A DNA stretch of 64,000 bases, from contig CAVXDX010000004.1 in NCBI GenBank assembly GCA_963760615.1, positions 1 to 64,000 of the forward strand, read 5' to 3'. The notes beneath the pieces were generated by a model. The model was not told the DNA's origin, searched no databases, and saw only the letters and a program-made list of their open reading frames with translations. Positions 1 through 64,000 of this stretch are shown here, in pieces (within the stretch, counting starts at the first letter, position 1; the number at the start of each line of letters is the position of its first letter). This DNA comes from an uncultured Candidatus Micrarchaeota archaeon (GTDB lineage: Archaea; Micrarchaeota; Micrarchaeia; Burarchaeales; Fermentimicrarchaeaceae). A program made the position numbers and the translations under genes.

Positions 1-2
1 TT

Positions 3-239
3 GTCTTCACCTCGGCTTTTGAGCGCTCGATAAGAAAGCTCAAGGATGCTGCAGTCAAGGAACGCATAAAAAAACAGATTGCGGAAATAATCGAGCGGCC
101 GAAAATTGGAAAACCACTCAGATTTGAGAAGAAGGGAGAGAGATCCGTGTGGCTTCCCCCTTTCAGGATTATCTACGCTCTACAGGATGATACAATCTAT
201 TTCCTTGATTTTGATAAAAGAGACAAGATCTACCGCTGA
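3..239 (+). CDS. RelE/ParE-family type II toxin (5' truncated by window edge)
   Basis: My translation of frame 3 (absent from the ORF track): VFTSAFERSIRKLKDAAVKERIKKQIAEIIERPKIGKPLRFEKKGERSVWLPPFRIIYALQDDTIYFLDFDKRDKIYR*. The 'P.IGKPL....G.RS....FRIIY' pattern and the 'RDKIY' ending are typical of archaeal RelE/ParE proteins. Confidence 0.8.
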   Translation, partial: VFTSAFERSIRKLKDAAVKERIKKQIAEIIERPKIGKPLRFEKKGERSVWLPPFRIIYALQDDTIYFLDFDKRDKIYR

Positions 240-265
240 TTTAGGAGATAAAAATTCATGCTGGT

Positions 266-799
266 TCACAAACTATAAGGCCGTACCTCTTCAAAGCTTA
301 CAATAAACTTCTTTCGTGGGCATCCCTCAACCTTCGCTCTCGCCTTCTCGCAGAGGTTTCTTAGAGATGCGATGAAGAGCACCAGCTCCCTGCCCTTCCC
401 ATTCCTCTCAGCCTCCTGCGCCCTGCTGAGCAGAGACTCTACATCCCCCTCAGTAACTTCTTCTCCCCACTTCACCTCTCCAAGAATAAGATATTTTGAA
501 TTCAGCCCGATCGCATCAAAGCAGGCGTCACCCCATGCGCTCCCGGCAACCTCGTAAGGGGGGACGACAAAACCAGCATGTATCAATGCATCCCTCACCC
601 TGTCTCTTGCGAACTTCTCCATCTTTTCTACTTCTACAACCTTTCCATTTTCCAGCAAAACCTCCTGGTAATTGCCGGTATACTCCAAAGCGCACAGAAT
701 TTTTCTTCTTAAAAGTGAAATGGGGTCTTCTGCTTCTTCCTTCGCTTCAACAGCCTTGTCCTCCTGTACCTTGCTTCTCAGCATGGCAAGAAGACCCAT
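266..799 (-). CDS. Stand-alone PD-(D/E)xK fold protein, DUF234-like
   Basis: The segment 'FDAIG...LILGEVKW' gives a D...E-x-K-W motif, followed by 'LVLFIAS'. It resembles the C-terminal domain of archaeal AAA ATPases (DUF234), but no ATPase domain is present. Confidence 0.55.
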   Translation of the reverse strand: MGLLAMLRSKVQEDKAVEAKEEAEDPISLLRRKILCALEYTGNYQEVLLENGKVVEVEKMEKFARDRVRDALIHAGFVVPPYEVAGSAWGDACFDAIGLNSKYLILGEVKWGEEVTEGDVESLLSRAQEAERNGKGRELVLFIASLRNLCEKARAKVEGCPRKKFIVSFEEVRPYSL

Positions 800-917
800 T
801 CCACCACCCCCTCAGGCCACCTTTCCATGGCTGGTGCACTTATTTTATAGAAAGGTATATATATAACTTTGCTTTCTTTAGACTGATTACAGTTCATTAT
901 ACACAATACACCCCAAT

Positions 918-945
918 ATACAGAATAGTATTTAAAATACAGAAT
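918..945 (+). promoter_or_regulatory. TATA box of the V4R operon flanked by a 9-bp direct repeat (candidate operator)
   Basis: ATACAGAAT occurs at 918-926 and 937-945, around TTTAAAAT (931-938). An SD-like AGGGTGA sits just before the ATG at 968. Confidence 0.4.
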
Positions 946-967
946 TCATACCTTATTCAGGGTGAAC

Positions 968-1312
968 ATGGGGAGACAGGCAAACGACCAGGGTGAGCAT
1001 AAATGGCGCCATCTCCGGGTGCTAGTGAAGCCCCAGAATCAGGCGATAATACATTTGCTTAGCGATGGCAAGCCCCGCATGCCTGTCGAGATATGCCGTG
1101 AATTGAAAGCATTTCCGAAAGCAACCCTTTACATAGCGATGAGGGAGCTTGTGATGAAGAAAATATTGATTCCGAAGATAATAGAGGATAAGGGGAAGAG
1201 GAGGAAGACACTTACCGAGATACTTGGTTATACATTGGATGAGGATGTCTCTGAGCTGGTGAGGATGCTGAATGAGGCAGATAAGCTGGCTGAGAACATA
1301 TCCATGAGGTAG
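968..1312 (+). CDS. Winged helix-turn-helix transcriptional regulator (ArsR/PadR-like), first gene of the V4R operon
   Basis: 'AIIHLLSDGKPRMPVEICRELKAFPKATLYIAMRELVMKKIL' followed by a wing ending in 'GYTL'. ATG 968 is preferred over GTG 962 because of SD spacing. Confidence 0.75.
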   Translation: MGRQANDQGEHKWRHLRVLVKPQNQAIIHLLSDGKPRMPVEICRELKAFPKATLYIAMRELVMKKILIPKIIEDKGKRRKTLTEILGYTLDEDVSELVRMLNEADKLAENISMR

Positions 1313-1825
1313 ATGGATTTGAAAGCAATGGTGTCAATTGAAAAGGGCCTTGTTGTCGTTGCTGGGCAGAGGTCAGTTCTCATACCGCCCAGCTTCATAA
1401 CACTGCTTCAGGACCGGGTGATGCAGGAGAAAGGAGAGAAATGGAGGGCGATATTCTACGAAGCGGGAAAGAAGGCACTAGAGGAAATAGCGCCAACCTA
1501 CAAGATGCTTCTGATGATTCCAAGAAATTCTGAAACATCAAAGAAAAAACTGATTGATGGAGTGGTTGAAATCTGGTCCTGGATGAGCTGCGGAAGGCCG
1601 GAAGTCACGAAAATGGACTTCAAGAGAAACAAATTCACATGTAGGTTCTACGACTCCGTTATTGCAAAACCATACATCGGGAGGGGGGACATGATGTGTG
1701 ATTACTTTTCTGGAGTGATAGCCGGCGGCTTCGGCTCCCTACTGGGGGTTAAGCTGAAATGCAGGGAAGTCAAATGCATCGCGCATGGGGATGAATTCTG
1801 CGAGTTTGAAGTTGAGGGTGTTTGA
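1313..1825 (+). CDS. V4R domain protein 1 (A-type, AGQR motif)
   Basis: N-terminal 'AGQR..L', 'FYEAG', 'MCDYFSG..AG' and C-terminal 'EVKCIAHGDEFCEF' (C...E-x2-C-x3-G-x3-C-x-F zinc motif). Confidence 0.9.
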   Translation: MDLKAMVSIEKGLVVVAGQRSVLIPPSFITLLQDRVMQEKGEKWRAIFYEAGKKALEEIAPTYKMLLMIPRNSETSKKKLIDGVVEIWSWMSCGRPEVTKMDFKRNKFTCRFYDSVIAKPYIGRGDMMCDYFSGVIAGGFGSLLGVKLKCREVKCIAHGDEFCEFEVEGV

Positions 1826-1826
1826 A

Positions 1827-2357
1827 GTGGAATACATAAAAAAGAAGGGCAAGGACCTGTTCATATTCGGCAAGCAGATTGTTGTCCTAGATGTCAGAGG
1901 GCTTTACCACATGAAAAAGGAGCTTGAGAAAGGTGTGGAGAAGCCGGATGAGATGCTTTACGAGGCTGGCAGGCTTTCTCTTATGGAAATTCACGAAAGC
2001 CTTGTCGCTTCCTTGGGGGATGCTGCCGAAACGATTCTCTCAGACAGGGAAAGCGCCCTTGACATGCTGGTCGATGCACTCAACCACTTGGGGCTTGGCG
2101 AGATATCTGTTCTAGAATTCAAGCCTGAGATAAAGTTTACAGTGAAGCACTCCGCAGGGGCGCAGGATTACATGAACAGGAAGGAGATGAGCAGGCATCC
2201 CACATGCTATGCGCTTGCGGGAATGTTTGCTGCCGTATCTGAGAAGCTACTTCAGACTCCTGTTATATGCAAGGAGACCAGATGCATTGCTTGCGGGGAT
2301 GAGGTTTGCGAATTTGTCATTCAGAATAATGCGAGAAAAAAAGAGGATGTAGGATGA
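1827..2357 (+). CDS. V4R domain protein 2 (B-like)
   Basis: 'GLYHMKKELEK', 'LYEAG', 'LNHLGLG', 'PTCYALAG' and 'ETRCIACGDEVCEF'. The GTG start at 1827 follows the upstream stop and a GAGGGTG SD. Confidence 0.9.
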   Translation: MEYIKKKGKDLFIFGKQIVVLDVRGLYHMKKELEKGVEKPDEMLYEAGRLSLMEIHESLVASLGDAAETILSDRESALDMLVDALNHLGLGEISVLEFKPEIKFTVKHSAGAQDYMNRKEMSRHPTCYALAGMFAAVSEKLLQTPVICKETRCIACGDEVCEFVIQNNARKKEDVG

Positions 2358-3442
2358 TATCCATGGTTCTCTCAGAAAATGAGGAGAAAATACTGAAGTC
2401 AATAATAGTGCCATCTGAGAATGACCCGCGTAAGCCTGAGTTCCCGCCAGACAAGCCGAGTTTCCCGGCCACACCGACCTACAAAATTGATGTGCCTGGT
2501 TTTTCCAATGTGTGGCTTAAAGACGAGAGTACGAACCCGACAGGGACTCACAAGGATAGGATGGCTTGGGAGATGGTTGTGACCTACAGGGATTTCCTTC
2601 TTGCCAAGAAGAGGGGGCAGATAAAAGGTCCCTTGCCCCACCTTTCCATTATTAGCTTCGGTTCCGCAGCCATTGCAATTCAAAACCAACTGAGAAAATA
2701 CAATCTACCTAATTTGAAGGTTCTGATTGATACTGATTTCATTGACCCCATTCTCCTAAAGGCACTCAAAAAGATGAAATGCGAGATTTACGAAACCGAT
2801 TTATCCAAGAAACCTCTTACTTTTAGAGAAATTCTCATTTTGACCCACAATCAGAACGGGTTTGATATTACATCCAATGAGGCTTTGGACCCAACGACTA
2901 GGTTCTACGACTGGCTGAGCTATGAAATAATAAACAATTCACCCGATTACGTTTTCATCCCATTTGGCACTGGAAATCTCTATGAAAATGTGCTGAACAC
3001 CACAAAAAAGGAAACTTCGACAAAAATCCATGACCCCAGATTCAAGGGTGATATAAACAAACTGAGAAACTGCAATTTTCTTGGTGCAACCACGAATAAT
3101 CCAAAGAGTAAAGCAGATAAGCTCTATTCTCCCCACCTGCCATTTGTCCACTACGATGAACAGTGGATTAGATTCTACAGATGCGCAGGATTCTGTGGCC
3201 CCCATTCAGGAGTTCATCTGATAAAAGAGGAGTTTTTGGATGAAGCCATAAATATAGCAAAATCGCAGGGAATAAATTTCGAGCCTTCCGGTATGGGCGG
3301 CCTGGCTCTAATGCTGCAGATGAAAAATAATCTTCCAAGAAACAAAAAGATGCTCATAGTCAGCACCGGAAAAACAAAAATCCCGCCAATTTGGCTCGGG
3401 GATGAGCTTTGTGAGTGTGTTATAAACGCTAAAAAGAGGTGA
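2354..3442 (+). CDS. PLP-dependent fold-type II enzyme (threonine synthase/cysteine synthase-like), substrate unknown
   Basis: 'VWLKDESTNPTGTHKDRMA' (Schiff-base Lys), 'SFGSAA', phosphate loop 'PFGTGNL' and 'EPSG'. ATGA overlap with V4R-2. Confidence 0.8.
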   Translation: MISMVLSENEEKILKSIIVPSENDPRKPEFPPDKPSFPATPTYKIDVPGFSNVWLKDESTNPTGTHKDRMAWEMVVTYRDFLLAKKRGQIKGPLPHLSIISFGSAAIAIQNQLRKYNLPNLKVLIDTDFIDPILLKALKKMKCEIYETDLSKKPLTFREILILTHNQNGFDITSNEALDPTTRFYDWLSYEIINNSPDYVFIPFGTGNLYENVLNTTKKETSTKIHDPRFKGDINKLRNCNFLGATTNNPKSKADKLYSPHLPFVHYDEQWIRFYRCAGFCGPHSGVHLIKEEFLDEAINIAKSQGINFEPSGMGGLALMLQMKNNLPRNKKMLIVSTGKTKIPPIWLGDELCECVINAKKR

Positions 3443-3446
3443 GTGG

Positions 3447-3977
3447 ATGATAGACAAGGACATAAAGCATGAGGTAATTATTGAAGAGGGGAAGACGACA
3501 ATTGCCGGTCAGAGAGCTATGCTGCTCTCTGTGAAGACAATAGCCACGCAGCAGAAGGAGCTGGAAAGGCTTGTTGGAGAGAAATGGGGTGCTGTTGTCT
3601 ACGAAGCGGAGAGGAAAGCAATACAGGAGGCAGCCCTGCAGATTTTCGGGCTGAAGCAGCTTGACTCCTTCACAAAGGGCAAAACATTCGACAAGAAAAG
3701 CATGGTGGAAACATTAATCAGCATATTCAACTGCGCAGGCTACGGGGTGCTGAAGCTGAAGAAATTCGATGAGGTTAAGCCATACGTCCTTGTAACAATG
3801 GAGAAGTCGACAATCCCACAGGAGTATGAGGAGAGGGATTCCCCGGTCTGCTTCAGGGTTGCAGGCATCCTTGCAGGAGGTTCAGAGGCGGTGTTCATGG
3901 TACCTATGAAGTGCAAGGAAAAGAAATGCATGTCGATGGGAGATTCGCACTGCGAGTTTGAGATAATGAGAAGGTGA
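3447..3977 (+). CDS. V4R domain protein 3 (A-type)
   Basis: 'IAGQRAMLLS', 'PVCFRVAGILAG' and 'EKKCMSMGDSHCEF'. GAGGTGAG SD upstream. Confidence 0.9.
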   Translation: MIDKDIKHEVIIEEGKTTIAGQRAMLLSVKTIATQQKELERLVGEKWGAVVYEAERKAIQEAALQIFGLKQLDSFTKGKTFDKKSMVETLISIFNCAGYGVLKLKKFDEVKPYVLVTMEKSTIPQEYEERDSPVCFRVAGILAGGSEAVFMVPMKCKEKKCMSMGDSHCEFEIMRR

Positions 3978-4537
3978 ATAGCTTGAGAGACATGGTAGAA
4001 ACCATAAAGTTAGAAGAAGGGAAAGTTACCATGTGCGATATGCCTATATTATTTGTTTTCACTAAATCCGTCTACTATATGCAGAAAGAATTGGAAGGAG
4101 TGCTAGGTGAGAAGTGGAAGAGAATGATGTATGAATGTGGCAAGAATGATGCGATGATTACTGTATCGGGCTTTTTTACATTGTTCCAGAATGAGGATAA
4201 GATAAAAGAACTGTTGCTTGTTGGCAAACCAGACCCCCTGAATAAAGCCGAATCTATGCAGTTCTTTACGGACCAATTCAATAAAATGGGTCTTGGGAGA
4301 GTGGAGATGGCAGAAACAGATACCAAAAAACTATCTTTTGTCCTGAGATTCTATTTCAGTCCAGTTGCGCAAGCCTATCTGGAACATGAGAAAAGCACTG
4401 AACCAGTATGCCACTATTTCTCGGGTTTGTGGTCCGGGGCATCTTCAACTTTCTATCCGGGTCTAGAAGCTTTTGAAAAGAAGTGCATGTCACGAGGAGA
4501 CCCCTACTGTGAGTTTGAAGTAAAAATGAGGCGATGA
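3974..4537 (+). CDS. V4R domain protein 4 (B-type)
   Basis: 'EEGKVTMCDMP..FTKSVYYMQKELE', 'FNKMGLG', 'PVCHYFSG' and 'EKKCMSRGDPYCEF'. GTGA overlap with V4R-3. Confidence 0.9.
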   Translation: MNSLRDMVETIKLEEGKVTMCDMPILFVFTKSVYYMQKELEGVLGEKWKRMMYECGKNDAMITVSGFFTLFQNEDKIKELLLVGKPDPLNKAESMQFFTDQFNKMGLGRVEMAETDTKKLSFVLRFYFSPVAQAYLEHEKSTEPVCHYFSGLWSGASSTFYPGLEAFEKKCMSRGDPYCEFEVKMRR

Positions 4538-4538
4538 T

Positions 4539-5075
4539 ATGAAACACATGATAGACACTCTCAAAATTGAGGAAGGGAAAGTTTTGATGAACGGAGTGCC
4601 CTTCACCTTTACCATGACAAAGTCTATTTACTATACACAAAAAGAGTTCGAAAAGATAATCGGGGAGAAATGGAAGAGGCTCTTTTACGAGCGTGGCAGA
4701 ATTGATGCAGTTGCTACCGTTGCCGGCTTCCTTGGAATGTTCCATAATGCTCCAGAAATAAATAAATTGCTTGCAGATAGACTAGAAGGCGTGCGATTCA
4801 GCATGAACGAATACAACAAGATGGGGTTGGGAAGGGCAGAGATGATAAAGGCAGATCCTGAAAAACCACTCTTCGTCTTCAGATACTACTTCAGCCCGGG
4901 TGCAGTCGCATACATAGAGCATGAGAAATCAAAAGAGCCGGTCTGCTACCATTTTGCAGGCATATGCGCTGGCGCGGTCTCAATTTTCTACCCCGGCATT
5001 GAAGCGACTGAAATTAAATGCATAGCCATGGGCGATCCTTACTGCGAGTTTGTCGCTAGCATTCTGAAGAGGTGA
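4539..5075 (+). CDS. V4R domain protein 5 (B-type)
   Basis: 'TKSIYYTQKEFE', 'YNKMGLG', 'PVCYHFAG' and 'EIKCIAMGDPYCEF'. Confidence 0.9.
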   Translation: MKHMIDTLKIEEGKVLMNGVPFTFTMTKSIYYTQKEFEKIIGEKWKRLFYERGRIDAVATVAGFLGMFHNAPEINKLLADRLEGVRFSMNEYNKMGLGRAEMIKADPEKPLFVFRYYFSPGAVAYIEHEKSKEPVCYHFAGICAGAVSIFYPGIEATEIKCIAMGDPYCEFVASILKR

Positions 5076-5079
5076 TGAG

Positions 5080-5616
5080 ATGAAACATATGGTAGAAACG
5101 ATGAAACTCGAAGAAGGGAAGGTGACAATGTGCAACCTTCCACTTACATTCACTTTTACCAAGTCAGTCTATTATATGCAAACAGAGTTAGAGAAGACAT
5201 TAGGAGATAAATGGAAGAAGATAGCGTATGAGTGCGGAAAAATTGATGGGGCCGTGTGTAATTCCAATTTTGCTGCAATGTTTCATAATGATCCTGATTT
5301 GATAAAACTAATCTCTGATAAATCGCAGGGTTTTAACTTCTGTGTGACTGAATATAATAGAATGGGTAAAGGTAAACTAGAGGCCGTAAAGGCCGATACA
5401 GAAAAATTCTCTTTTATTCTAAGAATGTATTTTAGTCCCATCGCCTTGGCGTATCTGGAACATGAGAAGACAACAGAACCCGTATGTTACCATATCGCTG
5501 GGATATTTGTTGGAGCAGGAAATATATTTTACCCTGGAATAGAGGCTGTTGAGACGAAGTGTCTGGCTAAAGGAGATCCGTATTGTGAATTTGTGATTGA
5601 AATACCAAAGAAGTGA
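5080..5616 (+). CDS. V4R domain protein 6 (B-type)
   Basis: 'FTKSVYYMQTELE', 'PVCYHIAG' and 'ETKCLAKGDPYCEF'. Confidence 0.9.
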   Translation: MKHMVETMKLEEGKVTMCNLPLTFTFTKSVYYMQTELEKTLGDKWKKIAYECGKIDGAVCNSNFAAMFHNDPDLIKLISDKSQGFNFCVTEYNRMGKGKLEAVKADTEKFSFILRMYFSPIALAYLEHEKTTEPVCYHIAGIFVGAGNIFYPGIEAVETKCLAKGDPYCEFVIEIPKK

Positions 5617-5620
5617 TTGT

Positions 5621-6157
5621 ATGAAGCATATGGTTGAACTAATGAAACTTAGTGAAGGAAAAATTACTCTATGCGATTTACCGATAATATTCACCTTTAC
5701 AAAATCAATGTATTATATTCAAAAAGAGCTTGAAAAAGTGGCAGGAGAATCATGGAAGAAAATACTCTATGAATGTGGCAAGATCGATGGCATAGGCTGT
5801 AATTCGAACTACGTAGGCATCTTTCACAATGATCCAGATTTTCAAAAACTTGCATCTGATAAATTTGGTGCTTTTAGTTTCTGCGTTGATGAGTTCAACA
5901 GGCTTGGAAAAGGACGGTTAGAGATAGTAACTGCAAATAAGGAGAAACCGCTCTTTATATTGCGGTATTATTTCAGTCCCATAGCATTAGCTTATCTAGA
6001 ACATGGCGGAGCTGCTGAACCGATTTGTTACCATTTTGCCGGAGTATTCTCTGGAGCCGCTAATATAGTCTACCCAGGCATAGAAGTAGTTGAGACTAAA
6101 TGCCTCGCGACGGGTGATCCTTACTGTGAGTTTATATTCGAAATACCAACAAAATAG
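5621..6157 (+). CDS. V4R domain protein 7 (B-type)
   Basis: ATG 5621 (MKHMVE) is chosen by alignment with paralogs 5 and 6. Motifs 'PICYHFAG' and 'ETKCLATGDPYCEF'. Confidence 0.9.
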   Translation: MKHMVELMKLSEGKITLCDLPIIFTFTKSMYYIQKELEKVAGESWKKILYECGKIDGIGCNSNYVGIFHNDPDFQKLASDKFGAFSFCVDEFNRLGKGRLEIVTANKEKPLFILRYYFSPIALAYLEHGGAAEPICYHFAGVFSGAANIVYPGIEVVETKCLATGDPYCEFIFEIPTK

Positions 6158-6165
6158 GTGATTCT

Positions 6166-6693
6166 TTGGTCAAGAAATTCGGGAATGACATCATCTTCGA
6201 TGATGGCAAAAGTATCGTTGCAGGTCAAAGAGGACTTCTTCTCAGCATCAAAAACATTGTCAACCAACAGAAAGAAATAGAAAGAGTGGTGGGACAAAAG
6301 TGGGGCTATGTGATATACGAAGCGGAGAGAAAAGCTATCCAAGAGGCCGTCCCGCAGATTATAAGTATTAAAAAAATTGACACACTACTTAAGAATTCTG
6401 AATTTAGTAAGAAGGCGATGGTTCAGAGCCTAATAGATATATTCAATCAAACAGGTTTGGGATTACTAAAACTTAAAACATTTGATGAAAGGAGGTTACG
6501 ATTTGAGGTTGCTGTAGAAAACTCTCCCATTCCAGAAGAATACGAGAAGAGAGATACGCCGGTTTGTTTTCATCTTGCGGGAATATTTGCAGGTGCTGCA
6601 GAAGCCATTTTTATGATGCCCATGGCATGTAAAGAAGTTAAATGTGCTAGTATGGGTGATTCATCTTGCAAATTTGAAATAACGAAGAGGTGA
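6166..6693 (+). CDS. V4R domain protein 8 (A-type, closest to V4R-3)
   Basis: 'VAGQRGLLLS', 'KWGYVIYEAERKAIQEA' (compare V4R-3 'KWGAVVYEAERKAIQEA'), 'PVCFHLAG' and 'EVKCASMGDSSCKF'. TTG start after an AGGTGA SD. Confidence 0.9.
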   Translation: MVKKFGNDIIFDDGKSIVAGQRGLLLSIKNIVNQQKEIERVVGQKWGYVIYEAERKAIQEAVPQIISIKKIDTLLKNSEFSKKAMVQSLIDIFNQTGLGLLKLKTFDERRLRFEVAVENSPIPEEYEKRDTPVCFHLAGIFAGAAEAIFMMPMACKEVKCASMGDSSCKFEITKR

Positions 6694-6697
6694 TTAA

Positions 6698-7228
6698 ATG
6701 GTGGACCTTGTTGATACATTAGCTCTTAACAAAGGAAGGATGTCGCTATCCACAGTTCCATTTGCTATATTCCTCACTAAATCAATTTACTATATGCAAG
6801 AAGAACTTAAAAAGCATACTGGAGATTCTTGGAAAAAAATATTGTACGATAGTGGAAAAACCGATGCGTTTGTTGCTAACACGAGTTATCTGCACATATG
6901 CGCGGAAGATCAAACTTTAAAAAATCTATTGACTGACAATAAAAAAGCCATATATTTCCTAGAACAGCAATATAACAAGATTGGAAAGGGCATAATAAAA
7001 GTAGAATATAACCTCAAACAAGACAGCATAGTACTACTGCAATATAGCCCGATAGCATTAGAGTACGTCGAGCATGGCGGAAGTAAAGAGCCACAATGCT
7101 ACTATTTTGCAGGTGTCTATGCAGGATCTATGTCCATATTCCACCCCGGAGCAGAAGCTAAAGAAACCAAATGCATGGCGAAAGGCGATCCGTACTGTGA
7201 GTTCATAGTAAACCTACAAAGAAAATGA
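6698..7228 (+). CDS. V4R domain protein 9 (B-type)
   Basis: 'TKSIYYMQEELK', 'YNKIGKG', 'PQCYYFAG' and 'ETKCMAKGDPYCEF'. Confidence 0.9.
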   Translation: MVDLVDTLALNKGRMSLSTVPFAIFLTKSIYYMQEELKKHTGDSWKKILYDSGKTDAFVANTSYLHICAEDQTLKNLLTDNKKAIYFLEQQYNKIGKGIIKVEYNLKQDSIVLLQYSPIALEYVEHGGSKEPQCYYFAGVYAGSMSIFHPGAEAKETKCMAKGDPYCEFIVNLQRK

Positions 7229-7277
7229 AAACAAGCAAATTTATTTATACCCTCCTACCATACTTTAAACGACCAGT

Positions 7278-7646
7278 ATGCCTGAAGAAACAATGTTGAG
7301 TGTTTTAGAGGATCTATTAAGAGAAGAAGATATATTGGCTGTAATGCTAGCTAGAAAAAATGAAGTTTCAATTACTCCTCCCCCCAACAAATTCAAATTA
7401 CACGATCCATCTATTTTTGGGCTTTTACAATCAACAATGAACGATTTTTTTACAGTTATAGAAAAATTGGCTGGACAGGGATTAGATAAAGTCTATTTCG
7501 AACTTGGGGACTATGAAGTTATGTTCTTTTTGATATCAGGAGATACTGCTCTAGTAGCAATACTTCCCGCTTTAGCTAATAAAGGTCTTTTGGAAGTAGA
7601 GATGGAGAACACTCGAAGAACTATTAAAAAATTAATTGGTCGATAA
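7278..7646 (+). CDS. Roadblock/LC7 (MglB-like) domain protein
   Basis: 122 aa with a helix / 'ILAVMLAR' strand / helix / beta strands / C-terminal helix layout. 'NKGLLEVEM' matches the roadblock 'N.GL...EM' pattern. It has its own TTTATA box at 7244-7249. Confidence 0.7.
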   Translation: MPEETMLSVLEDLLREEDILAVMLARKNEVSITPPPNKFKLHDPSIFGLLQSTMNDFFTVIEKLAGQGLDKVYFELGDYEVMFFLISGDTALVAILPALANKGLLEVEMENTRRTIKKLIGR

Positions 7647-7647
7647 G

Positions 7648-8925
7648 ATGGTTTTCAAGGCGACTGTAGTCCTGAGCCGTAAATGGGATGCTAGCGAAGC
7701 AGGTGAAGAAATAGGAAAACAAATTAATGAAGTAATTAAGGATAAGCCCAGCTTCGTATTACTATTCTCAACTATCCATTATGAAAAATATGGTGGTTTC
7801 AAAAAATTTTTGGATGCTGTTAATACAAATCTACCTTCAGGTACCCCAATTTTGGGAGGAACAGTCGCAGGATTCATTAATAAATACGGAGCCTATACAC
7901 GAGGAGCCACTGCTTTAGCAGTATATTCTAATGAAATGGATATCGCTATTGGAGTTGGACATGATACCAAAAAAAATCCTAATAAAGCTGCAGAGACTTG
8001 CGCGAGAATGATAAAAAAAGGACTTGCTACAAGCAGATACCGAAATAAATTACTCTTTGAGATTGTTTCAGGGGGTAGAATACCTCCATTCCCCGGAATG
8101 GGGAGGAGAAGGGTTGTAACATCCGGTCTAGTCAGTAAAATAGCAACTGCTTTGACTGATTTTTCTTTAAATGTGCTACAATATGGTGTCGGTAGAGAAG
8201 AAGAGGTTCTAAGTTCCTTGTCCAACCAGCTTCCCGATTATACAATACTCGGTGGTTCTTCAATGGACAATAATACTATGTTAGAAAACTATCAGTTTTT
8301 TGGCAATGATTTTTATAAAAATTCAATAGTGGCTGTTGGAATAAGTACAGATCAGGAAATAAATCTAAACACAACATATGGTTTTAAAGAAACAGGTATA
8401 AAAATAAAAATAACTAAGAAGAGATGGAATATTATTCACGAAATAGATGGACTACCAGCTTTAGACGCTTTCTTAAAACTAATCTCCTGGCCTTATGACT
8501 TCATAGACGAAAGAATATATAGAAAAACGTTCTCTATTCCTCTAGGTTACAGAAAAGACAACATTTTATTCCCAAATGTTATTGGTGGATTTCTGGGCAA
8601 AGATATACTATGCGGTTATAAAATAGAATCTAATGAGCTTGATTTGCTGTCTGCATCTGGAAAGAGCTTAGTGAATGCAGTAGATGAAAATCTAAAAGAA
8701 TTTGAGAATAAAAATAATAAGATTGCAATAATTGTTGAATGTGGCATTAGGTTAGAGGCGATAGGTGCAAACATTTTTATTACGCGAGACAAACTCCTCA
8801 ATTTTTTTGGAGAAACTCCATTCATTTTAATATATACCGCCGGTGAAGATGCATATAGCCTAAAAAAAGGAAAACGACACGTTAATGGCAGTTTTAATGT
8901 CGTAACAATATCCAACCCTGATTAA
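7648..8925 (+). CDS. FIST (FIST_N + FIST_C, NosP-like) domain protein
   Basis: 'PSFVLLFS', 'PILGGTVAG', 'ILGGSS.D', 'IHEIDGLPALD', 'IVECGIR' and 'IYTAGE' are recurring FIST motifs. Confidence 0.85.
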   Translation: MVFKATVVLSRKWDASEAGEEIGKQINEVIKDKPSFVLLFSTIHYEKYGGFKKFLDAVNTNLPSGTPILGGTVAGFINKYGAYTRGATALAVYSNEMDIAIGVGHDTKKNPNKAAETCARMIKKGLATSRYRNKLLFEIVSGGRIPPFPGMGRRRVVTSGLVSKIATALTDFSLNVLQYGVGREEEVLSSLSNQLPDYTILGGSSMDNNTMLENYQFFGNDFYKNSIVAVGISTDQEINLNTTYGFKETGIKIKITKKRWNIIHEIDGLPALDAFLKLISWPYDFIDERIYRKTFSIPLGYRKDNILFPNVIGGFLGKDILCGYKIESNELDLLSASGKSLVNAVDENLKEFENKNNKIAIIVECGIRLEAIGANIFITRDKLLNFFGETPFILIYTAGEDAYSLKKGKRHVNGSFNVVTISNPD

Positions 8926-9022
8926 TAATCAATTATTTATACAAACCGCATCCAATTTTTTCCGTACTCTTTCAAACTTTAATACATTTGTTTTATACCT
9001 CTCCCTTCTAGTCTTATTTCTG

Positions 9023-9124
9023 ATGACCATGCTGGTCAATGCGACTTTTTGTTCGGCCTGCGGCTCCGGCGGATTAGTAACAATCAAAATATTAAAGATG
9101 GCATATCTACTTCCCCCAATCTAG
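9023..9124 (+). CDS. Candidate 33-aa peptide MTMLVNATFCSACGSGGLVTIKILKMAYLLPPI
   Basis: Own translation. TTTTATA at 8991-8997 lies about 26 nt upstream of the ATG, which is leaderless-promoter geometry. Confidence 0.25.
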   Translation: MTMLVNATFCSACGSGGLVTIKILKMAYLLPPI

Positions 9125-9147
9125 CCCCAACAGCTAAGTCTAACATA

Positions 9148-10212
9148 CTACCACCCGATATTCGAAATTTCATAGGCTTTGTAAATATCAGCATATTCTC
9201 TATAAAATAATCTTGAGATAAAATAACTACGAATTCCATATCCACCAGCAAATGGTTTTATATGACGATTTAACTCTTGATTATTCATTCTACTCAGTCT
9301 CTCAAACGCTTTATTAAATAGTGGCGATGCATAATAAGACAGAACCCACCGTTTTTCATACCTATCTAGATTTCTCTCAATAACTGCTTCAGCCGCCATT
9401 TTGGCTGCATTCATACCGGATCGAATACCACCTTTAGTTAGTGCATTTGTTTGACATGCCGCATCGCCAACTAAAAGTATTCTTCCATTAATAAACCTAT
9501 CTACCCCGCCGTAGCCTATTACTCTAGTCTGCTTGGTTAGAAATTTACCAGCATATGCCAAATTCTTAAGTAACGGAAAACCAATTTTTTTCGTACACCC
9601 ATTTGGAAATACCCAGCTATAATCACCTTTATATTTTTCATCATAGTAGAAAAATAAAGTATCATGTATGGGCTCTTCATCCACTATATACTGAATAACT
9701 GGAGTAATTCTGCCCCCCCAGATCCCAAGCGTTTTTCTAAACATCGAATTTGCACCATCCGCAGCTACAACATAATCAAATCTTCTTACAGTACCCTTAG
9801 AGAATTTAACAACAACTTTATTCCTGTTCTGCGAAAAATCCGAAATATTTTCTACTTTAAAATCCCCACCAATCTTCTCGTACCAGCTAATAATATTCTC
9901 TAAAAACCGAGGTCTATTGAGTACATAACCGTTTGTCTTCATTGTATTCTCGATTTTACCGGGCCAAAGATCTTTGAGATATCTTATTCTCTCAACAATA
10001 GCAGTCGGTTTTATCGGTTTTATATCATTAAAACAATCCTCACTTATGACCTCACCGCAAATACTATGATAAATATCAAACTTATCTTTGGTTAATCTCT
10101 CAACAAGGGTAACATTCAACTCATCATCTTTATCAAAATATTTCAAGAAAAAAGCAGCAGCGCATCCAGCAGGTCCAGCTCCAACAACCAGCACATCACA
10201 CTTCATTGTCAT
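9148..10212 (-). CDS. Geranylgeranyl reductase-family flavoprotein
   Basis: 'DVLVVGAGPAG', 'CGE', 'VVAADGANS', 'YSWVFPNG' and 'LLVGDAACQTNALTKGGI'. Confidence 0.8.
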   Translation of the reverse strand: MTMKCDVLVVGAGPAGCAAAFFLKYFDKDDELNVTLVERLTKDKFDIYHSICGEVISEDCFNDIKPIKPTAIVERIRYLKDLWPGKIENTMKTNGYVLNRPRFLENIISWYEKIGGDFKVENISDFSQNRNKVVVKFSKGTVRRFDYVVAADGANSMFRKTLGIWGGRITPVIQYIVDEEPIHDTLFFYYDEKYKGDYSWVFPNGCTKKIGFPLLKNLAYAGKFLTKQTRVIGYGGVDRFINGRILLVGDAACQTNALTKGGIRSGMNAAKMAAEAVIERNLDRYEKRWVLSYYASPLFNKAFERLSRMNNQELNRHIKPFAGGYGIRSYFISRLFYREYADIYKAYEISNIGW

Positions 10213-10309
10213 GTAGCACCTATTTACTCAACTAATATTTAAATTGGCGGTACAAAGATATATACCCCTATAACATCAGTAAAATAAGTTATTACGGGCA
10301 GGGATTTGC

Positions 10310-11554
10310 GTGACTAACTGCATAATTGCAGGAGGAGGACTGGCGGGTCTAGCTGCGGCTTATACTATACAGAATAGCAAGAATGACATCTCATTATTAG
10401 AAGCCGAAAATAGAGTCGGAGGTAGGATACTCACCATACCCTATCACGGTAGATTCATGGATTTAGGTGCTCAGTTCTACTGCAAGGGAAATCATAAATT
10501 TTGGAATCTCGCAGCTGCAATTGGCTGTTCAACTCCGAAGATCATCAAAGGTCTCATCCCAAATATCTATCATCAAAATCGTAGACTTCTGTTAACACCA
10601 AAGAGTATCCTGCTGAACACCTCACTTAAAGAAAAGATAGAACTATCAAAACTACTCTATAAGTTAAATCGATTTGATTATAATTCCGATCTTAATATAG
10701 ACAATGACATTACCTTTAGTGAGTGGTACTATAACCACATTGGCAATGAAATGCTATGGCTTTGCGATACCCTCCTACATGGTGTTTGCTTCTCACACTC
10801 CAATAAAATATCAGCCGGTTATGCATTTAGAATCCTCAAGGCCATGTTAGCAGATAAAATTTATACCTTCAATAGAGGACTGGGCGAGATAAATACAAAA
10901 CTCGAGAATTTTTTAAATAGTAGAAAAAACGTACATCTTATCTTGAAAGCGGATATAAAACAAATAAATGTAGAGAATGACAATGTATCTGACTGCACCT
11001 ATGAATTTCAAGATAATTTAGTTAATGCAAAGACAAACAAATTAATTTCAACTATACCTGCTCCAATTCTGTACAAAGTATTAAACCAAAAGATAAAACC
11101 ACTAAGTGAAATCGAATATAGCCCTACTATATATCTTCTGCTCCTCTATGATAAATATATGCAAGGAGACTTAGACCTCTTCTTCACTGACCCGAAATTT
11201 CCTATAAGCGGAACTGCAAATGAGATGCATAAATTTCAAGGTAGCAACTTGGGTGCATTAGGCGTTCTGTTCCCAGATTGTGGAAAAATTATCAACAAGA
11301 CAAATGACCAAATAACTAACCTAGCTATCGATCTACTTTCAGATAAATTACCTCTTAATGAAAAACACATCACAGGAAGCATGGTTCTACGTTGGCATTA
11401 CAGTATGCCTGTACCATCACCGCAATTTTTCATTAATCAAAACAAAATAAAAAATCATGGAATTGGTGGTTTGTATGTATGTGGTGATTTTATGAGTATG
11501 CCAAGTCTAGAAGGAGCAATGTTAAGTGTGCATGACTCGCTTAATTTAAAATAA
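10310..11554 (+). CDS. FAD-dependent oxidoreductase, amine oxidase/protoporphyrinogen oxidase (HemY)-like
   Basis: 'IIAGGGLAGL', 'LEAENRVGGR', 'DLGAQF', 'RWHYSMP' and 'CGDFM..PSLEGA'. GTG start. Confidence 0.75.
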   Translation: MTNCIIAGGGLAGLAAAYTIQNSKNDISLLEAENRVGGRILTIPYHGRFMDLGAQFYCKGNHKFWNLAAAIGCSTPKIIKGLIPNIYHQNRRLLLTPKSILLNTSLKEKIELSKLLYKLNRFDYNSDLNIDNDITFSEWYYNHIGNEMLWLCDTLLHGVCFSHSNKISAGYAFRILKAMLADKIYTFNRGLGEINTKLENFLNSRKNVHLILKADIKQINVENDNVSDCTYEFQDNLVNAKTNKLISTIPAPILYKVLNQKIKPLSEIEYSPTIYLLLLYDKYMQGDLDLFFTDPKFPISGTANEMHKFQGSNLGALGVLFPDCGKIINKTNDQITNLAIDLLSDKLPLNEKHITGSMVLRWHYSMPVPSPQFFINQNKIKNHGIGGLYVCGDFMSMPSLEGAMLSVHDSLNLK

Positions 11555-11640
11555 TACGCCGTAAAATTTTCAAAAAAGTTTTTAGTGTTAGTATAAATTT
11601 TTTAACAAACATCTTTCCAATCTCCCCAACAACCAGCACA

Positions 11641-12285
11641 TCACAGTCCATTCGAGCCACCATTAAACATCCCATTTGACTCTTCAGTATTCACCTGCCT
11701 CACAACTATTTCGTCAGGAGTGTCCATCACTATAAACTCATACATACTTCTTATAATTCTGTTGGCGTACCCCCCGACCAGATGGTAGAATAGGTCAAAC
11801 ATCAGGAATGCCAGGAAGTATATAGGTGCAAATACTCCGAAGGCTACAAGAAGTAACATCACGGCCTGCATGCTGAACCTGAAGTGGAAGAAAGTTTTCC
11901 AGAATCTGGAGTTTATGAGCCCCAAATCGGACTGGTTGTTCCCAATCTCATCAATCACTCCGCCAAAAATCAATGCGGCTATGGGAAGCCAGTTCAGCAC
12001 TACGGAATTTGCCAAGAATATCGGAATTGCAAATGCAACTACCGTGGCAACCATGAAAACAGAGGTGTCTATCTTCCTAGTCACTGCCACTCCTACAATA
12101 ACTGCGATTCCTATGGAGGATGAAGTAGCATCAGTTGCCATGACGTACCCGCCGAGTAGCCCGCAGATTAATCCCAGTATCGCTGCAACTCTCTTATCAA
12201 ACACTCCCTCATCGTAAACACAATCAATGTACTTCAAACCCGCACCGAGGAAAGCAAAGCTGGCAAGCAGAAACCAATACTCCAT
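11641..12285 (-). CDS. Polytopic membrane protein with Asp-rich loops
   Basis: About six hydrophobic segments with the motifs 'KYIDCVYDE', 'KID', 'IDEIGNNQSD', 'FFHFRF' and 'FDLFY'. Confidence 0.6.
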   Translation of the reverse strand: MEYWFLLASFAFLGAGLKYIDCVYDEGVFDKRVAAILGLICGLLGGYVMATDATSSSIGIAVIVGVAVTRKIDTSVFMVATVVAFAIPIFLANSVVLNWLPIAALIFGGVIDEIGNNQSDLGLINSRFWKTFFHFRFSMQAVMLLLVAFGVFAPIYFLAFLMFDLFYHLVGGYANRIIRSMYEFIVMDTPDEIVVRQVNTEESNGMFNGGSNGL

Positions 12286-12337
12286 TTACATCACATCTGG
12301 TCGCAGCTTAAATTAACTTCGGAGGAGCTATTTATAC

Positions 12338-12787
12338 TTATCCTCCAGTCACCCTGAAACCATTAGTAACCTTCTTCACAAGCTTGTGGAAAACATAACC
12401 CCTATACTTCAGCTCAAGAAACAGCTGCACTGAATTGTCGCTCCTAATTATGTCAAATATCTTCACCTTGCTTCTGAAAGGAGCGAGCAGCACATCCACA
12501 TCAACACGATACCCCCTTTCCCCGCCAGAAATTGTAATCATGCCTATTCCCTTCTGTATGTAGAACTTCACATCCCCCGTTGCAATTTTATCCAGTATAG
12601 CTATAGCTCTATCGCAATCTGTCTCCTTCACATAAAACTTCAGCTGCTCTTTCTCAAGCATTATACCGTATATGTTTATCCCGCCCTTCCCCAGATAGCC
12701 CAGCACGTTAATTAGTATCTTATGGCTCTTCGGGCTCCCTTTCACAATCACATTCGCAAGGGGGTGCTTCAGCATCTTCAGTTCCAT
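12338..12787 (-). CDS. Stand-alone tandem ACT-domain protein (resembles the aspartokinase regulatory domain)
   Basis: 'ANVIVKG...ILINVLGYLGKGGINIYGI...LKFYVKE.D.DRAIAIL' followed by 'GIGMITISG'. Confidence 0.6.
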   Translation of the reverse strand: MELKMLKHPLANVIVKGSPKSHKILINVLGYLGKGGINIYGIMLEKEQLKFYVKETDCDRAIAILDKIATGDVKFYIQKGIGMITISGGERGYRVDVDVLLAPFRSKVKIFDIIRSDNSVQLFLELKYRGYVFHKLVKKVTNGFRVTGG

Positions 12788-12837
12788 ACCTAATATTCTC
12801 TAATAATAAGTATATAAAAATAACAGAAAGAACGAGC

Positions 12838-13557
12838 CTACTTCTCCACCACTATTCCCTTCGGCCCAATGCTCATCGTCCTGGCGAGGAAATCATGCTT
12901 CGTCAACCTCATCTTCTCAACAACCATCGTCCTCTTGCCCAAAGCTTCAATCTTCGCCATCTTCACTACTCCATCAACCAGGTATTCGCATGTCTCCTTG
13001 GCGCTCTCAAACGTCCTCTCCTCGTAGATATACATCACCGTGCTTGTATCCGCCTCCCTCAGCCTCCTTATGAATCTTGTAGTCAATGCCCTCAGCAGCA
13101 TGTCCTCGGATATGGGCATCCCGCCGACCTTCTTCAGAGCCTCGAATATCTGGTCATTCACAAACTCCTCCCTGCTCAGTGGAAGCTTGCTCAGGAATGA
13201 TGTGAGGGAGTCAACCACAACTCTGGCGGGCTTGAACGTCTTTATATCAGAAACAATCATCCCCTCCATGTCAGGCTCTCGGGTTATATCATAGTTCTTG
13301 AATTCCACAGGAAGACTCTTGAAATCCCAACCAAATAATTCGGCCTGCTGCGTGAGGCTCTCCTCCCCCTGTGTGAAGCTGATGTACGTCCCCTTGTCCT
13401 TGTACTGCTTTGCCCCGTTGTACAAATACTGCAAGCCCAGAATGGTTTTCAAAGTACCTGGAGAACCTTTCACAAGTATTGCGGCACCCTCAGGAAAACC
13501 GCCCTCAATTATCTTATCCAATTCCTCAATGCCAGTCGGAATCCTCTTGATCGCCAT
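12838..13557 (-). CDS. Single-domain KaiC/RAD55-like (RecA superfamily) ATPase
   Basis: 'RIPTGIEELD.IIEGG.P', Walker A 'GSPGTLKT', Walker B 'VVVDS', 'YLVDGVV' and 'VEKMR'. Confidence 0.85.
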   Translation of the reverse strand: MAIKRIPTGIEELDKIIEGGFPEGAAILVKGSPGTLKTILGLQYLYNGAKQYKDKGTYISFTQGEESLTQQAELFGWDFKSLPVEFKNYDITREPDMEGMIVSDIKTFKPARVVVDSLTSFLSKLPLSREEFVNDQIFEALKKVGGMPISEDMLLRALTTRFIRRLREADTSTVMYIYEERTFESAKETCEYLVDGVVKMAKIEALGKRTMVVEKMRLTKHDFLARTMSIGPKGIVVEK

Positions 13558-13627
13558 TTCCCCACCTCATTAATGAGAGAGATTAGAGTGTGTGAGTATT
13601 TATACTTTTTGTATTGATGAGAAAAAA

Positions 13628-13717
13628 TAGCGGGGCGTGGATTTGAACCACGGATCTCTGGGTTTCCCACGAAGGAGATATGAGCCCAGCGGGCACTCCA
13701 TACTACCCTACCCCGCT
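13628..13717 (-). tRNA. Initiator tRNA-Met (CAT) with a 15-nt intron at 37/38 (13664-13678)
   Basis: Reverse complement reads AGCGGGG...CTGGG CTCATA [TCTCCTTCGTGGGAA] A CCCAG...CGTGG TTCAAAT CCACG CCCCGCT A. It has the initiator hallmarks: A1-U72, G11-C24 and three G-C pairs at the base of the anticodon stem. Confidence 0.9.
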
Positions 13718-13729
13718 GCGGACTATATT

Positions 13730-14593
13730 CTACTTCTCAACATTTAAAAACTCAACTATGGGCTCGACGTTCAAACCCAGCTCCAGCTTCCTTATCTTCT
13801 TCAAATCAGCCCACATTGCTATGCTGTGCTCTACTCCAAACTTCACCTTCCTCCCCCCCATTCCCTCAAATACAATGTAAACAGAGTGTTTTGTAATCTT
13901 CCCCTTCTTGTAAACCCTAGAGCTTGTGCAGAGCAGTTTCAACCCCTTTATTTTCAGGCCAGTCTCCTCCAGCACCTCCCTCCTCACAGCTTTTTCAGGA
14001 GATTCGCCCCACTCCACCCCTCCACCTGGAAACTCCCATACTTTTGGCTCTCTTCTCTTCATTACAAGAATTCTCCTTTTGGAATCCCTCACAACTGCGT
14101 ATACATTAAGCTCCTGCACTTTGCCCCTCATGGAATCAACCTCTTGTGTGAGTCTCATCATTCTCCTAAAAGCAGCACTCTTGCTTCCAAGATGCTTTTC
14201 AATCCTCGCTATTTTATTATTATCTGAAAACTTGTCTGCATAACAGACAATCTTCTCCTCAAGCGTTTCAGGGATGAAATCCCTTGCAGGCAACCCCATC
14301 AACTCTGCCTCTTCCCTACTTATCCCCCCAAGGACATGCCTCTCCACAACTCTTGCAACCTTCTCACGCTCACCTTCTTTTCTTAATATCCTTCCACCGA
14401 AATACCCATGCTCCAGCCCATGGGTGACGCTTCTCCCAACATCATGAAGCAATGCCGCCCTCTCAACAAGCTCCACATCAACCTCAAACCCATTCCTCCT
14501 CAGCTCGCATGCAATTTCAAGAGCAATTTTTGCAACTTTTTTTGAATGAGCAACAACATTCTTAGGCAGTTTGTACTTCAAAAGCAGATTCAT
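13730..14593 (-). CDS. HD (HDIG)-family phosphohydrolase fused to a C-terminal Nudix hydrolase
   Basis: N-terminal 'HS..V...A', 'LLHDVGR', 'H...GG' and 'YAD'. C-terminal Nudix box 'GGGVEWGESPEKAVRREVLEETG'. Confidence 0.85.
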   Translation of the reverse strand: MNLLLKYKLPKNVVAHSKKVAKIALEIACELRRNGFEVDVELVERAALLHDVGRSVTHGLEHGYFGGRILRKEGEREKVARVVERHVLGGISREEAELMGLPARDFIPETLEEKIVCYADKFSDNNKIARIEKHLGSKSAAFRRMMRLTQEVDSMRGKVQELNVYAVVRDSKRRILVMKRREPKVWEFPGGGVEWGESPEKAVRREVLEETGLKIKGLKLLCTSSRVYKKGKITKHSVYIVFEGMGGRKVKFGVEHSIAMWADLKKIRKLELGLNVEPIVEFLNVEK

Positions 14594-14614
14594 GTTGTAA
14601 TTATGCAACAAAAC

Positions 14615-15249
14615 CTATTTAGGCATTACTTTTTTCTCAACAAAAATTAGAGGGGCGCCGCAGTCCAGGCACTTGAATCTGTTCTCAAACGCAACCTCAA
14701 AAGGAATCATGACGCCTTCACCCTTCTTGCAGGAAGAGCAGGTGTAGAAATCAAAGCTCTCCTCCCCCCTCCGACAACAGCAACTTCTTTCTTTCTCTCA
14801 AGAATTTTATTAATGTCGCCAAGGGAAAGCCTCCAGATGTAGGAATACCAGCCGCTCTCCTTATCCCTTGTTCGCTCATACGAGGTAAGTCCATAGGAAT
14901 GCAGCTTGTTCAGGACTGCCCTAACCTCGCTGACCTTTATCTTGCATGAGCCGGCCAAATCCTCATCGCTGAGGGGCTCCTCCAATGCTACAGCAACAGC
15001 AAGCGCCTTCTCCCCGGCAATCTCCATAATCAGGTTCCTCACATGCTCGTCTGCCAGCTTCACTGAAATAGTGCTTCTCCTAGCCTTGCTTTTCTTTCTA
15101 ACCGGTCTCACCATTTTCACTACTTTTCTGACAGCGTTTCTTGCTATTCTCTTAGTAACTCTTATAGTGTGTTTCCTTGCAACCGCCACCTTTTTCCTTA
15201 AAGCTGGCTTTCTGACTCTGGAGCGCACTTTGCGCTTCCTCATCTTCAT
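14615..15249 (-). CDS. tfe: Transcription factor E alpha (TFE), frameshifted at a G6 run (14764-14769)
   Basis: The wHTH 'LSDEDLA...VSEVRAVLNKL...Y.R.RD.ESGWYSY.W' is in one frame. The Zn ribbon 'FYTCSSC...FEVAFENRFKCLDCGAPL' continues in the -1 frame to a stop at 14615. One extra G would restore a single ORF. Confidence 0.8.
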
Positions 15250-15289
15250 GGTATAATTATGGAAGTAAGAATATATATCCTTAACGCTA

Positions 15290-15820
15290 TTACTCGCTGA
15301 AATTAGCCTTTTTCTCTTCAGTAAGCTTCCCATGCGCCTGGGGAACTATCCTCACTTCCGCTCCAGGAAACCTCTTTTCAAGCTCTTTTCCCTCAAACAG
15401 CCTGTCAAGAAAGACAGCCAGTGCAGCAACCTCTGAGTGCGGCTGCCCGGAAACAGATATGTTGAAATCAGCGTTCCTGTACACCTCGGAAGGCACCTTC
15501 TCAGCGCCCACAATAATGAGCAAATCCTTCTCTTTCTTCAAAATATCTATCTTGTCATTCAAAGGTTCCCCATACATGGTGAGATGCGCAGTTTTACCCT
15601 TCCAGCTCTTCATAACAGCACGCCAGTCCCTCCTGTACTCTGCCTCGAACTTCCCACCCCACTTTTTCACAACACCATCAATGCTTCTTATAATGGATTC
15701 ATCCCTTTCTCCTGAGAGGAATACCTTGTCAGCACCCAGCGCTCGGGCTGCCAGGCAGATGTGCGTCGTTATTCTGACATCCCTCCCTACTCTGTGCCCC
15801 AGTCGTAAAACAGCAATCAT
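15290..15820 (-). CDS. trm56: tRNA (cytidine(56)-2'-O)-methyltransferase, SPOUT family
   Basis: 'VLRLGHR..RD.RITTH..LAARALGA', 'HLTMYG', 'VGAEKVP' and 'QPHSEVAALA'. Confidence 0.95.
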   Translation of the reverse strand: MIAVLRLGHRVGRDVRITTHICLAARALGADKVFLSGERDESIIRSIDGVVKKWGGKFEAEYRRDWRAVMKSWKGKTAHLTMYGEPLNDKIDILKKEKDLLIIVGAEKVPSEVYRNADFNISVSGQPHSEVAALAVFLDRLFEGKELEKRFPGAEVRIVPQAHGKLTEEKKANFSE

Positions 15821-15862
15821 AGACAACTTTTATATTCTCTTAGCTCTTAAATATTACCTCAC

Positions 15863-15937
15863 GGGCCCGTAGCTCAGCTTGGCCAGAGCGGTTGGCTCTT
15901 AACCAATAGGTCGCGCGTTCAAATCGCGCCGGGCCCG
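15863..15937 (+). tRNA. tRNA-Lys (CTT)
   Basis: GGGCCCG acceptor stem, GTTGG-CTCTTAA-CCAAT anticodon arm, GCGCG-TTCAAAT-CGCGC T arm and discriminator G. Confidence 0.95.
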
Positions 15938-15961
15938 CTTTCATTTACAGGAGGTGGTTCC

Positions 15962-16714
15962 GTGGAGATTACTTTTCTTGGGACAAGAGGCTGGTATCCT
16001 AAAAAAGGTCAGACTGCCTGCGTACTAGTGGAAACAAAAGGGGGAAACTACCTGCTTGATGCCGGAACTGGCGTGTACTGGGTGGATGATTTTGCGGATT
16101 TCAGAAAACCGATGTGCGTTCTGCTCTCCCACTTCCACCTTGACCACATTCTTGGCATAACTGCCTTCCAAAAAATAATGAAGGGGAAAGAGCTCACAAT
16201 ATACGGGGAAAAGGGAGTGAAGAAGGCGGTGGACAGGATAATGCGGAAGCCGATATACCCATACTACTTCGATTCCCCGCTCTTCAATGTGCAAGTGGGG
16301 TTCAAGGAGCTGAAGAGGGAGCAGAGAATCTTCGACTCTGTTGTAAAAACCGCGCACCTCTCCCATGCCGACCCGGTGATTGGGATTAGAATTGAGAACA
16401 ACTGGAGGAGCTTCGTTTATGCGACAGACACATTGCCCTGCAAGGCAACAGTGAAACTTGCAAGGAACTGTGATGTGCTTGTGCATGAGACATACTTCTC
16501 AGATGAGGATTTGAAAGGAGTGAAGATAAACACAGGCCACTCCTCACCCAAGGGAGCTGCGAGAATTGCTCGTGAGGCCGGGGCAAAGGGACTGTTCCTC
16601 TTCCACTTCAACCCCGAGTATGATGAGGCAACAATCTCGGGCATGGTGGAGAGCGCGAGGGAAGTTTTTAAGAACACCTTCGCATCAAAAGATTTTCTGA
16701 AGCTGAAGCTGTGA
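15962..16714 (+). CDS. Metallo-beta-lactamase fold hydrolase (RNase Z/BN-like)
   Basis: 'FLGT.G', 'LLDAGTG', 'SHFHLDH', 'YATDT', 'LVHE', 'GHSS' and 'LFHF'. Confidence 0.85.
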   Translation: MEITFLGTRGWYPKKGQTACVLVETKGGNYLLDAGTGVYWVDDFADFRKPMCVLLSHFHLDHILGITAFQKIMKGKELTIYGEKGVKKAVDRIMRKPIYPYYFDSPLFNVQVGFKELKREQRIFDSVVKTAHLSHADPVIGIRIENNWRSFVYATDTLPCKATVKLARNCDVLVHETYFSDEDLKGVKINTGHSSPKGAARIAREAGAKGLFLFHFNPEYDEATISGMVESAREVFKNTFASKDFLKLKL

Positions 16715-16718
16715 TTGC

Positions 16719-18245
16719 ATGGAAAAGGAGCCTAGGCACTGGGTTGAAACCTTAAGCGATTTAATTATTGCAGAGAAGGAGGAGCCGTTTGTAATAACTT
16801 CAGGAATAACAACCAGTGGGAGCCTGCATGTGGGGACACTATGCGAGTTCCTCTTCTCCTCAGCAATAGAGAAATACCTGCGGAGCAAGGGGTACAGGAC
16901 AGAGTTCCACTTCATTGCAGACATATTCGATGCATTTGATTCAGTGCCTCTCAATTTAATGAGATATGAGAAGGAGCTCACCCCTCACCTGGGGAAGCCT
17001 CTCTGCAACGTGCCAGACCCTGAGGGATGCCATGAATCCTACGGGGAGCATTTCTTCTCAGAGGCAATTGAAGTGATGAATGCACTTAACGTGCACCCAA
17101 AGCTTGAGAGGGCAAATGCACTGTACTCAGGAGGAAAGTTTGATTCTATTGCGAAATTCTTCCTGCAGCATCATGAGGAGGCGAAGAGAGTTGTCTCGCA
17201 ATCTTCTTTGAAGCAGGAGCTTCCTGCGGAATGGAATGCACTGATGCCAGTATGCCAGAACTGCGGGAGGATTGCCACGACTCTTGTAACTGAGTTTGAT
17301 GAGAATTCATACTCATACAAGGATGTGAAGGATGTCAAATACACAAAAGGATGCGGGTATGAAGGAGAGAACAAGCTTTCAGAGCACCACTACAAATTAA
17401 CATGGAGGCTGCACTGGCCTTCGTGGATGGAGGTGTTCCGCACTTCTGTTGAAGGGGCAGGAGTGGACCACCACACACGAGGAGGTTCGTGGGATACTGT
17501 GCTTGCCGTATACAAACAGCTCTTTGAGAAGGAGCCGCCAATTGGCTACAAGTTCGGCTTCATCCTCCTGAAAGGGAAGAAATACTCCAAGTCAAAGGGC
17601 ATAGGGCTAGGAGTGACAGACATACTCCAGCTCATTCCGCCGGAGCTGATAAAATATTCTCTTTTCAGGCCGGACATACAGGAGAACAAGGATATTGACC
17701 CGACAGGCTACAATCTGATGCGTTTGTTTGATGATTATGCACATGCTTCAACGGTAGACCTTTCAAGCAAGGAGCTCAGCAGGGCTGACAGGAAGAAGGC
17801 AATTGCATTCTCGCTCTCAACAGACAGAATGAGGTGGAAGGCATCCTTTGCCGACATACTCATGTACAAGCAGCTCTACGGAAACTGGGAGAAAGTGGGA
17901 GAGATGCTCCGCGACTCGGAGGGAGTTACATACCTGAAGCCATACGTTGAGAAGTGGATTGCAGAGGAGTTTGCGCCTGAGGAGTACAGCTTCTCATTCC
18001 AGCCAACAAGGCAGGAGGACATGGAACTGCTGAAGGGGTTTGCAAGCAGACTCCGGGAGGGAATGGGTGCGTTGGAAATACACAACCTTGTTTTTGAGTT
18101 TGCCAGGGACAACAATATGAAGCCAGAGGAGCTCTTCACCCAGCTCTACAAAGCTTTATTGAACAAGGAGAAAGGCCCCAGGATGGGTAAGCTTATAGAG
18201 GCTATTGGAGTAAGTAAAGTAAAGGAGACTTTAGAGGCGATGTGA
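16719..18245 (+). CDS. lysS: Lysyl-tRNA synthetase, class I
   Basis: 'SGITTSGSLHVG' (HIGH-like), 'KLTWRLHWP', 'GVDH' and 'KYSKSKG' (KMSKS-like). It lies next to tRNA-Lys. Confidence 0.95.
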   Translation: MEKEPRHWVETLSDLIIAEKEEPFVITSGITTSGSLHVGTLCEFLFSSAIEKYLRSKGYRTEFHFIADIFDAFDSVPLNLMRYEKELTPHLGKPLCNVPDPEGCHESYGEHFFSEAIEVMNALNVHPKLERANALYSGGKFDSIAKFFLQHHEEAKRVVSQSSLKQELPAEWNALMPVCQNCGRIATTLVTEFDENSYSYKDVKDVKYTKGCGYEGENKLSEHHYKLTWRLHWPSWMEVFRTSVEGAGVDHHTRGGSWDTVLAVYKQLFEKEPPIGYKFGFILLKGKKYSKSKGIGLGVTDILQLIPPELIKYSLFRPDIQENKDIDPTGYNLMRLFDDYAHASTVDLSSKELSRADRKKAIAFSLSTDRMRWKASFADILMYKQLYGNWEKVGEMLRDSEGVTYLKPYVEKWIAEEFAPEEYSFSFQPTRQEDMELLKGFASRLREGMGALEIHNLVFEFARDNNMKPEELFTQLYKALLNKEKGPRMGKLIEAIGVSKVKETLEAM

Positions 18246-19238
18246 GTGAATATAATGGAATACATTGCATTGCGCGGCTCTGAAGTTGACAGGGAGATTG
18301 AGAAAGTCATCCCCAAAAACAGGGAGCCAAAGGGAGTCTACGGGGTGATATGGGACTTGCTTGCAAGAGGGGGGAAGAGGTTCAGGCCCGTCATGTGCAT
18401 GCTCTCCTGCGAGGCTGTTGGAGGGGATTCCAAGAAACTCCTTCCCATTGAGGCTTCCATAGAAATGTTCCACAACTTCACCCTTTCTCACGATGACATT
18501 GAAGATGATTCTGAGATGAGGAGGGGCAAGCCCTGCCTTCATAAAATATACGGAATACCGCTTGCAATAAATGCAGGCGACGGTCTCTTTGCAATGGTAT
18601 GGGAAACTTCCCTTCTTCTAGAGATGCCTCCGAAAAAGATAGTTGAGGCACAGAGGATTCTTGCGAATGCATTCAGGAGGGTGCTTGAGGGACAGGGAAT
18701 GGAGATAGACTGGTACAGGACAAACAGGTGGGATATCAGTGAGGAAGATTATGCTAATATGGTTGCCGGTAAGACTGGGGCGCTCATTGCAGCTTCTTGC
18801 GAGGTTGGCGCATTCCTAGGAGGAGGGAAGAAGAGGCAGAGGAAGGCGGTGAAGGAGTTCGGCAATGCAGTTGGCATAGCATTCCAGATTCAGGATGACA
18901 TCCTGAACATAATAGGGAAAGAGGAGACGTACGGAAAAGAAATTGGAGGGGACATAAGCGAGGGGAAGAGAACCCTCATGGTCATACACACCCTGGAAAA
19001 AGCCTCACCCGAAGACAAGAAAAGTCTCACCTCCATTCTTGATGAGAAGACTAAGGATAGGCAGAAAATCAGCGAGGCAATTGAGATATTGAAGAAATAC
19101 AGCTCCCATGAGTATGCAAGGAAGCATGCTGAGAAGCTCATTGTGAAGGCAAAAAAAGGGCTGGAGAAGCTGCCCCAGACAGAGGCAAGGCAGAAGCTGC
19201 TGGAGCTTGCTGACTTCTTCATAAACAGGGAATTCTAG
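18246..19238 (+). CDS. idsA: Polyprenyl diphosphate synthase (GGPP synthase-like)
   Basis: 'GGKRFRP', first Asp-rich motif 'HDDIEDDS..RRG', 'GKTG' and second motif 'FQIQDDIL'. Confidence 0.9.
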   Translation: MNIMEYIALRGSEVDREIEKVIPKNREPKGVYGVIWDLLARGGKRFRPVMCMLSCEAVGGDSKKLLPIEASIEMFHNFTLSHDDIEDDSEMRRGKPCLHKIYGIPLAINAGDGLFAMVWETSLLLEMPPKKIVEAQRILANAFRRVLEGQGMEIDWYRTNRWDISEEDYANMVAGKTGALIAASCEVGAFLGGGKKRQRKAVKEFGNAVGIAFQIQDDILNIIGKEETYGKEIGGDISEGKRTLMVIHTLEKASPEDKKSLTSILDEKTKDRQKISEAIEILKKYSSHEYARKHAEKLIVKAKKGLEKLPQTEARQKLLELADFFINREF

Positions 19239-20314
19239 CTCTTTATTATTTTTGCAAACTTATCAAAGAGGTACTTGGAATCAAGCGGCCCTGGGCCAGC
19301 TTCGGGATGATACTGAACTGAGAATACAGGAAGCTCTTTGTGCCTAATCCCTTCAACTGTTAAATCATTACAGTTCCTATGTGTCACAATGAATTCCTTC
19401 GGCAGGCTTTTCTCATCAACTGCATACCCATGGTTCTGGCTTGTTATGTAAATTCTGCCGCTCTCCAAATCCTTTACAGGATGGTTTCCTCCCCTATGAC
19501 CGAACTTCAACTTGAATGTCCTTCCCCCAACTGCATGCGCAATTACCTGGTGCCCCAGGCAGATTCCAAAAATGGGAAGCTTGTGCATAAGCTCCCTTGC
19601 AGTTTTCGCAACATAAGTAAGCAGCGCAGGGTCTCCGGGCCCGTTGGAGATTATAACTCCGTCAGGCTTTATTGAAAGAATCTTTTCTGCGCTTGTTCTT
19701 GCAGGAACGCTGAAAATCGAAACGTTTCTTTTTATAATCTCTCTCACTATGCTCATCTTCACCCCACAATCAATCAAAACCACCTTATGCTTCCCGTCTG
19801 CCAGATACTTTTTCCCTTTTTTTGTTGTCACAGTATCAACAAAGTCGATTTTTGAGTAATCAAGCTTCCTCGCCTTGCCCAGCAGCTCCTCCTCATCAGG
19901 CTTCTTTCTTGAATAGACTGAAAGGCATGCGGGCATAACCCCCAACTCCCTGATTTTCCTGACAATTGCCCTTGTATCCACATCATAAATACCAGGAATG
20001 CCAAACCTTTTCAGGAACCCATCCAGAGTTTCCTTTGACTTCATGTGGAAAGACTTATTGCAAACCTCCCTCACAACAAAGCCGCTTACCTGAACCTTGT
20101 CAGACTCAAAATCCTCCAAATTCACCCCATAGTTGCCAATCAATGGGTATGTGGCAGTGAGAATCTGCCCTGCGTAAGAGGGGTCTGTCAATGTTTCTTG
20201 GTAACCACAGAAGCTTGTGTTGAAAACAAGCTCCCCTGTAGAAGTGGCTTCTGCCCCGAAGCCTTTCCCTGGGAAAACCGAACCATCGCGCAGCACAAGC
20301 AATGCCTTAGGCAT
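19235..20314 (-). CDS. carA: Carbamoyl-phosphate synthase small subunit
   Basis: 'GELVFNTSFCGYQE.LTDPSY.GQ', 'SNGPGDP', 'GICLGHQ', 'SQNHG' and 'QYHPEA.PGP'. Confidence 0.97.
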   Translation of the reverse strand: MPKALLVLRDGSVFPGKGFGAEATSTGELVFNTSFCGYQETLTDPSYAGQILTATYPLIGNYGVNLEDFESDKVQVSGFVVREVCNKSFHMKSKETLDGFLKRFGIPGIYDVDTRAIVRKIRELGVMPACLSVYSRKKPDEEELLGKARKLDYSKIDFVDTVTTKKGKKYLADGKHKVVLIDCGVKMSIVREIIKRNVSIFSVPARTSAEKILSIKPDGVIISNGPGDPALLTYVAKTARELMHKLPIFGICLGHQVIAHAVGGRTFKLKFGHRGGNHPVKDLESGRIYITSQNHGYAVDEKSLPKEFIVTHRNCNDLTVEGIRHKELPVFSVQYHPEAGPGPLDSKYLFDKFAKIIKS

Positions 20315-23300
20315 GCCCACCACCCTTCAGGATTTTCATATAATAACCAAGTGGCTCAATTGTCAGGTTGCTCTCTTTTACGCATTTTATTGCCTCAGCT
20401 ATACCGAATGCCGCTTCTATGCTCGTTATGCAGGGAACATTCGCCTCAAGAGCAGACCTCCTTATCTTGAACCCATCGCTCAACGAATCCTTCCCTTTCT
20501 TAGGGGTGTTTATTACCAAGTCCACTTCCCCCCCGAGGATTTTCGTCCTTATATTGGGCTCCCCCTCGCTGACCTTCTTCACCACTCCAACAGGGATGCC
20601 TCTCCCAACTGCTTTTGAGGTTCCCTCTGTTGCGAGTATCTCAAATCCGAGCATGCTGAACTTTCTCGCCAAATTCCTGGCATGCTTTCTGTCGTCAGGC
20701 CTCAGGCTTATCGCAACCCTCCCTCCTGTATGGACATCAAGGTTTGCCCCAAGCAGTGCTTTGTAGTATGCCCTCCCGAAATCCTTGTCTATGCCCATGC
20801 TCTCCCCGGTGCTCTTCATTTCAGGCCCTAGCACGAAGTCAGTGCCGTGCAGCTTCAGGAAGGGGAAAACAACGCTCTTGACTGCAAAGTAGGGCAGCTT
20901 TGGAGTGTCTTTCACGTACTCGTCAAGCTCATGCCCCAGGGCAATTTTTGTTGCAATCTTGGCAAGAGGGATGCCTGTTGCCTTGCTGAGGTAGGGAATG
21001 GTTCTGCTGGCTCTGGGATTTGCCTCGATGACAAACACCTTGTTTTTCTGTACTGCGAACTGTATGTTTATGGCGCCAATGTTATGCAGCGCAGAGGCAA
21101 TCCTTCCTGAGTAGCTAACAAGCTTCTTCTGAATCTCTTTGCTGAGGTTTACCGGGGGAGTCACGCAGCTGGCATCCCCCGAGTGAACTCCTGCTTTTTC
21201 AATATGCTCCATTATCCCTCCAATGAACAGCCTCTTCCTATCCGAAACCCCATCAACCTCGCACTCTATAGCATCCTCAACATACCTATCAATGAGAACA
21301 GGCCTCTTCTCAGATACATCAACCGCCTCATGAATATATCTGTTCAGCTCCTCCGCGCTATACACTATCTGCATGCCCCTTCCTGCGATGACATAGCTCG
21401 GTCTGACAACAACTGGGTAGCCCACTCTCTCAGCAACTTCAAATGCATCCTCAAAGCTCATTGCACTTCCATTCTCAGGCTGCGGTATGCGGAGTTCATT
21501 CAGGAGCTTCCTGAACCTCTCCCTGTCCTCTGCTATGTCTATTCCCTCAATTCCAGTCCCCAGAATTTTTGCACCTTCCTCTGCAAGAGGCATTGCCAGG
21601 TTGATGCTTGTCTGCCCCCCGAACTGAACTATCACTCCGTCAGGCTCCTCCCTTTCAATTACATTCATCACATCCTCAAAAGCCAGAGGCTCAAAGTAAA
21701 GCTTGTCGCTCGCATCAAAGTCTGTGCTCACAGTTTCGGGGTTGTTGTTTATGATTATTGACTGCACCCCCTCCTCCCTCAATGCAAATGAAGCGTGGCA
21801 GCAACAGTAGTCAAATTCAATTCCCTGCCCGATTCTTATTGGCCCACCACCCAGGACAATGACTTTCTTAATTCCCTTGGGGTTCGCCTCATCCTCCTGC
21901 TCGTATGTTGAATAGTAATATGGAGTTGAAGCCTCAAACTCCGCAGCGCAGGTGTCAACAATCTTGTAAACAGGCTTTATTCCAGCTTCTTTTCTCCTCC
22001 TTCTCACTTCCACTTCCTGCGAGCCTGTTAACTCTCCAATCTGCCTGTCGGAAAACCCGAATTTCTTAGCCTTTGCAAGAAGCTCCGAATTCCCGTAAAT
22101 TCTCTTTCCCGCCCTCTTAATCTCCTTCTCAATCTCAAAAATATTCTTCATTTTCTCTATGAACCACACATGAATTTTTGACAGCTCGGCAATTTTCTCG
22201 GGTTTTACATTCTGCTTTATTGCCGCGTATATTGCAAACAGCCTCATATCCGTGGGGTTCCTTATGTGCTCAATAATTTCCTCCAAGTTTTTGAAACTAC
22301 TGTCCGACAGGCTCTTCCTCCTTATCTCCCAGCTCCTCACAGCCTTCTGCAAAGCCTCCTCAAAATTCCTCCCTATTGCCATAACTTCTCCAGTGCTCTT
22401 CATCTGCGTCCCTATCCTCCTGTCTGCCTCTGGCATCTTGTCAAAAGGCCATCGGGGTATTTTCACAACCACGTAATCCAGCGCAGGCTCAAAGCTTGCA
22501 GGAGTCTTCCTTGTTATTGCATTTGGAATCTCATCAAGGGAGTAACCCAAAGCAATTTTCGCAGCAACCCTTGCAATTGGGTAGCCTGTAGCCTTGCTTG
22601 CAAGGGCAGAGCTCCTTGAGAGCCGTGGGTTGACTTCAATGACATAGTATTCTCCAGTCTCCTGATTCAATGCAAACTGTATGTTGCAACCTCCCTGAAT
22701 GTTCAATGCACTGATTATTTTCAAGGAAGCGCTCCTGAGCATCTGGTGGTCGTTATTTGACAGCGTCTGTGAAGGGGCGACCACAATACTCTCTCCAGTG
22801 TGAATGCCCATCGGGTCAATATTCTCCATGTTGCATACCGTTATGCAGTTGCCCTTCCCATCCCGCATAACCTCATACTCAAATTCCCCCCATCCGCTTA
22901 CACTCTCCTCAATGAGCACCTGCCCAATCCTGCTCGCCCTCATCCCAAACCCAACTTTTTCAATCAGTTCATTTTCATCATGCGCAAATCCCCCGCCGGT
23001 TCCTCCAAGCGTATAAGCAGGCCTTAGGATGAGGGGGTAGCTGTGGTTTTTTGCAAATTCAACAGCCTCCTCAACACTGTTTGCCGCAATGCTGTCAAGC
23101 ACAGGCTCATCTATTCTGTGCATAAGGGCAGCAAACTTCCCCCTTTCGGAGGCAGTCTCAATGGCATCCACCCCTGTCCCAAGAACCTCAACCCCGAACT
23201 GCTTCAGAAAGCCTCTCTCATAAAGCTGCATTGTCAGGTTCAAGCCAGTCTGACCACCCATTGTACCTATAATACCATCAGGCTTCTCCTTCTCAACAAT

Positions 23301-23528
23301 TTTTGCAAGGATGCCTGGCCTGAGGGGCTCAATGTAAACAACATCTGCAATTTCGTGGTCTGTCTGTATAGTTGCAGGGTTGGAGTTGACTAGAACAACT
23401 CTGACTCCCTCCTCTCTCAGGGAGGTGCATGCCTGCGAGCCTGAGTAATCAAATTCGGCTGCCTGACCTATGACAATGGGCCCACTGCCTATCACCAGCA
23501 CCTTTTTCAATTCATTCCTCTTGGGCAT
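20307..23528 (-). CDS. carB: Carbamoyl-phosphate synthase large subunit
   Basis: 'VIGSGPIVIGQAAEFDYSG.QA', duplicated ATP-grasp domains ('EVNPRLSRSS', 'EANPRASRT') and a C-terminal MGS domain. Confidence 0.97.
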   Translation of the reverse strand: MPKRNELKKVLVIGSGPIVIGQAAEFDYSGSQACTSLREEGVRVVLVNSNPATIQTDHEIADVVYIEPLRPGILAKIVEKEKPDGIIGTMGGQTGLNLTMQLYERGFLKQFGVEVLGTGVDAIETASERGKFAALMHRIDEPVLDSIAANSVEEAVEFAKNHSYPLILRPAYTLGGTGGGFAHDENELIEKVGFGMRASRIGQVLIEESVSGWGEFEYEVMRDGKGNCITVCNMENIDPMGIHTGESIVVAPSQTLSNNDHQMLRSASLKIISALNIQGGCNIQFALNQETGEYYVIEVNPRLSRSSALASKATGYPIARVAAKIALGYSLDEIPNAITRKTPASFEPALDYVVVKIPRWPFDKMPEADRRIGTQMKSTGEVMAIGRNFEEALQKAVRSWEIRRKSLSDSSFKNLEEIIEHIRNPTDMRLFAIYAAIKQNVKPEKIAELSKIHVWFIEKMKNIFEIEKEIKRAGKRIYGNSELLAKAKKFGFSDRQIGELTGSQEVEVRRRRKEAGIKPVYKIVDTCAAEFEASTPYYYSTYEQEDEANPKGIKKVIVLGGGPIRIGQGIEFDYCCCHASFALREEGVQSIIINNNPETVSTDFDASDKLYFEPLAFEDVMNVIEREEPDGVIVQFGGQTSINLAMPLAEEGAKILGTGIEGIDIAEDRERFRKLLNELRIPQPENGSAMSFEDAFEVAERVGYPVVVRPSYVIAGRGMQIVYSAEELNRYIHEAVDVSEKRPVLIDRYVEDAIECEVDGVSDRKRLFIGGIMEHIEKAGVHSGDASCVTPPVNLSKEIQKKLVSYSGRIASALHNIGAINIQFAVQKNKVFVIEANPRASRTIPYLSKATGIPLAKIATKIALGHELDEYVKDTPKLPYFAVKSVVFPFLKLHGTDFVLGPEMKSTGESMGIDKDFGRAYYKALLGANLDVHTGGRVAISLRPDDRKHARNLARKFSMLGFEILATEGTSKAVGRGIPVGVVKKVSEGEPNIRTKILGGEVDLVINTPKKGKDSLSDGFKIRRSALEANVPCITSIEAAFGIAEAIKCVKESNLTIEPLGYYMKILKGGGHA

Positions 23529-23646
23529 CAACTCACCTTTCAGGCAGTCCCTCCGCTATAAGTCAAATGGCATACGCATTTCAGAAGCAGAAGTCTCTTT
23601 TTCCTTGCCTGCAAAAAACCCACCAGAACTTTGTAGACTACTCTTT

Positions 23647-25014
23647 TTAAACCTTACCCACAAGCCTTTCAATGCAACCTTTAAATTTGAGTTTCTTGCT
23701 GTTATTCTCCTCCTTGATGCTCTTCCACTTTGAAGCCAGCATTTTGAGCATGCGCCCATCCCCTGGAGCTCCCATGTGCTTCTTCATGCTAATGTTCAGT
23801 TGAGGGTCTGTCACCTCCTCAATCTCATCCACTTCGAGGTGCTTCAACCATTCCCCATTCTTCACAAGCATATATGCATCCCTAAGCGGTATGCCTTTCT
23901 TCACAAGCATGGATGTAATATCCGCCGTGAATATCTCTCCTGAACACACTTCTTTCATCTTCTCCTTGTTGAATTTCAAATTGCCAATTAATTCTGTGAA
24001 AATCTTCAGAGAGCTCTTGCTGGTTTCAACAGCATCCATCACATCCCCTTTGCTCAGTTGTGCATCCCTGTTATAGCCGCTCACAAGTCCTTTCATGAGG
24101 CATGCAAGCTCGCACTGCAGCCCAATCAGATGGGCGGAGTTTGCCCTTATCAGCTCCAGAACATCGGGATTGCTTTTCTGCGGCATTATGCTGCTTCCGC
24201 TGCAGAACTCCTGAGGCAATTCTACGAAGCCCAACTCCTCAGATGAAAACATTATGAGGTCACTTGCAATTCTGCTCAAATCCGCCAGCATCACAGAAAG
24301 GGAGTTTACTACAATGTGCTCACTCTTTCCTCTGGAGTTTATTGCACAGAGAGTATTCACGCAAGGCTCCTCAAACCCGAGCAACTTGCTCACCAGCTTC
24401 CTATCAACTTCAATTATTCCGCCGAAGCCTGCACCAGCTCCCAAGGGGCATTTGTCTATAAGTCCATATACCTTGAGCAAAGCTTCAGCATCGCCCAATA
24501 GCATCTCATAGTATGCTGCGAGGTAATGAGCCATTGTTGTGGGCATTGCTTTTCTTGAATGGGTGTAGCCGGGCATTGGAAATTTTGCTTCTGCAGCCTT
24601 CTCTCCAATAACCTTGCAGAACTCAAGAACCCATTCAATTACTTCCAGTAGCTCGCTCTTCATATACAACAGCATATCTGTTGCAGCTTGGTCATTTCTC
24701 GAGCGTGCCGTATGGATTTTCTTGCCTGCCTTCCCGCATTTTTTACTGAGAAAAAACTCAATGTTGGAATGCACATCCTCCAGCTCTGGCTTCAAATGGA
24801 ATTTCTTCTTCTTGTCAAGTTCTACAACTTCAAGCAGGCCCTTCTTTATGCAGCTGAATTCCTCCTTGCTAAGAACCCCAATTTTCTTCAGCATGAGTGC
24901 ATGGGCTAGCGATGCAACAGCATCCCAGTAAACCAACTTGGCATCGAGCACTATATCCTTGCCTGCTGTGAACTCCTCCACCCCTTTGGAAAGCTCACCT
25001 CCCCACACCTTCAC
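23647..25014 (-). CDS. argH: Argininosuccinate lyase
   Basis: 'EDVHSNIE', 'IHTARSRNDQ', 'PGYTH', 'GSSIMPQK.NPDVLE' and 'GYNRD'. The GTG start overlaps the argG stop. Confidence 0.93.
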   Translation of the reverse strand: MKVWGGELSKGVEEFTAGKDIVLDAKLVYWDAVASLAHALMLKKIGVLSKEEFSCIKKGLLEVVELDKKKKFHLKPELEDVHSNIEFFLSKKCGKAGKKIHTARSRNDQAATDMLLYMKSELLEVIEWVLEFCKVIGEKAAEAKFPMPGYTHSRKAMPTTMAHYLAAYYEMLLGDAEALLKVYGLIDKCPLGAGAGFGGIIEVDRKLVSKLLGFEEPCVNTLCAINSRGKSEHIVVNSLSVMLADLSRIASDLIMFSSEELGFVELPQEFCSGSSIMPQKSNPDVLELIRANSAHLIGLQCELACLMKGLVSGYNRDAQLSKGDVMDAVETSKSSLKIFTELIGNLKFNKEKMKEVCSGEIFTADITSMLVKKGIPLRDAYMLVKNGEWLKHLEVDEIEEVTDPQLNISMKKHMGAPGDGRMLKMLASKWKSIKEENNSKKLKFKGCIERLVGKV

Positions 25015-26273
25015 TTTCTCACCTTGTTTGCAATCACTGTGTTGAGACCCCACAGTTTTATGAATCCTAAAGAGTCTTTCTGGTTGAAGGTTGTCCCCGT
25101 ATTGTATGTTGCGAGCCCATAGTCATACAAGGCATAATCAGAGCCTCTTGCTATCACCTGTGCATTACCTTTGTATAGCTTCAGCTTCACCCAGCCGGTG
25201 ACATGCTTCTGGCTCTCCTCCACAAACGCATTCAAAGAGTTCATAAGGGGAGAATACCAAAGACCCTTGTATACGCACTCGCTCCACAATTTGTCCACTA
25301 CTGGCTTGAATTCATTCTCCTCCTTGGTGTGGACGTACTTCTCCAAATCCGCATGTGCTTTCAGAACCACTGTTGCTGCCGGGCACTCGTAAAGCTCCCT
25401 TGACTTCAAACCTATTGTTCTGTCCTCCATGTGGTCTATCACACCCACGCCATTCTTCCCTGCAAGCTCGTTGAGGAACGCCACCATGCCCACCTTGTCG
25501 CTCACAGAGCTTCCATTACTCTCAACAGCGCTCAGCTCGCCCTGCTCGAAATGCAACTTCACCTTCTCTGCCTTGTCCGGAGCCTTCTCTGCTGGAACGC
25601 ACCATTCAAGAGCATCCTCAGGCGCCTCTTCATGGGGCTTCTCCAACACTCCGCACTCAACAGATCTTCCCCACATGTTTGCATCAACAGAGTAGGGAGA
25701 GCCCTTGCTGACTGGAAGAGGTATGCCAACCTCCTTAGCGTATTCCATCTCCTCATCCCTCTTCAAATCCCAGTCCCTCACGGGGGCAATTATCTTCAGG
25801 TCAGGCTTCAGTGAAAGTGCCGAGATGTCAAATCTCACCTGGTCATTGCCTTTTCCAGTGCACCCATGTGCAACTGCCTGAGCCCCCTCCTTCTCTGCAA
25901 TCTCAACAAGATGTTTCACTATAAGCGGTCGTCCAAGAGCAGTGGAATTTGGGTACTGCCCTTGGTAGAGAGAATTGGCCTTCACGGCCTTTGTTATGTA
26001 ACCCTCAACAAACTCTTTCTTTGCATCTATGAAGAAGTGCTTCTTGGCTCCCAGCATATGTGCTTTCTTCTCCATCGCCTTCAAATCCTCCTTCCTGTAC
26101 TCCTTCTGCCCCAAATCCAGGGTGAGAGTTACCACGTCCGCATCGCACACTTCTTGTAGGAGTTTCACCATTACCGATGTGTCCACCCCTCCGGAGTAGG
26201 CAAGGACCACCTTCTCCACGCCGTTATACTGCGAGATGTCAATGCTTTTTTTTATTTTTTCTACAAGGTTCAT
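25011..26273 (-). CDS. argG: Argininosuccinate synthase
   Basis: 'VVLAYSGGVDTS', 'STALGRP', 'AHGCTGKGNDQVRF' and 'KSRE.YECP'. Confidence 0.97.
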   Translation of the reverse strand: MNLVEKIKKSIDISQYNGVEKVVLAYSGGVDTSVMVKLLQEVCDADVVTLTLDLGQKEYRKEDLKAMEKKAHMLGAKKHFFIDAKKEFVEGYITKAVKANSLYQGQYPNSTALGRPLIVKHLVEIAEKEGAQAVAHGCTGKGNDQVRFDISALSLKPDLKIIAPVRDWDLKRDEEMEYAKEVGIPLPVSKGSPYSVDANMWGRSVECGVLEKPHEEAPEDALEWCVPAEKAPDKAEKVKLHFEQGELSAVESNGSSVSDKVGMVAFLNELAGKNGVGVIDHMEDRTIGLKSRELYECPAATVVLKAHADLEKYVHTKEENEFKPVVDKLWSECVYKGLWYSPLMNSLNAFVEESQKHVTGWVKLKLYKGNAQVIARGSDYALYDYGLATYNTGTTFNQKDSLGFIKLWGLNTVIANKVRK

Positions 26274-26369
26274 TCTGTTCACCGGGCAAAGAGTAATGAG
26301 AAATGAATTTAAATACCCTCTGTCCTAAATGTAACAAATAAGACAATAAATGCACCAAATGGGACATAT

Positions 26370-26996
26370 ATGAAATCCATTGCAAAGCAGGTTGCGAGGC
26401 TGCTTGACGCAGACCCCTACATAAAGCAGTCGCTGAAGCTCGGAGTTGCAAACTACTCGGCAATAGCCAAGAAGCTCAGAAGGGAGCACCTCCAGAAAGC
26501 CAGTCTTGAGGCGGTGAAGGCGGCAGTGAGAAGATACTCCCTAGAAGAGGAGTCGTTTGACTACATAAAGGATCTGAAGGAAGTCCTGCATGGGACTCGA
26601 ATAGTCCTGAAAAGCGATATATGTGTGCTGCTGCTCTACCCGGACACTCATCTTGACTTGGATAAAATAACCAAGAAGATAGGGAAGGACTTCTCCATAG
26701 TGCGCTCAATCAATGCAATAACAATGATAACTGGGCAGGAACATCTGGAACCGCTGCTGAAGCTAGTGGGAAGGCAGAACATCGTAAAATTCCTCAAGAA
26801 CCACTTCACACTCACCCTGCAGAGCCCTGAGGGAATTGAGACTGCGCCGGGCTTTGTGGCATTCTTCTCAGAGATACTGGCAAGGAATGGAATAAACATA
26901 CGGGAGTATTACTCCTGCTACACAGACACTGTTTTTGTGCTTGCCAAGAAGGATGCTCTCAAGGCTTACTCACTTTTTGACAGAGTGCTTGGATGA
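26370..26996 (+). CDS. ACT-domain protein with N-terminal helical domain, divergent from argG
   Basis: 'IKQSLKLGVANYSAIA' N-domain. C-terminal ACT 'PGFVAFFSEILARNGINI.E..SCYTDT.FV'. Confidence 0.75.
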   Translation: MKSIAKQVARLLDADPYIKQSLKLGVANYSAIAKKLRREHLQKASLEAVKAAVRRYSLEEESFDYIKDLKEVLHGTRIVLKSDICVLLLYPDTHLDLDKITKKIGKDFSIVRSINAITMITGQEHLEPLLKLVGRQNIVKFLKNHFTLTLQSPEGIETAPGFVAFFSEILARNGINIREYYSCYTDTVFVLAKKDALKAYSLFDRVLG

Positions 26997-27044
26997 CATC
27001 CCATTTAGAGAAGGCATATTAACCTCAGATGAGCAAAAATAAAT

Positions 27045-28190
27045 ATGCACGCAGAAGTCTCTGGAAAGGAAGGGCTGAGGGAAAAACTAGTACCTTATGG
27101 CCCTAGTGCAACTGACAGAAAAATCATTGATAAGTTGGGAGAATATAGAGCTGAACTGTTCACTGCAATGCTGAAATTTGTAAACCCAGAAGCCAAAGAG
27201 CTGAATCTCCTCTACTTTTCATGTGGTAGCGATGTTGCGCACCCGTGGGTCGCCACAAAATTCACCACGGCAACCTTCATTGATAAGCGACCAATGGCAA
27301 CTGAAATAGTCGGACAAATAAAAGGAATCAATGGAGACCATATAACAACTTCCCCTTCTGGGAATAAGAAAGAAATAGAATTTGAACTGGAAGGCAAAGT
27401 GAGAAAAATAACCTCAATCAGAGCTCACATTACTGATGACACTATTAATAAACTTCCAATAGAAAAGGGCGGATATGACGTTTACTTCGAGAAAGCATCA
27501 GAGAGCTTATCCGGGGTTAAAGTAATGGCGGCACCTATAAGATGGTTGAAAATTGGAGGCCATTACATATCTGATTCAGAATTTCCGGATTACCTGCTTC
27601 CCCTTCTGGGTCTTGAGGAAATAAAACTCGATAAAAAATTTTATAATTACACTATAGATTCTTTTAATATGCATCTCTACCATAAAACAGAGGATAAACC
27701 CATGCTTGAAGAAATATTACATTTCAATGAGCTCTTCTCCAATGTTGCTGAAATAAGAAATGGCGCTTTTCATGGAATAAGCGAAAAAGAGCAAGAATAC
27801 AGAGTCCCAATAAAGGGGACGATACGCGTAATAAAAACAATACCTTTTGAATACTCTCTGAAGGTTTATGAAGAAAAGCTATCTGAATTGAAGCAGGTTT
27901 TCGATTCTCTCCCAGAAACTTCAAAGAAGTTGCTTGAACCAATTATAATTAACACTCTATACAAATCAGCTGGCGATATGCCCAAAGTTCTCAATTCCCC
28001 AGAAAATTTAGAAAGTCAGTTGGAGAGGTTTAGAGCGAGGAGAAATCTAACACCAGAGACAGAGGAAAGGTATACGAAAAAAATCAAAGAAGCGCGGGAA
28101 TCCCCAGACAGGCCTACAGCGGAACAACTGGAGAAATTTATAGAAGAAGGAAAAAAAGTCTTCAAGGAAGTCTTCCCGGACTGGGTTTAA
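27045..28190 (+). CDS. Hypothetical protein with a possible Rossmann/SAM-binding-like N-terminal motif
   Basis: Long ORF with coding-like composition. 'LLYFSCGSD' followed by 'TFID' resembles methyltransferase motifs I and II. Confidence 0.45.
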   Translation: MHAEVSGKEGLREKLVPYGPSATDRKIIDKLGEYRAELFTAMLKFVNPEAKELNLLYFSCGSDVAHPWVATKFTTATFIDKRPMATEIVGQIKGINGDHITTSPSGNKKEIEFELEGKVRKITSIRAHITDDTINKLPIEKGGYDVYFEKASESLSGVKVMAAPIRWLKIGGHYISDSEFPDYLLPLLGLEEIKLDKKFYNYTIDSFNMHLYHKTEDKPMLEEILHFNELFSNVAEIRNGAFHGISEKEQEYRVPIKGTIRVIKTIPFEYSLKVYEEKLSELKQVFDSLPETSKKLLEPIIINTLYKSAGDMPKVLNSPENLESQLERFRARRNLTPETEERYTKKIKEARESPDRPTAEQLEKFIEEGKKVFKEVFPDWV

Positions 28191-28633
28191 GCAGCTCCCT
28201 TCTCAGGCTTCTTTTTCTTGTCATCAGTAGTTTTCTTTTCCTCAGGGTTCTCAACCCTCACCAGGGGCAGCTGCATTGGAGGGCTGAGCCTCACTGGTTG
28301 CACAACAAATGTGCCATTCACACCGCACGTGTAATTCACAGTGTTGAGCACGAGCTCCGCAAACTCCTCAGGAAGCTTCTTCGACTTCTTCCACATATCC
28401 TCAATTTCCTTTGCCTTGTTCTTATCCTCGCTGGCAAAGAGCACTCCGGTCATCTTGAGATGCCCTATCTTGTCCTCATAGTCAGCAGCAAAAGTATATT
28501 GGACAGTGACAGCATCCCCCTTCACAGCAACATCATCAATTCCTATGTTTATGCTCAGCCCGTTAACAGTTCCTTCTTTTTCTCTCTTGGCTTCCACATA
28601 GACAATCTTTCCACCAGTTATCATTTCTCTCAC
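28187..28633 (-). CDS. Conserved archaeal hypothetical protein (beta-rich)
   Basis: Alternating hydrophobic strands ('LSINIGIDDV', 'VQYTFAADY', 'LKMTGVL') and 'PPMQLP'. Sits in an operon-like arrangement with its neighbour. Confidence 0.6.
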   Translation of the reverse strand: MREMITGGKIVYVEAKREKEGTVNGLSINIGIDDVAVKGDAVTVQYTFAADYEDKIGHLKMTGVLFASEDKNKAKEIEDMWKKSKKLPEEFAELVLNTVNYTCGVNGTFVVQPVRLSPPMQLPLVRVENPEEKKTTDDKKKKPEKGAA

Positions 28634-28634
28634 C

Positions 28635-29309
28635 TCATATTTCTATTCTGTCCCCGACTTTCATGATTATTGGTTTGACCTTGCTGCTCTCAACCTCCCT
28701 AGTAAACTCGCTCAAGTTCTGCCTCACCTTTTCAAATGTGTTATAATGAATAGGTATAATATACCTGCAGTTCAGCTCCTTGGATGCCTTGTAGGCAGAG
28801 TAAGTATCCATTGTATAAGTACCCCCAACAGGCAGGAGGGCGTAATCCGCCTTTATGTCAAACATCTCGCCGAACTCGTATGTGTCGCCAGCGTGGTATA
28901 TGCTCTTCCCCCCCTTCTTTATGATGTAACCCACTGGACAGACAGACTGCGGGTGGACTGCCTTGACAACCTTCACCTCAACTCCCTTGACTACAAACTC
29001 GTCCCCAGCAACTGCCTCCATCTTATTGCCGCTTGGAATGCTGAGCTCCCTCAGCACGCAGTTGGGCGCAATCACAAGCGCGCCAGTCTTCCCCACAATC
29101 TTCTCTACAGTCTCCTTCTCGAAGTGGTCGGCATGCTCGTGTGTTATGAATATCAAATCTGCTCTGTCAACCTCCTCAGCCTTCAGAGGAGACTTAATGT
29201 CACGGTGCATCCTCTTCCCGGTGTTGTCAAGAAACAGGTCTATGTAGATGAGCGTGCCCCCAAGCTCTATCTCAAACCCAGAATGCCCCAGGTACCATAT
29301 GGAACCCAT
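28635..29309 (-). CDS. MBL-fold metal-dependent hydrolase (UPF0173-like)
   Basis: 'WYLGHSGF', 'ITHEHADH', 'YHAGDT', 'LPVGG.YTM' and 'IPIHYNTF'. Confidence 0.88.
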   Translation of the reverse strand: MGSIWYLGHSGFEIELGGTLIYIDLFLDNTGKRMHRDIKSPLKAEEVDRADLIFITHEHADHFEKETVEKIVGKTGALVIAPNCVLRELSIPSGNKMEAVAGDEFVVKGVEVKVVKAVHPQSVCPVGYIIKKGGKSIYHAGDTYEFGEMFDIKADYALLPVGGTYTMDTYSAYKASKELNCRYIIPIHYNTFEKVRQNLSEFTREVESSKVKPIIMKVGDRIEI

Positions 29310-29370
29310 TCTCTCCCCAATGGTATAACTCATCTCTAAAATTTAAATATACCTACTGTATAACCCTCTT

Positions 29371-30147
29371 ATGCGAAAATTATGCATTCTGCTGGCATTG
29401 GCCCTCCTCATGCCCCTTCTCGGGGCTACCTTCTCTGATGTCTCGCTTGTCGTGACTGTGAAAATCAACCTGAATGGTTCTGCCCATGTCTCCGAGAAGG
29501 TGACGCTCTCCCTGGACCCAACCTCACAGGACGTGTACAACAGCAGCATCTTCTCAAGACAACTCACCATAATGGACTGGCAGCAGATAACCAACAGCCA
29601 GTACCTGCGCCAGCACATCATCACAAGCGTTGCTGCAAGGAATCTGAGAATCGTGCCTGAGGATGTGCGACCCTATACATACGGAAGCCTCTCAACGGCA
29701 GATATAAAGCTTGACTACGATATTGACGGGTTTGTCACCATAAACCAAACAGGCCCAAGGACTCTGCTCTATACGCTCGACAGCTCCGCGCTTTCATTCC
29801 AGCCCTCCCCAAGCGGGCAGGTGCTCCCCAGGAATAACGAGCTCACCATAATCATACCACCCGACTCCATAGTGACAGGCATCTCGCCAGACCCCACGGA
29901 GCCAACTATACAGAAGGATTACTTAGACCAGGTGAGAGGAGTGAGCAATTTCAGCTGGAGTGGAACAGTTCCCATAAACGAGTTCCAGTTCGCCTTCACA
30001 AGAGAAGAGCCAATGGATGTTGAGGTTAGGAATTTCTTCCAGAATCTGGAAGGCATTGCGATAGGCATCCTGCTCTCAGCGCCTGGAATTGTGTTGACAT
30101 TGCTCGTAGTCCTTGCAGTGGTTTTTCTGTTTCTCATCAAGAGGTAG
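29371..30147 (+). CDS. Secreted, C-terminally membrane-anchored hypothetical protein
   Basis: Signal peptide 'MRKLCILLALALL', beta-rich body, and a C-terminal TM helix ending in 'KR'. Confidence 0.7.
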   Translation: MRKLCILLALALLMPLLGATFSDVSLVVTVKINLNGSAHVSEKVTLSLDPTSQDVYNSSIFSRQLTIMDWQQITNSQYLRQHIITSVAARNLRIVPEDVRPYTYGSLSTADIKLDYDIDGFVTINQTGPRTLLYTLDSSALSFQPSPSGQVLPRNNELTIIIPPDSIVTGISPDPTEPTIQKDYLDQVRGVSNFSWSGTVPINEFQFAFTREEPMDVEVRNFFQNLEGIAIGILLSAPGIVLTLLVVLAVVFLFLIKR

Positions 30148-30150
30148 CAT

Positions 30151-31593
30151 ATGCTCCATCAATACGAGAAGCTCGTTCTGCATTCGCTAAAAGGAGGTAG
30201 CAAAACTCTTGAGGAGCTTGCCCGCGATACAAATCTCAACAAGGATTCTGCCAGCAGGGCGTGCTACTGGCTGAAAGAGAAGGGCGCAGTGGAAATTCAT
30301 GAGGACATAACCCGCAGCTACGAACTTGGAAAGGAGGGCAAAAGATTTCTTGAGTCCGGCTTTCCCGAATTCAACCTAGTAAAGAAGCTGAAAAACGGGA
30401 AGAGTCTTGCCGAGCTGAGTGAAGAGGAAAGGAAGATAGGCTTGCCTTGGGCTAAGAGGAATGGCTGGGTCGACATGACGCGCAGTGGTGCAATACTCAG
30501 CAGCGATGGGGAGAAGGTTCTCGGGGAAGGTCATCAAGAGCAGAAGTTGCTAGAAAGAATTTCAAGAGGCGAAACTCATGGCAATGAGCAAATGATAAAG
30601 CTTCTGCTGGGCCGGGGGGATGTGCTGAGGAGCATTGAGAGCAAACAACTTTCATTCTCTCTCACAAAAGCAGGAGAGAAACTTGCAGCCGAAGCAGGCA
30701 CTGAAAAGGACGTCAATGTCCTGACAAAGGAGGACCTCACAACGGGAAAGTGGAAGGAGCTCAGGTTGAGGGAGTACAACATTGATTCCCCAGTCGAGAG
30801 ACTCTTCCCAGGAAAGAAGCATCCTTTGAGAAAAGTTATAGAGAGAATAAGGAAGATATTCATAGAGCTTGGCTTTGAGGAGATGGAGGACAGGCTTGTG
30901 GAATCCTCTTTCTGGAATTTCGATGCACTCTTCCAGCCTCAGGATCATCCGGCGAGGGATTTGGCGGATACATTCTACCTTTACTCTCCTGAAACAATCC
31001 CTCTTCCAAAGGATGAAGTTGTGGAGAGGGTGAAGAAAACACATGAGGAGAACTGGAAGTATAAATGGGACAGGCGAGTTTCGGAGCAGGCTGTGCTTAG
31101 AACCCATGATACGTCCATATCACCACAGTACATGCTGAAAGTCAGAAAAGGGGAGAGGAAGGCGCCAGCAAAATTCTTCACTGTTGGAAGAGTCTACAGG
31201 AATGAGGCAACGGATTTCAAGCACCTGAGCGAGTTCTATCAAGTTGGAGGGATAATTTTGTATGAGGATGCTACATTCCGAGATTTGCTTGGCCTGCTGA
31301 AGGAGTTCTACAGGAGGCTCGGGTTTGAGAAGGTGAGGTTCTCCCCAAGCTACTTCCCCTACACAGAGCCGAGCCTTGAGGTTGAAGTTTACTATGGGAA
31401 AAGGAAGCAGTGGCTGGAGCTTGGCGGTGCAGGCGTATTCAGGCCGGAAGTGTGCCTGCCAACATGGGGCAAGTATCCTGTGCTGGCATGGGGTCTGAGT
31501 TTGGAAAGGCCCACAATGCTCATGATGGGCTTGAATGACATAAGACAGTTCTACAGGAATGATGTTTCCTGGCTGAGGGAAGCGAGGGTGTGA
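30151..31593 (+). CDS. pheS: Phenylalanine-tRNA ligase alpha subunit (archaeal type)
   Basis: 'FWNFDALFQPQDHPARD..DTF', 'LRTHDT', 'YRNEA.D..HLSEFYQ' and 'PSYFPYTEPS'. Confidence 0.97.
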   Translation: MLHQYEKLVLHSLKGGSKTLEELARDTNLNKDSASRACYWLKEKGAVEIHEDITRSYELGKEGKRFLESGFPEFNLVKKLKNGKSLAELSEEERKIGLPWAKRNGWVDMTRSGAILSSDGEKVLGEGHQEQKLLERISRGETHGNEQMIKLLLGRGDVLRSIESKQLSFSLTKAGEKLAAEAGTEKDVNVLTKEDLTTGKWKELRLREYNIDSPVERLFPGKKHPLRKVIERIRKIFIELGFEEMEDRLVESSFWNFDALFQPQDHPARDLADTFYLYSPETIPLPKDEVVERVKKTHEENWKYKWDRRVSEQAVLRTHDTSISPQYMLKVRKGERKAPAKFFTVGRVYRNEATDFKHLSEFYQVGGIILYEDATFRDLLGLLKEFYRRLGFEKVRFSPSYFPYTEPSLEVEVYYGKRKQWLELGGAGVFRPEVCLPTWGKYPVLAWGLSLERPTMLMMGLNDIRQFYRNDVSWLREARV

Positions 31594-33206
31594 GTTTGGC
31601 ATCAGTTTCTTTCTCAAAAGATGAACTGGAAGCTCTTCTCAGTAGAAAAATAAAGATGGATGAGCTTGAAAGCACCCTCCACTCCATGGGGATGCCTGTT
31701 GAGAACATTGAGGCAGGTGTTATCTCAGTAGATGTAACTCCAAACAGGCCAGACCTGCTCAGCATTGAGGGAGTTGCCAGAGCGCTCTCAGCATTCACCG
31801 GAGGGAAGGCAAAGCACTACAGCGCAAAAGATTCTGGAATTAAGCTGCATATTGACGACTCCGTTCTTCCTATAAGGCCTTTCATCGTTGGAGCGCTTGT
31901 TAAGGGCGTAAAGCTTGACGAGCGCTCTATTGAATCGCTCATGCAGCTTCAGGAGAAACTCCATGAAACATACGGGCGGAAAAGGAGGAAAGTATCCATA
32001 GGAGTCCACAACTTCGATGCCGTGCAGCCTCCTTTCTACTACAAAGCGGTTGAGCCGGAGAGCTGCTCATTTGCCCCTCTGGATATGGAGAAGAAGATTA
32101 CGCTCTCAGAGATACTCGAGTTGCACCCCAAGGGAGTAGAGTATAGCGTTATACTGGAGGGATGCAAGAAGTATCCATTACTCGTGGATAGCAGAAATCA
32201 GGTCCTCTCATTCCCGCCAATAATAAATGGAGAGCTCACAAGGGTGAGTGAGAGAACGAGTAACATTTTCATAGATGTCACTGGAACAGATGCCAATGCA
32301 GTGATGGATGCGCTGAGAATAACTGCCTTGGCCCTTGTTGACAGGGGAGGGGCGCTCTTCACGGTTGAAGTGGTGGGAAGGAAGAAGCTCCAAACACCTG
32401 ATTTGGAATGCCGATTGATGGAGCTGCCTGTGGAGCAGATAGATAAGATGCTCGGCGTGGATTTCACCGAGGCGCAGCTGCTTAAGCTTCTTGCAAGAAT
32501 GGGCTATGCTGCTGTAGGCAGGAAGGTTGAACTTCCCTGCTACAGGGTTGACGTGATGGGCTGGGTGGATTTAGCCGAGGATGTTGCAATTGCGTATGGC
32601 TACAACAACTTTGAGCCGTCTCTGCCCAACTTCTTCAGCATGGGGCGGGAGAAGCCCTCCGAGGTTGCCGAGGGAAAAATCAGAGAGCTCATGGTTGGGC
32701 TGGATTTCCTGGAGGTTATCTGCCAGAACCTGACCAATGAGCAGGAGTGCTTTGGGAAGATGCTTCTGAAGGAGAAGCCGCATGTGAGGATAAAGAACCC
32801 CAAGGTTGAGGAGTTCACAATGCTGAGAACATGGCTTACCCCCTCTTTGCTCAGGGTTATTTCAGAGAGCAGGCAGGCAGAGCTGCCCATAAAGATATTC
32901 GAGATCGGGGATGCGGTCTCGTTGGATGGCAACCATGTTGAAGAATCCAGGCATGTCGCATGTGCCCTGTACGACTCGAAAGCAACATTCAGTGAAATCA
33001 AATCTGTGGCAGAAGCTCTGCTGAGGGAGATGGGCTGGGGCGTTGAAATAAAGGCTGTGGAGCACCCCGCTTTCATAAAAGGAAGAGTTGTGGAGCTTGT
33101 TCATGGAAAAAAGAGAATTGGCATCCTTGGGGAGATACACCCCCAGGTGCTGAGAAACTTCCAACTTGAGCAGCCAGTGGCCCTGCTTGAAACGGAAGTC
33201 ATCTGA
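31590..33206 (+). CDS. pheT: Phenylalanine-tRNA ligase beta subunit
   Basis: 'VTPNRPDLLS.EG.ARAL', 'QEKLH...GR.R', 'PPIIN', 'DLAEDVAIAYG' and 'GEIHPQVL'. Confidence 0.97.
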   Translation: MSLASVSFSKDELEALLSRKIKMDELESTLHSMGMPVENIEAGVISVDVTPNRPDLLSIEGVARALSAFTGGKAKHYSAKDSGIKLHIDDSVLPIRPFIVGALVKGVKLDERSIESLMQLQEKLHETYGRKRRKVSIGVHNFDAVQPPFYYKAVEPESCSFAPLDMEKKITLSEILELHPKGVEYSVILEGCKKYPLLVDSRNQVLSFPPIINGELTRVSERTSNIFIDVTGTDANAVMDALRITALALVDRGGALFTVEVVGRKKLQTPDLECRLMELPVEQIDKMLGVDFTEAQLLKLLARMGYAAVGRKVELPCYRVDVMGWVDLAEDVAIAYGYNNFEPSLPNFFSMGREKPSEVAEGKIRELMVGLDFLEVICQNLTNEQECFGKMLLKEKPHVRIKNPKVEEFTMLRTWLTPSLLRVISESRQAELPIKIFEIGDAVSLDGNHVEESRHVACALYDSKATFSEIKSVAEALLREMGWGVEIKAVEHPAFIKGRVVELVHGKKRIGILGEIHPQVLRNFQLEQPVALLETEVI

Positions 33207-33732
33207 GGTATAGATAGATTTTATCCTTGGCATCCTTCTTCTTCAACTTCCACCCAGGGAAGGTGAATTTATACGAGACCACCCTTGTGCCGTGCCTCAG
33301 CTCCCTCTCAAGCTTGTCTTTGAGCTTTATGTTTGTCGGCTGGAGCAGAAACAGGGTCACTATGTCTGCGTCATTCAGGTTCACATTAAAAAAACTGTTT
33401 AGGATGAATTTTGCCCTACTGCCGACTCCTTGAAGCATTGCATGAAAAACGCTGAGGAGAAACAGCAGCGGGTTTATCTCAACTCCAACACTGCTAGCGC
33501 CAAACTCCTTTGCAGCCATAATGGCAATCCTTCCATCCCCACTCCCAAGGTCATAAACCTTGCTTTTCCCATCAGCGCCAGCCATCTCAAGCATTTTTCT
33601 GACAACCTGCTTGTCTGTAGGAGTCCACGGGGCACCCAAAAAATAAGTTACGAAGAAGAGAATCATTGCAATCATGAAAGCAATCGGAATCAGGAGCAGA
33701 ATGAGAAACAGAATGAGGAATAAATCTTGCAT
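33199..33732 (-). CDS. Membrane-anchored class I SAM-dependent methyltransferase
   Basis: N-terminal TM helix, 'APWTPT', 'VYDLGSGDGRI', 'GVEINP' and 'RVVSY.F'. ATG 33732 is preferred because the longer ORF overlaps rfcL. Confidence 0.85.
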   Translation of the reverse strand: MQDLFLILFLILLLIPIAFMIAMILFFVTYFLGAPWTPTDKQVVRKMLEMAGADGKSKVYDLGSGDGRIAIMAAKEFGASSVGVEINPLLFLLSVFHAMLQGVGSRAKFILNSFFNVNLNDADIVTLFLLQPTNIKLKDKLERELRHGTRVVSYKFTFPGWKLKKKDAKDKIYLYLR

Positions 33733-33736
33733 CCGC

Positions 33737-34963
33737 TCACCTTCCCCTTTTTCTGGGTGTGGCCTTCTCAGCCTTCTTTCCAACGATGTACTCCATCTCC
33801 TCATCCTCAAACTCAAAATAATCCTGCACCTTTTCAATATTGCTGCTCTCCTTAGAGAAAAGCTTGATGAGCGGTAGGTAAAGTTCAACAGCATCCTTTG
33901 AAGAAACATGGCATCTTCTGCCTATCTTACGACCAATCTCGCGGTTCATGGCCCTCTCCCCCCTGCTCCTCCCGAGAGCGCTTATTATCCTCGGGAACTG
34001 GTATTTCACAAATTTATGGTATGGCTCCTCCTTCGCAAGTGCAACTCCTGCAGTTGCCAAGTCGTTTGAATAGCGCATGAACCCCCAGTACTGGCGCCTT
34101 ATTATCCTGCCCTCAAAAACATCTGCCCTCGAGAGCCTCTCGAATGCCCTCTCAATATCCTCGGGCTTCTCGTACTCCAGCGGGATGTTCTCCTCAATCC
34201 ACTTTACAAACATGTCCCTGTCGTCAACACCTCGCATAACATCCCTTGCCTCCTCATAGCTGGTGGCTTTCAGAACTGCCCTCACAGAGTCGAATATGCC
34301 TTTCTCCCTGTCCCTGTATCCTATGATACTAGCAGCACCAACTCCGCCTTCGCCAAGAGCCTGCAAATCGTTTATAGCAGACCTCAAATCACCGGCGCTG
34401 TTGTTTGCAATGCTTGTCAAAGTTTCATCCGGAACCTTAAGCCCCTCCTTCTCGGCAATTTTTCTCAGCAGAGAAGCAATAGTTCTGGAGTTGACCTTCC
34501 TCATTGGCTGCATATTGCAGTAGCTTCTCAGCGTGGCTAGGGACGGCTTCCAAACATCGTTTGCTGTGAGTATGACAGGCTGTGCGGGATTCTTCAGCAG
34601 CTCAATAATAGCCTTGCTTCCCCCCCTATCTGCCCTCTGCAAGCCGTCAACTTCGTCAATTAGAACAAGCCTCCTGCCGCCAAACAGCGTGTTTGAGGCT
34701 GATGCCTCCCCAACAATTCTTCTCACGCTCTCCTCATCCCTTAAATTGCTCGCGTTCATCTCTACAACAGGCCAGCACATGGAGCCCGCCAGAGCATACA
34801 CCAGCGTGCTCTTGCCAACTCCCGGAGAGCCGCTGAGCAGTATGGGCTTCCCTGCCTTGTTCCTATCCCAATCCATCGCCCATCTCTTCACCTCCTCAAC
34901 AACATCACCATTTCCTACGAACTGCTCGAGGTTCTTTGGGCGGTATTTGTCACTCCAGAGCAT
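33737..34963 (-). CDS. rfcL: Replication factor C large subunit
   Basis: 'WSDKYRP', 'GSPGVGKS', 'EMNAS', 'LIDEVD' and 'GDLRSAINDL'. Confidence 0.95.
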   Translation of the reverse strand: MLWSDKYRPKNLEQFVGNGDVVEEVKRWAMDWDRNKAGKPILLSGSPGVGKSTLVYALAGSMCWPVVEMNASNLRDEESVRRIVGEASASNTLFGGRRLVLIDEVDGLQRADRGGSKAIIELLKNPAQPVILTANDVWKPSLATLRSYCNMQPMRKVNSRTIASLLRKIAEKEGLKVPDETLTSIANNSAGDLRSAINDLQALGEGGVGAASIIGYRDREKGIFDSVRAVLKATSYEEARDVMRGVDDRDMFVKWIEENIPLEYEKPEDIERAFERLSRADVFEGRIIRRQYWGFMRYSNDLATAGVALAKEEPYHKFVKYQFPRIISALGRSRGERAMNREIGRKIGRRCHVSSKDAVELYLPLIKLFSKESSNIEKVQDYFEFEDEEMEYIVGKKAEKATPRKRGR

Positions 34964-34998
34964 AATATACTTAAGTCTGAATGATATTAAATTCGTAT

Positions 34999-36168
34999 AT
35001 GCTCATAGGAGTTGTTGGAAAAACCAATACGGGCAAGTCAACTTTCTTCGCAGCTGCAACGCTAGTGGATGCAAAGATAGCGCCGTTTCCATTCACTACA
35101 ATAGAACCAAACCTGGGGAAGGCATACGTGAGAGCCCCCTGCCCCTGCAAGGAGCTTGGGGTGAAATGCGCACCCAGGAACTCCCTCTGCGAGAATGGCA
35201 CAAGACTCATACCCATAGACCTCATAGACGTTGCAGGACTGGTGCCCGATGCGCACCTTGGAAAAGGGCTTGGTTTGAAGTTTCTGGATGACCTGCGCGC
35301 TGCAGACGCGCTGATACAGGTGGTGGATGTTTCCGGCACAACAGACTCCGAGGGCAACCCCACAGACTTCTACGACCCGGCGAATGAGATACTCTTCCTT
35401 GAAGAGGAGATGAGCCACTGGATAGCCGGCATAATAAAGAGGAGCTGGAGCAAGATAAAGGGAAAAAATGTAGACTCAGTTTCTGGTTTACTCTCAGGCT
35501 TGAAGATGAGTGAGGAGGATGTAAAGAAAGCAGCAGCCCGGCTCTTCCTTCCAACAGAGGAAATCAACTGGGGTGAGGGGGATATACTGGCTTTCTCAAG
35601 AGAGGTGAGGAAGGTTTCGAAGCCAATTGTCATTGCCGCAAACAAAATAGACATTCCCTCGGGGGAGAAGAACTATGAAAGCCTGAGGGAGAAATTCAAG
35701 GACAGGATAATCGTTCCTACATGCGCCGAGGCAGAGCTCGCCCTAAGAAAGGCAGACAGGCAGGGGAGCATACACTACGTGCCAGGCGACAGTGGTTTCA
35801 AAATCATTTCAAGCATGCCAGAGAAGCAGCTATCCGCACTGAACTTCATAAAGGAGAAAGTTCTGGAGAAATACGGTGGCACTGGAGTGCAGGAGCTCAT
35901 CAACAGGGCAGCTTTTGACCTGCTGAACCTCATAGCCGTGTATCCTGTGGAAGACGAGGGCAAGTACGCGGACCACTTCGGAAATGCTCTGCCGGATGCA
36001 ATACTCCTGAAGAAAGGCTCAACTGCCTTGGACTTGGCTGCGAAGATACACACTGATTTGGCGCAGGGCTTCATATGCGGTGTGAATGCAAGGACGAAGA
36101 TGAAGGTTGGGAAGGAGTATGTGCTGAAGAACGGGGATGTGCTCAAAATCATCTCTTCTACCAGATAG
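34999..36168 (+). CDS. ychF: YchF/Ola1-like Obg-family translation-associated GTPase
   Basis: 'GKTNTGKST', 'PFTTIEPN', 'DVAGLV..AH.G.GLG..FL' and a C-terminal TGS domain. Confidence 0.92.
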   Translation: MLIGVVGKTNTGKSTFFAAATLVDAKIAPFPFTTIEPNLGKAYVRAPCPCKELGVKCAPRNSLCENGTRLIPIDLIDVAGLVPDAHLGKGLGLKFLDDLRAADALIQVVDVSGTTDSEGNPTDFYDPANEILFLEEEMSHWIAGIIKRSWSKIKGKNVDSVSGLLSGLKMSEEDVKKAAARLFLPTEEINWGEGDILAFSREVRKVSKPIVIAANKIDIPSGEKNYESLREKFKDRIIVPTCAEAELALRKADRQGSIHYVPGDSGFKIISSMPEKQLSALNFIKEKVLEKYGGTGVQELINRAAFDLLNLIAVYPVEDEGKYADHFGNALPDAILLKKGSTALDLAAKIHTDLAQGFICGVNARTKMKVGKEYVLKNGDVLKIISSTR

Positions 36169-36210
36169 GTTTAAATAAGCTGTTTTACAACTCTTTACAG
36201 AGGTGGTATT

Positions 36211-36513
36211 ATGCCAGAAAAGGATACCAAACAGGCGAATGACACGGGTCTTGTCTATGTGCTGATATATTTCTTCACATGGCTGACCGGGATAATCTTC
36301 TTCGTTATTGAGAAGGATAACAAAAAGGTTAGGTTCCACGCGCTCCAGGCGATATTCCTGGGAATCATCATGGTGGTGCTCAGCTTCACGCTCATACTGG
36401 GCATTGTGAGTGTGCTGCTGTGGATATACGGTCTGTATATCGGCTTCAAGCAATACCAGGGAGAAACAGTCAGAGTCCCATACCTGGCCGAATACGCGGA
36501 CAAATACGTCTGA
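36211..36513 (+). CDS. Small membrane protein (DUF4870-like)
   Basis: 'LIYFF..LTGII...EK.NK.VRFHALQA' and 'GE..RVPYL'. Confidence 0.75.
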   Translation: MPEKDTKQANDTGLVYVLIYFFTWLTGIIFFVIEKDNKKVRFHALQAIFLGIIMVVLSFTLILGIVSVLLWIYGLYIGFKQYQGETVRVPYLAEYADKYV

Positions 36514-36514
36514 T

Positions 36515-37594
36515 TTATTTTTTTATTCTTATTATTCTTGTTTTTCCTCTTTTCCCTACTCCGCCCCTCGTCTCTGCAATGAAGAGGTTCAGTGAGACGA
36601 GCATGCTTATAGAGTTCCTCATGCTCCTTTCGCTTTCATCCTTGAATTTCTCATAGATTTCGGTGCTTGTCACCTCTCCTTTCTCTTTCACAAACTCATA
36701 TATTTCCTTCTCCCTGCCCTGCAGCTTCTCCTCCACCCTTTCGCCCTCCCCAACTTCCTCAAAAGCCTTTCTCACATGCCCCTCAGAAACTTTCTCAGAA
36801 TTCTCCCTCTCAGCTGTTTTCCCTGCCTTCCACAGCAGGCTTATGGCGAGCCTCGCGTCACCATTGTTCTTTGCTGCCCTCGCGGCGCAGAGCGGTATGA
36901 CCTCCTCAGACAGGCTCTCTGGGCAGAAGGCGAGCTTCGCCCTGCTCTTCAGTATGTCCTTGAGTTCAGCTGGGGAGTACTGCTTGAAAACAATCTGTTT
37001 CTGCACAAGGGAGCTCCTTATCCTCTGGTCCAGCTTCACAAGGAATTCGTTGCTGTTCGTTATGGCAACAACTCCAAAGTCTGTTGAGAAGAGTTCCTTC
37101 GCCCTTGCCAAGTCATAGAGGACTTTCTCCTCCTCATAGAGGCCTGCGAAGAGCCTGTCAACCTCATCCAATGCAATGATGGGGGTTTTCTTCTCCTTCC
37201 TCAGAACTTCAGCTATCCTGTCGGTTATCTCGTCAGTGGAGATGCCCCTCCTTGGAATGAACTCGCCAAGCGCCGCTACAATGTTGTTCAGTATGGAGTG
37301 CCTTGTGCTGGACTCCCAGCAGTTTATGTAAATGGGAACAACCCGCTGCGAGTATTCCTGAAGCTGCTTGAGCACATACCTCACTGTTGAAGTCTTCCCT
37401 GTGCCGCTAGGCCCAATGATGAGCATGTTCTCAGTCTTTTTACCTCCTGCGGCACCCTTCAGCCCGTAGGCAATCTCCTCTATCTGCTTCTCCCTATGAG
37501 GCATGACCTCCGGCAGGTAGTCAGACATCAAAACTCGCTCATCCTGGAAGATCTCATTCTCAGTTGAGATTTTCTTGAATATGTTTTCTGCCAT
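36515..37594 (-). CDS. cdc6: Orc1/Cdc6 replication initiator
   Basis: 'IF.DERVL...YLP', 'GPSGTGKT', 'YINC', 'ALDEVD', 'RIRSSL', 'GDAR.A' and a C-terminal wHTH. Confidence 0.93.
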   Translation of the reverse strand: MAENIFKKISTENEIFQDERVLMSDYLPEVMPHREKQIEEIAYGLKGAAGGKKTENMLIIGPSGTGKTSTVRYVLKQLQEYSQRVVPIYINCWESSTRHSILNNIVAALGEFIPRRGISTDEITDRIAEVLRKEKKTPIIALDEVDRLFAGLYEEEKVLYDLARAKELFSTDFGVVAITNSNEFLVKLDQRIRSSLVQKQIVFKQYSPAELKDILKSRAKLAFCPESLSEEVIPLCAARAAKNNGDARLAISLLWKAGKTAERENSEKVSEGHVRKAFEEVGEGERVEEKLQGREKEIYEFVKEKGEVTSTEIYEKFKDESERSMRNSISMLVSLNLFIAETRGGVGKRGKTRIIRIKK

Positions 37595-37640
37595 GCAACT
37601 CATCTATTCGTTTCATAAGGTTAAAAATGTTTAGGTGAAC

Positions 37641-37656
37641 TATTCCCAGCGGAATA
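37641..37656. promoter_or_regulatory. ORB-like palindrome TATTCC-CAGC-GGAATA upstream of cdc6
   Basis: 6-bp inverted repeat in the AT-rich divergent gap. It resembles the ORB core TCCAGTGGAAA. Confidence 0.35.
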
Positions 37657-37687
37657 TACTTATAAATACCCTATGTGATATACCCTC

Positions 37688-40600
37688 ATGAAGCCCAAAA
37701 TATTGTTCGTAATAGCAGCGTTGCTTTTTTGTATTGGTCTCCTGAGAGCTCCGGTCCTCCTTCCAGTATCGATTGACGGTTGTCAGAATGTCACTGCGTC
37801 AGGGAGCTATTCTCTTGGTAGTAACCTCGTAGGAGCCAACATAACTGCCAACAACCTTCTGACGACTGCTTGCATACTTATCTCAGAGCCAGATGTGGAA
37901 ATTGACTGCGCAGGCCATACAATTACAAACAATGTTGCTGGCAACACCACAGGCATTCTCTCAAACAGCCGCAATTCAACCCCACTCACAAATATCACAG
38001 TAAAGAACTGCAGAGTATCAAACTACATATGGGATATATACATATACAATTCAAGTGATAGTCTAGTGCAGAACAACACTGCCAATCTTTCTAGTGAGGT
38101 TGGCTTTACAGTGCACAATAGCTCCTCCATCAACTTCACGAAAAATATTGCCTACAACAATCCAGGTGAAGGATTCACATCGTTCAATTCCTTCCACAAC
38201 ATACTGGACAACAATACAGCTTACAACAGTTCTAATGGCTTCGTGTCCAAGGATTCTTCTGCGTATAACACTTTCACAAATGACAATGCTTACAATGTCT
38301 CAGTTGGTTTCTATGCGTATTACTCCAATAACAACATATTCAATAACGATACCGCAGGAAACAATACTTGGAGCTTCATAGCCGCAGGCTCCAGCGGCAA
38401 CAACTTCACAAACTGCATTGCCTATGGCAGCTTCTGGCACGGCTTCCTTGCGGAGACTGGCTCCGACGGCAACAATTTTGTGAATGATACCTCATACGGC
38501 AATCAGTATGAAGGGTTCTACATGGCCGGTTCAAACTATAACACTCTCATAAACAATACTGCATACAACAACAATGAAGATGGCTTCCTTGTTGGAAACG
38601 GCTCAGCTTACACTGTGCTGACAAACAACACGGCTTACAGCAACAGATATAGTGGCTTCGAACTCGACAACTCGAACTATAACAATTTGACAGGCAATCT
38701 GTACACCCAATCTCCTTATAACTCCGAACTGTTCCGCTATGGAGACGGCTTCTACTTACAAAATGCCTCAAATAACAACATAGTGAATAACACTGCACTC
38801 AACAGCTACGAAGCGGGATTCTACCTTTACAGCAATTCCAACTCCAATTCTTTCATCAACAATACAGCAATAAACAACTCCTGGGAGGGATTCATCATAG
38901 AGACATCATTCAATAACTCATTCATCAATAACCTCGCGTACGCCAACCCGCAATTCGGTTTCGAAATATATATGAGCTACGGGAACAACCTCACAAACAA
39001 CACAGCGCAGGAAAGTGGAAATTTTGATCTCTACATTGATGCTCTTTCTTGGAACTTTTTCCTAAATGCCACACAACTCGACCCCATCTACTGCAACAAC
39101 ATCATACAAAACCTCAATGGCTCTGGAGGCAGGCCCATAAACTACTCCAATACTTCAGTGAATTGGAATGGCATAACTGCATCGGAAATTGTGCTCTGTC
39201 ATGCTGATGGTTCAAGCCTCACCAATGTGACAATACGCGGTTCAGATTCCATACACAATAACGGCCTTCTGATAAGCAGCACAAGCAATACGGTTGTGGA
39301 TGGTTCCAACTCATCTCTCAACCTTATCGGCTTCGCTGCGCTGTTCTCAAGCAACAACAACTTCACAAACAACATAGCTGACAATGACTTAGCTGTTGGA
39401 TTCGCAGAGTTTGTTGGTTCGGGGAATAGATTCACAAACAATATGCAGTCAGGCAGCATTGAGGGCGGCTTCATTGCATTTCTCAGCAATGACTCAGCCT
39501 ACACAAACAACACGGCGCATGACAACTATATGGCGGGCTTCGCAATTGTTGAGGGCAGCAACAATACCCACCTTACAAACAACACAGCGTACAACAACTT
39601 ACAAGTCGGCACGGCGGTTGATAGCTCTGATTTCGCGCTGATAACGGGGGACCATTACTACAATAATAGTGTGGATTTCGCGGTGAACACCAGTATCTTG
39701 GTGGCGCCTCTCAATCTCTCAGAGGTCATCTTTGACAACCCACTGGGAAACTACGAGCAATACACCAACCTGTCCTTAAATGATATTGTCCAACCTGACG
39801 AGTTCTATTCAATAACCTGGAGTACCAAGCCGGCATCAGGAGACCCGCCTCTTGAACTATCATTTTGGGGCAAGTTCATCAACATTCAAACAAGCCCTGG
39901 AGCAGTGATAGATTATATAGTTTGGCACTGGACAGATGATGAAGCAGCAGGAATCGATGAAAACAGTTTAATCGTCATGCAATATAGCAATTCAGATTGG
40001 ATGGGTGTACCCGGGCAGAGTCTGCTAGAACCTGCTCAGAATTACATTTCAGTCTCAAACCTCTTCAGCTTCGGAGTTTTCGGGGTGTTCAAACAGTGGT
40101 CACCTCCCCCACATACCGGAGGAGGCGGAGGAGGCTGCTCCGGCAGCCTGAAGACATCAGTTGCAGAGACGCTCTGCCCAGACAACAAGGTGGTAATCCT
40201 TCTTACTGATCTGTACGGAACGCCACGGGGTGCGGGCGATCTGGTGACGCTCAATGGCTTAAACACAATGCTTATTGACCATACAAACAGCAGCGGGGAA
40301 GTCAGCTTCTCGCTCTCCCATAGCGGCACTTACACAATTGGCGGAGTAGCATGTGACCACTCATTCAACTATGAAATGTGCAAAGCAGGATGCGCTTCCG
40401 ATGATGCTTGCAGCGATGACCAGTACTGCGATGCTAGCGTATGCAAGCCTGTTGGATGTCCCTGCGGTCAGATATCCGCACATTCCTGCCATCCTTATGC
40501 CTGCTGTGTGGATGCAGACTGCAATGCAAGTTACACATGCATAAACCACTTATGTCAAGCTCCTGCCGTTCAGACAGAATGCAGCGTGGATGGCAACTGC

Positions 40601-41104
40601 AGGAGTGACCAGTACTGCAGCAATGGGAAATGTCTACCAGTTCAGCTTGGAGAATGCGGCTATGTTACAAACCACGCTTGGCATGCCTATGAATGCTGCA
40701 ATGATTCGGCCTGCCAGCAAGGGAGGGCATGCATAAACAACAGCTGCGTGCTCTACAGAATAGTCGCAAACCCGAGCGGGTATGTTGGCGCCCAGCATGA
40801 AGTTTGGGTTCTCCCGCAGGGCAGCTACCAGCTCAGTATTGTTGCACCTACTGGAGGGAATAAGACGGTATATACCGATGCGAGCGGTCATGCAACATTC
40901 GCACTTGAAAATGCCGGGCTATATTCTGTATCACTAATCAAAGAACGCGCGGCAGCCAACGTCACAGTAAATGCTGTGGCCAAACCTGCTCCGCAGCCAG
41001 AAAAACCAATTCCGCAAGCTCAGCCAGACCTGTGCCTGCCAGGGGCAATAATAGGAATAATATTACTTCTTATCATAATCTACGTAATATACCGCAGAAG
41101 GTGA
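37688..41104 (+). CDS. Large cell-surface protein: parallel beta-helix (NosD/PbH1) repeats, Cys-rich repeats and a C-terminal TM anchor
   Basis: Signal peptide, many 'NNTAY.N...GF' repeats and N-x-S/T sequons, a GGGGGG linker, 'C..D..C....C....C' modules, and a TM followed by 'YRRR'. Confidence 0.85.
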   Translation: MKPKILFVIAALLFCIGLLRAPVLLPVSIDGCQNVTASGSYSLGSNLVGANITANNLLTTACILISEPDVEIDCAGHTITNNVAGNTTGILSNSRNSTPLTNITVKNCRVSNYIWDIYIYNSSDSLVQNNTANLSSEVGFTVHNSSSINFTKNIAYNNPGEGFTSFNSFHNILDNNTAYNSSNGFVSKDSSAYNTFTNDNAYNVSVGFYAYYSNNNIFNNDTAGNNTWSFIAAGSSGNNFTNCIAYGSFWHGFLAETGSDGNNFVNDTSYGNQYEGFYMAGSNYNTLINNTAYNNNEDGFLVGNGSAYTVLTNNTAYSNRYSGFELDNSNYNNLTGNLYTQSPYNSELFRYGDGFYLQNASNNNIVNNTALNSYEAGFYLYSNSNSNSFINNTAINNSWEGFIIETSFNNSFINNLAYANPQFGFEIYMSYGNNLTNNTAQESGNFDLYIDALSWNFFLNATQLDPIYCNNIIQNLNGSGGRPINYSNTSVNWNGITASEIVLCHADGSSLTNVTIRGSDSIHNNGLLISSTSNTVVDGSNSSLNLIGFAALFSSNNNFTNNIADNDLAVGFAEFVGSGNRFTNNMQSGSIEGGFIAFLSNDSAYTNNTAHDNYMAGFAIVEGSNNTHLTNNTAYNNLQVGTAVDSSDFALITGDHYYNNSVDFAVNTSILVAPLNLSEVIFDNPLGNYEQYTNLSLNDIVQPDEFYSITWSTKPASGDPPLELSFWGKFINIQTSPGAVIDYIVWHWTDDEAAGIDENSLIVMQYSNSDWMGVPGQSLLEPAQNYISVSNLFSFGVFGVFKQWSPPPHTGGGGGGCSGSLKTSVAETLCPDNKVVILLTDLYGTPRGAGDLVTLNGLNTMLIDHTNSSGEVSFSLSHSGTYTIGGVACDHSFNYEMCKAGCASDDACSDDQYCDASVCKPVGCPCGQISAHSCHPYACCVDADCNASYTCINHLCQAPAVQTECSVDGNCRSDQYCSNGKCLPVQLGECGYVTNHAWHAYECCNDSACQQGRACINNSCVLYRIVANPSGYVGAQHEVWVLPQGSYQLSIVAPTGGNKTVYTDASGHATFALENAGLYSVSLIKERAAANVTVNAVAKPAPQPEKPIPQAQPDLCLPGAIIGIILLLIIIYVIYRRR

Positions 41105-41141
41105 ACGGAAAATTCCAGGAAGAGCATTCTCTTCACAAGGA

Positions 41142-42383
41142 GTGTTAGAAATGCAGTTCATAGCAGACTTCCACATCCACTCCAAATACTCGCGTGCAAC
41201 CAGCCCAAACATGGATTTGGAGAGCATAGCAAAGTACGCAAAGATGAAGGGCATCTCGCTGGTTGGGACGGGAGATTTCACCCACCCTCTCTGGCTAAAG
41301 GAGCTCAAGGAAAAGCTAAAACCACTCGGCAATGGGCTCTTCGATTATGATGACACCCTTTTCATGCTCACGAGCGAAGTGAACAATGTATTCAGCAAGG
41401 GAGGCAAGATCAAGCAGATTCACAATATACTCTTTGCCCCTTCCTTTGAGGTCGTCGAGCAGATAAACGAGCAGCTTGCCAAGAAGGGGGATTTGCATTC
41501 CGATGGAAGGCCTTCCTTGGATATGCCTGCAAGCGAGCTCGTTGAAGTTATGCTCGGCATCTCGAAAGAATGCGCCATAGTCCCAGCGCATGCCTGGACA
41601 CCTTGGAGATCCATTTTCGGCTCTGCATCGGGCTTCAACTCGGTTGAGGAGTGCTTTGGGGAGCAGAGCAAGCATATATTTGCGCTTGAAACGGGTTTGA
41701 GCAGCGACCCCAAGATGAACTGGATGCTGAGCTCGCTTGACAAGTACACTCTTGTTTCAAACTCAGACAGCCATTCACCGCAGAAAATCGGGAGGGAGGC
41801 GAATGTCTTCTCAATGGAGCATCCCAGCTACTCAGAAATACTCAATGCAGTGAGGAAGAAGGATAAAAACAAATTCAAGCTGACCATAGAGTTCTTCCCA
41901 GAGGAGGGCAAGTACCACTATGACGGGCACAGGCTGCACAATGTGCGTTTCTCACCGGAAGAGAGCATCAAAAACAACAATATTTGTCCTGTTTGCAAGA
42001 GGAAACTCACAATAGGAGTGATGCACAGGGTGATGGAGCTGGCGGATAGGAAATACTGCTATACCCCACCAGATGCCATTCCTTTTGTGCATGCCATACC
42101 TCTTGACGAGCTTATAGCAAACGTTCGTGGCAAAGGAGTTGGCACGGCCTCTGTGCAAGAGGAATACTCCTCTCTTATCTCATCATTTGGAACAGAGTTC
42201 AATGCATTGCTAACCGCAGAGCCAGATGAGCTCAGAAGCAGGGCATCTGAAGACATAGCAGATGCAATTCTAAGGGTGCGCGAAGGAAAGGTGAAAATAC
42301 TCCCCGGCTATGATGGTGTTTATGGAGAGATAGAACTCAGAGATGCAGAGGCTGGGCAGAGCAGCCTCTCCAAGTTTCTCTAA
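41142..42383 (+). CDS. PHP-domain protein, endonuclease Q/TIGR00375-like
   Basis: 'ADFHIHSKYSRATS', 'GTGDFTHP', 'PAHAWTPW', 'ETGLSSDP', 'SNSDSHS', 'GKYHYDGHR' and 'CPVC'. Confidence 0.85.
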   Translation: MLEMQFIADFHIHSKYSRATSPNMDLESIAKYAKMKGISLVGTGDFTHPLWLKELKEKLKPLGNGLFDYDDTLFMLTSEVNNVFSKGGKIKQIHNILFAPSFEVVEQINEQLAKKGDLHSDGRPSLDMPASELVEVMLGISKECAIVPAHAWTPWRSIFGSASGFNSVEECFGEQSKHIFALETGLSSDPKMNWMLSSLDKYTLVSNSDSHSPQKIGREANVFSMEHPSYSEILNAVRKKDKNKFKLTIEFFPEEGKYHYDGHRLHNVRFSPEESIKNNNICPVCKRKLTIGVMHRVMELADRKYCYTPPDAIPFVHAIPLDELIANVRGKGVGTASVQEEYSSLISSFGTEFNALLTAEPDELRSRASEDIADAILRVREGKVKILPGYDGVYGEIELRDAEAGQSSLSKFL

Positions 42384-42390
42384 GAAATCT

Positions 42391-42530
42391 TTAGTGGCGT
42401 CCTACACGATTTACGTGTTTTTTCAGCCCCTGTTTCATGGCGTGTAGTTCCTGCTTCATTGACGGCGCTTCTGCCCCATCTCACTCCCGAAGGAATTGCA
42501 GGCGTTACTTCCGCTGTGCCCCAGCGTAGT
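42391..42530 (-). ncRNA. Candidate structured non-coding RNA
   Basis: GC-rich intergenic stretch with hairpins CGCUG/CAGCG and AUUCC-UUCG-GGAGU, and stems CCUGC/GCAGG and CUACACG/CGUGUAG. A minus-strand TTTAAATA box lies at 42553-42560. Confidence 0.4.
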
Positions 42531-42661
42531 ATTATCATGTTCTAAAGGAGAGTATTTAAATGTTTGGAAGGGGTAACTTTCCAATAAAGCCCCAATTTTC
42601 TAGTTATTCAAAGTCAACTCCCCCATATAATTTATTAATATCCTGATTCTAAATATCTTAC

Positions 42662-43669
42662 ATGAAGGAGGCAATGTTATACAATAAGTTAGAGGAGAAA
42701 AGGGTGAAGTGCGCCCTATGCTCCCACAGATGCCTAATTCTTGACGGCAAGAGAGGTTTCTGCGGGGTGAGGGAAAACCAGGGAGGCACCCTTTACTCAC
42801 TTGTCTACGGCAAATGCGCGTCCTGGGCTGTTGACAGGATTGAGAAGAAGCCTTTCTTCCACTTCTTCCCAGGGACGGATGTATTCTCCTTTGCAACAGT
42901 GGGATGCAACTTCAGGTGCTTGCACTGCCAGAACTTTGAGCTGAGCCAGGCGAAGGAGATAATCGGTGAAAACCTCTCCCCGGAACAGCTGGTGAAGCTT
43001 GCTAAGAAGCACAAGTGCGCAGGCATGGCGTATACCTACAATGAACCAACAGTTTTTTTTGAATATGCCCATGATACTGCGGCACTGGCGAAGAAGGAGG
43101 GCCTCTACAATGTTTTTGTAACCAACGGCTATATGACTCCTGAAGCAGTAAAGGAGATGGGCAACATAGATGCAAGCAGGATAGATTTGAAGTCTATGAA
43201 TGACAAGTTCTACAAGAGAATCTGCAGCGCTTCCGTTGAGTATGTTCTCAACTCAATAAAGCTGCTTCACAAGAAGGGGCACATTGAGATAATCAACCTG
43301 GTCATACCCACGAAGAATGACTCTGACGAGGAACTGAGGGAGCTTGCTAAATGGGTTGCTGCTCTCGACAAGGACATACCTCTGCATTTCACAGGCTTCC
43401 ACCCCTCCTACAAGATGCTGGAGATACCTCCAACTCCACTTGAAACTCTTGAGAGGGCCAGGAAAATAGCGCTGGAGGAGGGGCTGAGGTATGTCTACAC
43501 AGGGAACGTGCCAGGGCATGACGGTGAGAACACCTACTGCTACAACTGCAAGCACCTTCTCATAAAGAGATGGGGCTTTGACGTTGAGGAGTATAACATA
43601 ACAAAGGATAACCGATGCCCCAACTGCGGTGCTAGCATAAACATAGTGAACAACACAAAACATATTTAA
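42662..43669 (+). CDS. amrS: AmmeMemoRadiSam-system radical SAM enzyme
   Basis: N-terminal 'C.LC.HRC.I..G.RGFCGVR', 'IEKKP.FHF.PG', CxxxCxxC 'GCNFRCLHCQN' and 'YVYTGN'. Confidence 0.9.
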   Translation: MKEAMLYNKLEEKRVKCALCSHRCLILDGKRGFCGVRENQGGTLYSLVYGKCASWAVDRIEKKPFFHFFPGTDVFSFATVGCNFRCLHCQNFELSQAKEIIGENLSPEQLVKLAKKHKCAGMAYTYNEPTVFFEYAHDTAALAKKEGLYNVFVTNGYMTPEAVKEMGNIDASRIDLKSMNDKFYKRICSASVEYVLNSIKLLHKKGHIEIINLVIPTKNDSDEELRELAKWVAALDKDIPLHFTGFHPSYKMLEIPPTPLETLERARKIALEEGLRYVYTGNVPGHDGENTYCYNCKHLLIKRWGFDVEEYNITKDNRCPNCGASINIVNNTKHI

Positions 43670-43698
43670 GTTTTGTAATCGAATTTAATGTTGATAAG

Positions 43699-44781
43699 AT
43701 GAAACGCGTAACCGAACTTCTCCAGATGTTCAAGAGCAAGAGGAAGCTTGAGCTTGGGGAAGTTGCAAAGATACTCAACCTGTCGGAAGCATCAGCCCTG
43801 CTCTGGGCGAGGACGCTTAAGCAGGATAACATACTTGATATAGTGCATGAGGATGGCAGGACATACTTTGTATTGCTCTCTACGGGATTGCCCCAGATTC
43901 TGAAAGAGCCTGAGAAGAGGCTGCTTCCTGCTGAACCGGAGGAGGCAATATCCCCCAAGCAGCTCAGCAAGCTCATTGAGGATTATACACATAAGATTGA
44001 CGAGATGAAGAAGAAGAGCGCCGAGCTGGCCAGCATGGAGAGAGAGAGGTCGAATATACTCTACAAAGATTACGTGCCACTTGAGAGGAGATTTGAAGTC
44101 GAGCTACACCTCATTAATGAACAGCTCGCGGACAAGGAAGGGATGATAAAAGAGCTTGAGAGCAGGATAAAGGAAGTTCCCAAGAGGATAACCTCCATAG
44201 AATCTCAGGCAGCAAAGCTTGAGAAGATTGAGTCCTACATACGCTTCAGCCTTGACAAATCTAGGAGTAGGATAGAGAAAGAGGTGGACAGGATAGAAGA
44301 GATACGCTCCCTTGTCGAGAAGTACACATCTGAGATGAACAGGAGGATAGAGGACCAGACATCAGGCTTGAGAAATGTCCAGAAAGAGCTTGCAAGACTG
44401 AAGAAAATGGAGGATTGGATATACCTCCAGCAGGATATGCTTGAAAAGAACATGAAGGACTACGCCCAGATGAGGAAGCAGAGCCTCTCAGAAATTGACG
44501 AGCTGAGAGACATAATGCGCACGGGCTTCCTAAAGAGATACGAGAGGGAGCTCAAGAGAATGCAGGAGATGCACCTTGAGGAGATAGATAAAGTAAAGAT
44601 GAGGGAGAAGGAGTTCCAGCAGAGGATAGAGGGTGAGAGGAAGGAGCTCGCAAAGCTCAACCAGGAGAGCGAGAGAATAGTGAAGACATTCGAGGCGCTT
44701 TCCAAGAAGAAGATAAAGGTTGAGGAAGAGAAGTCATTCGTGAGCGAGCTTGAGAAAGTTCCTGCAGCTGGTATAGAGTAA
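43699..44781 (+). CDS. Hypothetical protein: N-terminal wHTH plus long coiled coil
   Basis: 'LGEVAKILNLSEASALLWARTL' followed by about 280 aa of E/K/R-rich heptad sequence. Confidence 0.7.
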   Translation: MKRVTELLQMFKSKRKLELGEVAKILNLSEASALLWARTLKQDNILDIVHEDGRTYFVLLSTGLPQILKEPEKRLLPAEPEEAISPKQLSKLIEDYTHKIDEMKKKSAELASMERERSNILYKDYVPLERRFEVELHLINEQLADKEGMIKELESRIKEVPKRITSIESQAAKLEKIESYIRFSLDKSRSRIEKEVDRIEEIRSLVEKYTSEMNRRIEDQTSGLRNVQKELARLKKMEDWIYLQQDMLEKNMKDYAQMRKQSLSEIDELRDIMRTGFLKRYERELKRMQEMHLEEIDKVKMREKEFQQRIEGERKELAKLNQESERIVKTFEALSKKKIKVEEEKSFVSELEKVPAAGIE

Positions 44782-44805
44782 CTGTTCATCTTTGGAGGGG
44801 GTTGA

Positions 44806-46053
44806 ATGAGCGGTTTGAAGGAGATAGACCCTGAGGTGTACGAAACAATAGGAAAAGAGCTTGGCAGGCAAAGATACAGCTTAGAGCTTATACCTTCTGA
44901 GAACTTCACAAGCCAGGCAGTTCTTGAGGCGCAGGGCAGTGTTCTTACCAACAAATACTCCGAGGGATACCCAGGGAAGAGGTACTACGGCGGGAACCAA
45001 TTCATAGATATTACAGAAACATTGGCAATTGAGAGGGCAAAGAAGCTTTTCGGGGCGGAGCATGCGAATGTGCAACCTCATGCAGGAGCGCAGGCAAACA
45101 TGGCTGCGTACTTTGCCTTCCTTGAAATTGGGGACAAGATGATGGGCTTGAACCTGAGCATGGGCGGGCATTTGACTCATGGGAGCCCTGTCAACTTCTC
45201 AGGCAAATGGTACAAAATAGTTGCTTATAATGTAGACAAGGAAACCCAGCTTTTGGACTATGATGAAATTAAGAAGCAGGCACTTGCGGAGAAGCCAAAG
45301 CTGATTCAGTGCGGCTATACTGCATACCCCCGCATTATTGACTTCAAGGCGTTCAGGGAGATATGTGATGCATCTGGTGCTTACCTAATGGCCGACATTG
45401 CGCATATCGCAGGGCTTATTGTTGGCGGTGTCCATCCCAGCCCGGTTCCTTATGCGGATGTCGTCACAACAACCACCCATAAAACATTGAGAGGGCCCAG
45501 AGGCGCAATAATTCTATGCAAAAAGCAGTATGCAGAGAAGGTTGATAAGGCTGTCTTCCCTGGTCTGCAGGGCGGGCCTCTCGAGCACGTTATAGCTGCA
45601 AAGGCAGTATGCTTCAGAGAGGCTATGCAGCCAAGCTTTAAGGAATACGCGAAACAGATAGTGAAGAACGCAAAGGCACTTGCAGAGGAGCTCATGGGGC
45701 AGGGCTTCAAGCTCGTTTCAGGTGGAACAGACACCCATCTTATGCTGATGGATTTGACAAGCAGGGGAATTACTGGAAAGGAGGCCCAGGAGGTGCTTGA
45801 CAGCGTGGGAATAACTGCCAATAAGAACACAATTCCCTATGATACGCAGAAGCCATTCATAACAAGCGGCTTGAGACTTGGCACCCCGGCTCTCACAACA
45901 AGAGGTATGAGGGAAAGCGAAATGAAGGAAGTGGGGCGGATGATTGCAAAGGTGCTTGGAAATAGGGGGGATTCCTCGGTGCTTGAGAAGGTGAGAGAAG
46001 AAGTAAAGGCGCTTTGCGAGAGATTCCCGCTCTACAAGTCACTGGGTGCGTGA
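44806..46053 (+). CDS. glyA: Serine hydroxymethyltransferase (THF-type)
   Basis: 'LIPSENF', '[15 protein letters not shown]', 'GGHLTHG', '[12 protein letters not shown]' and 'FPGLQGGP'. Confidence 0.97.
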
Positions 46054-46884
46054 ATGAAAATAATTGACGGCACTGCAATTGCGAAGGCGATGCTTGACGA
46101 GCTGAAGCTGGAGATAGAGAAGGCGGATCTTTCTCCGAAGCTTGCCGTGATACTTGTTGGCGACGACCCGGCATCAAAAACATACTTGAAAAGCAAGGAG
46201 GCAGCATGCTCCCATGTTGGGATAACTTACGAGAAGTACCTGCTTCCCAGCTCCACTTCTCAAGCTGAGCTTCTGAACCTGATAAAGGAGCTCAACGAAA
46301 GCGATGTCAATGGCATACTGCTGCAGCTGCCAATCCCCAGCAGGATGGACGAGGAGACTGCTCTAGAAGCCATAGACCCATCGAAGGATGCGGATGGATT
46401 CCACCCAGTAAACATAGGGAGGCTTGTTCTAGGCGATGAGGCTATAGCTCCAGCTACACCTTCTGGAATAATAGAACTCCTCAATAGAAGCAGTATTGAA
46501 ATTTCCGGGAAGCATGCAATAATTGTAGGAAGAAGCAATGTCGTTGGAAAGCCTCTCGCGGCAATGCTTCTGAACAGAGATGCAACGGTCACCATATGCC
46601 ACAGCAGAACAAGGAATTTGGCAAAGATAACAAGGGAGGCAGACATACTTACAGTTGCTGTGGGGAAACCGCATTTCATAACATCGGATATGGTGAAGGA
46701 AGGGGCAGTTGTTATTGATGTTGGCATAAACAAAGTGGGGGGCAACACTGTTGGCGATGTTGATTTTGAGAAAGTTAAGGAGAAGGCATATGCAATAACG
46801 CCAGTTCCGGGGGGAGTTGGACCAATGACTGTTGCATGCCTTATGAAAAATGTCTTCCTGCTCGCCCTTGCTCAGCGCGGCTGA
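46054..46884 (+). CDS. folD: Methylene-THF dehydrogenase/cyclohydrolase
   Basis: 'LAVILVGDDPAS..Y', 'GILLQLP', 'KDADG', 'VGRSNVVGKP', 'DVGIN' and 'TPVPGGVGPMT'. Confidence 0.96.
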   Translation: MKIIDGTAIAKAMLDELKLEIEKADLSPKLAVILVGDDPASKTYLKSKEAACSHVGITYEKYLLPSSTSQAELLNLIKELNESDVNGILLQLPIPSRMDEETALEAIDPSKDADGFHPVNIGRLVLGDEAIAPATPSGIIELLNRSSIEISGKHAIIVGRSNVVGKPLAAMLLNRDATVTICHSRTRNLAKITREADILTVAVGKPHFITSDMVKEGAVVIDVGINKVGGNTVGDVDFEKVKEKAYAITPVPGGVGPMTVACLMKNVFLLALAQRG

Positions 46885-46889
46885 TTTTT

Positions 46890-48173
46890 ATGAATTATAC
46901 AGGGTCTATGAAATACCTCAATAGCTTCGGGAGGTTTGAGAGCAAATTTGGCTTGGAAAGGACAGAGGAACTCCTTAGGCTTCTTGGCAACCCCCATTAT
47001 GATTTCAAATCGGTTCACATAGCAGGGACGAATGGGAAAGGTTCGGTAACTGCAATGATAAGCAGCATACTGCATGAGGCAGGCTTCCGGACAGGCATGT
47101 ACACCTCGCCTCATCTTGATGATTTTCGTGAGAGAATTGAAGTGAATGGAATCCCCATCTCTAAGGAGGCACTAACCTCCCTTGTTGAGAGAGTTAAGCC
47201 TTTCATACCTGCGGTTGAGAGGAAAGCCTCTCATCCTACATTTTTTGAGGTGACAACTGCCATTGCATTCAAGTATTTCTCACAGAGGAAGGTTGATTAC
47301 GCAGTTGTGGAGGTTGGCTTGGGCGGCAGGCTTGATGCAACGAATGTCATCCTGCCAGAAGTTTCAGTTATAACAAACATAGGACTGGAGCATACCGACA
47401 TTCTTGGGAAAACAATAGGCTCAATTGCAAAGGAGAAGGGAGGCATAATAAAACAAGGCATTCCTGTTGTGACTGCAGAAAGAAAAAGAGAGGCGTTGGA
47501 TGTTCTTGAGGGAATATGCAGAGAGAAGAGTTCGAAGCTCATTCCCCTGAAAAAAGATGCAAGCATCAAGAAACTGAAGTGCGATTTGAGCGGTTGCGTG
47601 TTCAATTTGAAAACGCAGGAGAGAAGCTATAGTAGATTGGAGGTGCCGCTGCTTGGGGAGCACCAGATAGAGAATGCCGCTCTTAGTGTGCTTGCTGCAG
47701 AGCAGCTGAGAATTGATGAGAGGCATATACGCTCAGGTTTGCAGAAAGTAAAATGGCCTGGAAGACTTGAAATATTGCAGAGAAAACCACTCCTTGTCAT
47801 GGATTCCGCGCACAACCCGCCTGCAATGAGAGTTCTGAGGAATTCCCTAAAGCTTTTCAATTATGACAAACTCATTCTGGTCATTGGGGTTATGAAAGAC
47901 AAGGCAATAGGTGACATGCTTGAAGAGATAGCTCCTGCTGCGGATTACATAATAATAAACAAGCCGAACCTAGAGAGGACAGCGCAGCCTGAAGTAATAA
48001 TGAAAGAGGCGAAGAAATACGGAAAACTAATCAAAATTGTTGAAGATGTTAAAGCTTCTGTTAAATATGCGAAGTCTATAGCTGGAAAGAGGGATATGGT
48101 GCTGGTAACAGGCTCAATTTATATGCTCTCAGAGGCTAGGGCAAAAAGAAGAAAGGAAAGACTGGCGCAGTGA
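46890..48173 (+). CDS. folC: Folylpolyglutamate synthase/dihydrofolate synthase
   Basis: 'HIAGTNGKGS', 'YTSPHL', 'FFE..TA.AF', 'EVGLGGRLDATN', 'WPGRLE' and 'DSAHNP'. Confidence 0.95.
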   Translation: MNYTGSMKYLNSFGRFESKFGLERTEELLRLLGNPHYDFKSVHIAGTNGKGSVTAMISSILHEAGFRTGMYTSPHLDDFRERIEVNGIPISKEALTSLVERVKPFIPAVERKASHPTFFEVTTAIAFKYFSQRKVDYAVVEVGLGGRLDATNVILPEVSVITNIGLEHTDILGKTIGSIAKEKGGIIKQGIPVVTAERKREALDVLEGICREKSSKLIPLKKDASIKKLKCDLSGCVFNLKTQERSYSRLEVPLLGEHQIENAALSVLAAEQLRIDERHIRSGLQKVKWPGRLEILQRKPLLVMDSAHNPPAMRVLRNSLKLFNYDKLILVIGVMKDKAIGDMLEEIAPAADYIIINKPNLERTAQPEVIMKEAKKYGKLIKIVEDVKASVKYAKSIAGKRDMVLVTGSIYMLSEARAKRRKERLAQ

Positions 48174-48209
48174 TGAAGATTTTTTAAGCTGTGTGAATAT
48201 AAGCTATCT

Positions 48210-48830
48210 ATGGGAAAGGTACGCATTGGCGTGCTTGCAAGCGGGAGAGGGAGCGACTTCCAGTCCATAATTGACGGAGTGAAGAGCGGGAAGGTCAATG
48301 CGGATATACGTCTGCTTATTTCTGACAGCCCAGACGCTCAGGCACTGCAGAGAGCCAGAGACAACGGCATACCTGCTTTCTGCATAGAGCGTGGCAAATA
48401 CCTCTACAGGGAGGAGCATGACAATGCAATAAGGAAGAAGCTTGAGGATTTCAACGTTGAGCTTGTTGTGCTCGCAGGTTACATGAGGCTAATAACCGAG
48501 AAGAAGTTCCTTGAGGATTACAAGGGAAGAATAATAAACATACACCCTGCCTTGCTGCCGTGCTTCCCAGGAACTCATGCGCAGAAGGATACCTTCAACT
48601 ATGGAGTGAAAGTATCTGGCTATACCATTCATTTTGTCGATGCCTCTCCAGACGGCGGGCCAATAATATATCAAGAGGCAGTAGACATAAGCAACTGCAA
48701 AACTGAGGATGAGGTTGCAGCAAAGATACTGGAGAGGGAGCATGTCGGTTTGCCTATGGTTATTGACTCTTTCTCAAAAGGCAGGTATATCATAGAGGGC
48801 AGGAGAGTCAGGTATGTGCCTAACCCATAG
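48210..48830 (+). CDS. purN: Phosphoribosylglycinamide formyltransferase (folate-dependent)
   Basis: 'LASGRGSDFQ', 'VLAGYMR', 'INIHPALLP.FPG' and 'G.TIHFVD...DGGPII.Q'. Confidence 0.96.
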   Translation: MGKVRIGVLASGRGSDFQSIIDGVKSGKVNADIRLLISDSPDAQALQRARDNGIPAFCIERGKYLYREEHDNAIRKKLEDFNVELVVLAGYMRLITEKKFLEDYKGRIINIHPALLPCFPGTHAQKDTFNYGVKVSGYTIHFVDASPDGGPIIYQEAVDISNCKTEDEVAAKILEREHVGLPMVIDSFSKGRYIIEGRRVRYVPNP

Positions 48831-48851
48831 ATGTTTTTAAGAACTGTTGTG

Positions 48852-49349
48852 CTAGTCCGCTTTGCTCCGCAGGTCTTTAAAATAACGGACTCCCTCCTTT
48901 TCAAAGTTTAGCTTTTCAAGCAATCCTTGCATTGCAGAATCTTCAGTATAGCAATAAACAGCGGCGAAACCTTTCAGCCTCCACTTATCAATAAGATTAG
49001 TTAAAATCGCAGTTCCTATACCCTTCCGTCCCAAACCCAGATGTTCCATTTCTTCAGCAGAAACATCTTTGAAAGGAAAACACCCATCAACCTGTACAAT
49101 GCGGTTTCCATCGCTCAACTTTAGGCGCTCTTTCAACAGTGCGTACGTCTCCCTCGCTCCCTGCCTTAAATCCTTAACATTTTCCCGTGCAAAGGATACG
49201 GAGCCCAGCACCCTTCCATCAGAGCCAGCCGGTTTAAGGATGATGTGATACATATCATAAGGAGTCTCCCTAAGCTGCAAAGTCCCCAATTGCGTTTCCA
49301 TGATGCTTTCTACTTTGTCAGTTTTTTTTGCAAAAATCTGCATATTCAA
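48852..49349 (-). CDS. GNAT-like hypothetical protein
   Basis: 'LGRKGIGTAIL' matches the acetyl-CoA-binding R/Q-x-x-G-x-G pattern. 'LLEKLNF' resembles motif B. Confidence 0.55.
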   Translation of the reverse strand: MNMQIFAKKTDKVESIMETQLGTLQLRETPYDMYHIILKPAGSDGRVLGSVSFARENVKDLRQGARETYALLKERLKLSDGNRIVQVDGCFPFKDVSAEEMEHLGLGRKGIGTAILTNLIDKWRLKGFAAVYCYTEDSAMQGLLEKLNFEKEGVRYFKDLRSKAD

Positions 49350-49405
49350 AATATGCTTTCCTCTATTTAAATATAGGGAAGACTACTGCTTCCAGAATTC
49401 GCAGT

Positions 49406-50098
49406 CTAGGCTTCTTTCTGGTTTACTGACAGTACATATCTGCGGTCTATCCTCAAAGCCCCCAAATCAACCCTGCTTGAAATGCTGCTCAGTATTGTGT
49501 TCACTGCAATGTAGGAAATGCTTATCCCAATTGCAAATGACAGCCTCTCAAATGCAGTTACTGGCAGAAGCGTCGTCCATACTTCCGCGGGTATGCTGAA
49601 TGCATAGAGGAAGGCAACAGCACCTATTGCATGCGCGGTGAATGTCGCACCAAGGCTTCTCAGAAATAAGTTGTCCTTCCAGAGGGCTGCTGCAACCGGT
49701 ATCAGCCAGAATAATGAGTAGTACCATGCCTGCCTGCCAAGGGGGTTGAGCACAAACAGCCCCATGCATACAAGTGGAACAATGACTCTGCTCTTGCTCC
49801 GTGAGCCAAAGTAGAATGCTGCAAACATCATTGGAGTGAACCTCACCAGCGTTATCGGGTCAAGAGCATTTCCGGAGATGAGGAAATTCAATATTTCTAC
49901 GAACAAAACTGAAACAACTCCCAGAGTTGTGCTGAACAGGCCAGCTCCTATGGGACCTATGAACTGGAAGAAATTGAAGTTCTGCGATGGAACTCCGAGT
50001 ATGGTTGAAAACTTAAGCTGGTATGCAGCCAACGAAATTATTGTGAACAACGCAAGAAAAGCAAGTTTTCTCATCTCCATAAGAAACACCTCCAGCAC
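49406..50098 (-). CDS. Membrane protein resembling an ECF transporter S component
   Basis: About six TM helices, 'FQFIGPIGAG' and 'RSLGATFTAHAIG'. Confidence 0.5.
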   Translation of the reverse strand: MLEVFLMEMRKLAFLALFTIISLAAYQLKFSTILGVPSQNFNFFQFIGPIGAGLFSTTLGVVSVLFVEILNFLISGNALDPITLVRFTPMMFAAFYFGSRSKSRVIVPLVCMGLFVLNPLGRQAWYYSLFWLIPVAAALWKDNLFLRSLGATFTAHAIGAVAFLYAFSIPAEVWTTLLPVTAFERLSFAIGISISYIAVNTILSSISSRVDLGALRIDRRYVLSVNQKEA

Positions 50099-50127
50099 CT
50101 AATCTTATACACGAAAAATATAAATAC

Positions 50128-50967
50128 TCATACTTTTTTCGAAGCAACTTCCTCGTACATCCTTTTCATCTTCAACGCATCAATATCAAGCAAAGGGCTC
50201 TCGGAAATTATTGTCCCCTCAAACCCATTCTCAACAATCACTTGAGCCAGTGGTTTGAATGGTGGTGAGTACGCCTCACCCAAAATCATGTGATGCTTCT
50301 CCCCTTTGTCCCCCCACGCAACCTCGCTGAAATGTGAGTGGAAGTCCTTCACAGCGTCTTTTCCGAGTCTGTTCTCAATTTCCGTGAAAATTTTTAGGTA
50401 ATCCTCCTTCTTCTTCAATATGCCTCCATACCTTGCATGTATATGGGCGAAATCCACAACAGGTTTTGTCATCTCCAGTGAAGCAGAAAGCTCAATGTTC
50501 TCAGAAAGAGTGCCGAACTGGGTTCCCTTTCCAGTAGTCTCCAAGCCCAGCCAGACATTGCTTATCCTTTCCTGCTTCATTTTTGCCAGTGCTTCCTCAA
50601 GAGTTTTTTTCACAAGCTTCATTGTCTCCTCAGGGCTCCTCCCCATGTAGAAGCCCGGGTGGAACACTATGACTCCAGCACCGAGAACTTTTGCAATTCT
50701 TACAGTGTCAAGTATGTTCCTCAAAGTTGCATCAATTTTCATTTTCTCCTGTGCGGCGCAGTTTATCCAGTATGGCGCATGGGCACTCAGTGAAACTTTA
50801 TACCTCTCGGCATTTTTCCTAACCTCCAGAGCCATATCATTCCTCATCTTCACTCCTCTCACAAACTCGCACTCAAAAGCATTCAGCCCCTCCTTTGCAG
50901 TATAGCCAATAGCCTCGGCAGTATTGCCCTCAAACTCCATTGGTATGCCCGCAGGCCCCCAGCGCAT
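50128..50967 (-). CDS. nfo: Endonuclease IV (AP endonuclease, TIM barrel)
   Basis: 'SAHAPYWIN', 'VFHPG', 'LETTGK..QFG', 'VDFAH' and 'HSHFS'. Confidence 0.88.
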   Translation of the reverse strand: MRWGPAGIPMEFEGNTAEAIGYTAKEGLNAFECEFVRGVKMRNDMALEVRKNAERYKVSLSAHAPYWINCAAQEKMKIDATLRNILDTVRIAKVLGAGVIVFHPGFYMGRSPEETMKLVKKTLEEALAKMKQERISNVWLGLETTGKGTQFGTLSENIELSASLEMTKPVVDFAHIHARYGGILKKKEDYLKIFTEIENRLGKDAVKDFHSHFSEVAWGDKGEKHHMILGEAYSPPFKPLAQVIVENGFEGTIISESPLLDIDALKMKRMYEEVASKKV

Positions 50968-50975
50968 TCAATCCC

Positions 50976-51554
50976 TCAGAAGACAAAGAATACAAGGATT
51001 ACAAGTATAAGCATGAATGCAGCCCATACAGGGAAATTCCAGGCAATCACCTTGCTGCCATCCAAAGGTGGTATCGGAATCATGTTGAAGAAGGCCAGGT
51101 AGAGGTTCGTGTATGTCCCAAAAGCTATAAACGCTTCTGCCAATGACATTGCTCTCGGGCTCTCCCCAAACCCCACCCCTATAGCCAATGCAACGAAGAG
51201 GAAAAGCATTGCTAGGAAGCAGTTCATAAGTGCACCTGAAATTGATATAATACCGTTCTCTCTCCTCGTGAGGTAATTGGAGTATATGTACACAGCACCA
51301 GGTGCTGCAAAAAGAAACTGCCCCCCGCTTATAGCTGCCATGACAAACATGAGCAGAAGCCCCTCCGGCCATGCCTTGAAGAAAGCCTTTGCGCCGTAAT
51401 GGTTTGCAACGAACCTGTGTGCCAGCTCGTGTGCAACAAACCCCACCCCAACTGTGAGCAGTATTATGGGGAAGTAACCCAGCCTACCTATTGAGAATGC
51501 AACCGCAAGAGCGATGACAGAAACAACAATGTCGAAAAGCTCGTTGGACTGCAC
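50976..51554 (-). CDS. Site-2 protease (M50 family)
   Basis: 'HELAH' (HExxH), 'AAPGAV' and 'FNMIPIPPLDG' (NPDG). Confidence 0.9.
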   Translation of the reverse strand: MQSNELFDIVVSVIALAVAFSIGRLGYFPIILLTVGVGFVAHELAHRFVANHYGAKAFFKAWPEGLLLMFVMAAISGGQFLFAAPGAVYIYSNYLTRRENGIISISGALMNCFLAMLFLFVALAIGVGFGESPRAMSLAEAFIAFGTYTNLYLAFFNMIPIPPLDGSKVIAWNFPVWAAFMLILVILVFFVF

Positions 51555-51947
51555 TTACATCACCCTTATCTCCTTCTCAAGAATTTTGACTTTTGCAGGT
51601 GTGAACATGCCTGCGTAGGAAACAACGACGCACTCCTCCTCGCTTCCATTCCTGAATCTCACCCGTATTCTCCCTCCTATCCTTGCACTGCTGTTGGCAA
51701 TTGCGTTAGAGCGTGCGGAGAACATGCTGAACGGAAGCTCCTTCTCCGAGAGCACCACGGTTATCTGGTCTCCTTTCTTAACCCCTCTCATTGTCGGGTA
51801 TGTAAAAGGCATGAGCATTGCTAGGCCAATGTCAAGAGCGAGCAGCTTCAGCAGGAAATCTATGCCTGTTGGTGTCACTGCGTAGATTATCAGTGCAGCT
51901 GCCGTGAAGAGCGCAACTGATTTGAAGAATATCCTCACATCTAGCAT
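51555..51947 (-). CDS. Membrane protein with C-terminal OB-like (NfeD-like) domain
   Basis: Two TM helices followed by a beta-rich segment 'KKGDQITV...G.RIRVR'. Co-oriented and adjacent to cdc48 and the S2P gene. Confidence 0.5.
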   Translation of the reverse strand: MLDVRIFFKSVALFTAAALIIYAVTPTGIDFLLKLLALDIGLAMLMPFTYPTMRGVKKGDQITVVLSEKELPFSMFSARSNAIANSSARIGGRIRVRFRNGSEEECVVVSYAGMFTPAKVKILEKEIRVM

Positions 51948-51951
51948 TCAA

Positions 51952-54102
<2,151 letters not shown>

Positions 54103-54107
54103 TCAAA

Positions 54108-54887
54108 TCACCCTTCCACCAGCTCCCCCTTTCCTGGCGGGAGAGCCCTAGTTATATCCTCCTCACTTATTCCCTTATCATTACTGAGTTTCTCTGATAA
54201 GAGTTGAAACAGCTTCTTGGAAAGGTCGCCTTTTCCAACTCCACCAGGTTTTATCTCGAAATACGATATGAAGCGCCCCTTCCCGCATCTCGCGGGTATG
54301 CACTCAATACCGCTCTCGGTCACTCCAATATACATTTTTAGCTCGATGTTTTTAAACCACTTTCGGTCCCCCTTTATCACAAATCCTCCTTTGGGAACAT
54401 ACTCCCCGTGGGAATGCTTGCCCACCTGCTCCTTCCTTGCCGCATACACATCCACTGCGCCCATCCCCTCCTTCCAGGCGCTGGAGTAGCTTGCTGCGAA
54501 CTGCGCAGCCTCCTCCAGTGTCTTCTCAGGTGCGCATGAGCCGTTCTTCACAACAACAAAAGGAGCTCCATGTATGTCTGCGTGCATGAACATATCTGCA
54601 TCCTCAAAGTATTTTGAGTAGAGGAGCTCATTCTGCTCAGCATCCCTCCCTCCAATCACAAGGAACCCATCGCTGCTGATGAACCAGTGGAACTTCTCAT
54701 ACCACTGCGCCTTCCTCCTCATCTTCGGCTTCTTCTCGACGGCAGGTTCAAACCTATCCAGCTCTTTTTTTGTTTCTTCAATTGCCTTTTCACTTCCCTC
54801 AACCTTCCCCTTCATCCTCTTCCCTTCCTCATAGTATCTGGCGGCATTCTCCTGCACGCTGCTGTTCAAATCCAGCCTAACTTTCAC
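54108..54887 (-). CDS. Truncated NFACT/RqcH (NEMF/Rqc2-family) protein: coiled coil plus NFACT-R
   Basis: 'SVQENAARYYE..K', 'WYEKFHWFISSDGFLVIGGRDAEQNE', 'HADIHGAP' and 'AASYSSAW'. Confidence 0.85.
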   Translation of the reverse strand: MKVRLDLNSSVQENAARYYEEGKRMKGKVEGSEKAIEETKKELDRFEPAVEKKPKMRRKAQWYEKFHWFISSDGFLVIGGRDAEQNELLYSKYFEDADMFMHADIHGAPFVVVKNGSCAPEKTLEEAAQFAASYSSAWKEGMGAVDVYAARKEQVGKHSHGEYVPKGGFVIKGDRKWFKNIELKMYIGVTESGIECIPARCGKGRFISYFEIKPGGVGKGDLSKKLFQLLSEKLSNDKGISEEDITRALPPGKGELVEG

Positions 54888-55267
54888 AGCATCCTCCTCG
54901 CATCCCGAATCATTTTTGCGTGGTCGAACCCGATTTCCGGGAGTTCATCCAGCCCGAACCACTTCACACTCTCCACCTCAACATCACCCTTCCCTTTTTT
55001 TGAGAGAGGCTTTGCAATAAATGCAACTGTGATGGTGCCTCTTGGGTCCCTCTTTGGGTCGGAGTAGACCCCGACAAATTTCACAAGCTTCACCTTTACC
55101 CCAGTCTCCTCAAGCGCCTCCCTCCTGCAGGCTTCCTCTACAGTCTCCCCCTCCTCAACAAACCCTCCGGGAACCGCCCAGAATCCCTTGTAGGGCTCAA
55201 ATTTTCTTTTGACCAGGAGAACTTTCCCCTTTTGGATTATCAGTGCGTCCACTGTTGTTGGCCTCAT
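54884..55267 (-). CDS. Nudix hydrolase (ADP-ribose pyrophosphatase-like)
   Basis: 'WAVPGGFVEEGETVEEACRREALEETG', 'YSDPKRDPRG' and 'FDHA'. Confidence 0.92.
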   Translation of the reverse strand: MRPTTVDALIIQKGKVLLVKRKFEPYKGFWAVPGGFVEEGETVEEACRREALEETGVKVKLVKFVGVYSDPKRDPRGTITVAFIAKPLSKKGKGDVEVESVKWFGLDELPEIGFDHAKMIRDARRML

Positions 55268-57287
55268 TTTTACCCCATCCCTCCTTGCTCTTGCATTTCG
55301 GGTCTATGCACATCTGGAATACCTTCTTCCCGCTTCTCACAAATATCATCGGCAGCCCGCATACCTTGCAGGATTTCTTCAGCGGCTTTATGCTCCCGAA
55401 CTGCGGTATGGGGTAGCCCTGGGAGCATTTCGGGTAGTTGGAGCATCCCACAAACCTCTTTCTGGTTGCCTTTGAGACAATTATCTTCAAATTCCCGCCG
55501 CATTTTGGGCACTTCCCAATGAAGTTCTGCTCAAAAGTCGTTTTCTTCAAAGCATCCGCAAGCTCCCTGCCAATTTCCTTCTCCTTCTTCTTGAAATCTA
55601 TCAGAATCTCTGAGAGCGCAGCTTTCCCGCTTTCAATCACTTTACTCTCCTCTATTTTTCCCTCCTGTATCCACTCCATCTCTGTTTCCAGCTTCCTTGT
55701 CATCTCCTCATCCAGAATCTCAGGGGAGTGATGCTCCAGCGCCTCACACACGGCAAGCCCGAATTCAGTGACTCTTATACTCCTGTCCGCAATGTAACCC
55801 CTCTTGTACAACGTGTCAAGGATTGATGAGCGTGTTCCCTTCGTCCCCAACTCCTTCTCCTCAAGCGTTTGGACAATGGAGGCGGGCGTGTATCTCGCGG
55901 GAGGCTTTGTCTTGTCCTTTCTCATCTCCAGCTTGTCAACCTCGACATGCTCCTTCTCCTTGAAACCTGAAAGGTCCACCTCCTCGAATCTCACATAGGG
56001 TTTGTAGAAGTTTATCCAGCCTTCCTTGACCACCCTTGCCCCTTCCGCAGTATACCTCTGATCTCCAAGAAGAAGCTCAACATGCATCTTCTCCCTCACT
56101 GCATTCTCAGCAAAGCAGGAGAGGAATCTCTTTGCAATCAAATCATAAACTTTCAGCTCTGCTTCACTTGTGCCTTTCTTTGGCATGGCGCCTGTTGCAA
56201 ATATTGCCGGGTGCGCCGAGTCGCTCCTGCTTCCCTCCCTTGGGTAGAACCTATTCTTGGCAATAAGCTCCTTAGCGAATTTCTCGTAGTTCGGGTTCTT
56301 TGAGAGTATGTTGATTATCCTCGGCAAATTGAGCTTTGCAGGCAGCTTCTGGGATGCAGTGCGCGGGTAGGATATCAAACCCGCCTCATATAGAGCCTGT
56401 GCAATATCCTGAGTCTGCGAGGGCGATAAGCCAAACCATCTATATGCTTCAATTTGCAATGAGGTCAAATCGAAAGGAGGGTTGGGGGGATGCTCAAAAA
56501 TTTTCCTCTCCACCTTGTCAACAATCCCACTTCTTTCTGTTCTCTTCTTCGCTTCCTCCGCCTCCTTCTTCTCAAGGAATCTGCCTTTCTCATGGGTGAA
56601 CTTCACTCCCCTACAGTGCGCGAACAGCTGCCAGAATGGAACAGGTATAAAGGCAGCTATCTCCCTCTCCCTCGTGCTGAGTATCTTCAGGGTCGGACCC
56701 TGCACCCTACCTATGCTCATCACCCTATACTCACCGCTCTGCCTTACTGCACTCATCAACCCTCTCGACAGGTTTATGCCCCACATCCAGTCCAGTATGC
56801 TGCGCGCCTCCCCTGCATAGGCATTGTTATAATCCAGCTCCTCCCTCTTGTCGTATGCCTCGGCAAGCTCCTCCTCAGTGAGCGTTGAGAACCTCATCCT
56901 TTTGCCGGAAGTCTTGCCGCATGCAAACCTTATGATGTTGAAGCCAATTATACTGCCCTCTGTATCAAAATCGCATGAGTTCACGTACTCCTGAGTTCTC
57001 CCGGCAAGGAATTTTATAACATCGAGATATTTTTTCGTGTAATACGCGCCTTTCTCAACCTGGTATAAAGGAACCCACTCAACATCAAAGACTGGGTAAC
57101 CACCCCCGTTTTTCTCTCTCAGGCTGTAGATATGCCCAACAGCCGGAGCTACATACACCTGCTCCCCCTTCCTGTTAACTTCATAGTAAGCAACTCCGTT
57201 GAATGCCTTCCTCCTTGCATTGCTATCCAATGCCATTGCAACTCTCTGTGCAACGCGTGGTTTCTCGCATATAACAAGCACTGCCAT
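55197..57287 (-). CDS. topA: DNA topoisomerase I (type IA) with C-terminal Zn ribbons
   Basis: TOPRIM 'ICEKP', 'GHIY', 'CDFDTEG', 'SIGRVQGPTL', active-site 'LISYPRT' and C4 zinc fingers. Confidence 0.96.
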   Translation of the reverse strand: MAVLVICEKPRVAQRVAMALDSNARRKAFNGVAYYEVNRKGEQVYVAPAVGHIYSLREKNGGGYPVFDVEWVPLYQVEKGAYYTKKYLDVIKFLAGRTQEYVNSCDFDTEGSIIGFNIIRFACGKTSGKRMRFSTLTEEELAEAYDKREELDYNNAYAGEARSILDWMWGINLSRGLMSAVRQSGEYRVMSIGRVQGPTLKILSTREREIAAFIPVPFWQLFAHCRGVKFTHEKGRFLEKKEAEEAKKRTERSGIVDKVERKIFEHPPNPPFDLTSLQIEAYRWFGLSPSQTQDIAQALYEAGLISYPRTASQKLPAKLNLPRIINILSKNPNYEKFAKELIAKNRFYPREGSRSDSAHPAIFATGAMPKKGTSEAELKVYDLIAKRFLSCFAENAVREKMHVELLLGDQRYTAEGARVVKEGWINFYKPYVRFEEVDLSGFKEKEHVEVDKLEMRKDKTKPPARYTPASIVQTLEEKELGTKGTRSSILDTLYKRGYIADRSIRVTEFGLAVCEALEHHSPEILDEEMTRKLETEMEWIQEGKIEESKVIESGKAALSEILIDFKKKEKEIGRELADALKKTTFEQNFIGKCPKCGGNLKIIVSKATRKRFVGCSNYPKCSQGYPIPQFGSIKPLKKSCKVCGLPMIFVRSGKKVFQMCIDPKCKSKEGWGKNEANNSGRTDNPKGESSPGQKKI

Positions 57288-57296
57288 CCCAGCACC

Positions 57297-58178
57297 TCAA
57301 ACCTTATCAGTCTGCTCCCACATCTTTCTGAACTCTTCAATATACCTGTCAACAACCTTTAATTCATAGGTTCTCATCCCGAACTCAATGTTCCTCTCCA
57401 GGCTCGTTTTTGTTAAATTTGCTGAAGTGAACAGCACCTCAACATCGTCAACAATGAGGAACTTTGCATGCACTACGGAGTTCAAGCATATGGGTATGCC
57501 TGCCTTCTGCAGCCGTTCAACCATGGCTCCGTGGGATGCATCACCCTCAAGCGCAGGCCTGCAGACTATTCGTAGGTCAAGATTCTTCTTCTTAAGCGCC
57601 TCCAACCTTTCAAGTATAACGTCAACCCCCCATATCCACGGGGAGACAAGAGAAACGCCCACCTCCGCGAACTCCAGCATATCCATTATGTTCTTCTTTA
57701 TCTTCTCAGGCTCTAGGATTTCGCTCCTGCTCCTCCCAGAGGAATAGCATTCAGAAAGCCTCAAGACTCTCTTGTATCCTCCTTCAATAACTCTATCAAT
57801 TTTTTCAAGCGTCTGTTCTCTGTATCTGTCTCTTGCTTTGATGAAGGACTCGTATAATATTCTCTCATCAAGGCTCAGCCTGTCAAAGTTAAGGGAGTTG
57901 AGCCTCACAGCCTCAAGGTTCTTCTCATCCCTGAGCTTGTACACTTCATTGATTTTCTTCAAATCAGGCTCGGACTTCTCCTCAAGCATGTCTCTGACAT
58001 TGTTTGGCTCAATACTGGCTCCCTTTAGAAGTAACTTCTCAGCATCCTCAAGAACCTCACGAACTTCTTCCCTCAGATGTTCCTCCATCTCGCCGTAGAA
58101 GCTGTTGCTCATCTTCTCCAGATTCTTCGTTTCCTTCTCTCCGCTCCACAGTTTGAAAAGCTTCTCTTTTGCGTCCAT
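57297..58178 (-). CDS. GINS-A-domain-like N-terminus fused to a PLD (HKD) nuclease-like domain
   Basis: N-terminal 'LFKLWSGEK...LEKM..SFY', 'VYKLR.EK' and 'LSLDERILYE'. C-terminal 'SPWI', 'HAKFLIVDD', 'TSANLT' and 'NIEFG'. Confidence 0.65.
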   Translation of the reverse strand: MDAKEKLFKLWSGEKETKNLEKMSNSFYGEMEEHLREEVREVLEDAEKLLLKGASIEPNNVRDMLEEKSEPDLKKINEVYKLRDEKNLEAVRLNSLNFDRLSLDERILYESFIKARDRYREQTLEKIDRVIEGGYKRVLRLSECYSSGRSRSEILEPEKIKKNIMDMLEFAEVGVSLVSPWIWGVDVILERLEALKKKNLDLRIVCRPALEGDASHGAMVERLQKAGIPICLNSVVHAKFLIVDDVEVLFTSANLTKTSLERNIEFGMRTYELKVVDRYIEEFRKMWEQTDKV

Positions 58179-58215
58179 TGATAACTATTAAAAAGGTTTA
58201 CCAATAAAAAATAGT

Positions 58216-59838
58216 ATGCAAACTTCTAATTCGCCTGCGGAAAAGGAAAGAAAATATATCATCGTAGTAGGTTCGTTGATGAGCGGTCTGGGGAAGGGGA
58301 TTGTCACAGCCTCTGTTGGCAAGGAGCTCCAGTCAAAGGGCTTCAATATTGTGCCTGTGAAGTTCGACGGCTATCTTAATGTGGACTGCGGAACAATGAA
58401 CCCCTACAGGCATGGTGAGGTATTCGTGCTTGACGATGGCGCGGAGTGCGACATGGATTTGGGCACTTATGAGAGATTCCTCAACATAGATTTGAAATGG
58501 GACAACAACATAACTGGAGGGAAAATCTTCAGGCTTATCATTGACAAGGAGAGGAAAGGAGGTTACCTGGGGTATGACGTGCAGATAGTGCCTCATCTGA
58601 CAAATGAAATTACTAAGTGGGTGAAGAAGGTAGGCAGCGATTTTGATGCGGATATTGTGCTCGTAGAAGTCGGTGGGACTGTTGGAGATTTGGAGAACTC
58701 GTACTTCATTGAAGCCATGAGGCAGCTTGCCCTTGAGAACAAGAACAGTGCAATGTTCATACAAGTTACTTACGTGCCTGTTCTTGAAACTGTGGGTGAG
58801 CAGAAGACAAAGCCGACCCAGCATGCGACAAGACTGCTTCAGAGCATGGGTGTCCAGCCGGATGTGATAATATGCAGAGGTGCGGAGAAGCTCTCTGCAA
58901 ATGCGAAGAAGAAGATAGCTCTGTTCTGCAATGTCCCTGAGGAGGCAGTCATAGACGACCCGGATAGCGAGACGATATACGAAGTTCCTCTCCTCTTTGA
59001 GAAGCAGAATCTTGTTGAATTGATAATGCAGAAGCTCTCTATAAAGCCGAGCAAGAAGGATTTGAAGAACTGGGAGGGGCTTGTTGAGAAGATAAAGAGC
59101 CCGAAGAAGGAAGTTACAATTGGGATAACCGGCAAGTACACCGCACTGAAGGACGCTTATGTAAGCATAAAGGAAGCCTTGACTCATGCAGGAGCGCATA
59201 ACGACTGTAGGGTAAATATAAAGTGGATTGAGACGACAGACATAGAGGATGGAAAGCAAACAGTGGATGTGCTGAAGGATTGTGATGGAATGATAGTGCC
59301 TGGCGGCTTCGGGGAGAGGGGCATGGAGGGTAAGATTCAGTGCATAAGGTATGCACGGGAAAAGGGAATGCCTTTCCTTGGGTTATGCTTGGGGATGCAG
59401 CTTGCGGTAGTTGAGTATGCAAGGAATGTCTGCGGTTTGGAAGGGGCGAATACAACTGAGAGCGACTCGAATACGAAACACCCAGTTGTAGACTTGCTGC
59501 CCGAGCAGAGGAGAATAGTCTACAAGGGGGCAACAATGCGTCTGGGAGGGCATGATGTTCAGATAAAGGATGGAACGCTTGCCTGCAAATTGTACGGAGG
59601 CACAAAGGCAAGGGAGCGCTTCAGGCACAGGTATGAGATAAACGAGAAGTACATCAAAATTCTTGAGGAGAAAGGACTGGTTTTCTCGGGCAAGGCCGTT
59701 GGGGAGGATGTGATGCAGATTGCTGAGCTGCCCAACCACAAATTCTTCCTTGGGACGCAGTTCCATCCAGAGTTCACATCAAGATTTGAAAGGCCGAACC
59801 CGCTCTTTGTGGGATTCCTGAAAGCATGCATGAAATAA
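58216..59838 (+). CDS. pyrG: CTP synthase
   Basis: 'SGLGKG', 'DGYLNVD.GTMNP..HGEVFV', 'KTKPTQH', 'VPGGFG', 'GLCLGMQ', 'ERFRHRYE' and 'QFHPEF'. Confidence 0.97.
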   Translation: MQTSNSPAEKERKYIIVVGSLMSGLGKGIVTASVGKELQSKGFNIVPVKFDGYLNVDCGTMNPYRHGEVFVLDDGAECDMDLGTYERFLNIDLKWDNNITGGKIFRLIIDKERKGGYLGYDVQIVPHLTNEITKWVKKVGSDFDADIVLVEVGGTVGDLENSYFIEAMRQLALENKNSAMFIQVTYVPVLETVGEQKTKPTQHATRLLQSMGVQPDVIICRGAEKLSANAKKKIALFCNVPEEAVIDDPDSETIYEVPLLFEKQNLVELIMQKLSIKPSKKDLKNWEGLVEKIKSPKKEVTIGITGKYTALKDAYVSIKEALTHAGAHNDCRVNIKWIETTDIEDGKQTVDVLKDCDGMIVPGGFGERGMEGKIQCIRYAREKGMPFLGLCLGMQLAVVEYARNVCGLEGANTTESDSNTKHPVVDLLPEQRRIVYKGATMRLGGHDVQIKDGTLACKLYGGTKARERFRHRYEINEKYIKILEEKGLVFSGKAVGEDVMQIAELPNHKFFLGTQFHPEFTSRFERPNPLFVGFLKACMK

Positions 59839-59842
59839 ATAG

Positions 59843-60421
59843 CTACTTCTCCTTCTTCTTTATGACGCAGATTTCCCCCAAGTTAACTCTTCCATCCTCA
59901 CTCTTCTTCATAAAGGGCTCCAGCTCCTTCATTTTCTCTTCTTCCACCTTCCTTTTCAGCTCAAGCAGCTTCTTCTCCTTCCTTGAATCCTTTTCTGTGC
60001 TGTGCTTCTCGTGAACCTTTGCCCTCAGCTCGTTCATCCTTGTCTCAAACTCCTTAACCTGCTGCTCCGCCCTCTTTATGTCCTCGCTTATGAGAATAAG
60101 CCTTCTCTCCATCCTTTCAACTTCTATTGCACCTTTAAGCTTCTTCTCCCAATTCCTGACTTCCTTGACAAGCTCCCTCTCCTGCTTCAATGTTCTTGCT
60201 TCTGTTGAAATTATGAACTCCAGTCTATGGATATTTTTTCGTATCTCTCTCGCCGGTGGAAGTGGGCTCTCTTTTTTCCTTTTCTCCACCATCTCGCTCA
60301 AAGCCTTTGCCTCATAAACCTTGTACCGGTACCTCCTGTCGGCCTCCTTCAGCCTCTCAAGTAGGCTAGCTTTCTCCCTTTCAAGCACTTCCACATCCCC
60401 GGCAGGTCTCTGTTCTTCCAT
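59843..60421 (-). CDS. Archaeal coiled-coil protein (COG1340-like)
   Basis: 'IHRLEFIISTEARTLKQERELVKEV' and 'KK...G..NLGE' patterns. ATG 60421 is preferred. Confidence 0.65.
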   Translation of the reverse strand: MEEQRPAGDVEVLEREKASLLERLKEADRRYRYKVYEAKALSEMVEKRKKESPLPPAREIRKNIHRLEFIISTEARTLKQERELVKEVRNWEKKLKGAIEVERMERRLILISEDIKRAEQQVKEFETRMNELRAKVHEKHSTEKDSRKEKKLLELKRKVEEEKMKELEPFMKKSEDGRVNLGEICVIKKKEK

Positions 60422-60500
60422 GCAGCTCCTCTCAAGCGAAAGCTTTATATTAGGGTCATAATATAATAAACTTACTTCGTTTTTTGCGTCTTCTCTAATA

Positions 60501-60594
60501 CTGCCGAAAGGCAGCAAAACTGGTCGCCTTGCCAGCGCATAACGCGCTGGCCTCTTTTTAATAAACTCTCACTTATCAAGCGTTCACCAGTTTT
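60501..60594 (+). ncRNA. Candidate structured RNA or DNA element in the divergent gap before rtcA
   Basis: CTGCC-GAAA-GGCAG hairpin. An AAAACTGGT/ACCAGTTTT stem encloses a perfect GCCAGCGC-ATAAC-GCGCTGGC hairpin. Confidence 0.35.
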
Positions 60595-60672
60595 CAGCAA
60601 TGCGTATGAATATAACTGCCAAAAAGATTCTCCCCTTATTTATATTTATCCCTATATTTAAATACTGTTCTT

Positions 60673-61752
60673 ATGATTGAGATAAAGGCGGATGAGATGG
60701 AAGGCGGAGGGCAGATCCTGCGCTCCTCCCTCTCCCTCTCCTCTGTGCTGCATGTGCCTGTGAAGCTCTTCAATATACGTGCCAAGAGGACAAAGCCCGG
60801 GATGCAGGCGCAGCATCTCATGGGCGTTCAGGCTGCCTCAATAATGGCAGATGCCCAGACTCCGGGGCTTGCAAAAGGATCAACAGAGCTTCTCTATTCG
60901 CCATCCTCAATACACGGGGGCGACTTCAGGTTCAATGTAGGAACTGCCGGCTCCTCAATGCTCGTGCTTCAAACAATAATGCCTCTTGCAGCATTCGCTA
61001 CTTCTGATGTGAGCTTCAGGATAATTGGCGGGACCCACGTTGCGTGGTCGCCCAACTTCCATTTTGTAAAGGAGGTTTTCCTCCCCCTCCTGGGAAAAAC
61101 AGGCTTCTCGCCATCCTCACTTGAGCTTGAGAGGGCCGGCTGGTATCCGAAGGGAGGTGGCGCAGTGAAGTTCTTGTCAAAACCCATTGATTCCTTGCAA
61201 CCTCTCAACCTGGAATCGCCAGGCAAACTCCTCAAAATAGGAGGTGTTTCCTGTTGCTCCAACCTGCCTGAGGTTGTTGTTGAGAGGCAGGCGGAGTCAG
61301 CCAAGCAGCTGCTCAGGGAAAGCGGCTATGAGGCGGAAATAGAAAAGCAGGTTCTCCCCTCCCCGTCGAGGGGCTCTGCCCTGACGTTCTACGCAGTATA
61401 CGAAAACAGCGTGCTCGGCGCATCCTCCCTAGGTGCTTTGGGGAAAAAATCCGAGAAGGTGGGGGAGGAAGCCGCAAAAGGGCTTCTTGCAGAAATGGGA
61501 AGCGGTGCTGCGCTGGACAGACATGCAGGGGACCAGCTCCTCATCTACATGGCATTGGCAAAAGGCGAATCCTCAGTAACAGTAAGCGAACTCACCCCGC
61601 ACATAAAGACGAACATATGGGTGCTGGAGCAGTTCGTAGATGCGCGCTTCAGGGTTGAGGAGCTTGCGAACCGCGCGGCAAGAATAGCCGTGAAGGGAAT
61701 AGGGTTGGAGAGAAGCCAGCTGCGCTCAGCTGAACAGTCCAAGAGGGAATAA
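60673..61752 (+). CDS. rtcA: RNA 3'-terminal phosphate cyclase
   Basis: 'EGGGQILRSSL', 'IRAKR.KPG...QHL', 'GGTHV.WSP', 'GWYPKGGG' and 'DQLLIYMALA'. Confidence 0.95.
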   Translation: MIEIKADEMEGGGQILRSSLSLSSVLHVPVKLFNIRAKRTKPGMQAQHLMGVQAASIMADAQTPGLAKGSTELLYSPSSIHGGDFRFNVGTAGSSMLVLQTIMPLAAFATSDVSFRIIGGTHVAWSPNFHFVKEVFLPLLGKTGFSPSSLELERAGWYPKGGGAVKFLSKPIDSLQPLNLESPGKLLKIGGVSCCSNLPEVVVERQAESAKQLLRESGYEAEIEKQVLPSPSRGSALTFYAVYENSVLGASSLGALGKKSEKVGEEAAKGLLAEMGSGAALDRHAGDQLLIYMALAKGESSVTVSELTPHIKTNIWVLEQFVDARFRVEELANRAARIAVKGIGLERSQLRSAEQSKRE

Positions 61753-62643
61753 GTAAGCCAACGGGTCACCGAAAAGCAGAGCTGCCAAGAGGGCTATGAG
61801 CACATATGGCATGAAGACTGGCATCTCCTTGTACACAGGGAACTTCTTCTTCCTGCCAATTTTTTTGAGCTTCTCTATCTCTTTAGGAGTGAGCAGCCTG
61901 TCAAGCTTGTACTCGCTCACCAGCTTCGGATCCATCTTCTCAACTGCAAGTATGTCCTCCTCATCTATCTCGCCAACCACAACCATTCTTATCATGTACT
62001 TGTCGCTTATATAGTCCTTGAATGCGAAGAGGCTCGTGGCGCAAACAATCACTGCTCCAAAAACTGCAAGCTGCGTCTGCGGGAGCTCCACCAGGCTGTT
62101 CAGATAGTAAAGGAATGCAGCGTAGAACGTAAGCGTGGCAGCTGCAAGCAAAACCTGCGATGGGTTGACACTAACCTCGCCTTTCAGCATATTGTAGAGT
62201 GTTAAGGGTATATACCTGAGGAATATGCCGAACACGGCAAGGATGCCCGAGAGCACAAATATCGAGACAACAAATGGGAAGCCCAACTGCGGTTTTGCTG
62301 TCAGGTATATTGACTGTGGCGCTTCTGGAAGCAGCAGAGCTATGGAAACAAAAACGAGAACATCTGCTCCGCCTATCTGGCCGACTCTGTAGAGTGCATA
62401 GCCAATCGCAAAGATGAAAAGAGCCGCAAGAATGCCGCTGCTGACTGTCATGTCTAAAAGAGCAGTAAAACCATTGCTCATTATCAAGTCTATGTTGAAG
62501 CTTGCGAGTGCGAACAGTGCTCCCAACGCTACGAGCGTGTAGGTGAGCCATGAAGGGACATTCCTCCTGTTGAAAAGATCGTAGTATGTCGCGCCTGCGC
62601 ACCCTGCAAGGCATATTGCGAGCCTCACAACTTCAAACTCCAT
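61726..62643 (-). CDS. A24-family prepilin/prearchaellin peptidase
   Basis: 'YYDL..RRNVP', 'IGGADV' (GxGD-type aspartyl protease) and C-terminal 'MPVFMPY'. Confidence 0.85.
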   Translation of the reverse strand: MEFEVVRLAICLAGCAGATYYDLFNRRNVPSWLTYTLVALGALFALASFNIDLIMSNGFTALLDMTVSSGILAALFIFAIGYALYRVGQIGGADVLVFVSIALLLPEAPQSIYLTAKPQLGFPFVVSIFVLSGILAVFGIFLRYIPLTLYNMLKGEVSVNPSQVLLAAATLTFYAAFLYYLNSLVELPQTQLAVFGAVIVCATSLFAFKDYISDKYMIRMVVVGEIDEEDILAVEKMDPKLVSEYKLDRLLTPKEIEKLKKIGRKKKFPVYKEMPVFMPYVLIALLAALLFGDPLAYLFPLGLFS

Positions 62644-62647
62644 CCAC

Positions 62648-63574
62648 TCACCCCGCAACCTTTATCCTGTTCTTCCGCAGCTCTCTCAGAAGATTCTCTG
62701 TTATCTGCGCCTCAGCCTGCCTCTTCTTCCTTGCTGCCACAAGGTAGCGCACAGCAACCCTCACAGCCCCCCCTTCCAAAGAGACGTAGGCTATAGGCTC
62801 CTCCTTGATGTCCCTTATTTTGAGTTTGTACTTCCTCAAACTAAGAAACTTGGCTGCGTCCTTCATCTTTTCTCCCACAACATCTTTCACTGCGTTCTCT
62901 GCAAGCTTCTTTGCAAGCTCATAGTCGCTGCTGTAGACAACCCTAAATGATACCTCATCCCAGATGAAAGGGCTCTCTGCAGTGTAGTTCACAACATTCT
63001 TACTGAGAACAATACTGTTTGGCACGCTCACAAAACCCCCGGTTTCCTGCCAGCTCACCCTGTCAAGTTCATTTATCCTTGTGAAGAAGAGGCTTATGTC
63101 AGATACGTCACCCAGCGCGCCCCACATGCTGTCGCCTATGAAAACTCTGTCGCCTGTTTTGTACAGCCTTGAGGCAACTATGGCCACCCAGCCTACTAGG
63201 TTCAGCAGTGCAGGCTGCACTGCTATTGCAACACCGGCACCAACAAGTCCTGAGAAAAGCGTCAGGGAGGAAATATCCCCGAGATATATGAAGCCCAGCA
63301 GGAGCAGGACAAGCCCTGCTGCGAGATACTTCTGAATACCAGTGACATACCTTCTCTCATCCTCAGAAAGCTTAAAGTGTCTTGTCATCCATGTCTCGGT
63401 AAACTTCAGCAGGCCGAATACAATCAATACAACTAGAACAGTCCTCAAAATCTTGTCAATGACCACCATCAGCTCCTGGGTGATTTGGAGTCTAGCCTCG
63501 AGAATAGGAAGGGTGTACACCATAACAAGTATTACTGCCAGGTAGACAAGGAAAGATGGCGTATCCATTCTCAC
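62648..63574 (-). CDS. mscS: Small-conductance mechanosensitive channel
   Basis: 'GLVGAGVAIA.Q..L.NL', 'YKTGDRV', 'G.V.DI', 'VPNS', 'NYT' and 'W.EV'. Confidence 0.88.
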   Translation of the reverse strand: MRMDTPSFLVYLAVILVMVYTLPILEARLQITQELMVVIDKILRTVLVVLIVFGLLKFTETWMTRHFKLSEDERRYVTGIQKYLAAGLVLLLLGFIYLGDISSLTLFSGLVGAGVAIAVQPALLNLVGWVAIVASRLYKTGDRVFIGDSMWGALGDVSDISLFFTRINELDRVSWQETGGFVSVPNSIVLSKNVVNYTAESPFIWDEVSFRVVYSSDYELAKKLAENAVKDVVGEKMKDAAKFLSLRKYKLKIRDIKEEPIAYVSLEGGAVRVAVRYLVAARKKRQAEAQITENLLRELRKNRIKVAG

Positions 63575-63912
63575 ACCTTCACAATTGCATCCAGTTCAAT
63601 CGAAGCTTCCTTAGGAAGTGCCGAAACCCCAACAGTCGTTCTTGCAGGGGGATTTTTTCCAAAGTACTCCGAATAAACTTTATTCATAATATTGAAATCC
63701 GCAATATCTTTTAAATACACAGTAACCTTAACAATACCCTCAACCTTCCCGCCTGCTTCCTCAACAACAGCTATGAGATTTTCTATTGCGTTCCTTGTCT
63801 GCTTCTCAATATCTCCAGCTATCCTTCCCTCCTCATCCGTACCAAGCTGTCCTGATACGAATATGAAACCACCTTTTTTGACATATGGTGAATACGGCCC
63901 TGCCACTGTCAT
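63571..63912 (-). CDS. ridA: RidA/YjgF family enamine/imine deaminase
   Basis: 'GPYS', 'FVSGQL', 'VKVTVYL.DI.DF..MN.VY' and 'PARTTV.V..LP....IE'. Confidence 0.93.
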   Translation of the reverse strand: MTVAGPYSPYVKKGGFIFVSGQLGTDEEGRIAGDIEKQTRNAIENLIAVVEEAGGKVEGIVKVTVYLKDIADFNIMNKVYSEYFGKNPPARTTVGVSALPKEASIELDAIVKV

Positions 63913-64000
63913 GGGACCATCCCCAGCTTGCCCCCACCGCCTTTCATAAACCGTTCAACCTGCCTCCTCAATCCTCTGTTCTTTTTGAATGCGTTCATGA
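63909..64000 (-). CDS. C-terminal fragment of an upstream gene, possibly an SRP54 M-domain tail
   Basis: Own translation ...MNAFKKNRGLRRQVERFMKGGGGKLGMVP*, with an ATGA overlap into ridA. The Met/Gly/basic-rich tail is suggestive only. Confidence 0.35.
   Translation of the reverse strand, partial: MNAFKKNRGLRRQVERFMKGGGGKLGMVP

Follow-up and report, generated by a model that had tools for sequence, protein, structure and literature searches.

What does an archaeon with a 1.14 Mb genome do with nine adjacent V4R genes, and do these form one system with the genes around them? The locus belongs to Ca. Fermentimicrarchaeum (Micrarchaeota), a tiny, symbiotic-type archaeon. The preliminary description of the window, i.e. 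the whole stretch of 64,000 nucleotides that was analysed, saw a one-strand run of a wHTH gene, nine V4R genes, a Roadblock gene and a FIST gene, and proposed it as a candidate chemosensory or signalling system. The run itself is present: all open reading frames from 968 to 8925 lie on the + strand, in the order wHTH-like gene, nine V4R genes (1313–7228) with a PLP-enzyme gene inserted, Roadblock-fold gene and FIST gene. Its features are as follows.

931..940, + strand: TATA-like box ATTTAAAATA, read from the sequence, some 30 nt ahead of the wHTH start
968..1312, + strand: winged-helix-like protein, small orphan, 114 aa; heads the unit; GGTGA 7 nt upstream
1313..1825, + strand: V4R1, 170 aa, type A (PF02830, 43.4 bits); start abuts the wHTH stop
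1827..2357 (ORF opens at 1785), + strand: V4R2, about 176 aa, basal type B (PF02830, 50.8 bits)
2363..3442, + strand: PLP-dependent fold-type II enzyme, 359 aa (PF00291, 53.9 bits), between V4R2 and V4R3
3447..3977, + strand: V4R3, 176 aa, type A (PF02830, 49.9 bits); GAGGTGA over the upstream stop
3974..4537, + strand: V4R4, 187 aa, type B (PF02830, 33.9 bits); 4-nt overlap with V4R3
4539..5075, + strand: V4R5, 178 aa, type B (PF02830, 38.8 bits)
5080..5616, + strand: V4R6, 178 aa, type B (PF02830, 39.3 bits); GAGGTGA over the V4R5 stop
5621..6157 (ORF opens at 5597), + strand: V4R7, about 178 aa, type B (PF02830, 40 bits)
6166..6693, + strand: V4R8, 175 aa, type A (PF02830, 63 bits); AGGTGA upstream
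6698..7228, + strand: V4R9, 176 aa, divergent type B (PF02830, 39 bits); GAGGTGA over the V4R8 stop
7240..7249, + strand: TATA-like element TTTATTTATA, read from the sequence, some 33 nt ahead of the Roadblock start
7278..7646, + strand: Roadblock-fold protein, 122 aa, AF0774-like family (AF2 and Foldseek)
7648..8925 (ORF opens at 7636), + strand: FIST-domain protein, about 425 aa (PF08495, 84 bits, 1.5e-23)

The PLP-enzyme gene (2363–3442) and the TATA-like element ahead of the Roadblock gene (7240–7249) had been overlooked in the preliminary description.

All nine array proteins match PF02830 (33.9–63 bits, cut-off 31 bits), and they are the sole V4R matches in the 1.14 Mb genome. The motif C...E-x2-C-x3-G-x3-C-x-F that had been attributed to them holds throughout, with C129, E152, C155, G159, D160, C163 and F165 (V4R1 numbering) invariant. 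Positions 11–172 of the 179 in the V4R family profile align with the sensor domain of MopR (5kbe, 1.8e-8), the profile also aligns with MJ1460 (2osd, 6.5e-9), and the invariant Cys, Glu, Cys and Cys coincide with C155, E178, C181 and C189 of MopR. The alignment supports the earlier reading of these proteins as full-length, sensor-type V4R domains with MopR/PoxR-type zinc ligands and no output domain, and shows each of them to be a complete MopR/MJ1460-type sensor domain with a Cys-Glu-Cys-Cys zinc site.

Junctions are tight, as had been stated, with gaps of −4 to +8 nt when the likely starts are used (that of V4R2 being a GTG 2 nt past the V4R1 stop, preceded by GAGGGTG), except before the Roadblock gene, where the gap is 49 nt. 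Of the 13 starts, 6 are preceded by GGTGA at a distance of 12 nt or less, where 0.016 per site would be expected, and the GGTGA-type SD motifs described over upstream stops are found at V4R3, V4R6 and V4R9. The TATA-like box ATTTAAAATA sits in a 168-nt divergent intergenic region and is a putative promoter element. No SD motif precedes the Roadblock start in a check of the 13 starts; together with the element at 7240–7249, this suggests a separate, near-leaderless Roadblock–FIST transcript, and the pair probably has its own promoter in the window.

The Roadblock-fold protein itself gave no match in a Pfam search, PF03259 included, although the roadblock assignment is borne out by its fold: the AF2 model (pLDDT 92, pTM 0.86) has Asgard Roadblock3 (9jue) and MglB as top Foldseek matches (TM 0.76–0.78, prob 1.0). 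It has 345 homologues, some of them named Roadblock/LC7/MglB by JGI, and an Atlas score of 0.99; its close homologues carry PF27410. The FIST assignment is borne out by PF08495 (1.5e-23), with FIST_C at 17 bits, below cut-off, and the NosP NCBIfam model at 58.7 bits against a cut-off of 450. A single nucleotide separates the FIST start from the Roadblock stop, and in 47 of 60 loci a FIST gene is directly downstream of the Roadblock homologue. The pair recurs across at least six phylum-level groups of archaea, where its usual companions are a membrane protein, geranylgeranyl-reductase-like flavoenzymes and a KaiC-like ATPase. In the window, the genes that follow FIST are these, compared where indicated with the congener F. 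limneticum Sv326.

9148..10212, − strand: geranylgeranyl-reductase-family flavoenzyme (TIGR02032, 4e-32, below cut-off; Pfam FAD-binding motifs)
10310..11554, + strand: amine-oxidase/phytoene-desaturase-like flavoenzyme, context (PF01593, 72 bits; syntenic in Sv326)
11641..12285, − strand: conserved multi-pass membrane protein h214, context and module member (three to five hydrophobic segments)
12338..12787, − strand: ACT-domain-like small protein, context (NCBIfam matches at 1.8e-6, well short of cut-off, to the aspartate-kinase C-terminal regulatory region)
12838..13557, − strand: single-domain KaiC-like ATPase (PF06745, 134.8 bits), of the Roadblock-module KaiC clade

The first of these genes is convergent on FIST and, though context here, belongs to the conserved module: 32 of 51 loci have an FAD oxidoreductase gene at most 5 kb from the Roadblock gene. 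The second flavoenzyme has HpnE/PPO/CrtI-like NCBIfam matches below cut-off. The membrane protein h214, which has no Pfam match, occurs in 29 of 80 Roadblock-centred loci, where it often separates the KaiC gene from the Roadblock gene, and synteny of the ACT-domain-like gene is limited to Micrarchaeota. The KaiC-like protein is 89% identical to its Sv326 copy (dN/dS 0.05) and groups in the tree with syntenic KaiC genes of other Micrarchaeota and of an Iainarchaeon. A V4R gene lies within 10 kb of Roadblock–FIST in only 4 of 78 loci, and the proposal that wHTH, V4R array, Roadblock and FIST form one conserved system is not supported. Comparison of these neighbourhoods shows that the V4R array adjoins, but is not part of, a Roadblock–FIST–KaiC module conserved across archaeal phyla.

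The array may nevertheless be connected with KaiC by another path. Outside the genus, 16 of 21 Micrarchaeota genomes have a short V4R gene next to a KaiC-like ATPase gene, and in another phylum 7 of 30 loci have a KaiC gene no more than 1.5 kb from V4R; chance proximity would amount to about 2% per locus, a rough estimate from some seven KaiC genes per 1.1 Mb. This genome has seven KaiC-like paralogues, three of which are sister to a V4R-linked KaiC clade in the tree. None is adjacent to the array, the nearest being the Roadblock-module gene 5.6 kb off on the other strand. The signalling route put forward earlier, through wHTH, Roadblock/FIST or KaiC, is backed by comparative genomics as regards KaiC and not supported as regards the separate Roadblock–FIST module. 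None of the tests here points to chemotaxis.

The V4R array may be a bank of ligand sensors, or of adaptors, that supply KaiC-type signalling with input, a reading in which our confidence and our doubt are about balanced. The V4R proteins would probably be homodimers or A/B heterodimers, each binding a different small ligand, likely hydrophobic or aromatic. Through contact with the V4R proteins, KaiC-like ATPases, the presumably co-transcribed wHTH protein or both would register ligand occupancy, and the output could tune transcription or the neighbouring lipid-modifying enzymes. A link with the wHTH protein agrees with the fused wHTH–V4R protein of genome G011. It is in this sense that we infer the multi-ligand receptor bank of the preliminary description.

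The proximity of lipid-type enzymes raises another possibility, which we consider rather unlikely, namely that the V4R proteins carry hydrophobic cargo, such as lipid or isoprenoid intermediates perhaps of host origin, and deliver it to the neighbouring GGR-like and desaturase-like flavoenzymes. BchJ may serve as a substrate carrier. The array is 2 kb from the GGR-family and CrtI/HpnE-like flavoenzymes, and such enzymes are linked to the Roadblock–FIST module in the 32 of 51 loci mentioned above. Furthermore, the TRAPPC3 fold, which is related to V4R, binds palmitate, and binding of hydrophobic molecules has been ascribed to V4R domains (PMC2253512, PMC10933270). However, V4R genes are almost absent from the flavoenzyme module outside the genus (4 of 78 loci), the gene that consistently accompanies them in the phylum encodes a KaiC-like ATPase and no lipid enzyme, and the unit contains neither a membrane anchor nor a lipid-transfer partner.

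The gene heading the unit bears on a further alternative. Its product has no Pfam match, and its AF2 model is weak (pLDDT 63); Foldseek matches of this model are wHTH regulators, but with E>0.3. Atlas neighbours are of MarR/ArsR/HxlR type (0.93), and the top 50 VIA-align matches are nearly all winged-helix proteins, mostly transcription regulators (Z 5.4–6.5). There are 14 close homologues, and 4 clusters among 1.84 billion representatives; dN/dS against Sv326 is 0.07. We regard the product as a probable DNA-binding regulator, with moderate confidence in the wHTH call. Since the gene is retained where V4R genes are deleted or absent (genome G004, locus L071), it may regulate the whole locus rather than partner the V4R proteins. 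This retention also speaks against a split MsvR-like regulator, in which the wHTH and at least one V4R protein would constitute a thiol- or zinc-based redox transcription factor with the cysteine cluster as switch, an arrangement that we find distinctly improbable. It is true that the NCBIfam MsvR model, in its V4R portion, is matched by V4R1 (2.6e-7) and V4R8 (3.7e-8), that the V4R1 start abuts the wHTH stop, that genome G011 encodes a fused wHTH(HTH_24)–V4R protein, and that MsvR reportedly uses V4R cysteines for redox-dependent DNA binding (PMC3729527). Nevertheless, scores of 30–33 bits against a 220-bit cut-off cover the V4R part only, the cysteines align with structural zinc ligands of MopR, and one redox switch needs no nine copies.

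The neighbourhood of the array recurs in F. limneticum Sv326, which has six V4R copies between the same flanks. A third species (G004) has a 46-residue C-terminal V4R remnant of a deletion directly 3′ of the wHTH stop, V4R6 being the closest copy, and neither V4R nor Roadblock was found in congeners G001, G003 and G005. The locus is thus accessory, three congeners being devoid of it. More than three V4R matches occur in 3 of 401 genomes of the phylum, and the single other, independent case in this sample (G254, another family) has alternating 1-2-1-2 V4R types behind a KaiC gene. Here, the tree separates two paralogue types in the order A-B / A-B-B-B-B / A-B, makes V4R8 a sister of V4R3, finds V4R8 and V4R9 in this genome only and gives V4R5 no one-to-one orthologue in Sv326. 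Double-V4R proteins of 375–490 aa occur in Altiarchaeota-type genomes. Orthologue pairs with Sv326 have dN/dS of 0.05–0.18: V4R1 (76% identity, 0.14), the fast-evolving V4R2 (55%, 0.18), V4R3 (93%, 0.05), V4R4 (91%, 0.17) and V4R7 with Sv326 copy 5 (82%, 0.08). By these ratios the retained orthologues are under purifying selection; the comparison as a whole shows a genus-specific, unstable birth-and-death expansion.

The PLP enzyme is probably a passenger inside the array. Annotated as a ‘PLP-dependent lyase/thiolase’, with a lysine motif T-H-K-D-R that aligns with GSIKDR of O-acetylserine sulfhydrylase, it has 1577 homologues of 74–94% identity in DPANN archaea and CPR bacteria; its gene is upstream of the wHTH gene in G004 and is missing at the Sv326 locus.

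Fast turnover might also be expected of a V4R bank sensing invader- or host-derived small molecules in conflict or immunity, which we hold to be very unlikely. The locus is patchy among congeners and variable in copy number, FIST is 37% identical to its Sv326 copy as compared with 76–91% for its neighbours, G+C is 0.35–0.40 across 4–12 kb versus 0.43–0.51 over the remaining window, and in a relative the syntenic KaiC gene has Abi and HEPN/MNT genes in its vicinity. There is also the precedent of V4R–wHTH and V4R–effector immune systems reported in a preprint (10.64898/2026.10.19.760177). Against this, the unit has no effector domain (TIR, HEPN or nuclease), PADLOC gave no matches, the retained orthologues are under strong purifying selection, three of the five pairs being 82–93% identical, and the flanking module is conserved across phyla in a housekeeping-like manner. 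Least probable of all is a TRAPP-like structural or tethering scaffold of V4R (Bet3-fold) hetero-oligomers and the Roadblock-fold protein. In its favour, V4R has the same fold as Bet3/TRAPPC3 and both dimerise (PMC2253512, PMC10933270), heterodimers are suggested by the A/B pairs and the double-V4R fusions, and a Roadblock-fold gene comes after the array. On the other side, no paralogue has PF04051 among the matches listed, V4R and Roadblock show no joint conservation, a promoter of its own is probable for the Roadblock gene, and the zinc site and full MopR alignment favour the sensor branch of the fold.

The bank of ligand sensors or adaptors that we favour has several known relatives. MopR, PoxR and DmpR, bacterial NtrC-type phenol regulators, share with the array the small-molecule-binding fold of their V4R/XylR_N domains (PDB 5kbe, 5fru) over 162 aligned positions, with matching Cys/Glu/Cys/Cys zinc ligands; here, however, V4R stands alone (170–187 aa), without AAA+ or DNA-binding domain, as nine tandem paralogues and in an archaeon. 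MJ1460 of Methanocaldococcus jannaschii (PDB 2osd/2oso) is likewise a single-domain archaeal V4R of similar size and the best PDB sequence match (6.5e-9), but has Ile instead of Cys at the first zinc-ligand position of the alignment. In the methanogen-specific V4R regulator MsvR (NF053755), too, the V4R domain contains a cluster of cysteines, and here the gene immediately upstream of the array encodes a winged-helix partner; MsvR is one fused polypeptide, whereas here the genes are separate, the scores are 30–33 versus 220 bits and the organism is no methanogen. Predicted ParA/wHTH immune systems similarly combine V4R with a wHTH and a P-loop NTPase, but in them V4R forms fusions with ParA, wHTH or effector domains and works with an asparaginase (10.64898/2026.10.19.760177), whereas here the NTPase is KaiC-like and there are no fusions, effector or asparaginase. 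Thor-TRAPPC3, with a zinc site of cysteines (PMC10933270), and the eukaryotic Bet3-family TRAPP subunits are dimer-forming proteins with an alpha/beta fold related to V4R; in contrast to these, the array has no Bet3 Pfam among the matches listed, its sequences align with sensor-type V4R and no longin genes are nearby. The 7278–7646 protein has the fold of MglB and Asgard Roadblock proteins (PDB 9jue, 7f8m, 3t1s, 6hjm), but at 12–17% identity, with no match to PF03259 and with FIST and a KaiC-like ATPase as conserved neighbours; the genome yielded no clear Ras-like small GTPase. Makarova, Galperin and Koonin (2017, mBio 8:e01959-17) reportedly described archaeal KaiC-like ATPases as signalling hubs. 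As in such hubs, the KaiC-like family is expanded here and V4R, FIST and ACT-like ligand-binding proteins are encoded beside KaiC genes, although the array in the window is detached from any KaiC gene; the locus points to an unstudied KaiC-centred sensing network rather than to one self-contained new system.

The most plausible account of the array of nine V4R genes (V4R1–V4R9, 1313–7228, forward strand) is that a ligand-binding protein consisting of V4R alone has multiplied within this lineage. It belongs to a series of thirteen co-directional genes between 968 and 8925, as delineated by the ORF listing and family scans. The remaining genes of this series, and those beyond it that are considered below, are:

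968–1312, forward strand: 114-aa protein, probable winged-helix protein
2363–3442, forward strand: PLP-dependent enzyme (PF00291), between the second and third V4R genes
7278–7646, forward strand: 122-aa protein with a predicted Roadblock fold
7648–8925, forward strand: FIST protein (PF08495 at 1.5e-23)
9148–10212, reverse strand: GGR-family flavoenzyme, member of the Roadblock–FIST module
10310–11554, forward strand: amine-oxidase-like flavoenzyme, member of the module
11641–12285, reverse strand: multi-pass membrane protein h214, member of the module
12338–12787, reverse strand: ACT-like protein, member of the module
12838–13557, reverse strand: KaiC-like ATPase, placed by the tree in the clade of syntenic Roadblock-linked KaiC genes

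When the likely starts are used (GTG 1827 for V4R2, ATG 5621 for V4R7, 2363 for the PLP enzyme and 7648 for the FIST gene), the gaps from the wHTH-like gene (968–1312) through V4R9 range from −4 to +8 nt. The motif GGTGA occurs within 12 nt upstream of six of the thirteen starts, where 0.016 per site would be expected, and at V4R3, V4R6 and V4R9 it lies over the upstream stop codon. The sole larger gap, of 49 nt, is found ahead of the Roadblock gene; it contains TTTATTTATA about 33 nt upstream of the Roadblock start and lacks a Shine–Dalgarno motif, and a similar TATA-like box is located at 931–940, ahead of the first gene. Because of this larger gap with TTTATTTATA and the box before the first gene, we infer two transcription units, one running from the wHTH-like gene to V4R9 and the other comprising the Roadblock–FIST pair. 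A look-up of sequencing runs listed DNA runs only, with small shares of the stretch (0.07–0.19). A scan for sigma-70 promoters and terminators, a model that does not apply to archaea, revealed no enrichment over shuffles.

The preliminary description had recognized nine related proteins from the sequence, and all nine, of 170–187 aa each, indeed match the Pfam V4R family (PF02830) above its curated cut-off (33.9–63 bits versus 31 bits in the Pfam scan). A six-frame search of the genome with PF02830 returned the same nine places and no V4R elsewhere. Twelve columns are invariant in the alignment of the nine proteins, among them C129, E152, C155, G159, D160, C163 and F165, which bears out the C...E-x2-C-x3-G-x3-C-x-F motif pointed out in that description. 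Likeness to a solved sensor domain of the V4R type extends well beyond the 62-residue Pfam core and covers nearly the full length, since positions 11–172 of the 179 in the nine-protein profile align to residues 32–191 of MopR (PDB 5kbe, 1.8e-8); positions 83–176 align to the stand-alone archaeal V4R protein MJ1460 (2osd, 6.5e-9). In the profile alignment, C129, E152, C155 and C163 fall on C155, E178, C181 and C189 of MopR, which serve there as zinc ligands. All nine proteins accordingly carry, as judged from the alignment, the Cys/Glu/Cys/Cys zinc-ligand set of MopR/PoxR-type domains. Cysteine-based zinc binding has been described in PoxR (PMC10933270). Weak matches of the V4R profile to H-NOX proteins (E about 0.01) are in line with the known V4R/H-NOX fold relationship.

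A tandem array of single-domain V4R genes is rare. V4R is present in 189 of 401 genomes of the phylum, a tally that takes in the unpublished genomes G061 and G216, on which no individual conclusion depends. More than three matches were found in only three: the genome under study (1.14 Mb, 91% complete), whose nine are the highest count among the 401, the congener Candidatus Fermentimicrarchaeum limneticum Sv326 (CP058998.1; phylum Micrarchaeota) with six, and G254, a member of the Micrarchaeota from another family, also with six. The same three genomes are the only ones with a tandem array. High copy number as such is not unique, since genomes of the Altiarchaeota-type phylum reach 7–8 V4R domain matches, mostly in dispersed double-V4R proteins. 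Many V4R proteins of the Altiarchaeota-type loci L122, L124–L126, L129, L130 and L146 are 375–490 aa long, carry two V4R domains per chain and are not in tandem. Seven V4R proteins in Ignicoccus were considered 'an unusually large number' by Podar et al. 2008 (PMC2253512).

Within the genus, the neighbourhood is conserved in Sv326, which keeps the same flanks around six V4R genes and lacks the PLP gene. A third species (G004) displays the order PLP–wHTH–Roadblock–FIST; there, 46 residues from the C-terminal end of a type-B V4R protein (L012:7952–8141) directly follow the wHTH stop and finish in ...EFVIEIPKK, as does V4R6. They are the scar left where the array was deleted. Three further congeners (89–91% complete) yielded no V4R above the cut-off and no Roadblock match. 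The G+C content is 0.35–0.40 over 4001–12000, which covers type-B V4R, Roadblock–FIST and flavoenzyme genes, as against 0.43–0.51 in the rest of the window; together with the patchy presence in the genus, this low-G+C segment may mark laterally acquired or differently constrained DNA.

In the maximum-likelihood tree, V4R1, 2, 3, 4 and 7 are the orthologues of Sv326 copies 1, 2, 3, 4 and 5, respectively, whereas a one-to-one counterpart is lacking for V4R5, for V4R8 (which is sister to V4R3) and for V4R9. The dN/dS values of the orthologue pairs are 0.05–0.18, with dS partly saturated, so that the retained copies are functional genes. Two paralogue classes are apparent in the tree, type A (V4R1 and V4R3/8) and type B (V4R2, V4R4, 5, 6, 7 and 9), and along the array they follow the order A-B, A-B-B-B-B, A-B. 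The four genes arrayed behind a KaiC gene in G254 likewise alternate between two clades. This order, the alternation in G254 and the double-V4R fusions suggest that V4R domains may work in pairs.

The PLP-dependent 'lyase/thiolase' inserted in the array has 1577 homologues at 74–94% identity, which belong to DPANN archaea (Woesearchaeota, Diapherotrites, Micrarchaeota) as well as to CPR/Patescibacteria bacteria. Conservation across domains to this degree is seldom seen in an enzyme whose reaction is unknown. The possibility that it makes a V4R ligand was set aside, given 74–80% identity across DPANN/CPR and a position that shifts within the genus.

The 114-aa protein encoded by the first gene is an orphan with 14 close homologues; those that have a named source all come from Micrarchaeia. 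Its profile found four clusters only among 1.84 billion representatives, with sub-threshold Pfam matches, and its remote relatives gave sub-threshold matches to FUR, PadR, TrmB and HTH_20. For the protein itself no known HTH family model was found in Pfam, the single NCBIfam match scored 17 bits against a cut-off of 121, and a sequence search of the PDB produced noise only. The AlphaFold2 model is of low confidence (mean pLDDT 63; 74–84 in the core, residues 21–65), and Foldseek gave no match at E ≤ 0.001, its matches having E > 0.3. Almost all of these sub-threshold neighbours are nevertheless winged-helix proteins, mostly transcription regulators, and the same is true almost throughout of the best 50 matches in VIA-align (Z 5.4–6.5, a common level). 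Neighbours in the language-model atlas are HTH families throughout (0.90–0.93). Since both structural searches and the language model converge on winged-helix/HTH proteins, the orphan is probably a winged-helix protein.

The assignment of the 122-aa protein likewise comes from structure prediction. Its AlphaFold2 model (pLDDT 92, pTM 0.86) matched 79 PDB structures at E ≤ 0.001 in Foldseek, the best being Asgard Roadblock3 (9jue), Thor Roadblock (7f8m) and MglB (TM 0.69–0.78), which points to the alpha-beta-alpha Roadblock fold. Neither Pfam nor NCBIfam gave a usable match for it: PF03259 did not match the protein at E up to 5, nor any place in a six-frame search of the genome at E ≤ 0.01, and PDB sequence searches gave no match for either the Roadblock or the FIST protein. 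The 345 homologues of the Roadblock protein are strongly conserved; some are named Roadblock/LC7/MglB by JGI, and close ones carry PF27410 (AF0774) in precomputed annotation, a model outside the Pfam copy searched. Ras-like GTPases (PF00071) were represented in this genome by weak matches only, in ORFs of 274–600 aa (E 1.3e-4 to 6e-3); the model matches in all 14 control genomes. A clear Ras-like small GTPase was thus not found in a genome that is 91% complete. No small-GTPase Pfam family was seen near the Roadblock gene of the window or in those Roadblock loci whose genes were inspected one at a time; the 80-locus survey described below covered the window's own gene families. As the usual Roadblock partner appears to be missing, the KaiC-like ATPase would be the obvious NTPase candidate in its place.

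The FIST protein has a clear FIST N domain (84.1 bits, cut-off 23.2). Its FIST C domain (residues 275–404) scores 17.1 bits, below the cut-off of 28.5, which the FIST genes of related loci pass. Its score against the NosP equivalog of haem-based NO sensors (NF041558) is 58.7 bits, below the required 450, and appears to reflect general FIST similarity only. Compared with its congeneric counterparts (L011:11456–12703 and L012:8521–9798), the FIST protein shows 37–44% identity, whereas its neighbours are far more conserved among the congeners (Roadblock 76–87%, KaiC 89%, wHTH 82–91%). This is due either to rapid divergence or to replacement by a distant copy.

The survey took in 80 genome loci, each with a homologue of the Roadblock-fold protein at its centre, from records labelled Micrarchaeota, an Iainarchaeon, Altiarchaeota, Thermoplasmatota, Aenigmatarchaeota and Nanohalarchaeota. 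The Roadblock homologue is directly followed by FIST in 47 of 60 loci and immediately preceded, in the same orientation, by a gene for a KaiC-like ATPase in 30 of 70; the membrane protein h214 often adjoins the Roadblock gene, and 32 of 51 loci have geranylgeranyl-reductase-type FAD oxidoreductases no more than 5 kb away. Tables of called genes annotated with Pfam gave the same picture. Roadblock–FIST is a separate, widespread archaeal module, accompanied by a KaiC-like ATPase, by a membrane protein and by flavoenzymes resembling lipid reductases, and it is complete in the window. V4R lies within 10 kb of the Roadblock homologue in 4 of 78 loci only. The preliminary description had proposed the wHTH, V4R, Roadblock and FIST proteins as a candidate undescribed signalling system. 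What it observed is confirmed, and its interpretation is borne out in part: the nine V4R sensor-type proteins stand, and the self-contained new system does not, Roadblock–FIST being separate. Alternatively, with such flavoenzymes encoded nearby, the V4R proteins may be regarded as lipid or isoprenoid carriers. The same scarcity of V4R around the module speaks against this, and we consider this explanation rather unlikely.

Some further features of these loci deserve mention. The 195-aa gene that separates KaiC from Roadblock in L021 was considered as a divergent V4R and rejected, as it has no V4R match, has only weak membrane-protein matches and belongs to the h214 family. In the window, the neighbour of the KaiC gene is a 293-aa HD-domain/NUDIX fusion (13730–14611, reverse strand), which Sv326 shares in synteny. 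In the genome of a relative from the Micrarchaeia (L019:15842–20360), AbiEii/AbiEi and nucleotidyltransferase/HEPN pairs flank the syntenic KaiC gene; a defence or toxin–antitoxin islet therefore borders the module there.

The partnership that recurs for V4R is with KaiC-like ATPases. Of 21 Micrarchaeota genomes examined outside the genus, 16 have a short V4R gene (150–270 aa) beside a KaiC-like one, often with touching or overlapping reading frames; of the other five, three have no KaiC neighbour and two are cut by contig ends. With some seven KaiC genes in 1.1 Mb, chance alone would, by a rough estimate, bring KaiC near V4R in about 2% of loci. Among 30 V4R loci of another phylum, 7 have KaiC and 2 have FIST within 1.5 kb. 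A second architecture, of 330–370 aa, has V4R in its N-terminal half and a C-terminal part devoid of Pfam matches (families f13 and f17; loci L105, L107, L147, L151, L152, L156–L160, L163, L165 and L167); none of these 13 loci has KaiC within 1.5 kb. Among V4R proteins of 330–396 aa, the exception is the 396-aa V4R gene of G138, located directly beside a KaiC gene. The adjacency is also absent in the window, where the sole KaiC gene lies 5.6 kb from the array. V4R-linked KaiC clades are distinct from Roadblock-linked ones in the tree, and for three KaiC paralogues encoded by this genome the sister group is one of the V4R-linked clades. Co-folding of a natural adjacent KaiC–V4R pair (G125) scored 0.00, which gives no verdict either way.

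Seven KaiC-like genes are a large share for a genome of 1.14 Mb; further sites are a tandem pair on the window's own contig (contig 4, 108895–110387), contig 14 at 108826, contig 15 at 29874 and contig 8 at 93641. Between two KaiC-like genes of G188, a 269-aa protein (L109:4902–5711) carries one TBP repeat (PF00352, 24.1 bits, narrowly exceeding the cut-off) ahead of a C-terminal V4R; a similar 260-aa protein of G244 (L108:5281–6063) has an N-terminal part with no Pfam match. The genome under study encodes two single-repeat TBP genes (PF00352, 104–106 bits; ORFs of 106–115 aa) on contig 4 (102589–102834) and contig 8 (107696–107938).

In our view, the array represents a family of stand-alone V4R sensors set in neighbourhoods of KaiC-type signalling and does not make up a new, self-contained system. 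V4R proteins of the phylum would normally work with KaiC-like ATPases, and here they may have been gathered under a promoter common to the small winged-helix-like protein and parked beside the conserved Roadblock–FIST–KaiC module. From what is known of the family (MopR/PoxR, MsvR, TRAPPC3) and from the gene context, they would bind ligands, dimerize and transfer a signal. That the wHTH-like and V4R proteins form a split MsvR-like redox regulator recalls the fused wHTH(HTH_24)–V4R protein of G011. MsvR, however, is a single polypeptide with an N-terminal wHTH and a C-terminal V4R, whereas the two are separate genes here, and scores of 30.6 and 33.3 bits, over model positions 147–236 only, fall short of the MsvR cut-off (NF053755, 220 bits); this explanation is decidedly improbable. 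A role in sensing conflict, of the kind described for V4R systems linked to ParA in a 2026 preprint, is very unlikely: the anti-phage defence models of PADLOC-DB 2.0, a 2023 library that predates those systems, matched none of ten locus proteins at E ≤ 0.01. A TRAPP-like scaffold, with no match to Bet3 (PF04051) for any of the nine proteins at E ≤ 0.01, is likewise very unlikely.

Stand-alone V4R proteins are common in archaea, and in the literature available we found neither a tested function for any of them nor a link of V4R with FIST, or of the FIST domain with KaiC in archaea. Two testable regularities, of which that literature yielded no description, are the partnership of short V4R proteins with KaiC in Micrarchaeota and the cross-phylum Roadblock-fold/FIST module; the array is a tractable entry to these two conserved, unstudied archaeal gene partnerships. 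Should V4R proteins be inputs of KaiC-type ATPases, they would provide a concrete handle on the proposed, so far untested archaeal KaiC signalling networks, and the array offers nine natural specificity variants for ligand screens. Should they merely be duplicated carriers, it would be a lineage curiosity. One may speculate, and as a whole the proposal is unlikely, that stand-alone V4R proteins act as A/B heterodimers and serve as exchangeable, ligand-specific inputs of an undescribed DPANN KaiC-ATPase switch that also uses the Roadblock-fold and FIST proteins. With nine inputs, a host-dependent cell might then sense many metabolites or host lipids and tune its transcription or the remodelling of its lipids, which would make the system an archaeal counterpart of receptor arrays, built on a RecA-type ATPase rather than on a kinase or a small GTPase.

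What the first reader, a model, noticed from the sequence alone, without database searches (positions are those of the whole stretch)
1313..7228. The array has a grammar: three modules of one A-type V4R followed by one or more B-types (A-B, A-B-B-B-B, A-B)
Seen: V4R-1, -3 and -8 share an N-terminal 'AGQR.(V/M/L)L' motif, and 3 and 8 also share 'KWGxVxYEAERKAIQEA', with E where the others have G. V4R-2, -4, -5, -6, -7 and -9 share '(S/G)(I/V/L/M)Y(Y/H)xxxE' and 'S(P/A)xAxxYxxxxxxxxPxC'. Every run of B genes starts directly after an A gene. Established: V4R sensor domains of PoxR/MopR dimerise. Inference: these form A:B heterodimers, with a shared A scaffold and interchangeable B specificity subunits, giving a combinatorial receptor repertoire.
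Basis: partly seen in the sequence, partly recalled or inferred. Interest (0 to 1): 0.75.

Follow-up and report, generated by a model that had tools for sequence, protein, structure and literature searches.

The report
Two-type V4R gene array in Micrarchaeota
A tiny symbiotic archaeon carries nine neighbouring genes for small ligand-binding V4R proteins of two old types, laid out as repeated A-then-B units, which probably pair up as mixed dimers, much as their eukaryotic Bet3 relatives do, although pairing with a copy of themselves was not tested.

Summary
The observation mostly holds. Nine intact V4R (PF02830) genes lie head to tail at 1313-7228, in one operon of a 1.14-Mb Micrarchaeota genome (same genus as Ca. 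Fermentimicrarchaeum limneticum). They are the only V4R genes in that genome.

A mixture-model tree supports an A clade (V1, V3, V8; 96/91) and a B core clade (V4-V7, V9; 100/100). V2 is a third long branch, and the AU test rejects neither V2+B (p 0.50) nor V2+A (p 0.47). The order A-B / A-B-B-B-B / A-B alone is not beyond chance: 10 of 84 orderings fit it. However, each A-to-B junction recurs in a relative.

The heterodimer reading is partly supported. Mixed V4R pairs also recur independently:
- an X-Y-X-Y array in another genome of the phylum;
- a gene pair shared by Nanohalobium and an Armatimonadetes bacterium;
- 77 tandem V4R-V4R fusions among 187 retrieved homologues.

Homodimers could not be tested, and close cousins also pass this kind of model. 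The "shared A scaffold, interchangeable B" idea is untested. Verdict: a new variant of a known kind, of moderate interest.

The parts
962..1312 (+). 116-aa probable winged-helix protein. It is the first gene of the operon and stops 1 nt before the V1 start.
   Evidence: Only a weak hit to NCBIfam PRK06474 (E 0.0036) and no Pfam hit. Conserved in the same position in G002 and in L033. 91% identical to the G002 ortholog, dN/dS 0.06.
1313..1825 (+). V4R-1, type A, divergent
   Evidence: Pfam V4R 43 bits. Carries AGQRSVL. Lies in the A clade at 96/91. Ortholog Fl1 in G002 is 76% identical, dN/dS 0.14.
1818..2357 (+). V4R-2, a long branch of unresolved type, probably on the B side. The start is probably GTG 1818; the longest ORF begins at ATG 1785.
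   Evidence: Pfam V4R 51 bits. Start inferred from the sequence and from the G002 ortholog. AU tests: V2+B p 0.50, V2+A p 0.47. Shares a rare Tyr and a long Y-to-C loop with the B core.
2354..3442 (+). PLP-dependent enzyme (PALP fold) inserted between module 1 and module 2
   Evidence: PF00291 54 bits. Only weak hits to threonine and cysteine synthase models, far below their cut-offs. Absent from the G002 array. Lies upstream of the wHTH gene in L033.
3447..3977 (+). V4R-3, type A
   Evidence: Pfam V4R 50 bits. 58% identical to V8. V3+V8 clade 100/99. 93% identical to Fl3, dN/dS 0.05.
3974..4537 (+). V4R-4, type B; overlaps V3 by 4 nt
   Evidence: Pfam V4R 34 bits. B core clade 100/100. The V3-V4 overlap is kept in G002.
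4539..5075 (+). V4R-5, type B
   Evidence: Pfam V4R 39 bits. 51-58% identical to V4, V6 and V7. No ortholog in G002.
5080..5616 (+). V4R-6, type B
   Evidence: Pfam V4R 39 bits. 70% identical to V7. GC3 drops from this gene onward.
5621..6157 (+). V4R-7, type B. The start is probably ATG 5621; the longest ORF begins at TTG 5597.
   Evidence: Pfam V4R 40 bits. Ortholog Fl5 is 82% identical, dN/dS 0.075.
6166..6693 (+). V4R-8, type A
   Evidence: Pfam V4R 63 bits. AF2 model pLDDT 78; nearest folds are the DmpR/PoxR/MopR sensor domains (TM 0.71) and Bet3/TRAPPC3. Chain 1 of the complex model.
6698..7228 (+). V4R-9, type B, the most divergent member of the B core
   Evidence: Pfam V4R 39 bits. 40-44% identical to V4-V7. 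A V8-like gene is followed by a V9-like gene on contig L102 as well. Chain 2 of the complex model.
7278..7646 (+). 122-aa roadblock/LC7-fold protein that always follows the array
   Evidence: No Pfam hit. Atlas nearest cluster is Roadblock/LAMTOR2 (0.99). The AF2 model has the order helix, two strands, helix, three strands, helix (pLDDT 71). Foldseek top hits are MglB and Asgard roadblocks (TM 0.54-0.63). Lies directly downstream of the last B gene on the related contigs L102-L104, L106 and L107; in G002 a minus-strand FAD gene intervenes.
7636..8925 (+). FIST-domain protein; overlaps the roadblock gene
   Evidence: PF08495 84 bits. Weak NosP-like hit, far below the cut-off.

Best explanation
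The stretch is a lineage-specific expansion of stand-alone V4R proteins, which are zinc-site small-molecule-binding domains. It lies in a single operon: wHTH, V4R x2, PLP enzyme, V4R x7, then the roadblock and FIST genes.

Shown:
- There are two old paralog lineages, A (V1, V3, V8) and B (V4-V7, V9; V2 probably).
- All nine are intact and keep the C-x22-E-x2-C-x7-C zinc ligands.
- The five with G002 orthologs are under purifying selection.
- The array is fluid within the genus: 9, 6, or one 48-aa remnant.

Inferred, about 75%: the array grew by duplicating an A-B gene pair as a unit, giving three A-to-B junctions, followed by local B duplication and turnover.

Inferred, about 50%: the working unit is an A:B heterodimer joined through an intertwined N-terminal strand-and-helix interface. 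This would match Bet3 pairing with Trs31 or Trs33 in TRAPP, and the N and C halves of the many fused V4R-V4R proteins. On this reading the A-specific and B-specific motifs are the two complementary faces of that interface.

Inferred, about 25%: the surplus B copies share an A partner and supply different ligand pockets.

The ligand and the output are unknown. The output could run through the wHTH, roadblock or FIST proteins.
For: Genes and family:
- Nine V4R hits pass the Pfam cut-off, and they are the only ones in the genome.
- Spacing between neighbouring genes runs from an 8-nt overlap to an 8-nt gap.

Two types:
- A clade 96/91, V3+V8 100/99, B core 100/100.
- The tree holding V2 with the B core has a log-likelihood 0.19 higher than the free search.
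- V2 shares with the B core a Tyr that is rare in the family and a long loop.

Recurrence of the junctions:
- G002 has A-B, A-B-B-B in the same flanks.
- L102 has B-A(V8-like)-B(V9-like) followed by the roadblock gene.

Selection:
- dN/dS is 0.05-0.21 between G000 and G002.
- V1 and V2 are both fast-evolving, V3 and V4 both slow.

Complex model V8+V9:
- ipSAE 0.91 in three runs; best of 3 controls 0.00.
- The mark was reached by 58 of 80 solved complexes and 2 of 110 mismatched pairs.
- The runs agree in at least 97% of their contacts, and the partner's pLDDT is at least 90.
- The interface has 167-173 contacts. It covers V8 residues 21-31 (GQRxLL lies here) and 52-58 (EAERKA), and V9 residues 20-33 (P21, SIYY).
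- V8 residues 1-24 have pLDDT below 50 in the monomer model.

Independent analogues:
- 77 of 187 retrieved homologues are V4R-V4R fusions. Their halves are a median 29% identical and tend to form separate N and C clades.
- G254 has an X-Y-X-Y array: g1/g3 56%, g2/g4 49%, cross pairs 34-39% identical; clades 100/94 and 100/95.
- In the Nanohalobium and Armatimonadetes pairs the first genes cluster together and the second genes cluster together (100/98, 100/96).

Precedent: Bet3-Trs31 and Bet3-Trs33 heterodimer structures are among the fold hits. Bet3-family proteins act as homo- or heterodimers (PMC2253512).
Against: - Homodimers A:A and B:B were not modelled. The solved relatives PoxR and Thor-TRAPPC3 are homodimers (PMC10933270). 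The tool's own calibration says close cousins of a true partner also pass (10 of 12 colicin pairs), and like complexes are solved, so the pass may only reflect likeness.
- The ordering alone has a chance probability of 12%.
- All genomes with the A/B order belong to one genus-level lineage.
- V2 is not resolved as a B type.
- A:B is 3:6 here and 2:4 in G002. That does not fit simple 1:1 pairs.
- The fusions' N and C domains do not nest with A and B. They are parallels, not orthologues.
- Interface positions are not significantly more conserved among the B copies (0.54 vs 0.48, p 0.27), and class-specific columns are not enriched in the interface (p 0.25).
- A same-genus genome has lost the array, so it is accessory.
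Confidence: 0.5

Rival explanations
1. Each of the nine proteins is an independent homodimeric ligand binder or sensor, like the PoxR/MopR sensor domains. The A/B order is only the footprint of how tandem duplications happened and has no bearing on who binds whom.
For: The solved prokaryotic relatives and Thor-TRAPPC3 are homodimers (PMC10933270; fold and sequence hits). The order is within chance at 12%. There are B-only runs of four here and three in G002. The complex model cannot tell cousins apart. Tests of interface conservation gave nothing.
Against: Pairs of clearly different types are kept next to each other or fused in several unrelated lineages, and are duplicated as pairs in G254. 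That is hard to explain if neighbours never interact. The class-specific motifs lie in the predicted interface rather than the pocket.
Confidence: 0.3
2. The V4R proteins, together with the roadblock protein, build a larger mixed assembly. This would be a TRAPP-like rod of Bet3-fold dimers on a roadblock/longin-fold dimer, acting as a scaffold or lipid-handling complex rather than as separate receptors.
For: V8 has the Bet3/TRAPPC3 fold (TM 0.5-0.6). The conserved gene that follows every array variant has the roadblock fold. It is 76-88% identical among relatives, which is more conserved than several of the V4R genes. Mouse TRAPPC3 holds palmitate (PMC10933270).
Against: No Ras-like small GTPase was found in the 91%-complete genome; the only hits are in ORFs of 274-600 aa. 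No V4R-roadblock contact was modelled. In L033 the roadblock and FIST genes persist without the array, so they do not depend on it.
Confidence: 0.08
3. The A/B classes are not real: the shared motifs are chance resemblances among fast-diverging paralogs.
For: V1 is only 29-32% identical to V3 and V8, against 23-27% to the B genes. V2 is about equally distant from all the others.
Against: The A clade has 96/91 support under a mixture model with outgroups, and the B core has 100/100. The A motif occurs in 9 of 251 family domains, all of them in the A clade.
Confidence: 0.03

Closest known systems
Bet3-family subunits of eukaryotic TRAPP (Bet3/TRAPPC3 with Trs31/TRAPPC5 or Trs33/TRAPPC6)
   Same: Same fold: V8 model against Bet3 chains, TM 0.5-0.66. 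Homology of V4R and Bet3 was proposed in PMC2253512. Paralogs of one fold pair as heterodimers, with one common subunit (Bet3) taking alternative partners. That is the same logic as the proposed A with several B.
   Different: Here the zinc site is kept, whereas mouse TRAPPC3 replaced it (PMC10933270). No Rab-like GTPase was found in the genome. No longin subunits were shown to bind. Heterodimer formation is only modelled. The A/B split arose separately from the Bet3/Trs31/Trs33 split.
Sensor domains of the phenol-responsive activators PoxR, MopR and DmpR
   Same: Best structural matches (TM 0.70-0.72) and sequence matches (MopR E 1.8e-8). The spacing of the zinc ligands is the same (from my memory of MopR C155/E178/C181/C189). 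They form dimers through the N-terminal part (PMC10933270).
   Different: Those are homodimers fused to AAA+ and DNA-binding domains. Here the proteins are stand-alone, 170-190 aa, in two types, nine in a row.
Tandem V4R-V4R fusion proteins of archaea and bacteria (about 340-480 aa, uncharacterised)
   Same: Two differentiated V4R domains are kept together. The N and C halves are a median 29% identical, like A against B (23-32%).
   Different: They are one polypeptide. Their N and C domains form their own clades and do not nest with A or B. No arrays and no surplus of one type.
MJ1460 of Methanocaldococcus jannaschii (PDB 2osd/2oso) and other solo archaeal V4R proteins; the Ignicoccus hospitalis V4R expansion
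   Same: Stand-alone archaeal V4R proteins of unknown ligand; MJ1460 is the best sequence match among solved structures (E 6.5e-9). Ignicoccus has 7-9 V4R proteins, which was called unusually many (PMC2253512, PMC2614490).
   Different: Here all nine sit in one operon, in a genome of 1.14 Mb, in two ordered types.
MsvR-type HTH-V4R transcription regulators
   Same: A wHTH gene directly precedes V1, like a split form of HTH-V4R. HTH-sized N-terminal extensions on V4R proteins are common in the archaeal loci fetched (ORFs of 260-310 aa).
   Different: The hit to the MsvR model is 33 bits against a cut-off of 220. The HTH is a separate gene, and it survives in L033 without the array.

Membership tests
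V4R domain family (Pfam PF02830) | Score above Pfam's gathering cut-off (31 bits) | tested here: met
   All nine score 33.9-63 bits.
V4R domain family (Pfam PF02830) | Zinc-site ligands Cys, Glu, Cys, Cys | tested here: met
   C, E, C, C are invariant in all nine, with spacing x22, x2, x7. The same columns are C in 181, E in 250, C in 249 and C in 248 of 251 family domains. Metal binding itself was not tested.
V4R domain family (Pfam PF02830) | Two-layer alpha/beta fold of PoxR, MopR and Bet3 | tested here: met
   V8 model pLDDT 78; Foldseek probability 1.00 and TM 0.70-0.72 to DmpR, PoxR and MopR. Only V8 was modelled alone.
PoxR/MopR/DmpR-type phenol sensors (NtrC-family activators) | V4R sensor fused to an AAA+ sigma-54 activator and a DNA-binding domain | tested here: not met
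   The ORFs are 170-190 aa with a single V4R domain.
PoxR/MopR/DmpR-type phenol sensors (NtrC-family activators) | Homodimer of the sensor domain | not tested
TRAPP Bet3-family heterodimers | Bet3 fold | tested here: met
   Bet3/TRAPPC3 chains at TM 0.5-0.66, E 1e-6 to 1e-4.
TRAPP Bet3-family heterodimers | Stable heterodimer between two paralogous subunits | tested here: inconclusive
   The V8:V9 model scores 0.91 against 0.00 for the best of 3 controls. The mark was reached by 58 of 80 solved complexes and 2 of 110 mismatched pairs. This is a model only, and homodimers were not compared.
TRAPP Bet3-family heterodimers | Works with longin subunits as an exchange factor for a Rab GTPase | tested here: not met
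   No Ras-like small GTPase was found in the 91%-complete genome. A roadblock-fold gene is adjacent, but binding was not tested.
MsvR-type HTH-V4R regulators | HTH and V4R in one protein; score above the NCBIfam cut-off (220 bits) | tested here: not met
   Best score is 33 bits (V8) against NF053755. The wHTH is a separate gene.
Tandem V4R-V4R fusion proteins | Two V4R domains in one chain; domains belong to the N or C clades | tested here: not met
   The genes are separated by stop codons. A and B lie outside the N and C clades.

The most novel reading that the evidence does not exclude
Prokaryotic V4R proteins commonly work as mixed pairs of two differentiated paralogs. These pairs are encoded either as neighbouring genes or as one fused chain. 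That would make the Bet3-Trs31/Trs33 heterodimer design of eukaryotic TRAPP an inherited prokaryotic habit rather than a eukaryotic invention. In Fermentimicrarchaeum this pair has been multiplied into a fast-changing repertoire, in which a few A subunits each take several B subunits with different pockets. It could be a combinatorial sensor or carrier set for host-derived hydrophobic molecules in a symbiont with a 1.1-Mb genome.
Probability: 0.25. Interest if true: 0.7.

Novelty: new variant of a known kind. Interest (0 to 1): 0.5.

Why it matters
V4R is a widespread but poorly understood ligand-binding domain and the proposed ancestor of the Bet3 subunits of TRAPP.

If mixed A:B dimers are real, they would be the first prokaryotic case of the paralog-pairing design seen in TRAPP. 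They would also explain why fused V4R-V4R proteins and V4R gene pairs are so common.

Nine copies in a 1.14-Mb genome of a host-dependent archaeon is a heavy investment: most of the 301 genomes of the phylum that were searched have none or one. The number changes from nine to six to a remnant within one genus. That points to a changeable, probably environment- or host-facing function.

The library search found no paper on prokaryotic V4R heterodimers or arrays. The library is incomplete.

Tried and rejected
The longer Logan and JGI contigs that seem to carry related arrays (7,572, 9,163, 12,660, 31,445 and 71,784 bp) could not be read. That A and B lie together on them is only inferred from equal contig lengths.
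- A genome scan with P0073, the nearest outside A-like protein, found nothing.
- Class-specific columns in the interface against the rest: 2 of 56 against 1 of 115, p 0.25.
- Conservation of interface positions among the B copies: 0.54 against 0.48, p 0.27. It reaches p 0.026 only within the N-terminal 100 residues. Among the A copies there is no difference. This is not decisive.
- The length of the Y-to-C loop (A 7, B 10, V2 11) is not unique to these clades and does not separate N from C domains of fusions.
- The extra Cys shared by A and V2 is the common state in the family, so it says nothing about V2.
- The A and B motifs have no counterpart in the N and C domains of the fusions.
- The position of V9 inside the B core is a polytomy. 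The claim that V8-V9 is a copy of a V3-V4 pair is therefore compatible with the trees but not shown.
- Recent import of the low-GC half of the array was rejected, because G002 shows the same GC3 step.
- Pfam and NCBIfam gave no family for the 116-aa and 122-aa proteins.

Full report
**What is there.** Positions 1313-7228 hold nine co-oriented ORFs of 170-190 aa. Each passes Pfam's cut-off for the V4R domain (33.9-63 bits against 31). They are packed tightly: V1/V2 overlap by 8 nt if V2 starts at GTG 1818, as its ortholog suggests, V3/V4 overlap by 4 nt, and the other gaps are 1-8 nt. A PLP-fold enzyme gene (2354-3442) sits between V2 and V3; it overlaps V2 by 4 nt and ends 4 nt before V3. A 116-aa probable winged-helix gene ends 1 nt before V1. 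A 122-aa gene and a FIST gene follow V9. All nine keep four invariant residues spaced C-x22-E-x2-C-x7-C. These columns are almost invariant across 251 family domains, and they correspond to the zinc site described for PoxR-type V4R domains and Thor-TRAPPC3 (PMC10933270).

**Where it comes from.** The window is the first 64 kb of contig 4 of a 1.14-Mb, 91%-complete genome. These nine are its only V4R hits. A same-genus genome (G002) is Ca. Fermentimicrarchaeum limneticum Sv326, a Micrarchaeota (DPANN) archaeon (names). In 301 genomes of the phylum, this genome has the most V4R matches (9). G002 and G254 follow with 6 each, one genome has 4, and the rest have 0-3. That sample includes two unpublished genomes, G216 and G061, and no claim here rests on them. 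Ignicoccus hospitalis, with 7-9 V4R proteins, was called unusual (PMC2253512, PMC2614490).

**The observation.**
AGQR.[VML]L occurs in V1, V3 and V8 only. The long KWG...AIQEA motif occurs in V3 and V8 only. The Y[YH] motif occurs in V2, V4-V7 and V9.
- The second B motif as written fits V4-V7 and V9 but not V2, which has one extra residue.
- Pairwise identities give two tight groups: V3/V8 at 58% and V4-V7/V9 at 40-70%. V1 and V2 are both remote from everything, at 22-32%.
- A search of 1.8 billion representative proteins with a profile of the nine gave 2,861 relatives at E up to 0.001.
- A FastTree of 251 domains and a mixture-model IQ-TREE of 68 rows agree. V1 joins V3/V8 in an A clade (96/91) together with one outside protein (P0073), and V4-V7 with V9 form a B core (100/100).
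- V2 and its orthologs are a third long branch. Holding V2 with the B core gives a log-likelihood 0.19 higher than the free search found (AU p 0.50). Holding it with A costs only 0.74 (p 0.47).
- V2 shares with the B core a Tyr that is rare in the family and a long loop before the first zinc Cys. I therefore read V2 as probably B, but this is not shown.

**Is the grammar more than chance?** With three A and six B, 10 of 84 orderings fit the pattern 'starts with A, and every A is followed by at least one B'. That is 12%, so the order alone proves nothing. Conservation adds weight:
- G002 has wHTH, A-B, A-B-B-B in the same flanks, without the PLP gene and without the third module.
- Metagenome contig L102 has B, a V8-like A, a V9-like B, then the 122-aa gene.
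- Other fragments end with a V6-like B directly before the 122-aa gene (L104, L106, L107).
- L033, which matches same-genus G004, has PLP enzyme, wHTH, a 48-aa V4R remnant, the 122-aa gene and FIST.

Each A-to-B junction is thus seen at least twice, but only within one genus-level lineage, and the array is gained and lost quickly. The genes are not decaying: dN/dS between G000 and G002 orthologs is 0.05-0.21. The neighbours V1 and V2 are both fast-evolving and V3 and V4 both slow. That is only two pairs.

**How the array grew.** V3 and V8 are sisters. V9 is the most distant member of the B core by identity, but its branch point is unresolved. The topology (V1,(V3,V8)) for A and (V2,(V9,(V4-V7))) for B would be the signature of an A-B pair copied twice as a unit, followed by local B duplication. 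The data are compatible with this but do not prove it. An independent case makes duplication of pairs credible. In G254, from another family of the phylum, four V4R genes in a row alternate X-Y-X-Y. Identities are g1/g3 56% and g2/g4 49%, with cross pairs at 34-39%, and the two clades have support 100/94 and 100/95.

**Do A and B bind each other?** One complex job was allowed, and I used it on the neighbours V8 and V9, each with its own alignment.
- Score 0.91 in three runs; the best of 3 controls was 0.00.
- The mark was reached by 58 of 80 solved complexes and by 2 of 110 mismatched pairs.
- The runs agree in at least 97% of their contacts, and the partner's pLDDT is at least 90.
- The interface is large (167-173 contacts). 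It is made of the N-terminal 60 residues of both chains plus residues 94-100 and about 118-122.
- V8 residues 21-31 pair with V9 residues 20-26 as crossing strands.
- V8 residues 53-57 lie on V9 residues 28-36.

In the monomer model, V8 residues 1-24 are disordered (pLDDT below 50), as expected for a segment that folds only in a dimer.

The limits are serious. Solved relatives are homodimers with the same kind of interface (PoxR, Thor-TRAPPC3; PMC10933270), so the pass may reflect likeness only. Close cousins of true partners also pass such models. A:A and B:B were not modelled. The model supports binding and does not show a preference for the mixed pair.

**Comparative support for mixed pairs.**
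Their halves are a median 29% identical and mostly fall into separate N and C clades. There are several such fusion families.
- Separate but adjacent V4R genes of two types occur in G125 and G087. They also occur in a Nanohalobium MAG and an Armatimonadetes MAG, where the first genes cluster together and the second genes cluster together (100/98 and 100/96). That pair has therefore been kept, and apparently moved, as a unit.
- None of these pairs nests with A or B, so they are parallels.

Together they show that two differentiated V4R domains are repeatedly kept side by side. For fused chains this implies physical proximity. The eukaryotic homologues do the same: Bet3 pairs with Trs31 or Trs33, and those heterodimer structures are among the fold hits of the V8 model (PMC2253512).

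The A:B ratio is 1:2 in both complete arrays. The idea that one A serves several B is only one way to read that; B:B dimers are another. Interface positions are not clearly more conserved among the B copies than other positions, and class-specific columns are too few for a test.

**Surroundings.**
- The 122-aa protein has the roadblock/LC7 fold. The evidence is the Atlas cluster (0.99), an AF2 model with the order helix, two strands, helix, three strands, helix, and Foldseek hits to MglB and Asgard roadblocks.
- No Ras-like small GTPase was found in the genome. A TRAPP-like or MglAB-like exchange function therefore has no visible client.
- GC3 falls from 0.45-0.62 (wHTH to V5) to 0.24-0.37 (V6 to the amine oxidase gene). 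G002 shows the same step, so it is old and not a recent import.

**Verdict.**
- The two-type structure is real for eight of the nine genes.
- The A-then-B order is conserved within the lineage and is best explained by duplication of A-B pairs.
- A:B heterodimers are plausible, at about 50%, but were not distinguished from homodimers.
- The combinatorial-receptor idea is untested.
- The feature is a new variant of a known kind: a known domain, known dimerisation, and a known heterodimer precedent in eukaryotes. Ordered two-type arrays and mixed V4R pairs in prokaryotes were not found described in the library searched.

Noticed in passing
window 2354-3442; L033 8442-9470: The PLP-fold enzyme gene inside the array is mobile relative to it. 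It is absent from the G002 array and lies upstream of the wHTH gene in L033 (G004-like). It matches threonine and cysteine synthase models only far below their cut-offs.
   Followed up: partly
L033 9644-11841 (a Micrarchaeota MAG that matches same-genus G004, locus L018): In this relative the whole V4R array is reduced to a 48-aa C-terminal V4R remnant between the wHTH gene and the roadblock gene. The array is therefore dispensable, and was probably deleted by recombination between repeats.
   Followed up: partly
window 5080-11554; L021 8682-14033: There is a step in composition inside the array. GC3 is 0.45-0.62 from wHTH to V5 and 0.24-0.37 from V6 through roadblock, FIST, the GGR-like gene and the amine oxidase gene. 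The same step lies between Fl4 and Fl5 in G002, so it predates the two species.
   Followed up: partly
window 7278-7646: The 122-aa protein with no Pfam hit has the roadblock/LC7 fold (MglB, LAMTOR and Asgard roadblock hits). It is 76-88% identical among relatives. No Ras-like small GTPase was found in the genome.
   Followed up: yes
window 7636-8925 and 3974-4537 against L021: Divergence from G002 is uneven. FIST is only 35% identical, while the neighbouring roadblock gene is 77% identical. V4 has dS 0.26 against 0.8-1.7 for V1, V2, V3 and V7. This suggests recombination between array variants of different strains.
   Followed up: no
L181 2634-4939 (G254), minus strand: Four V4R genes in a row in another family of the phylum alternate between two types (X-Y-X-Y). 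This is an independent case of a mixed V4R pair duplicated as a unit.
   Followed up: yes
L083 5383-6568 (Nanohalobium MAG) and L084 7739-8915 (Armatimonadetes MAG): An overlapping pair of divergent V4R genes is shared between an archaeon and a bacterium. The first genes cluster together and the second genes cluster together, which suggests the pair was transferred as a unit.
   Followed up: partly
genomes of families f13 and f17: Most genomes of two large families of the phylum have one V4R hit inside an ORF of 330-390 aa. These are probably the tandem V4R-V4R fusion type. The genus of this window lacks that form and has the split array instead.
   Followed up: no
window 9148-12285: After the operon come an FAD-dependent GGR-like reductase gene (minus strand), an amine-oxidase or phytoene-desaturase-like flavoprotein gene, and a 214-aa membrane protein gene. 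The latter two are conserved next to the locus in G002; in place of the reductase G002 has a 381-aa FAD-type gene between the array and the roadblock gene. A link to a hydrophobic ligand is conceivable but was not examined.
   Followed up: no
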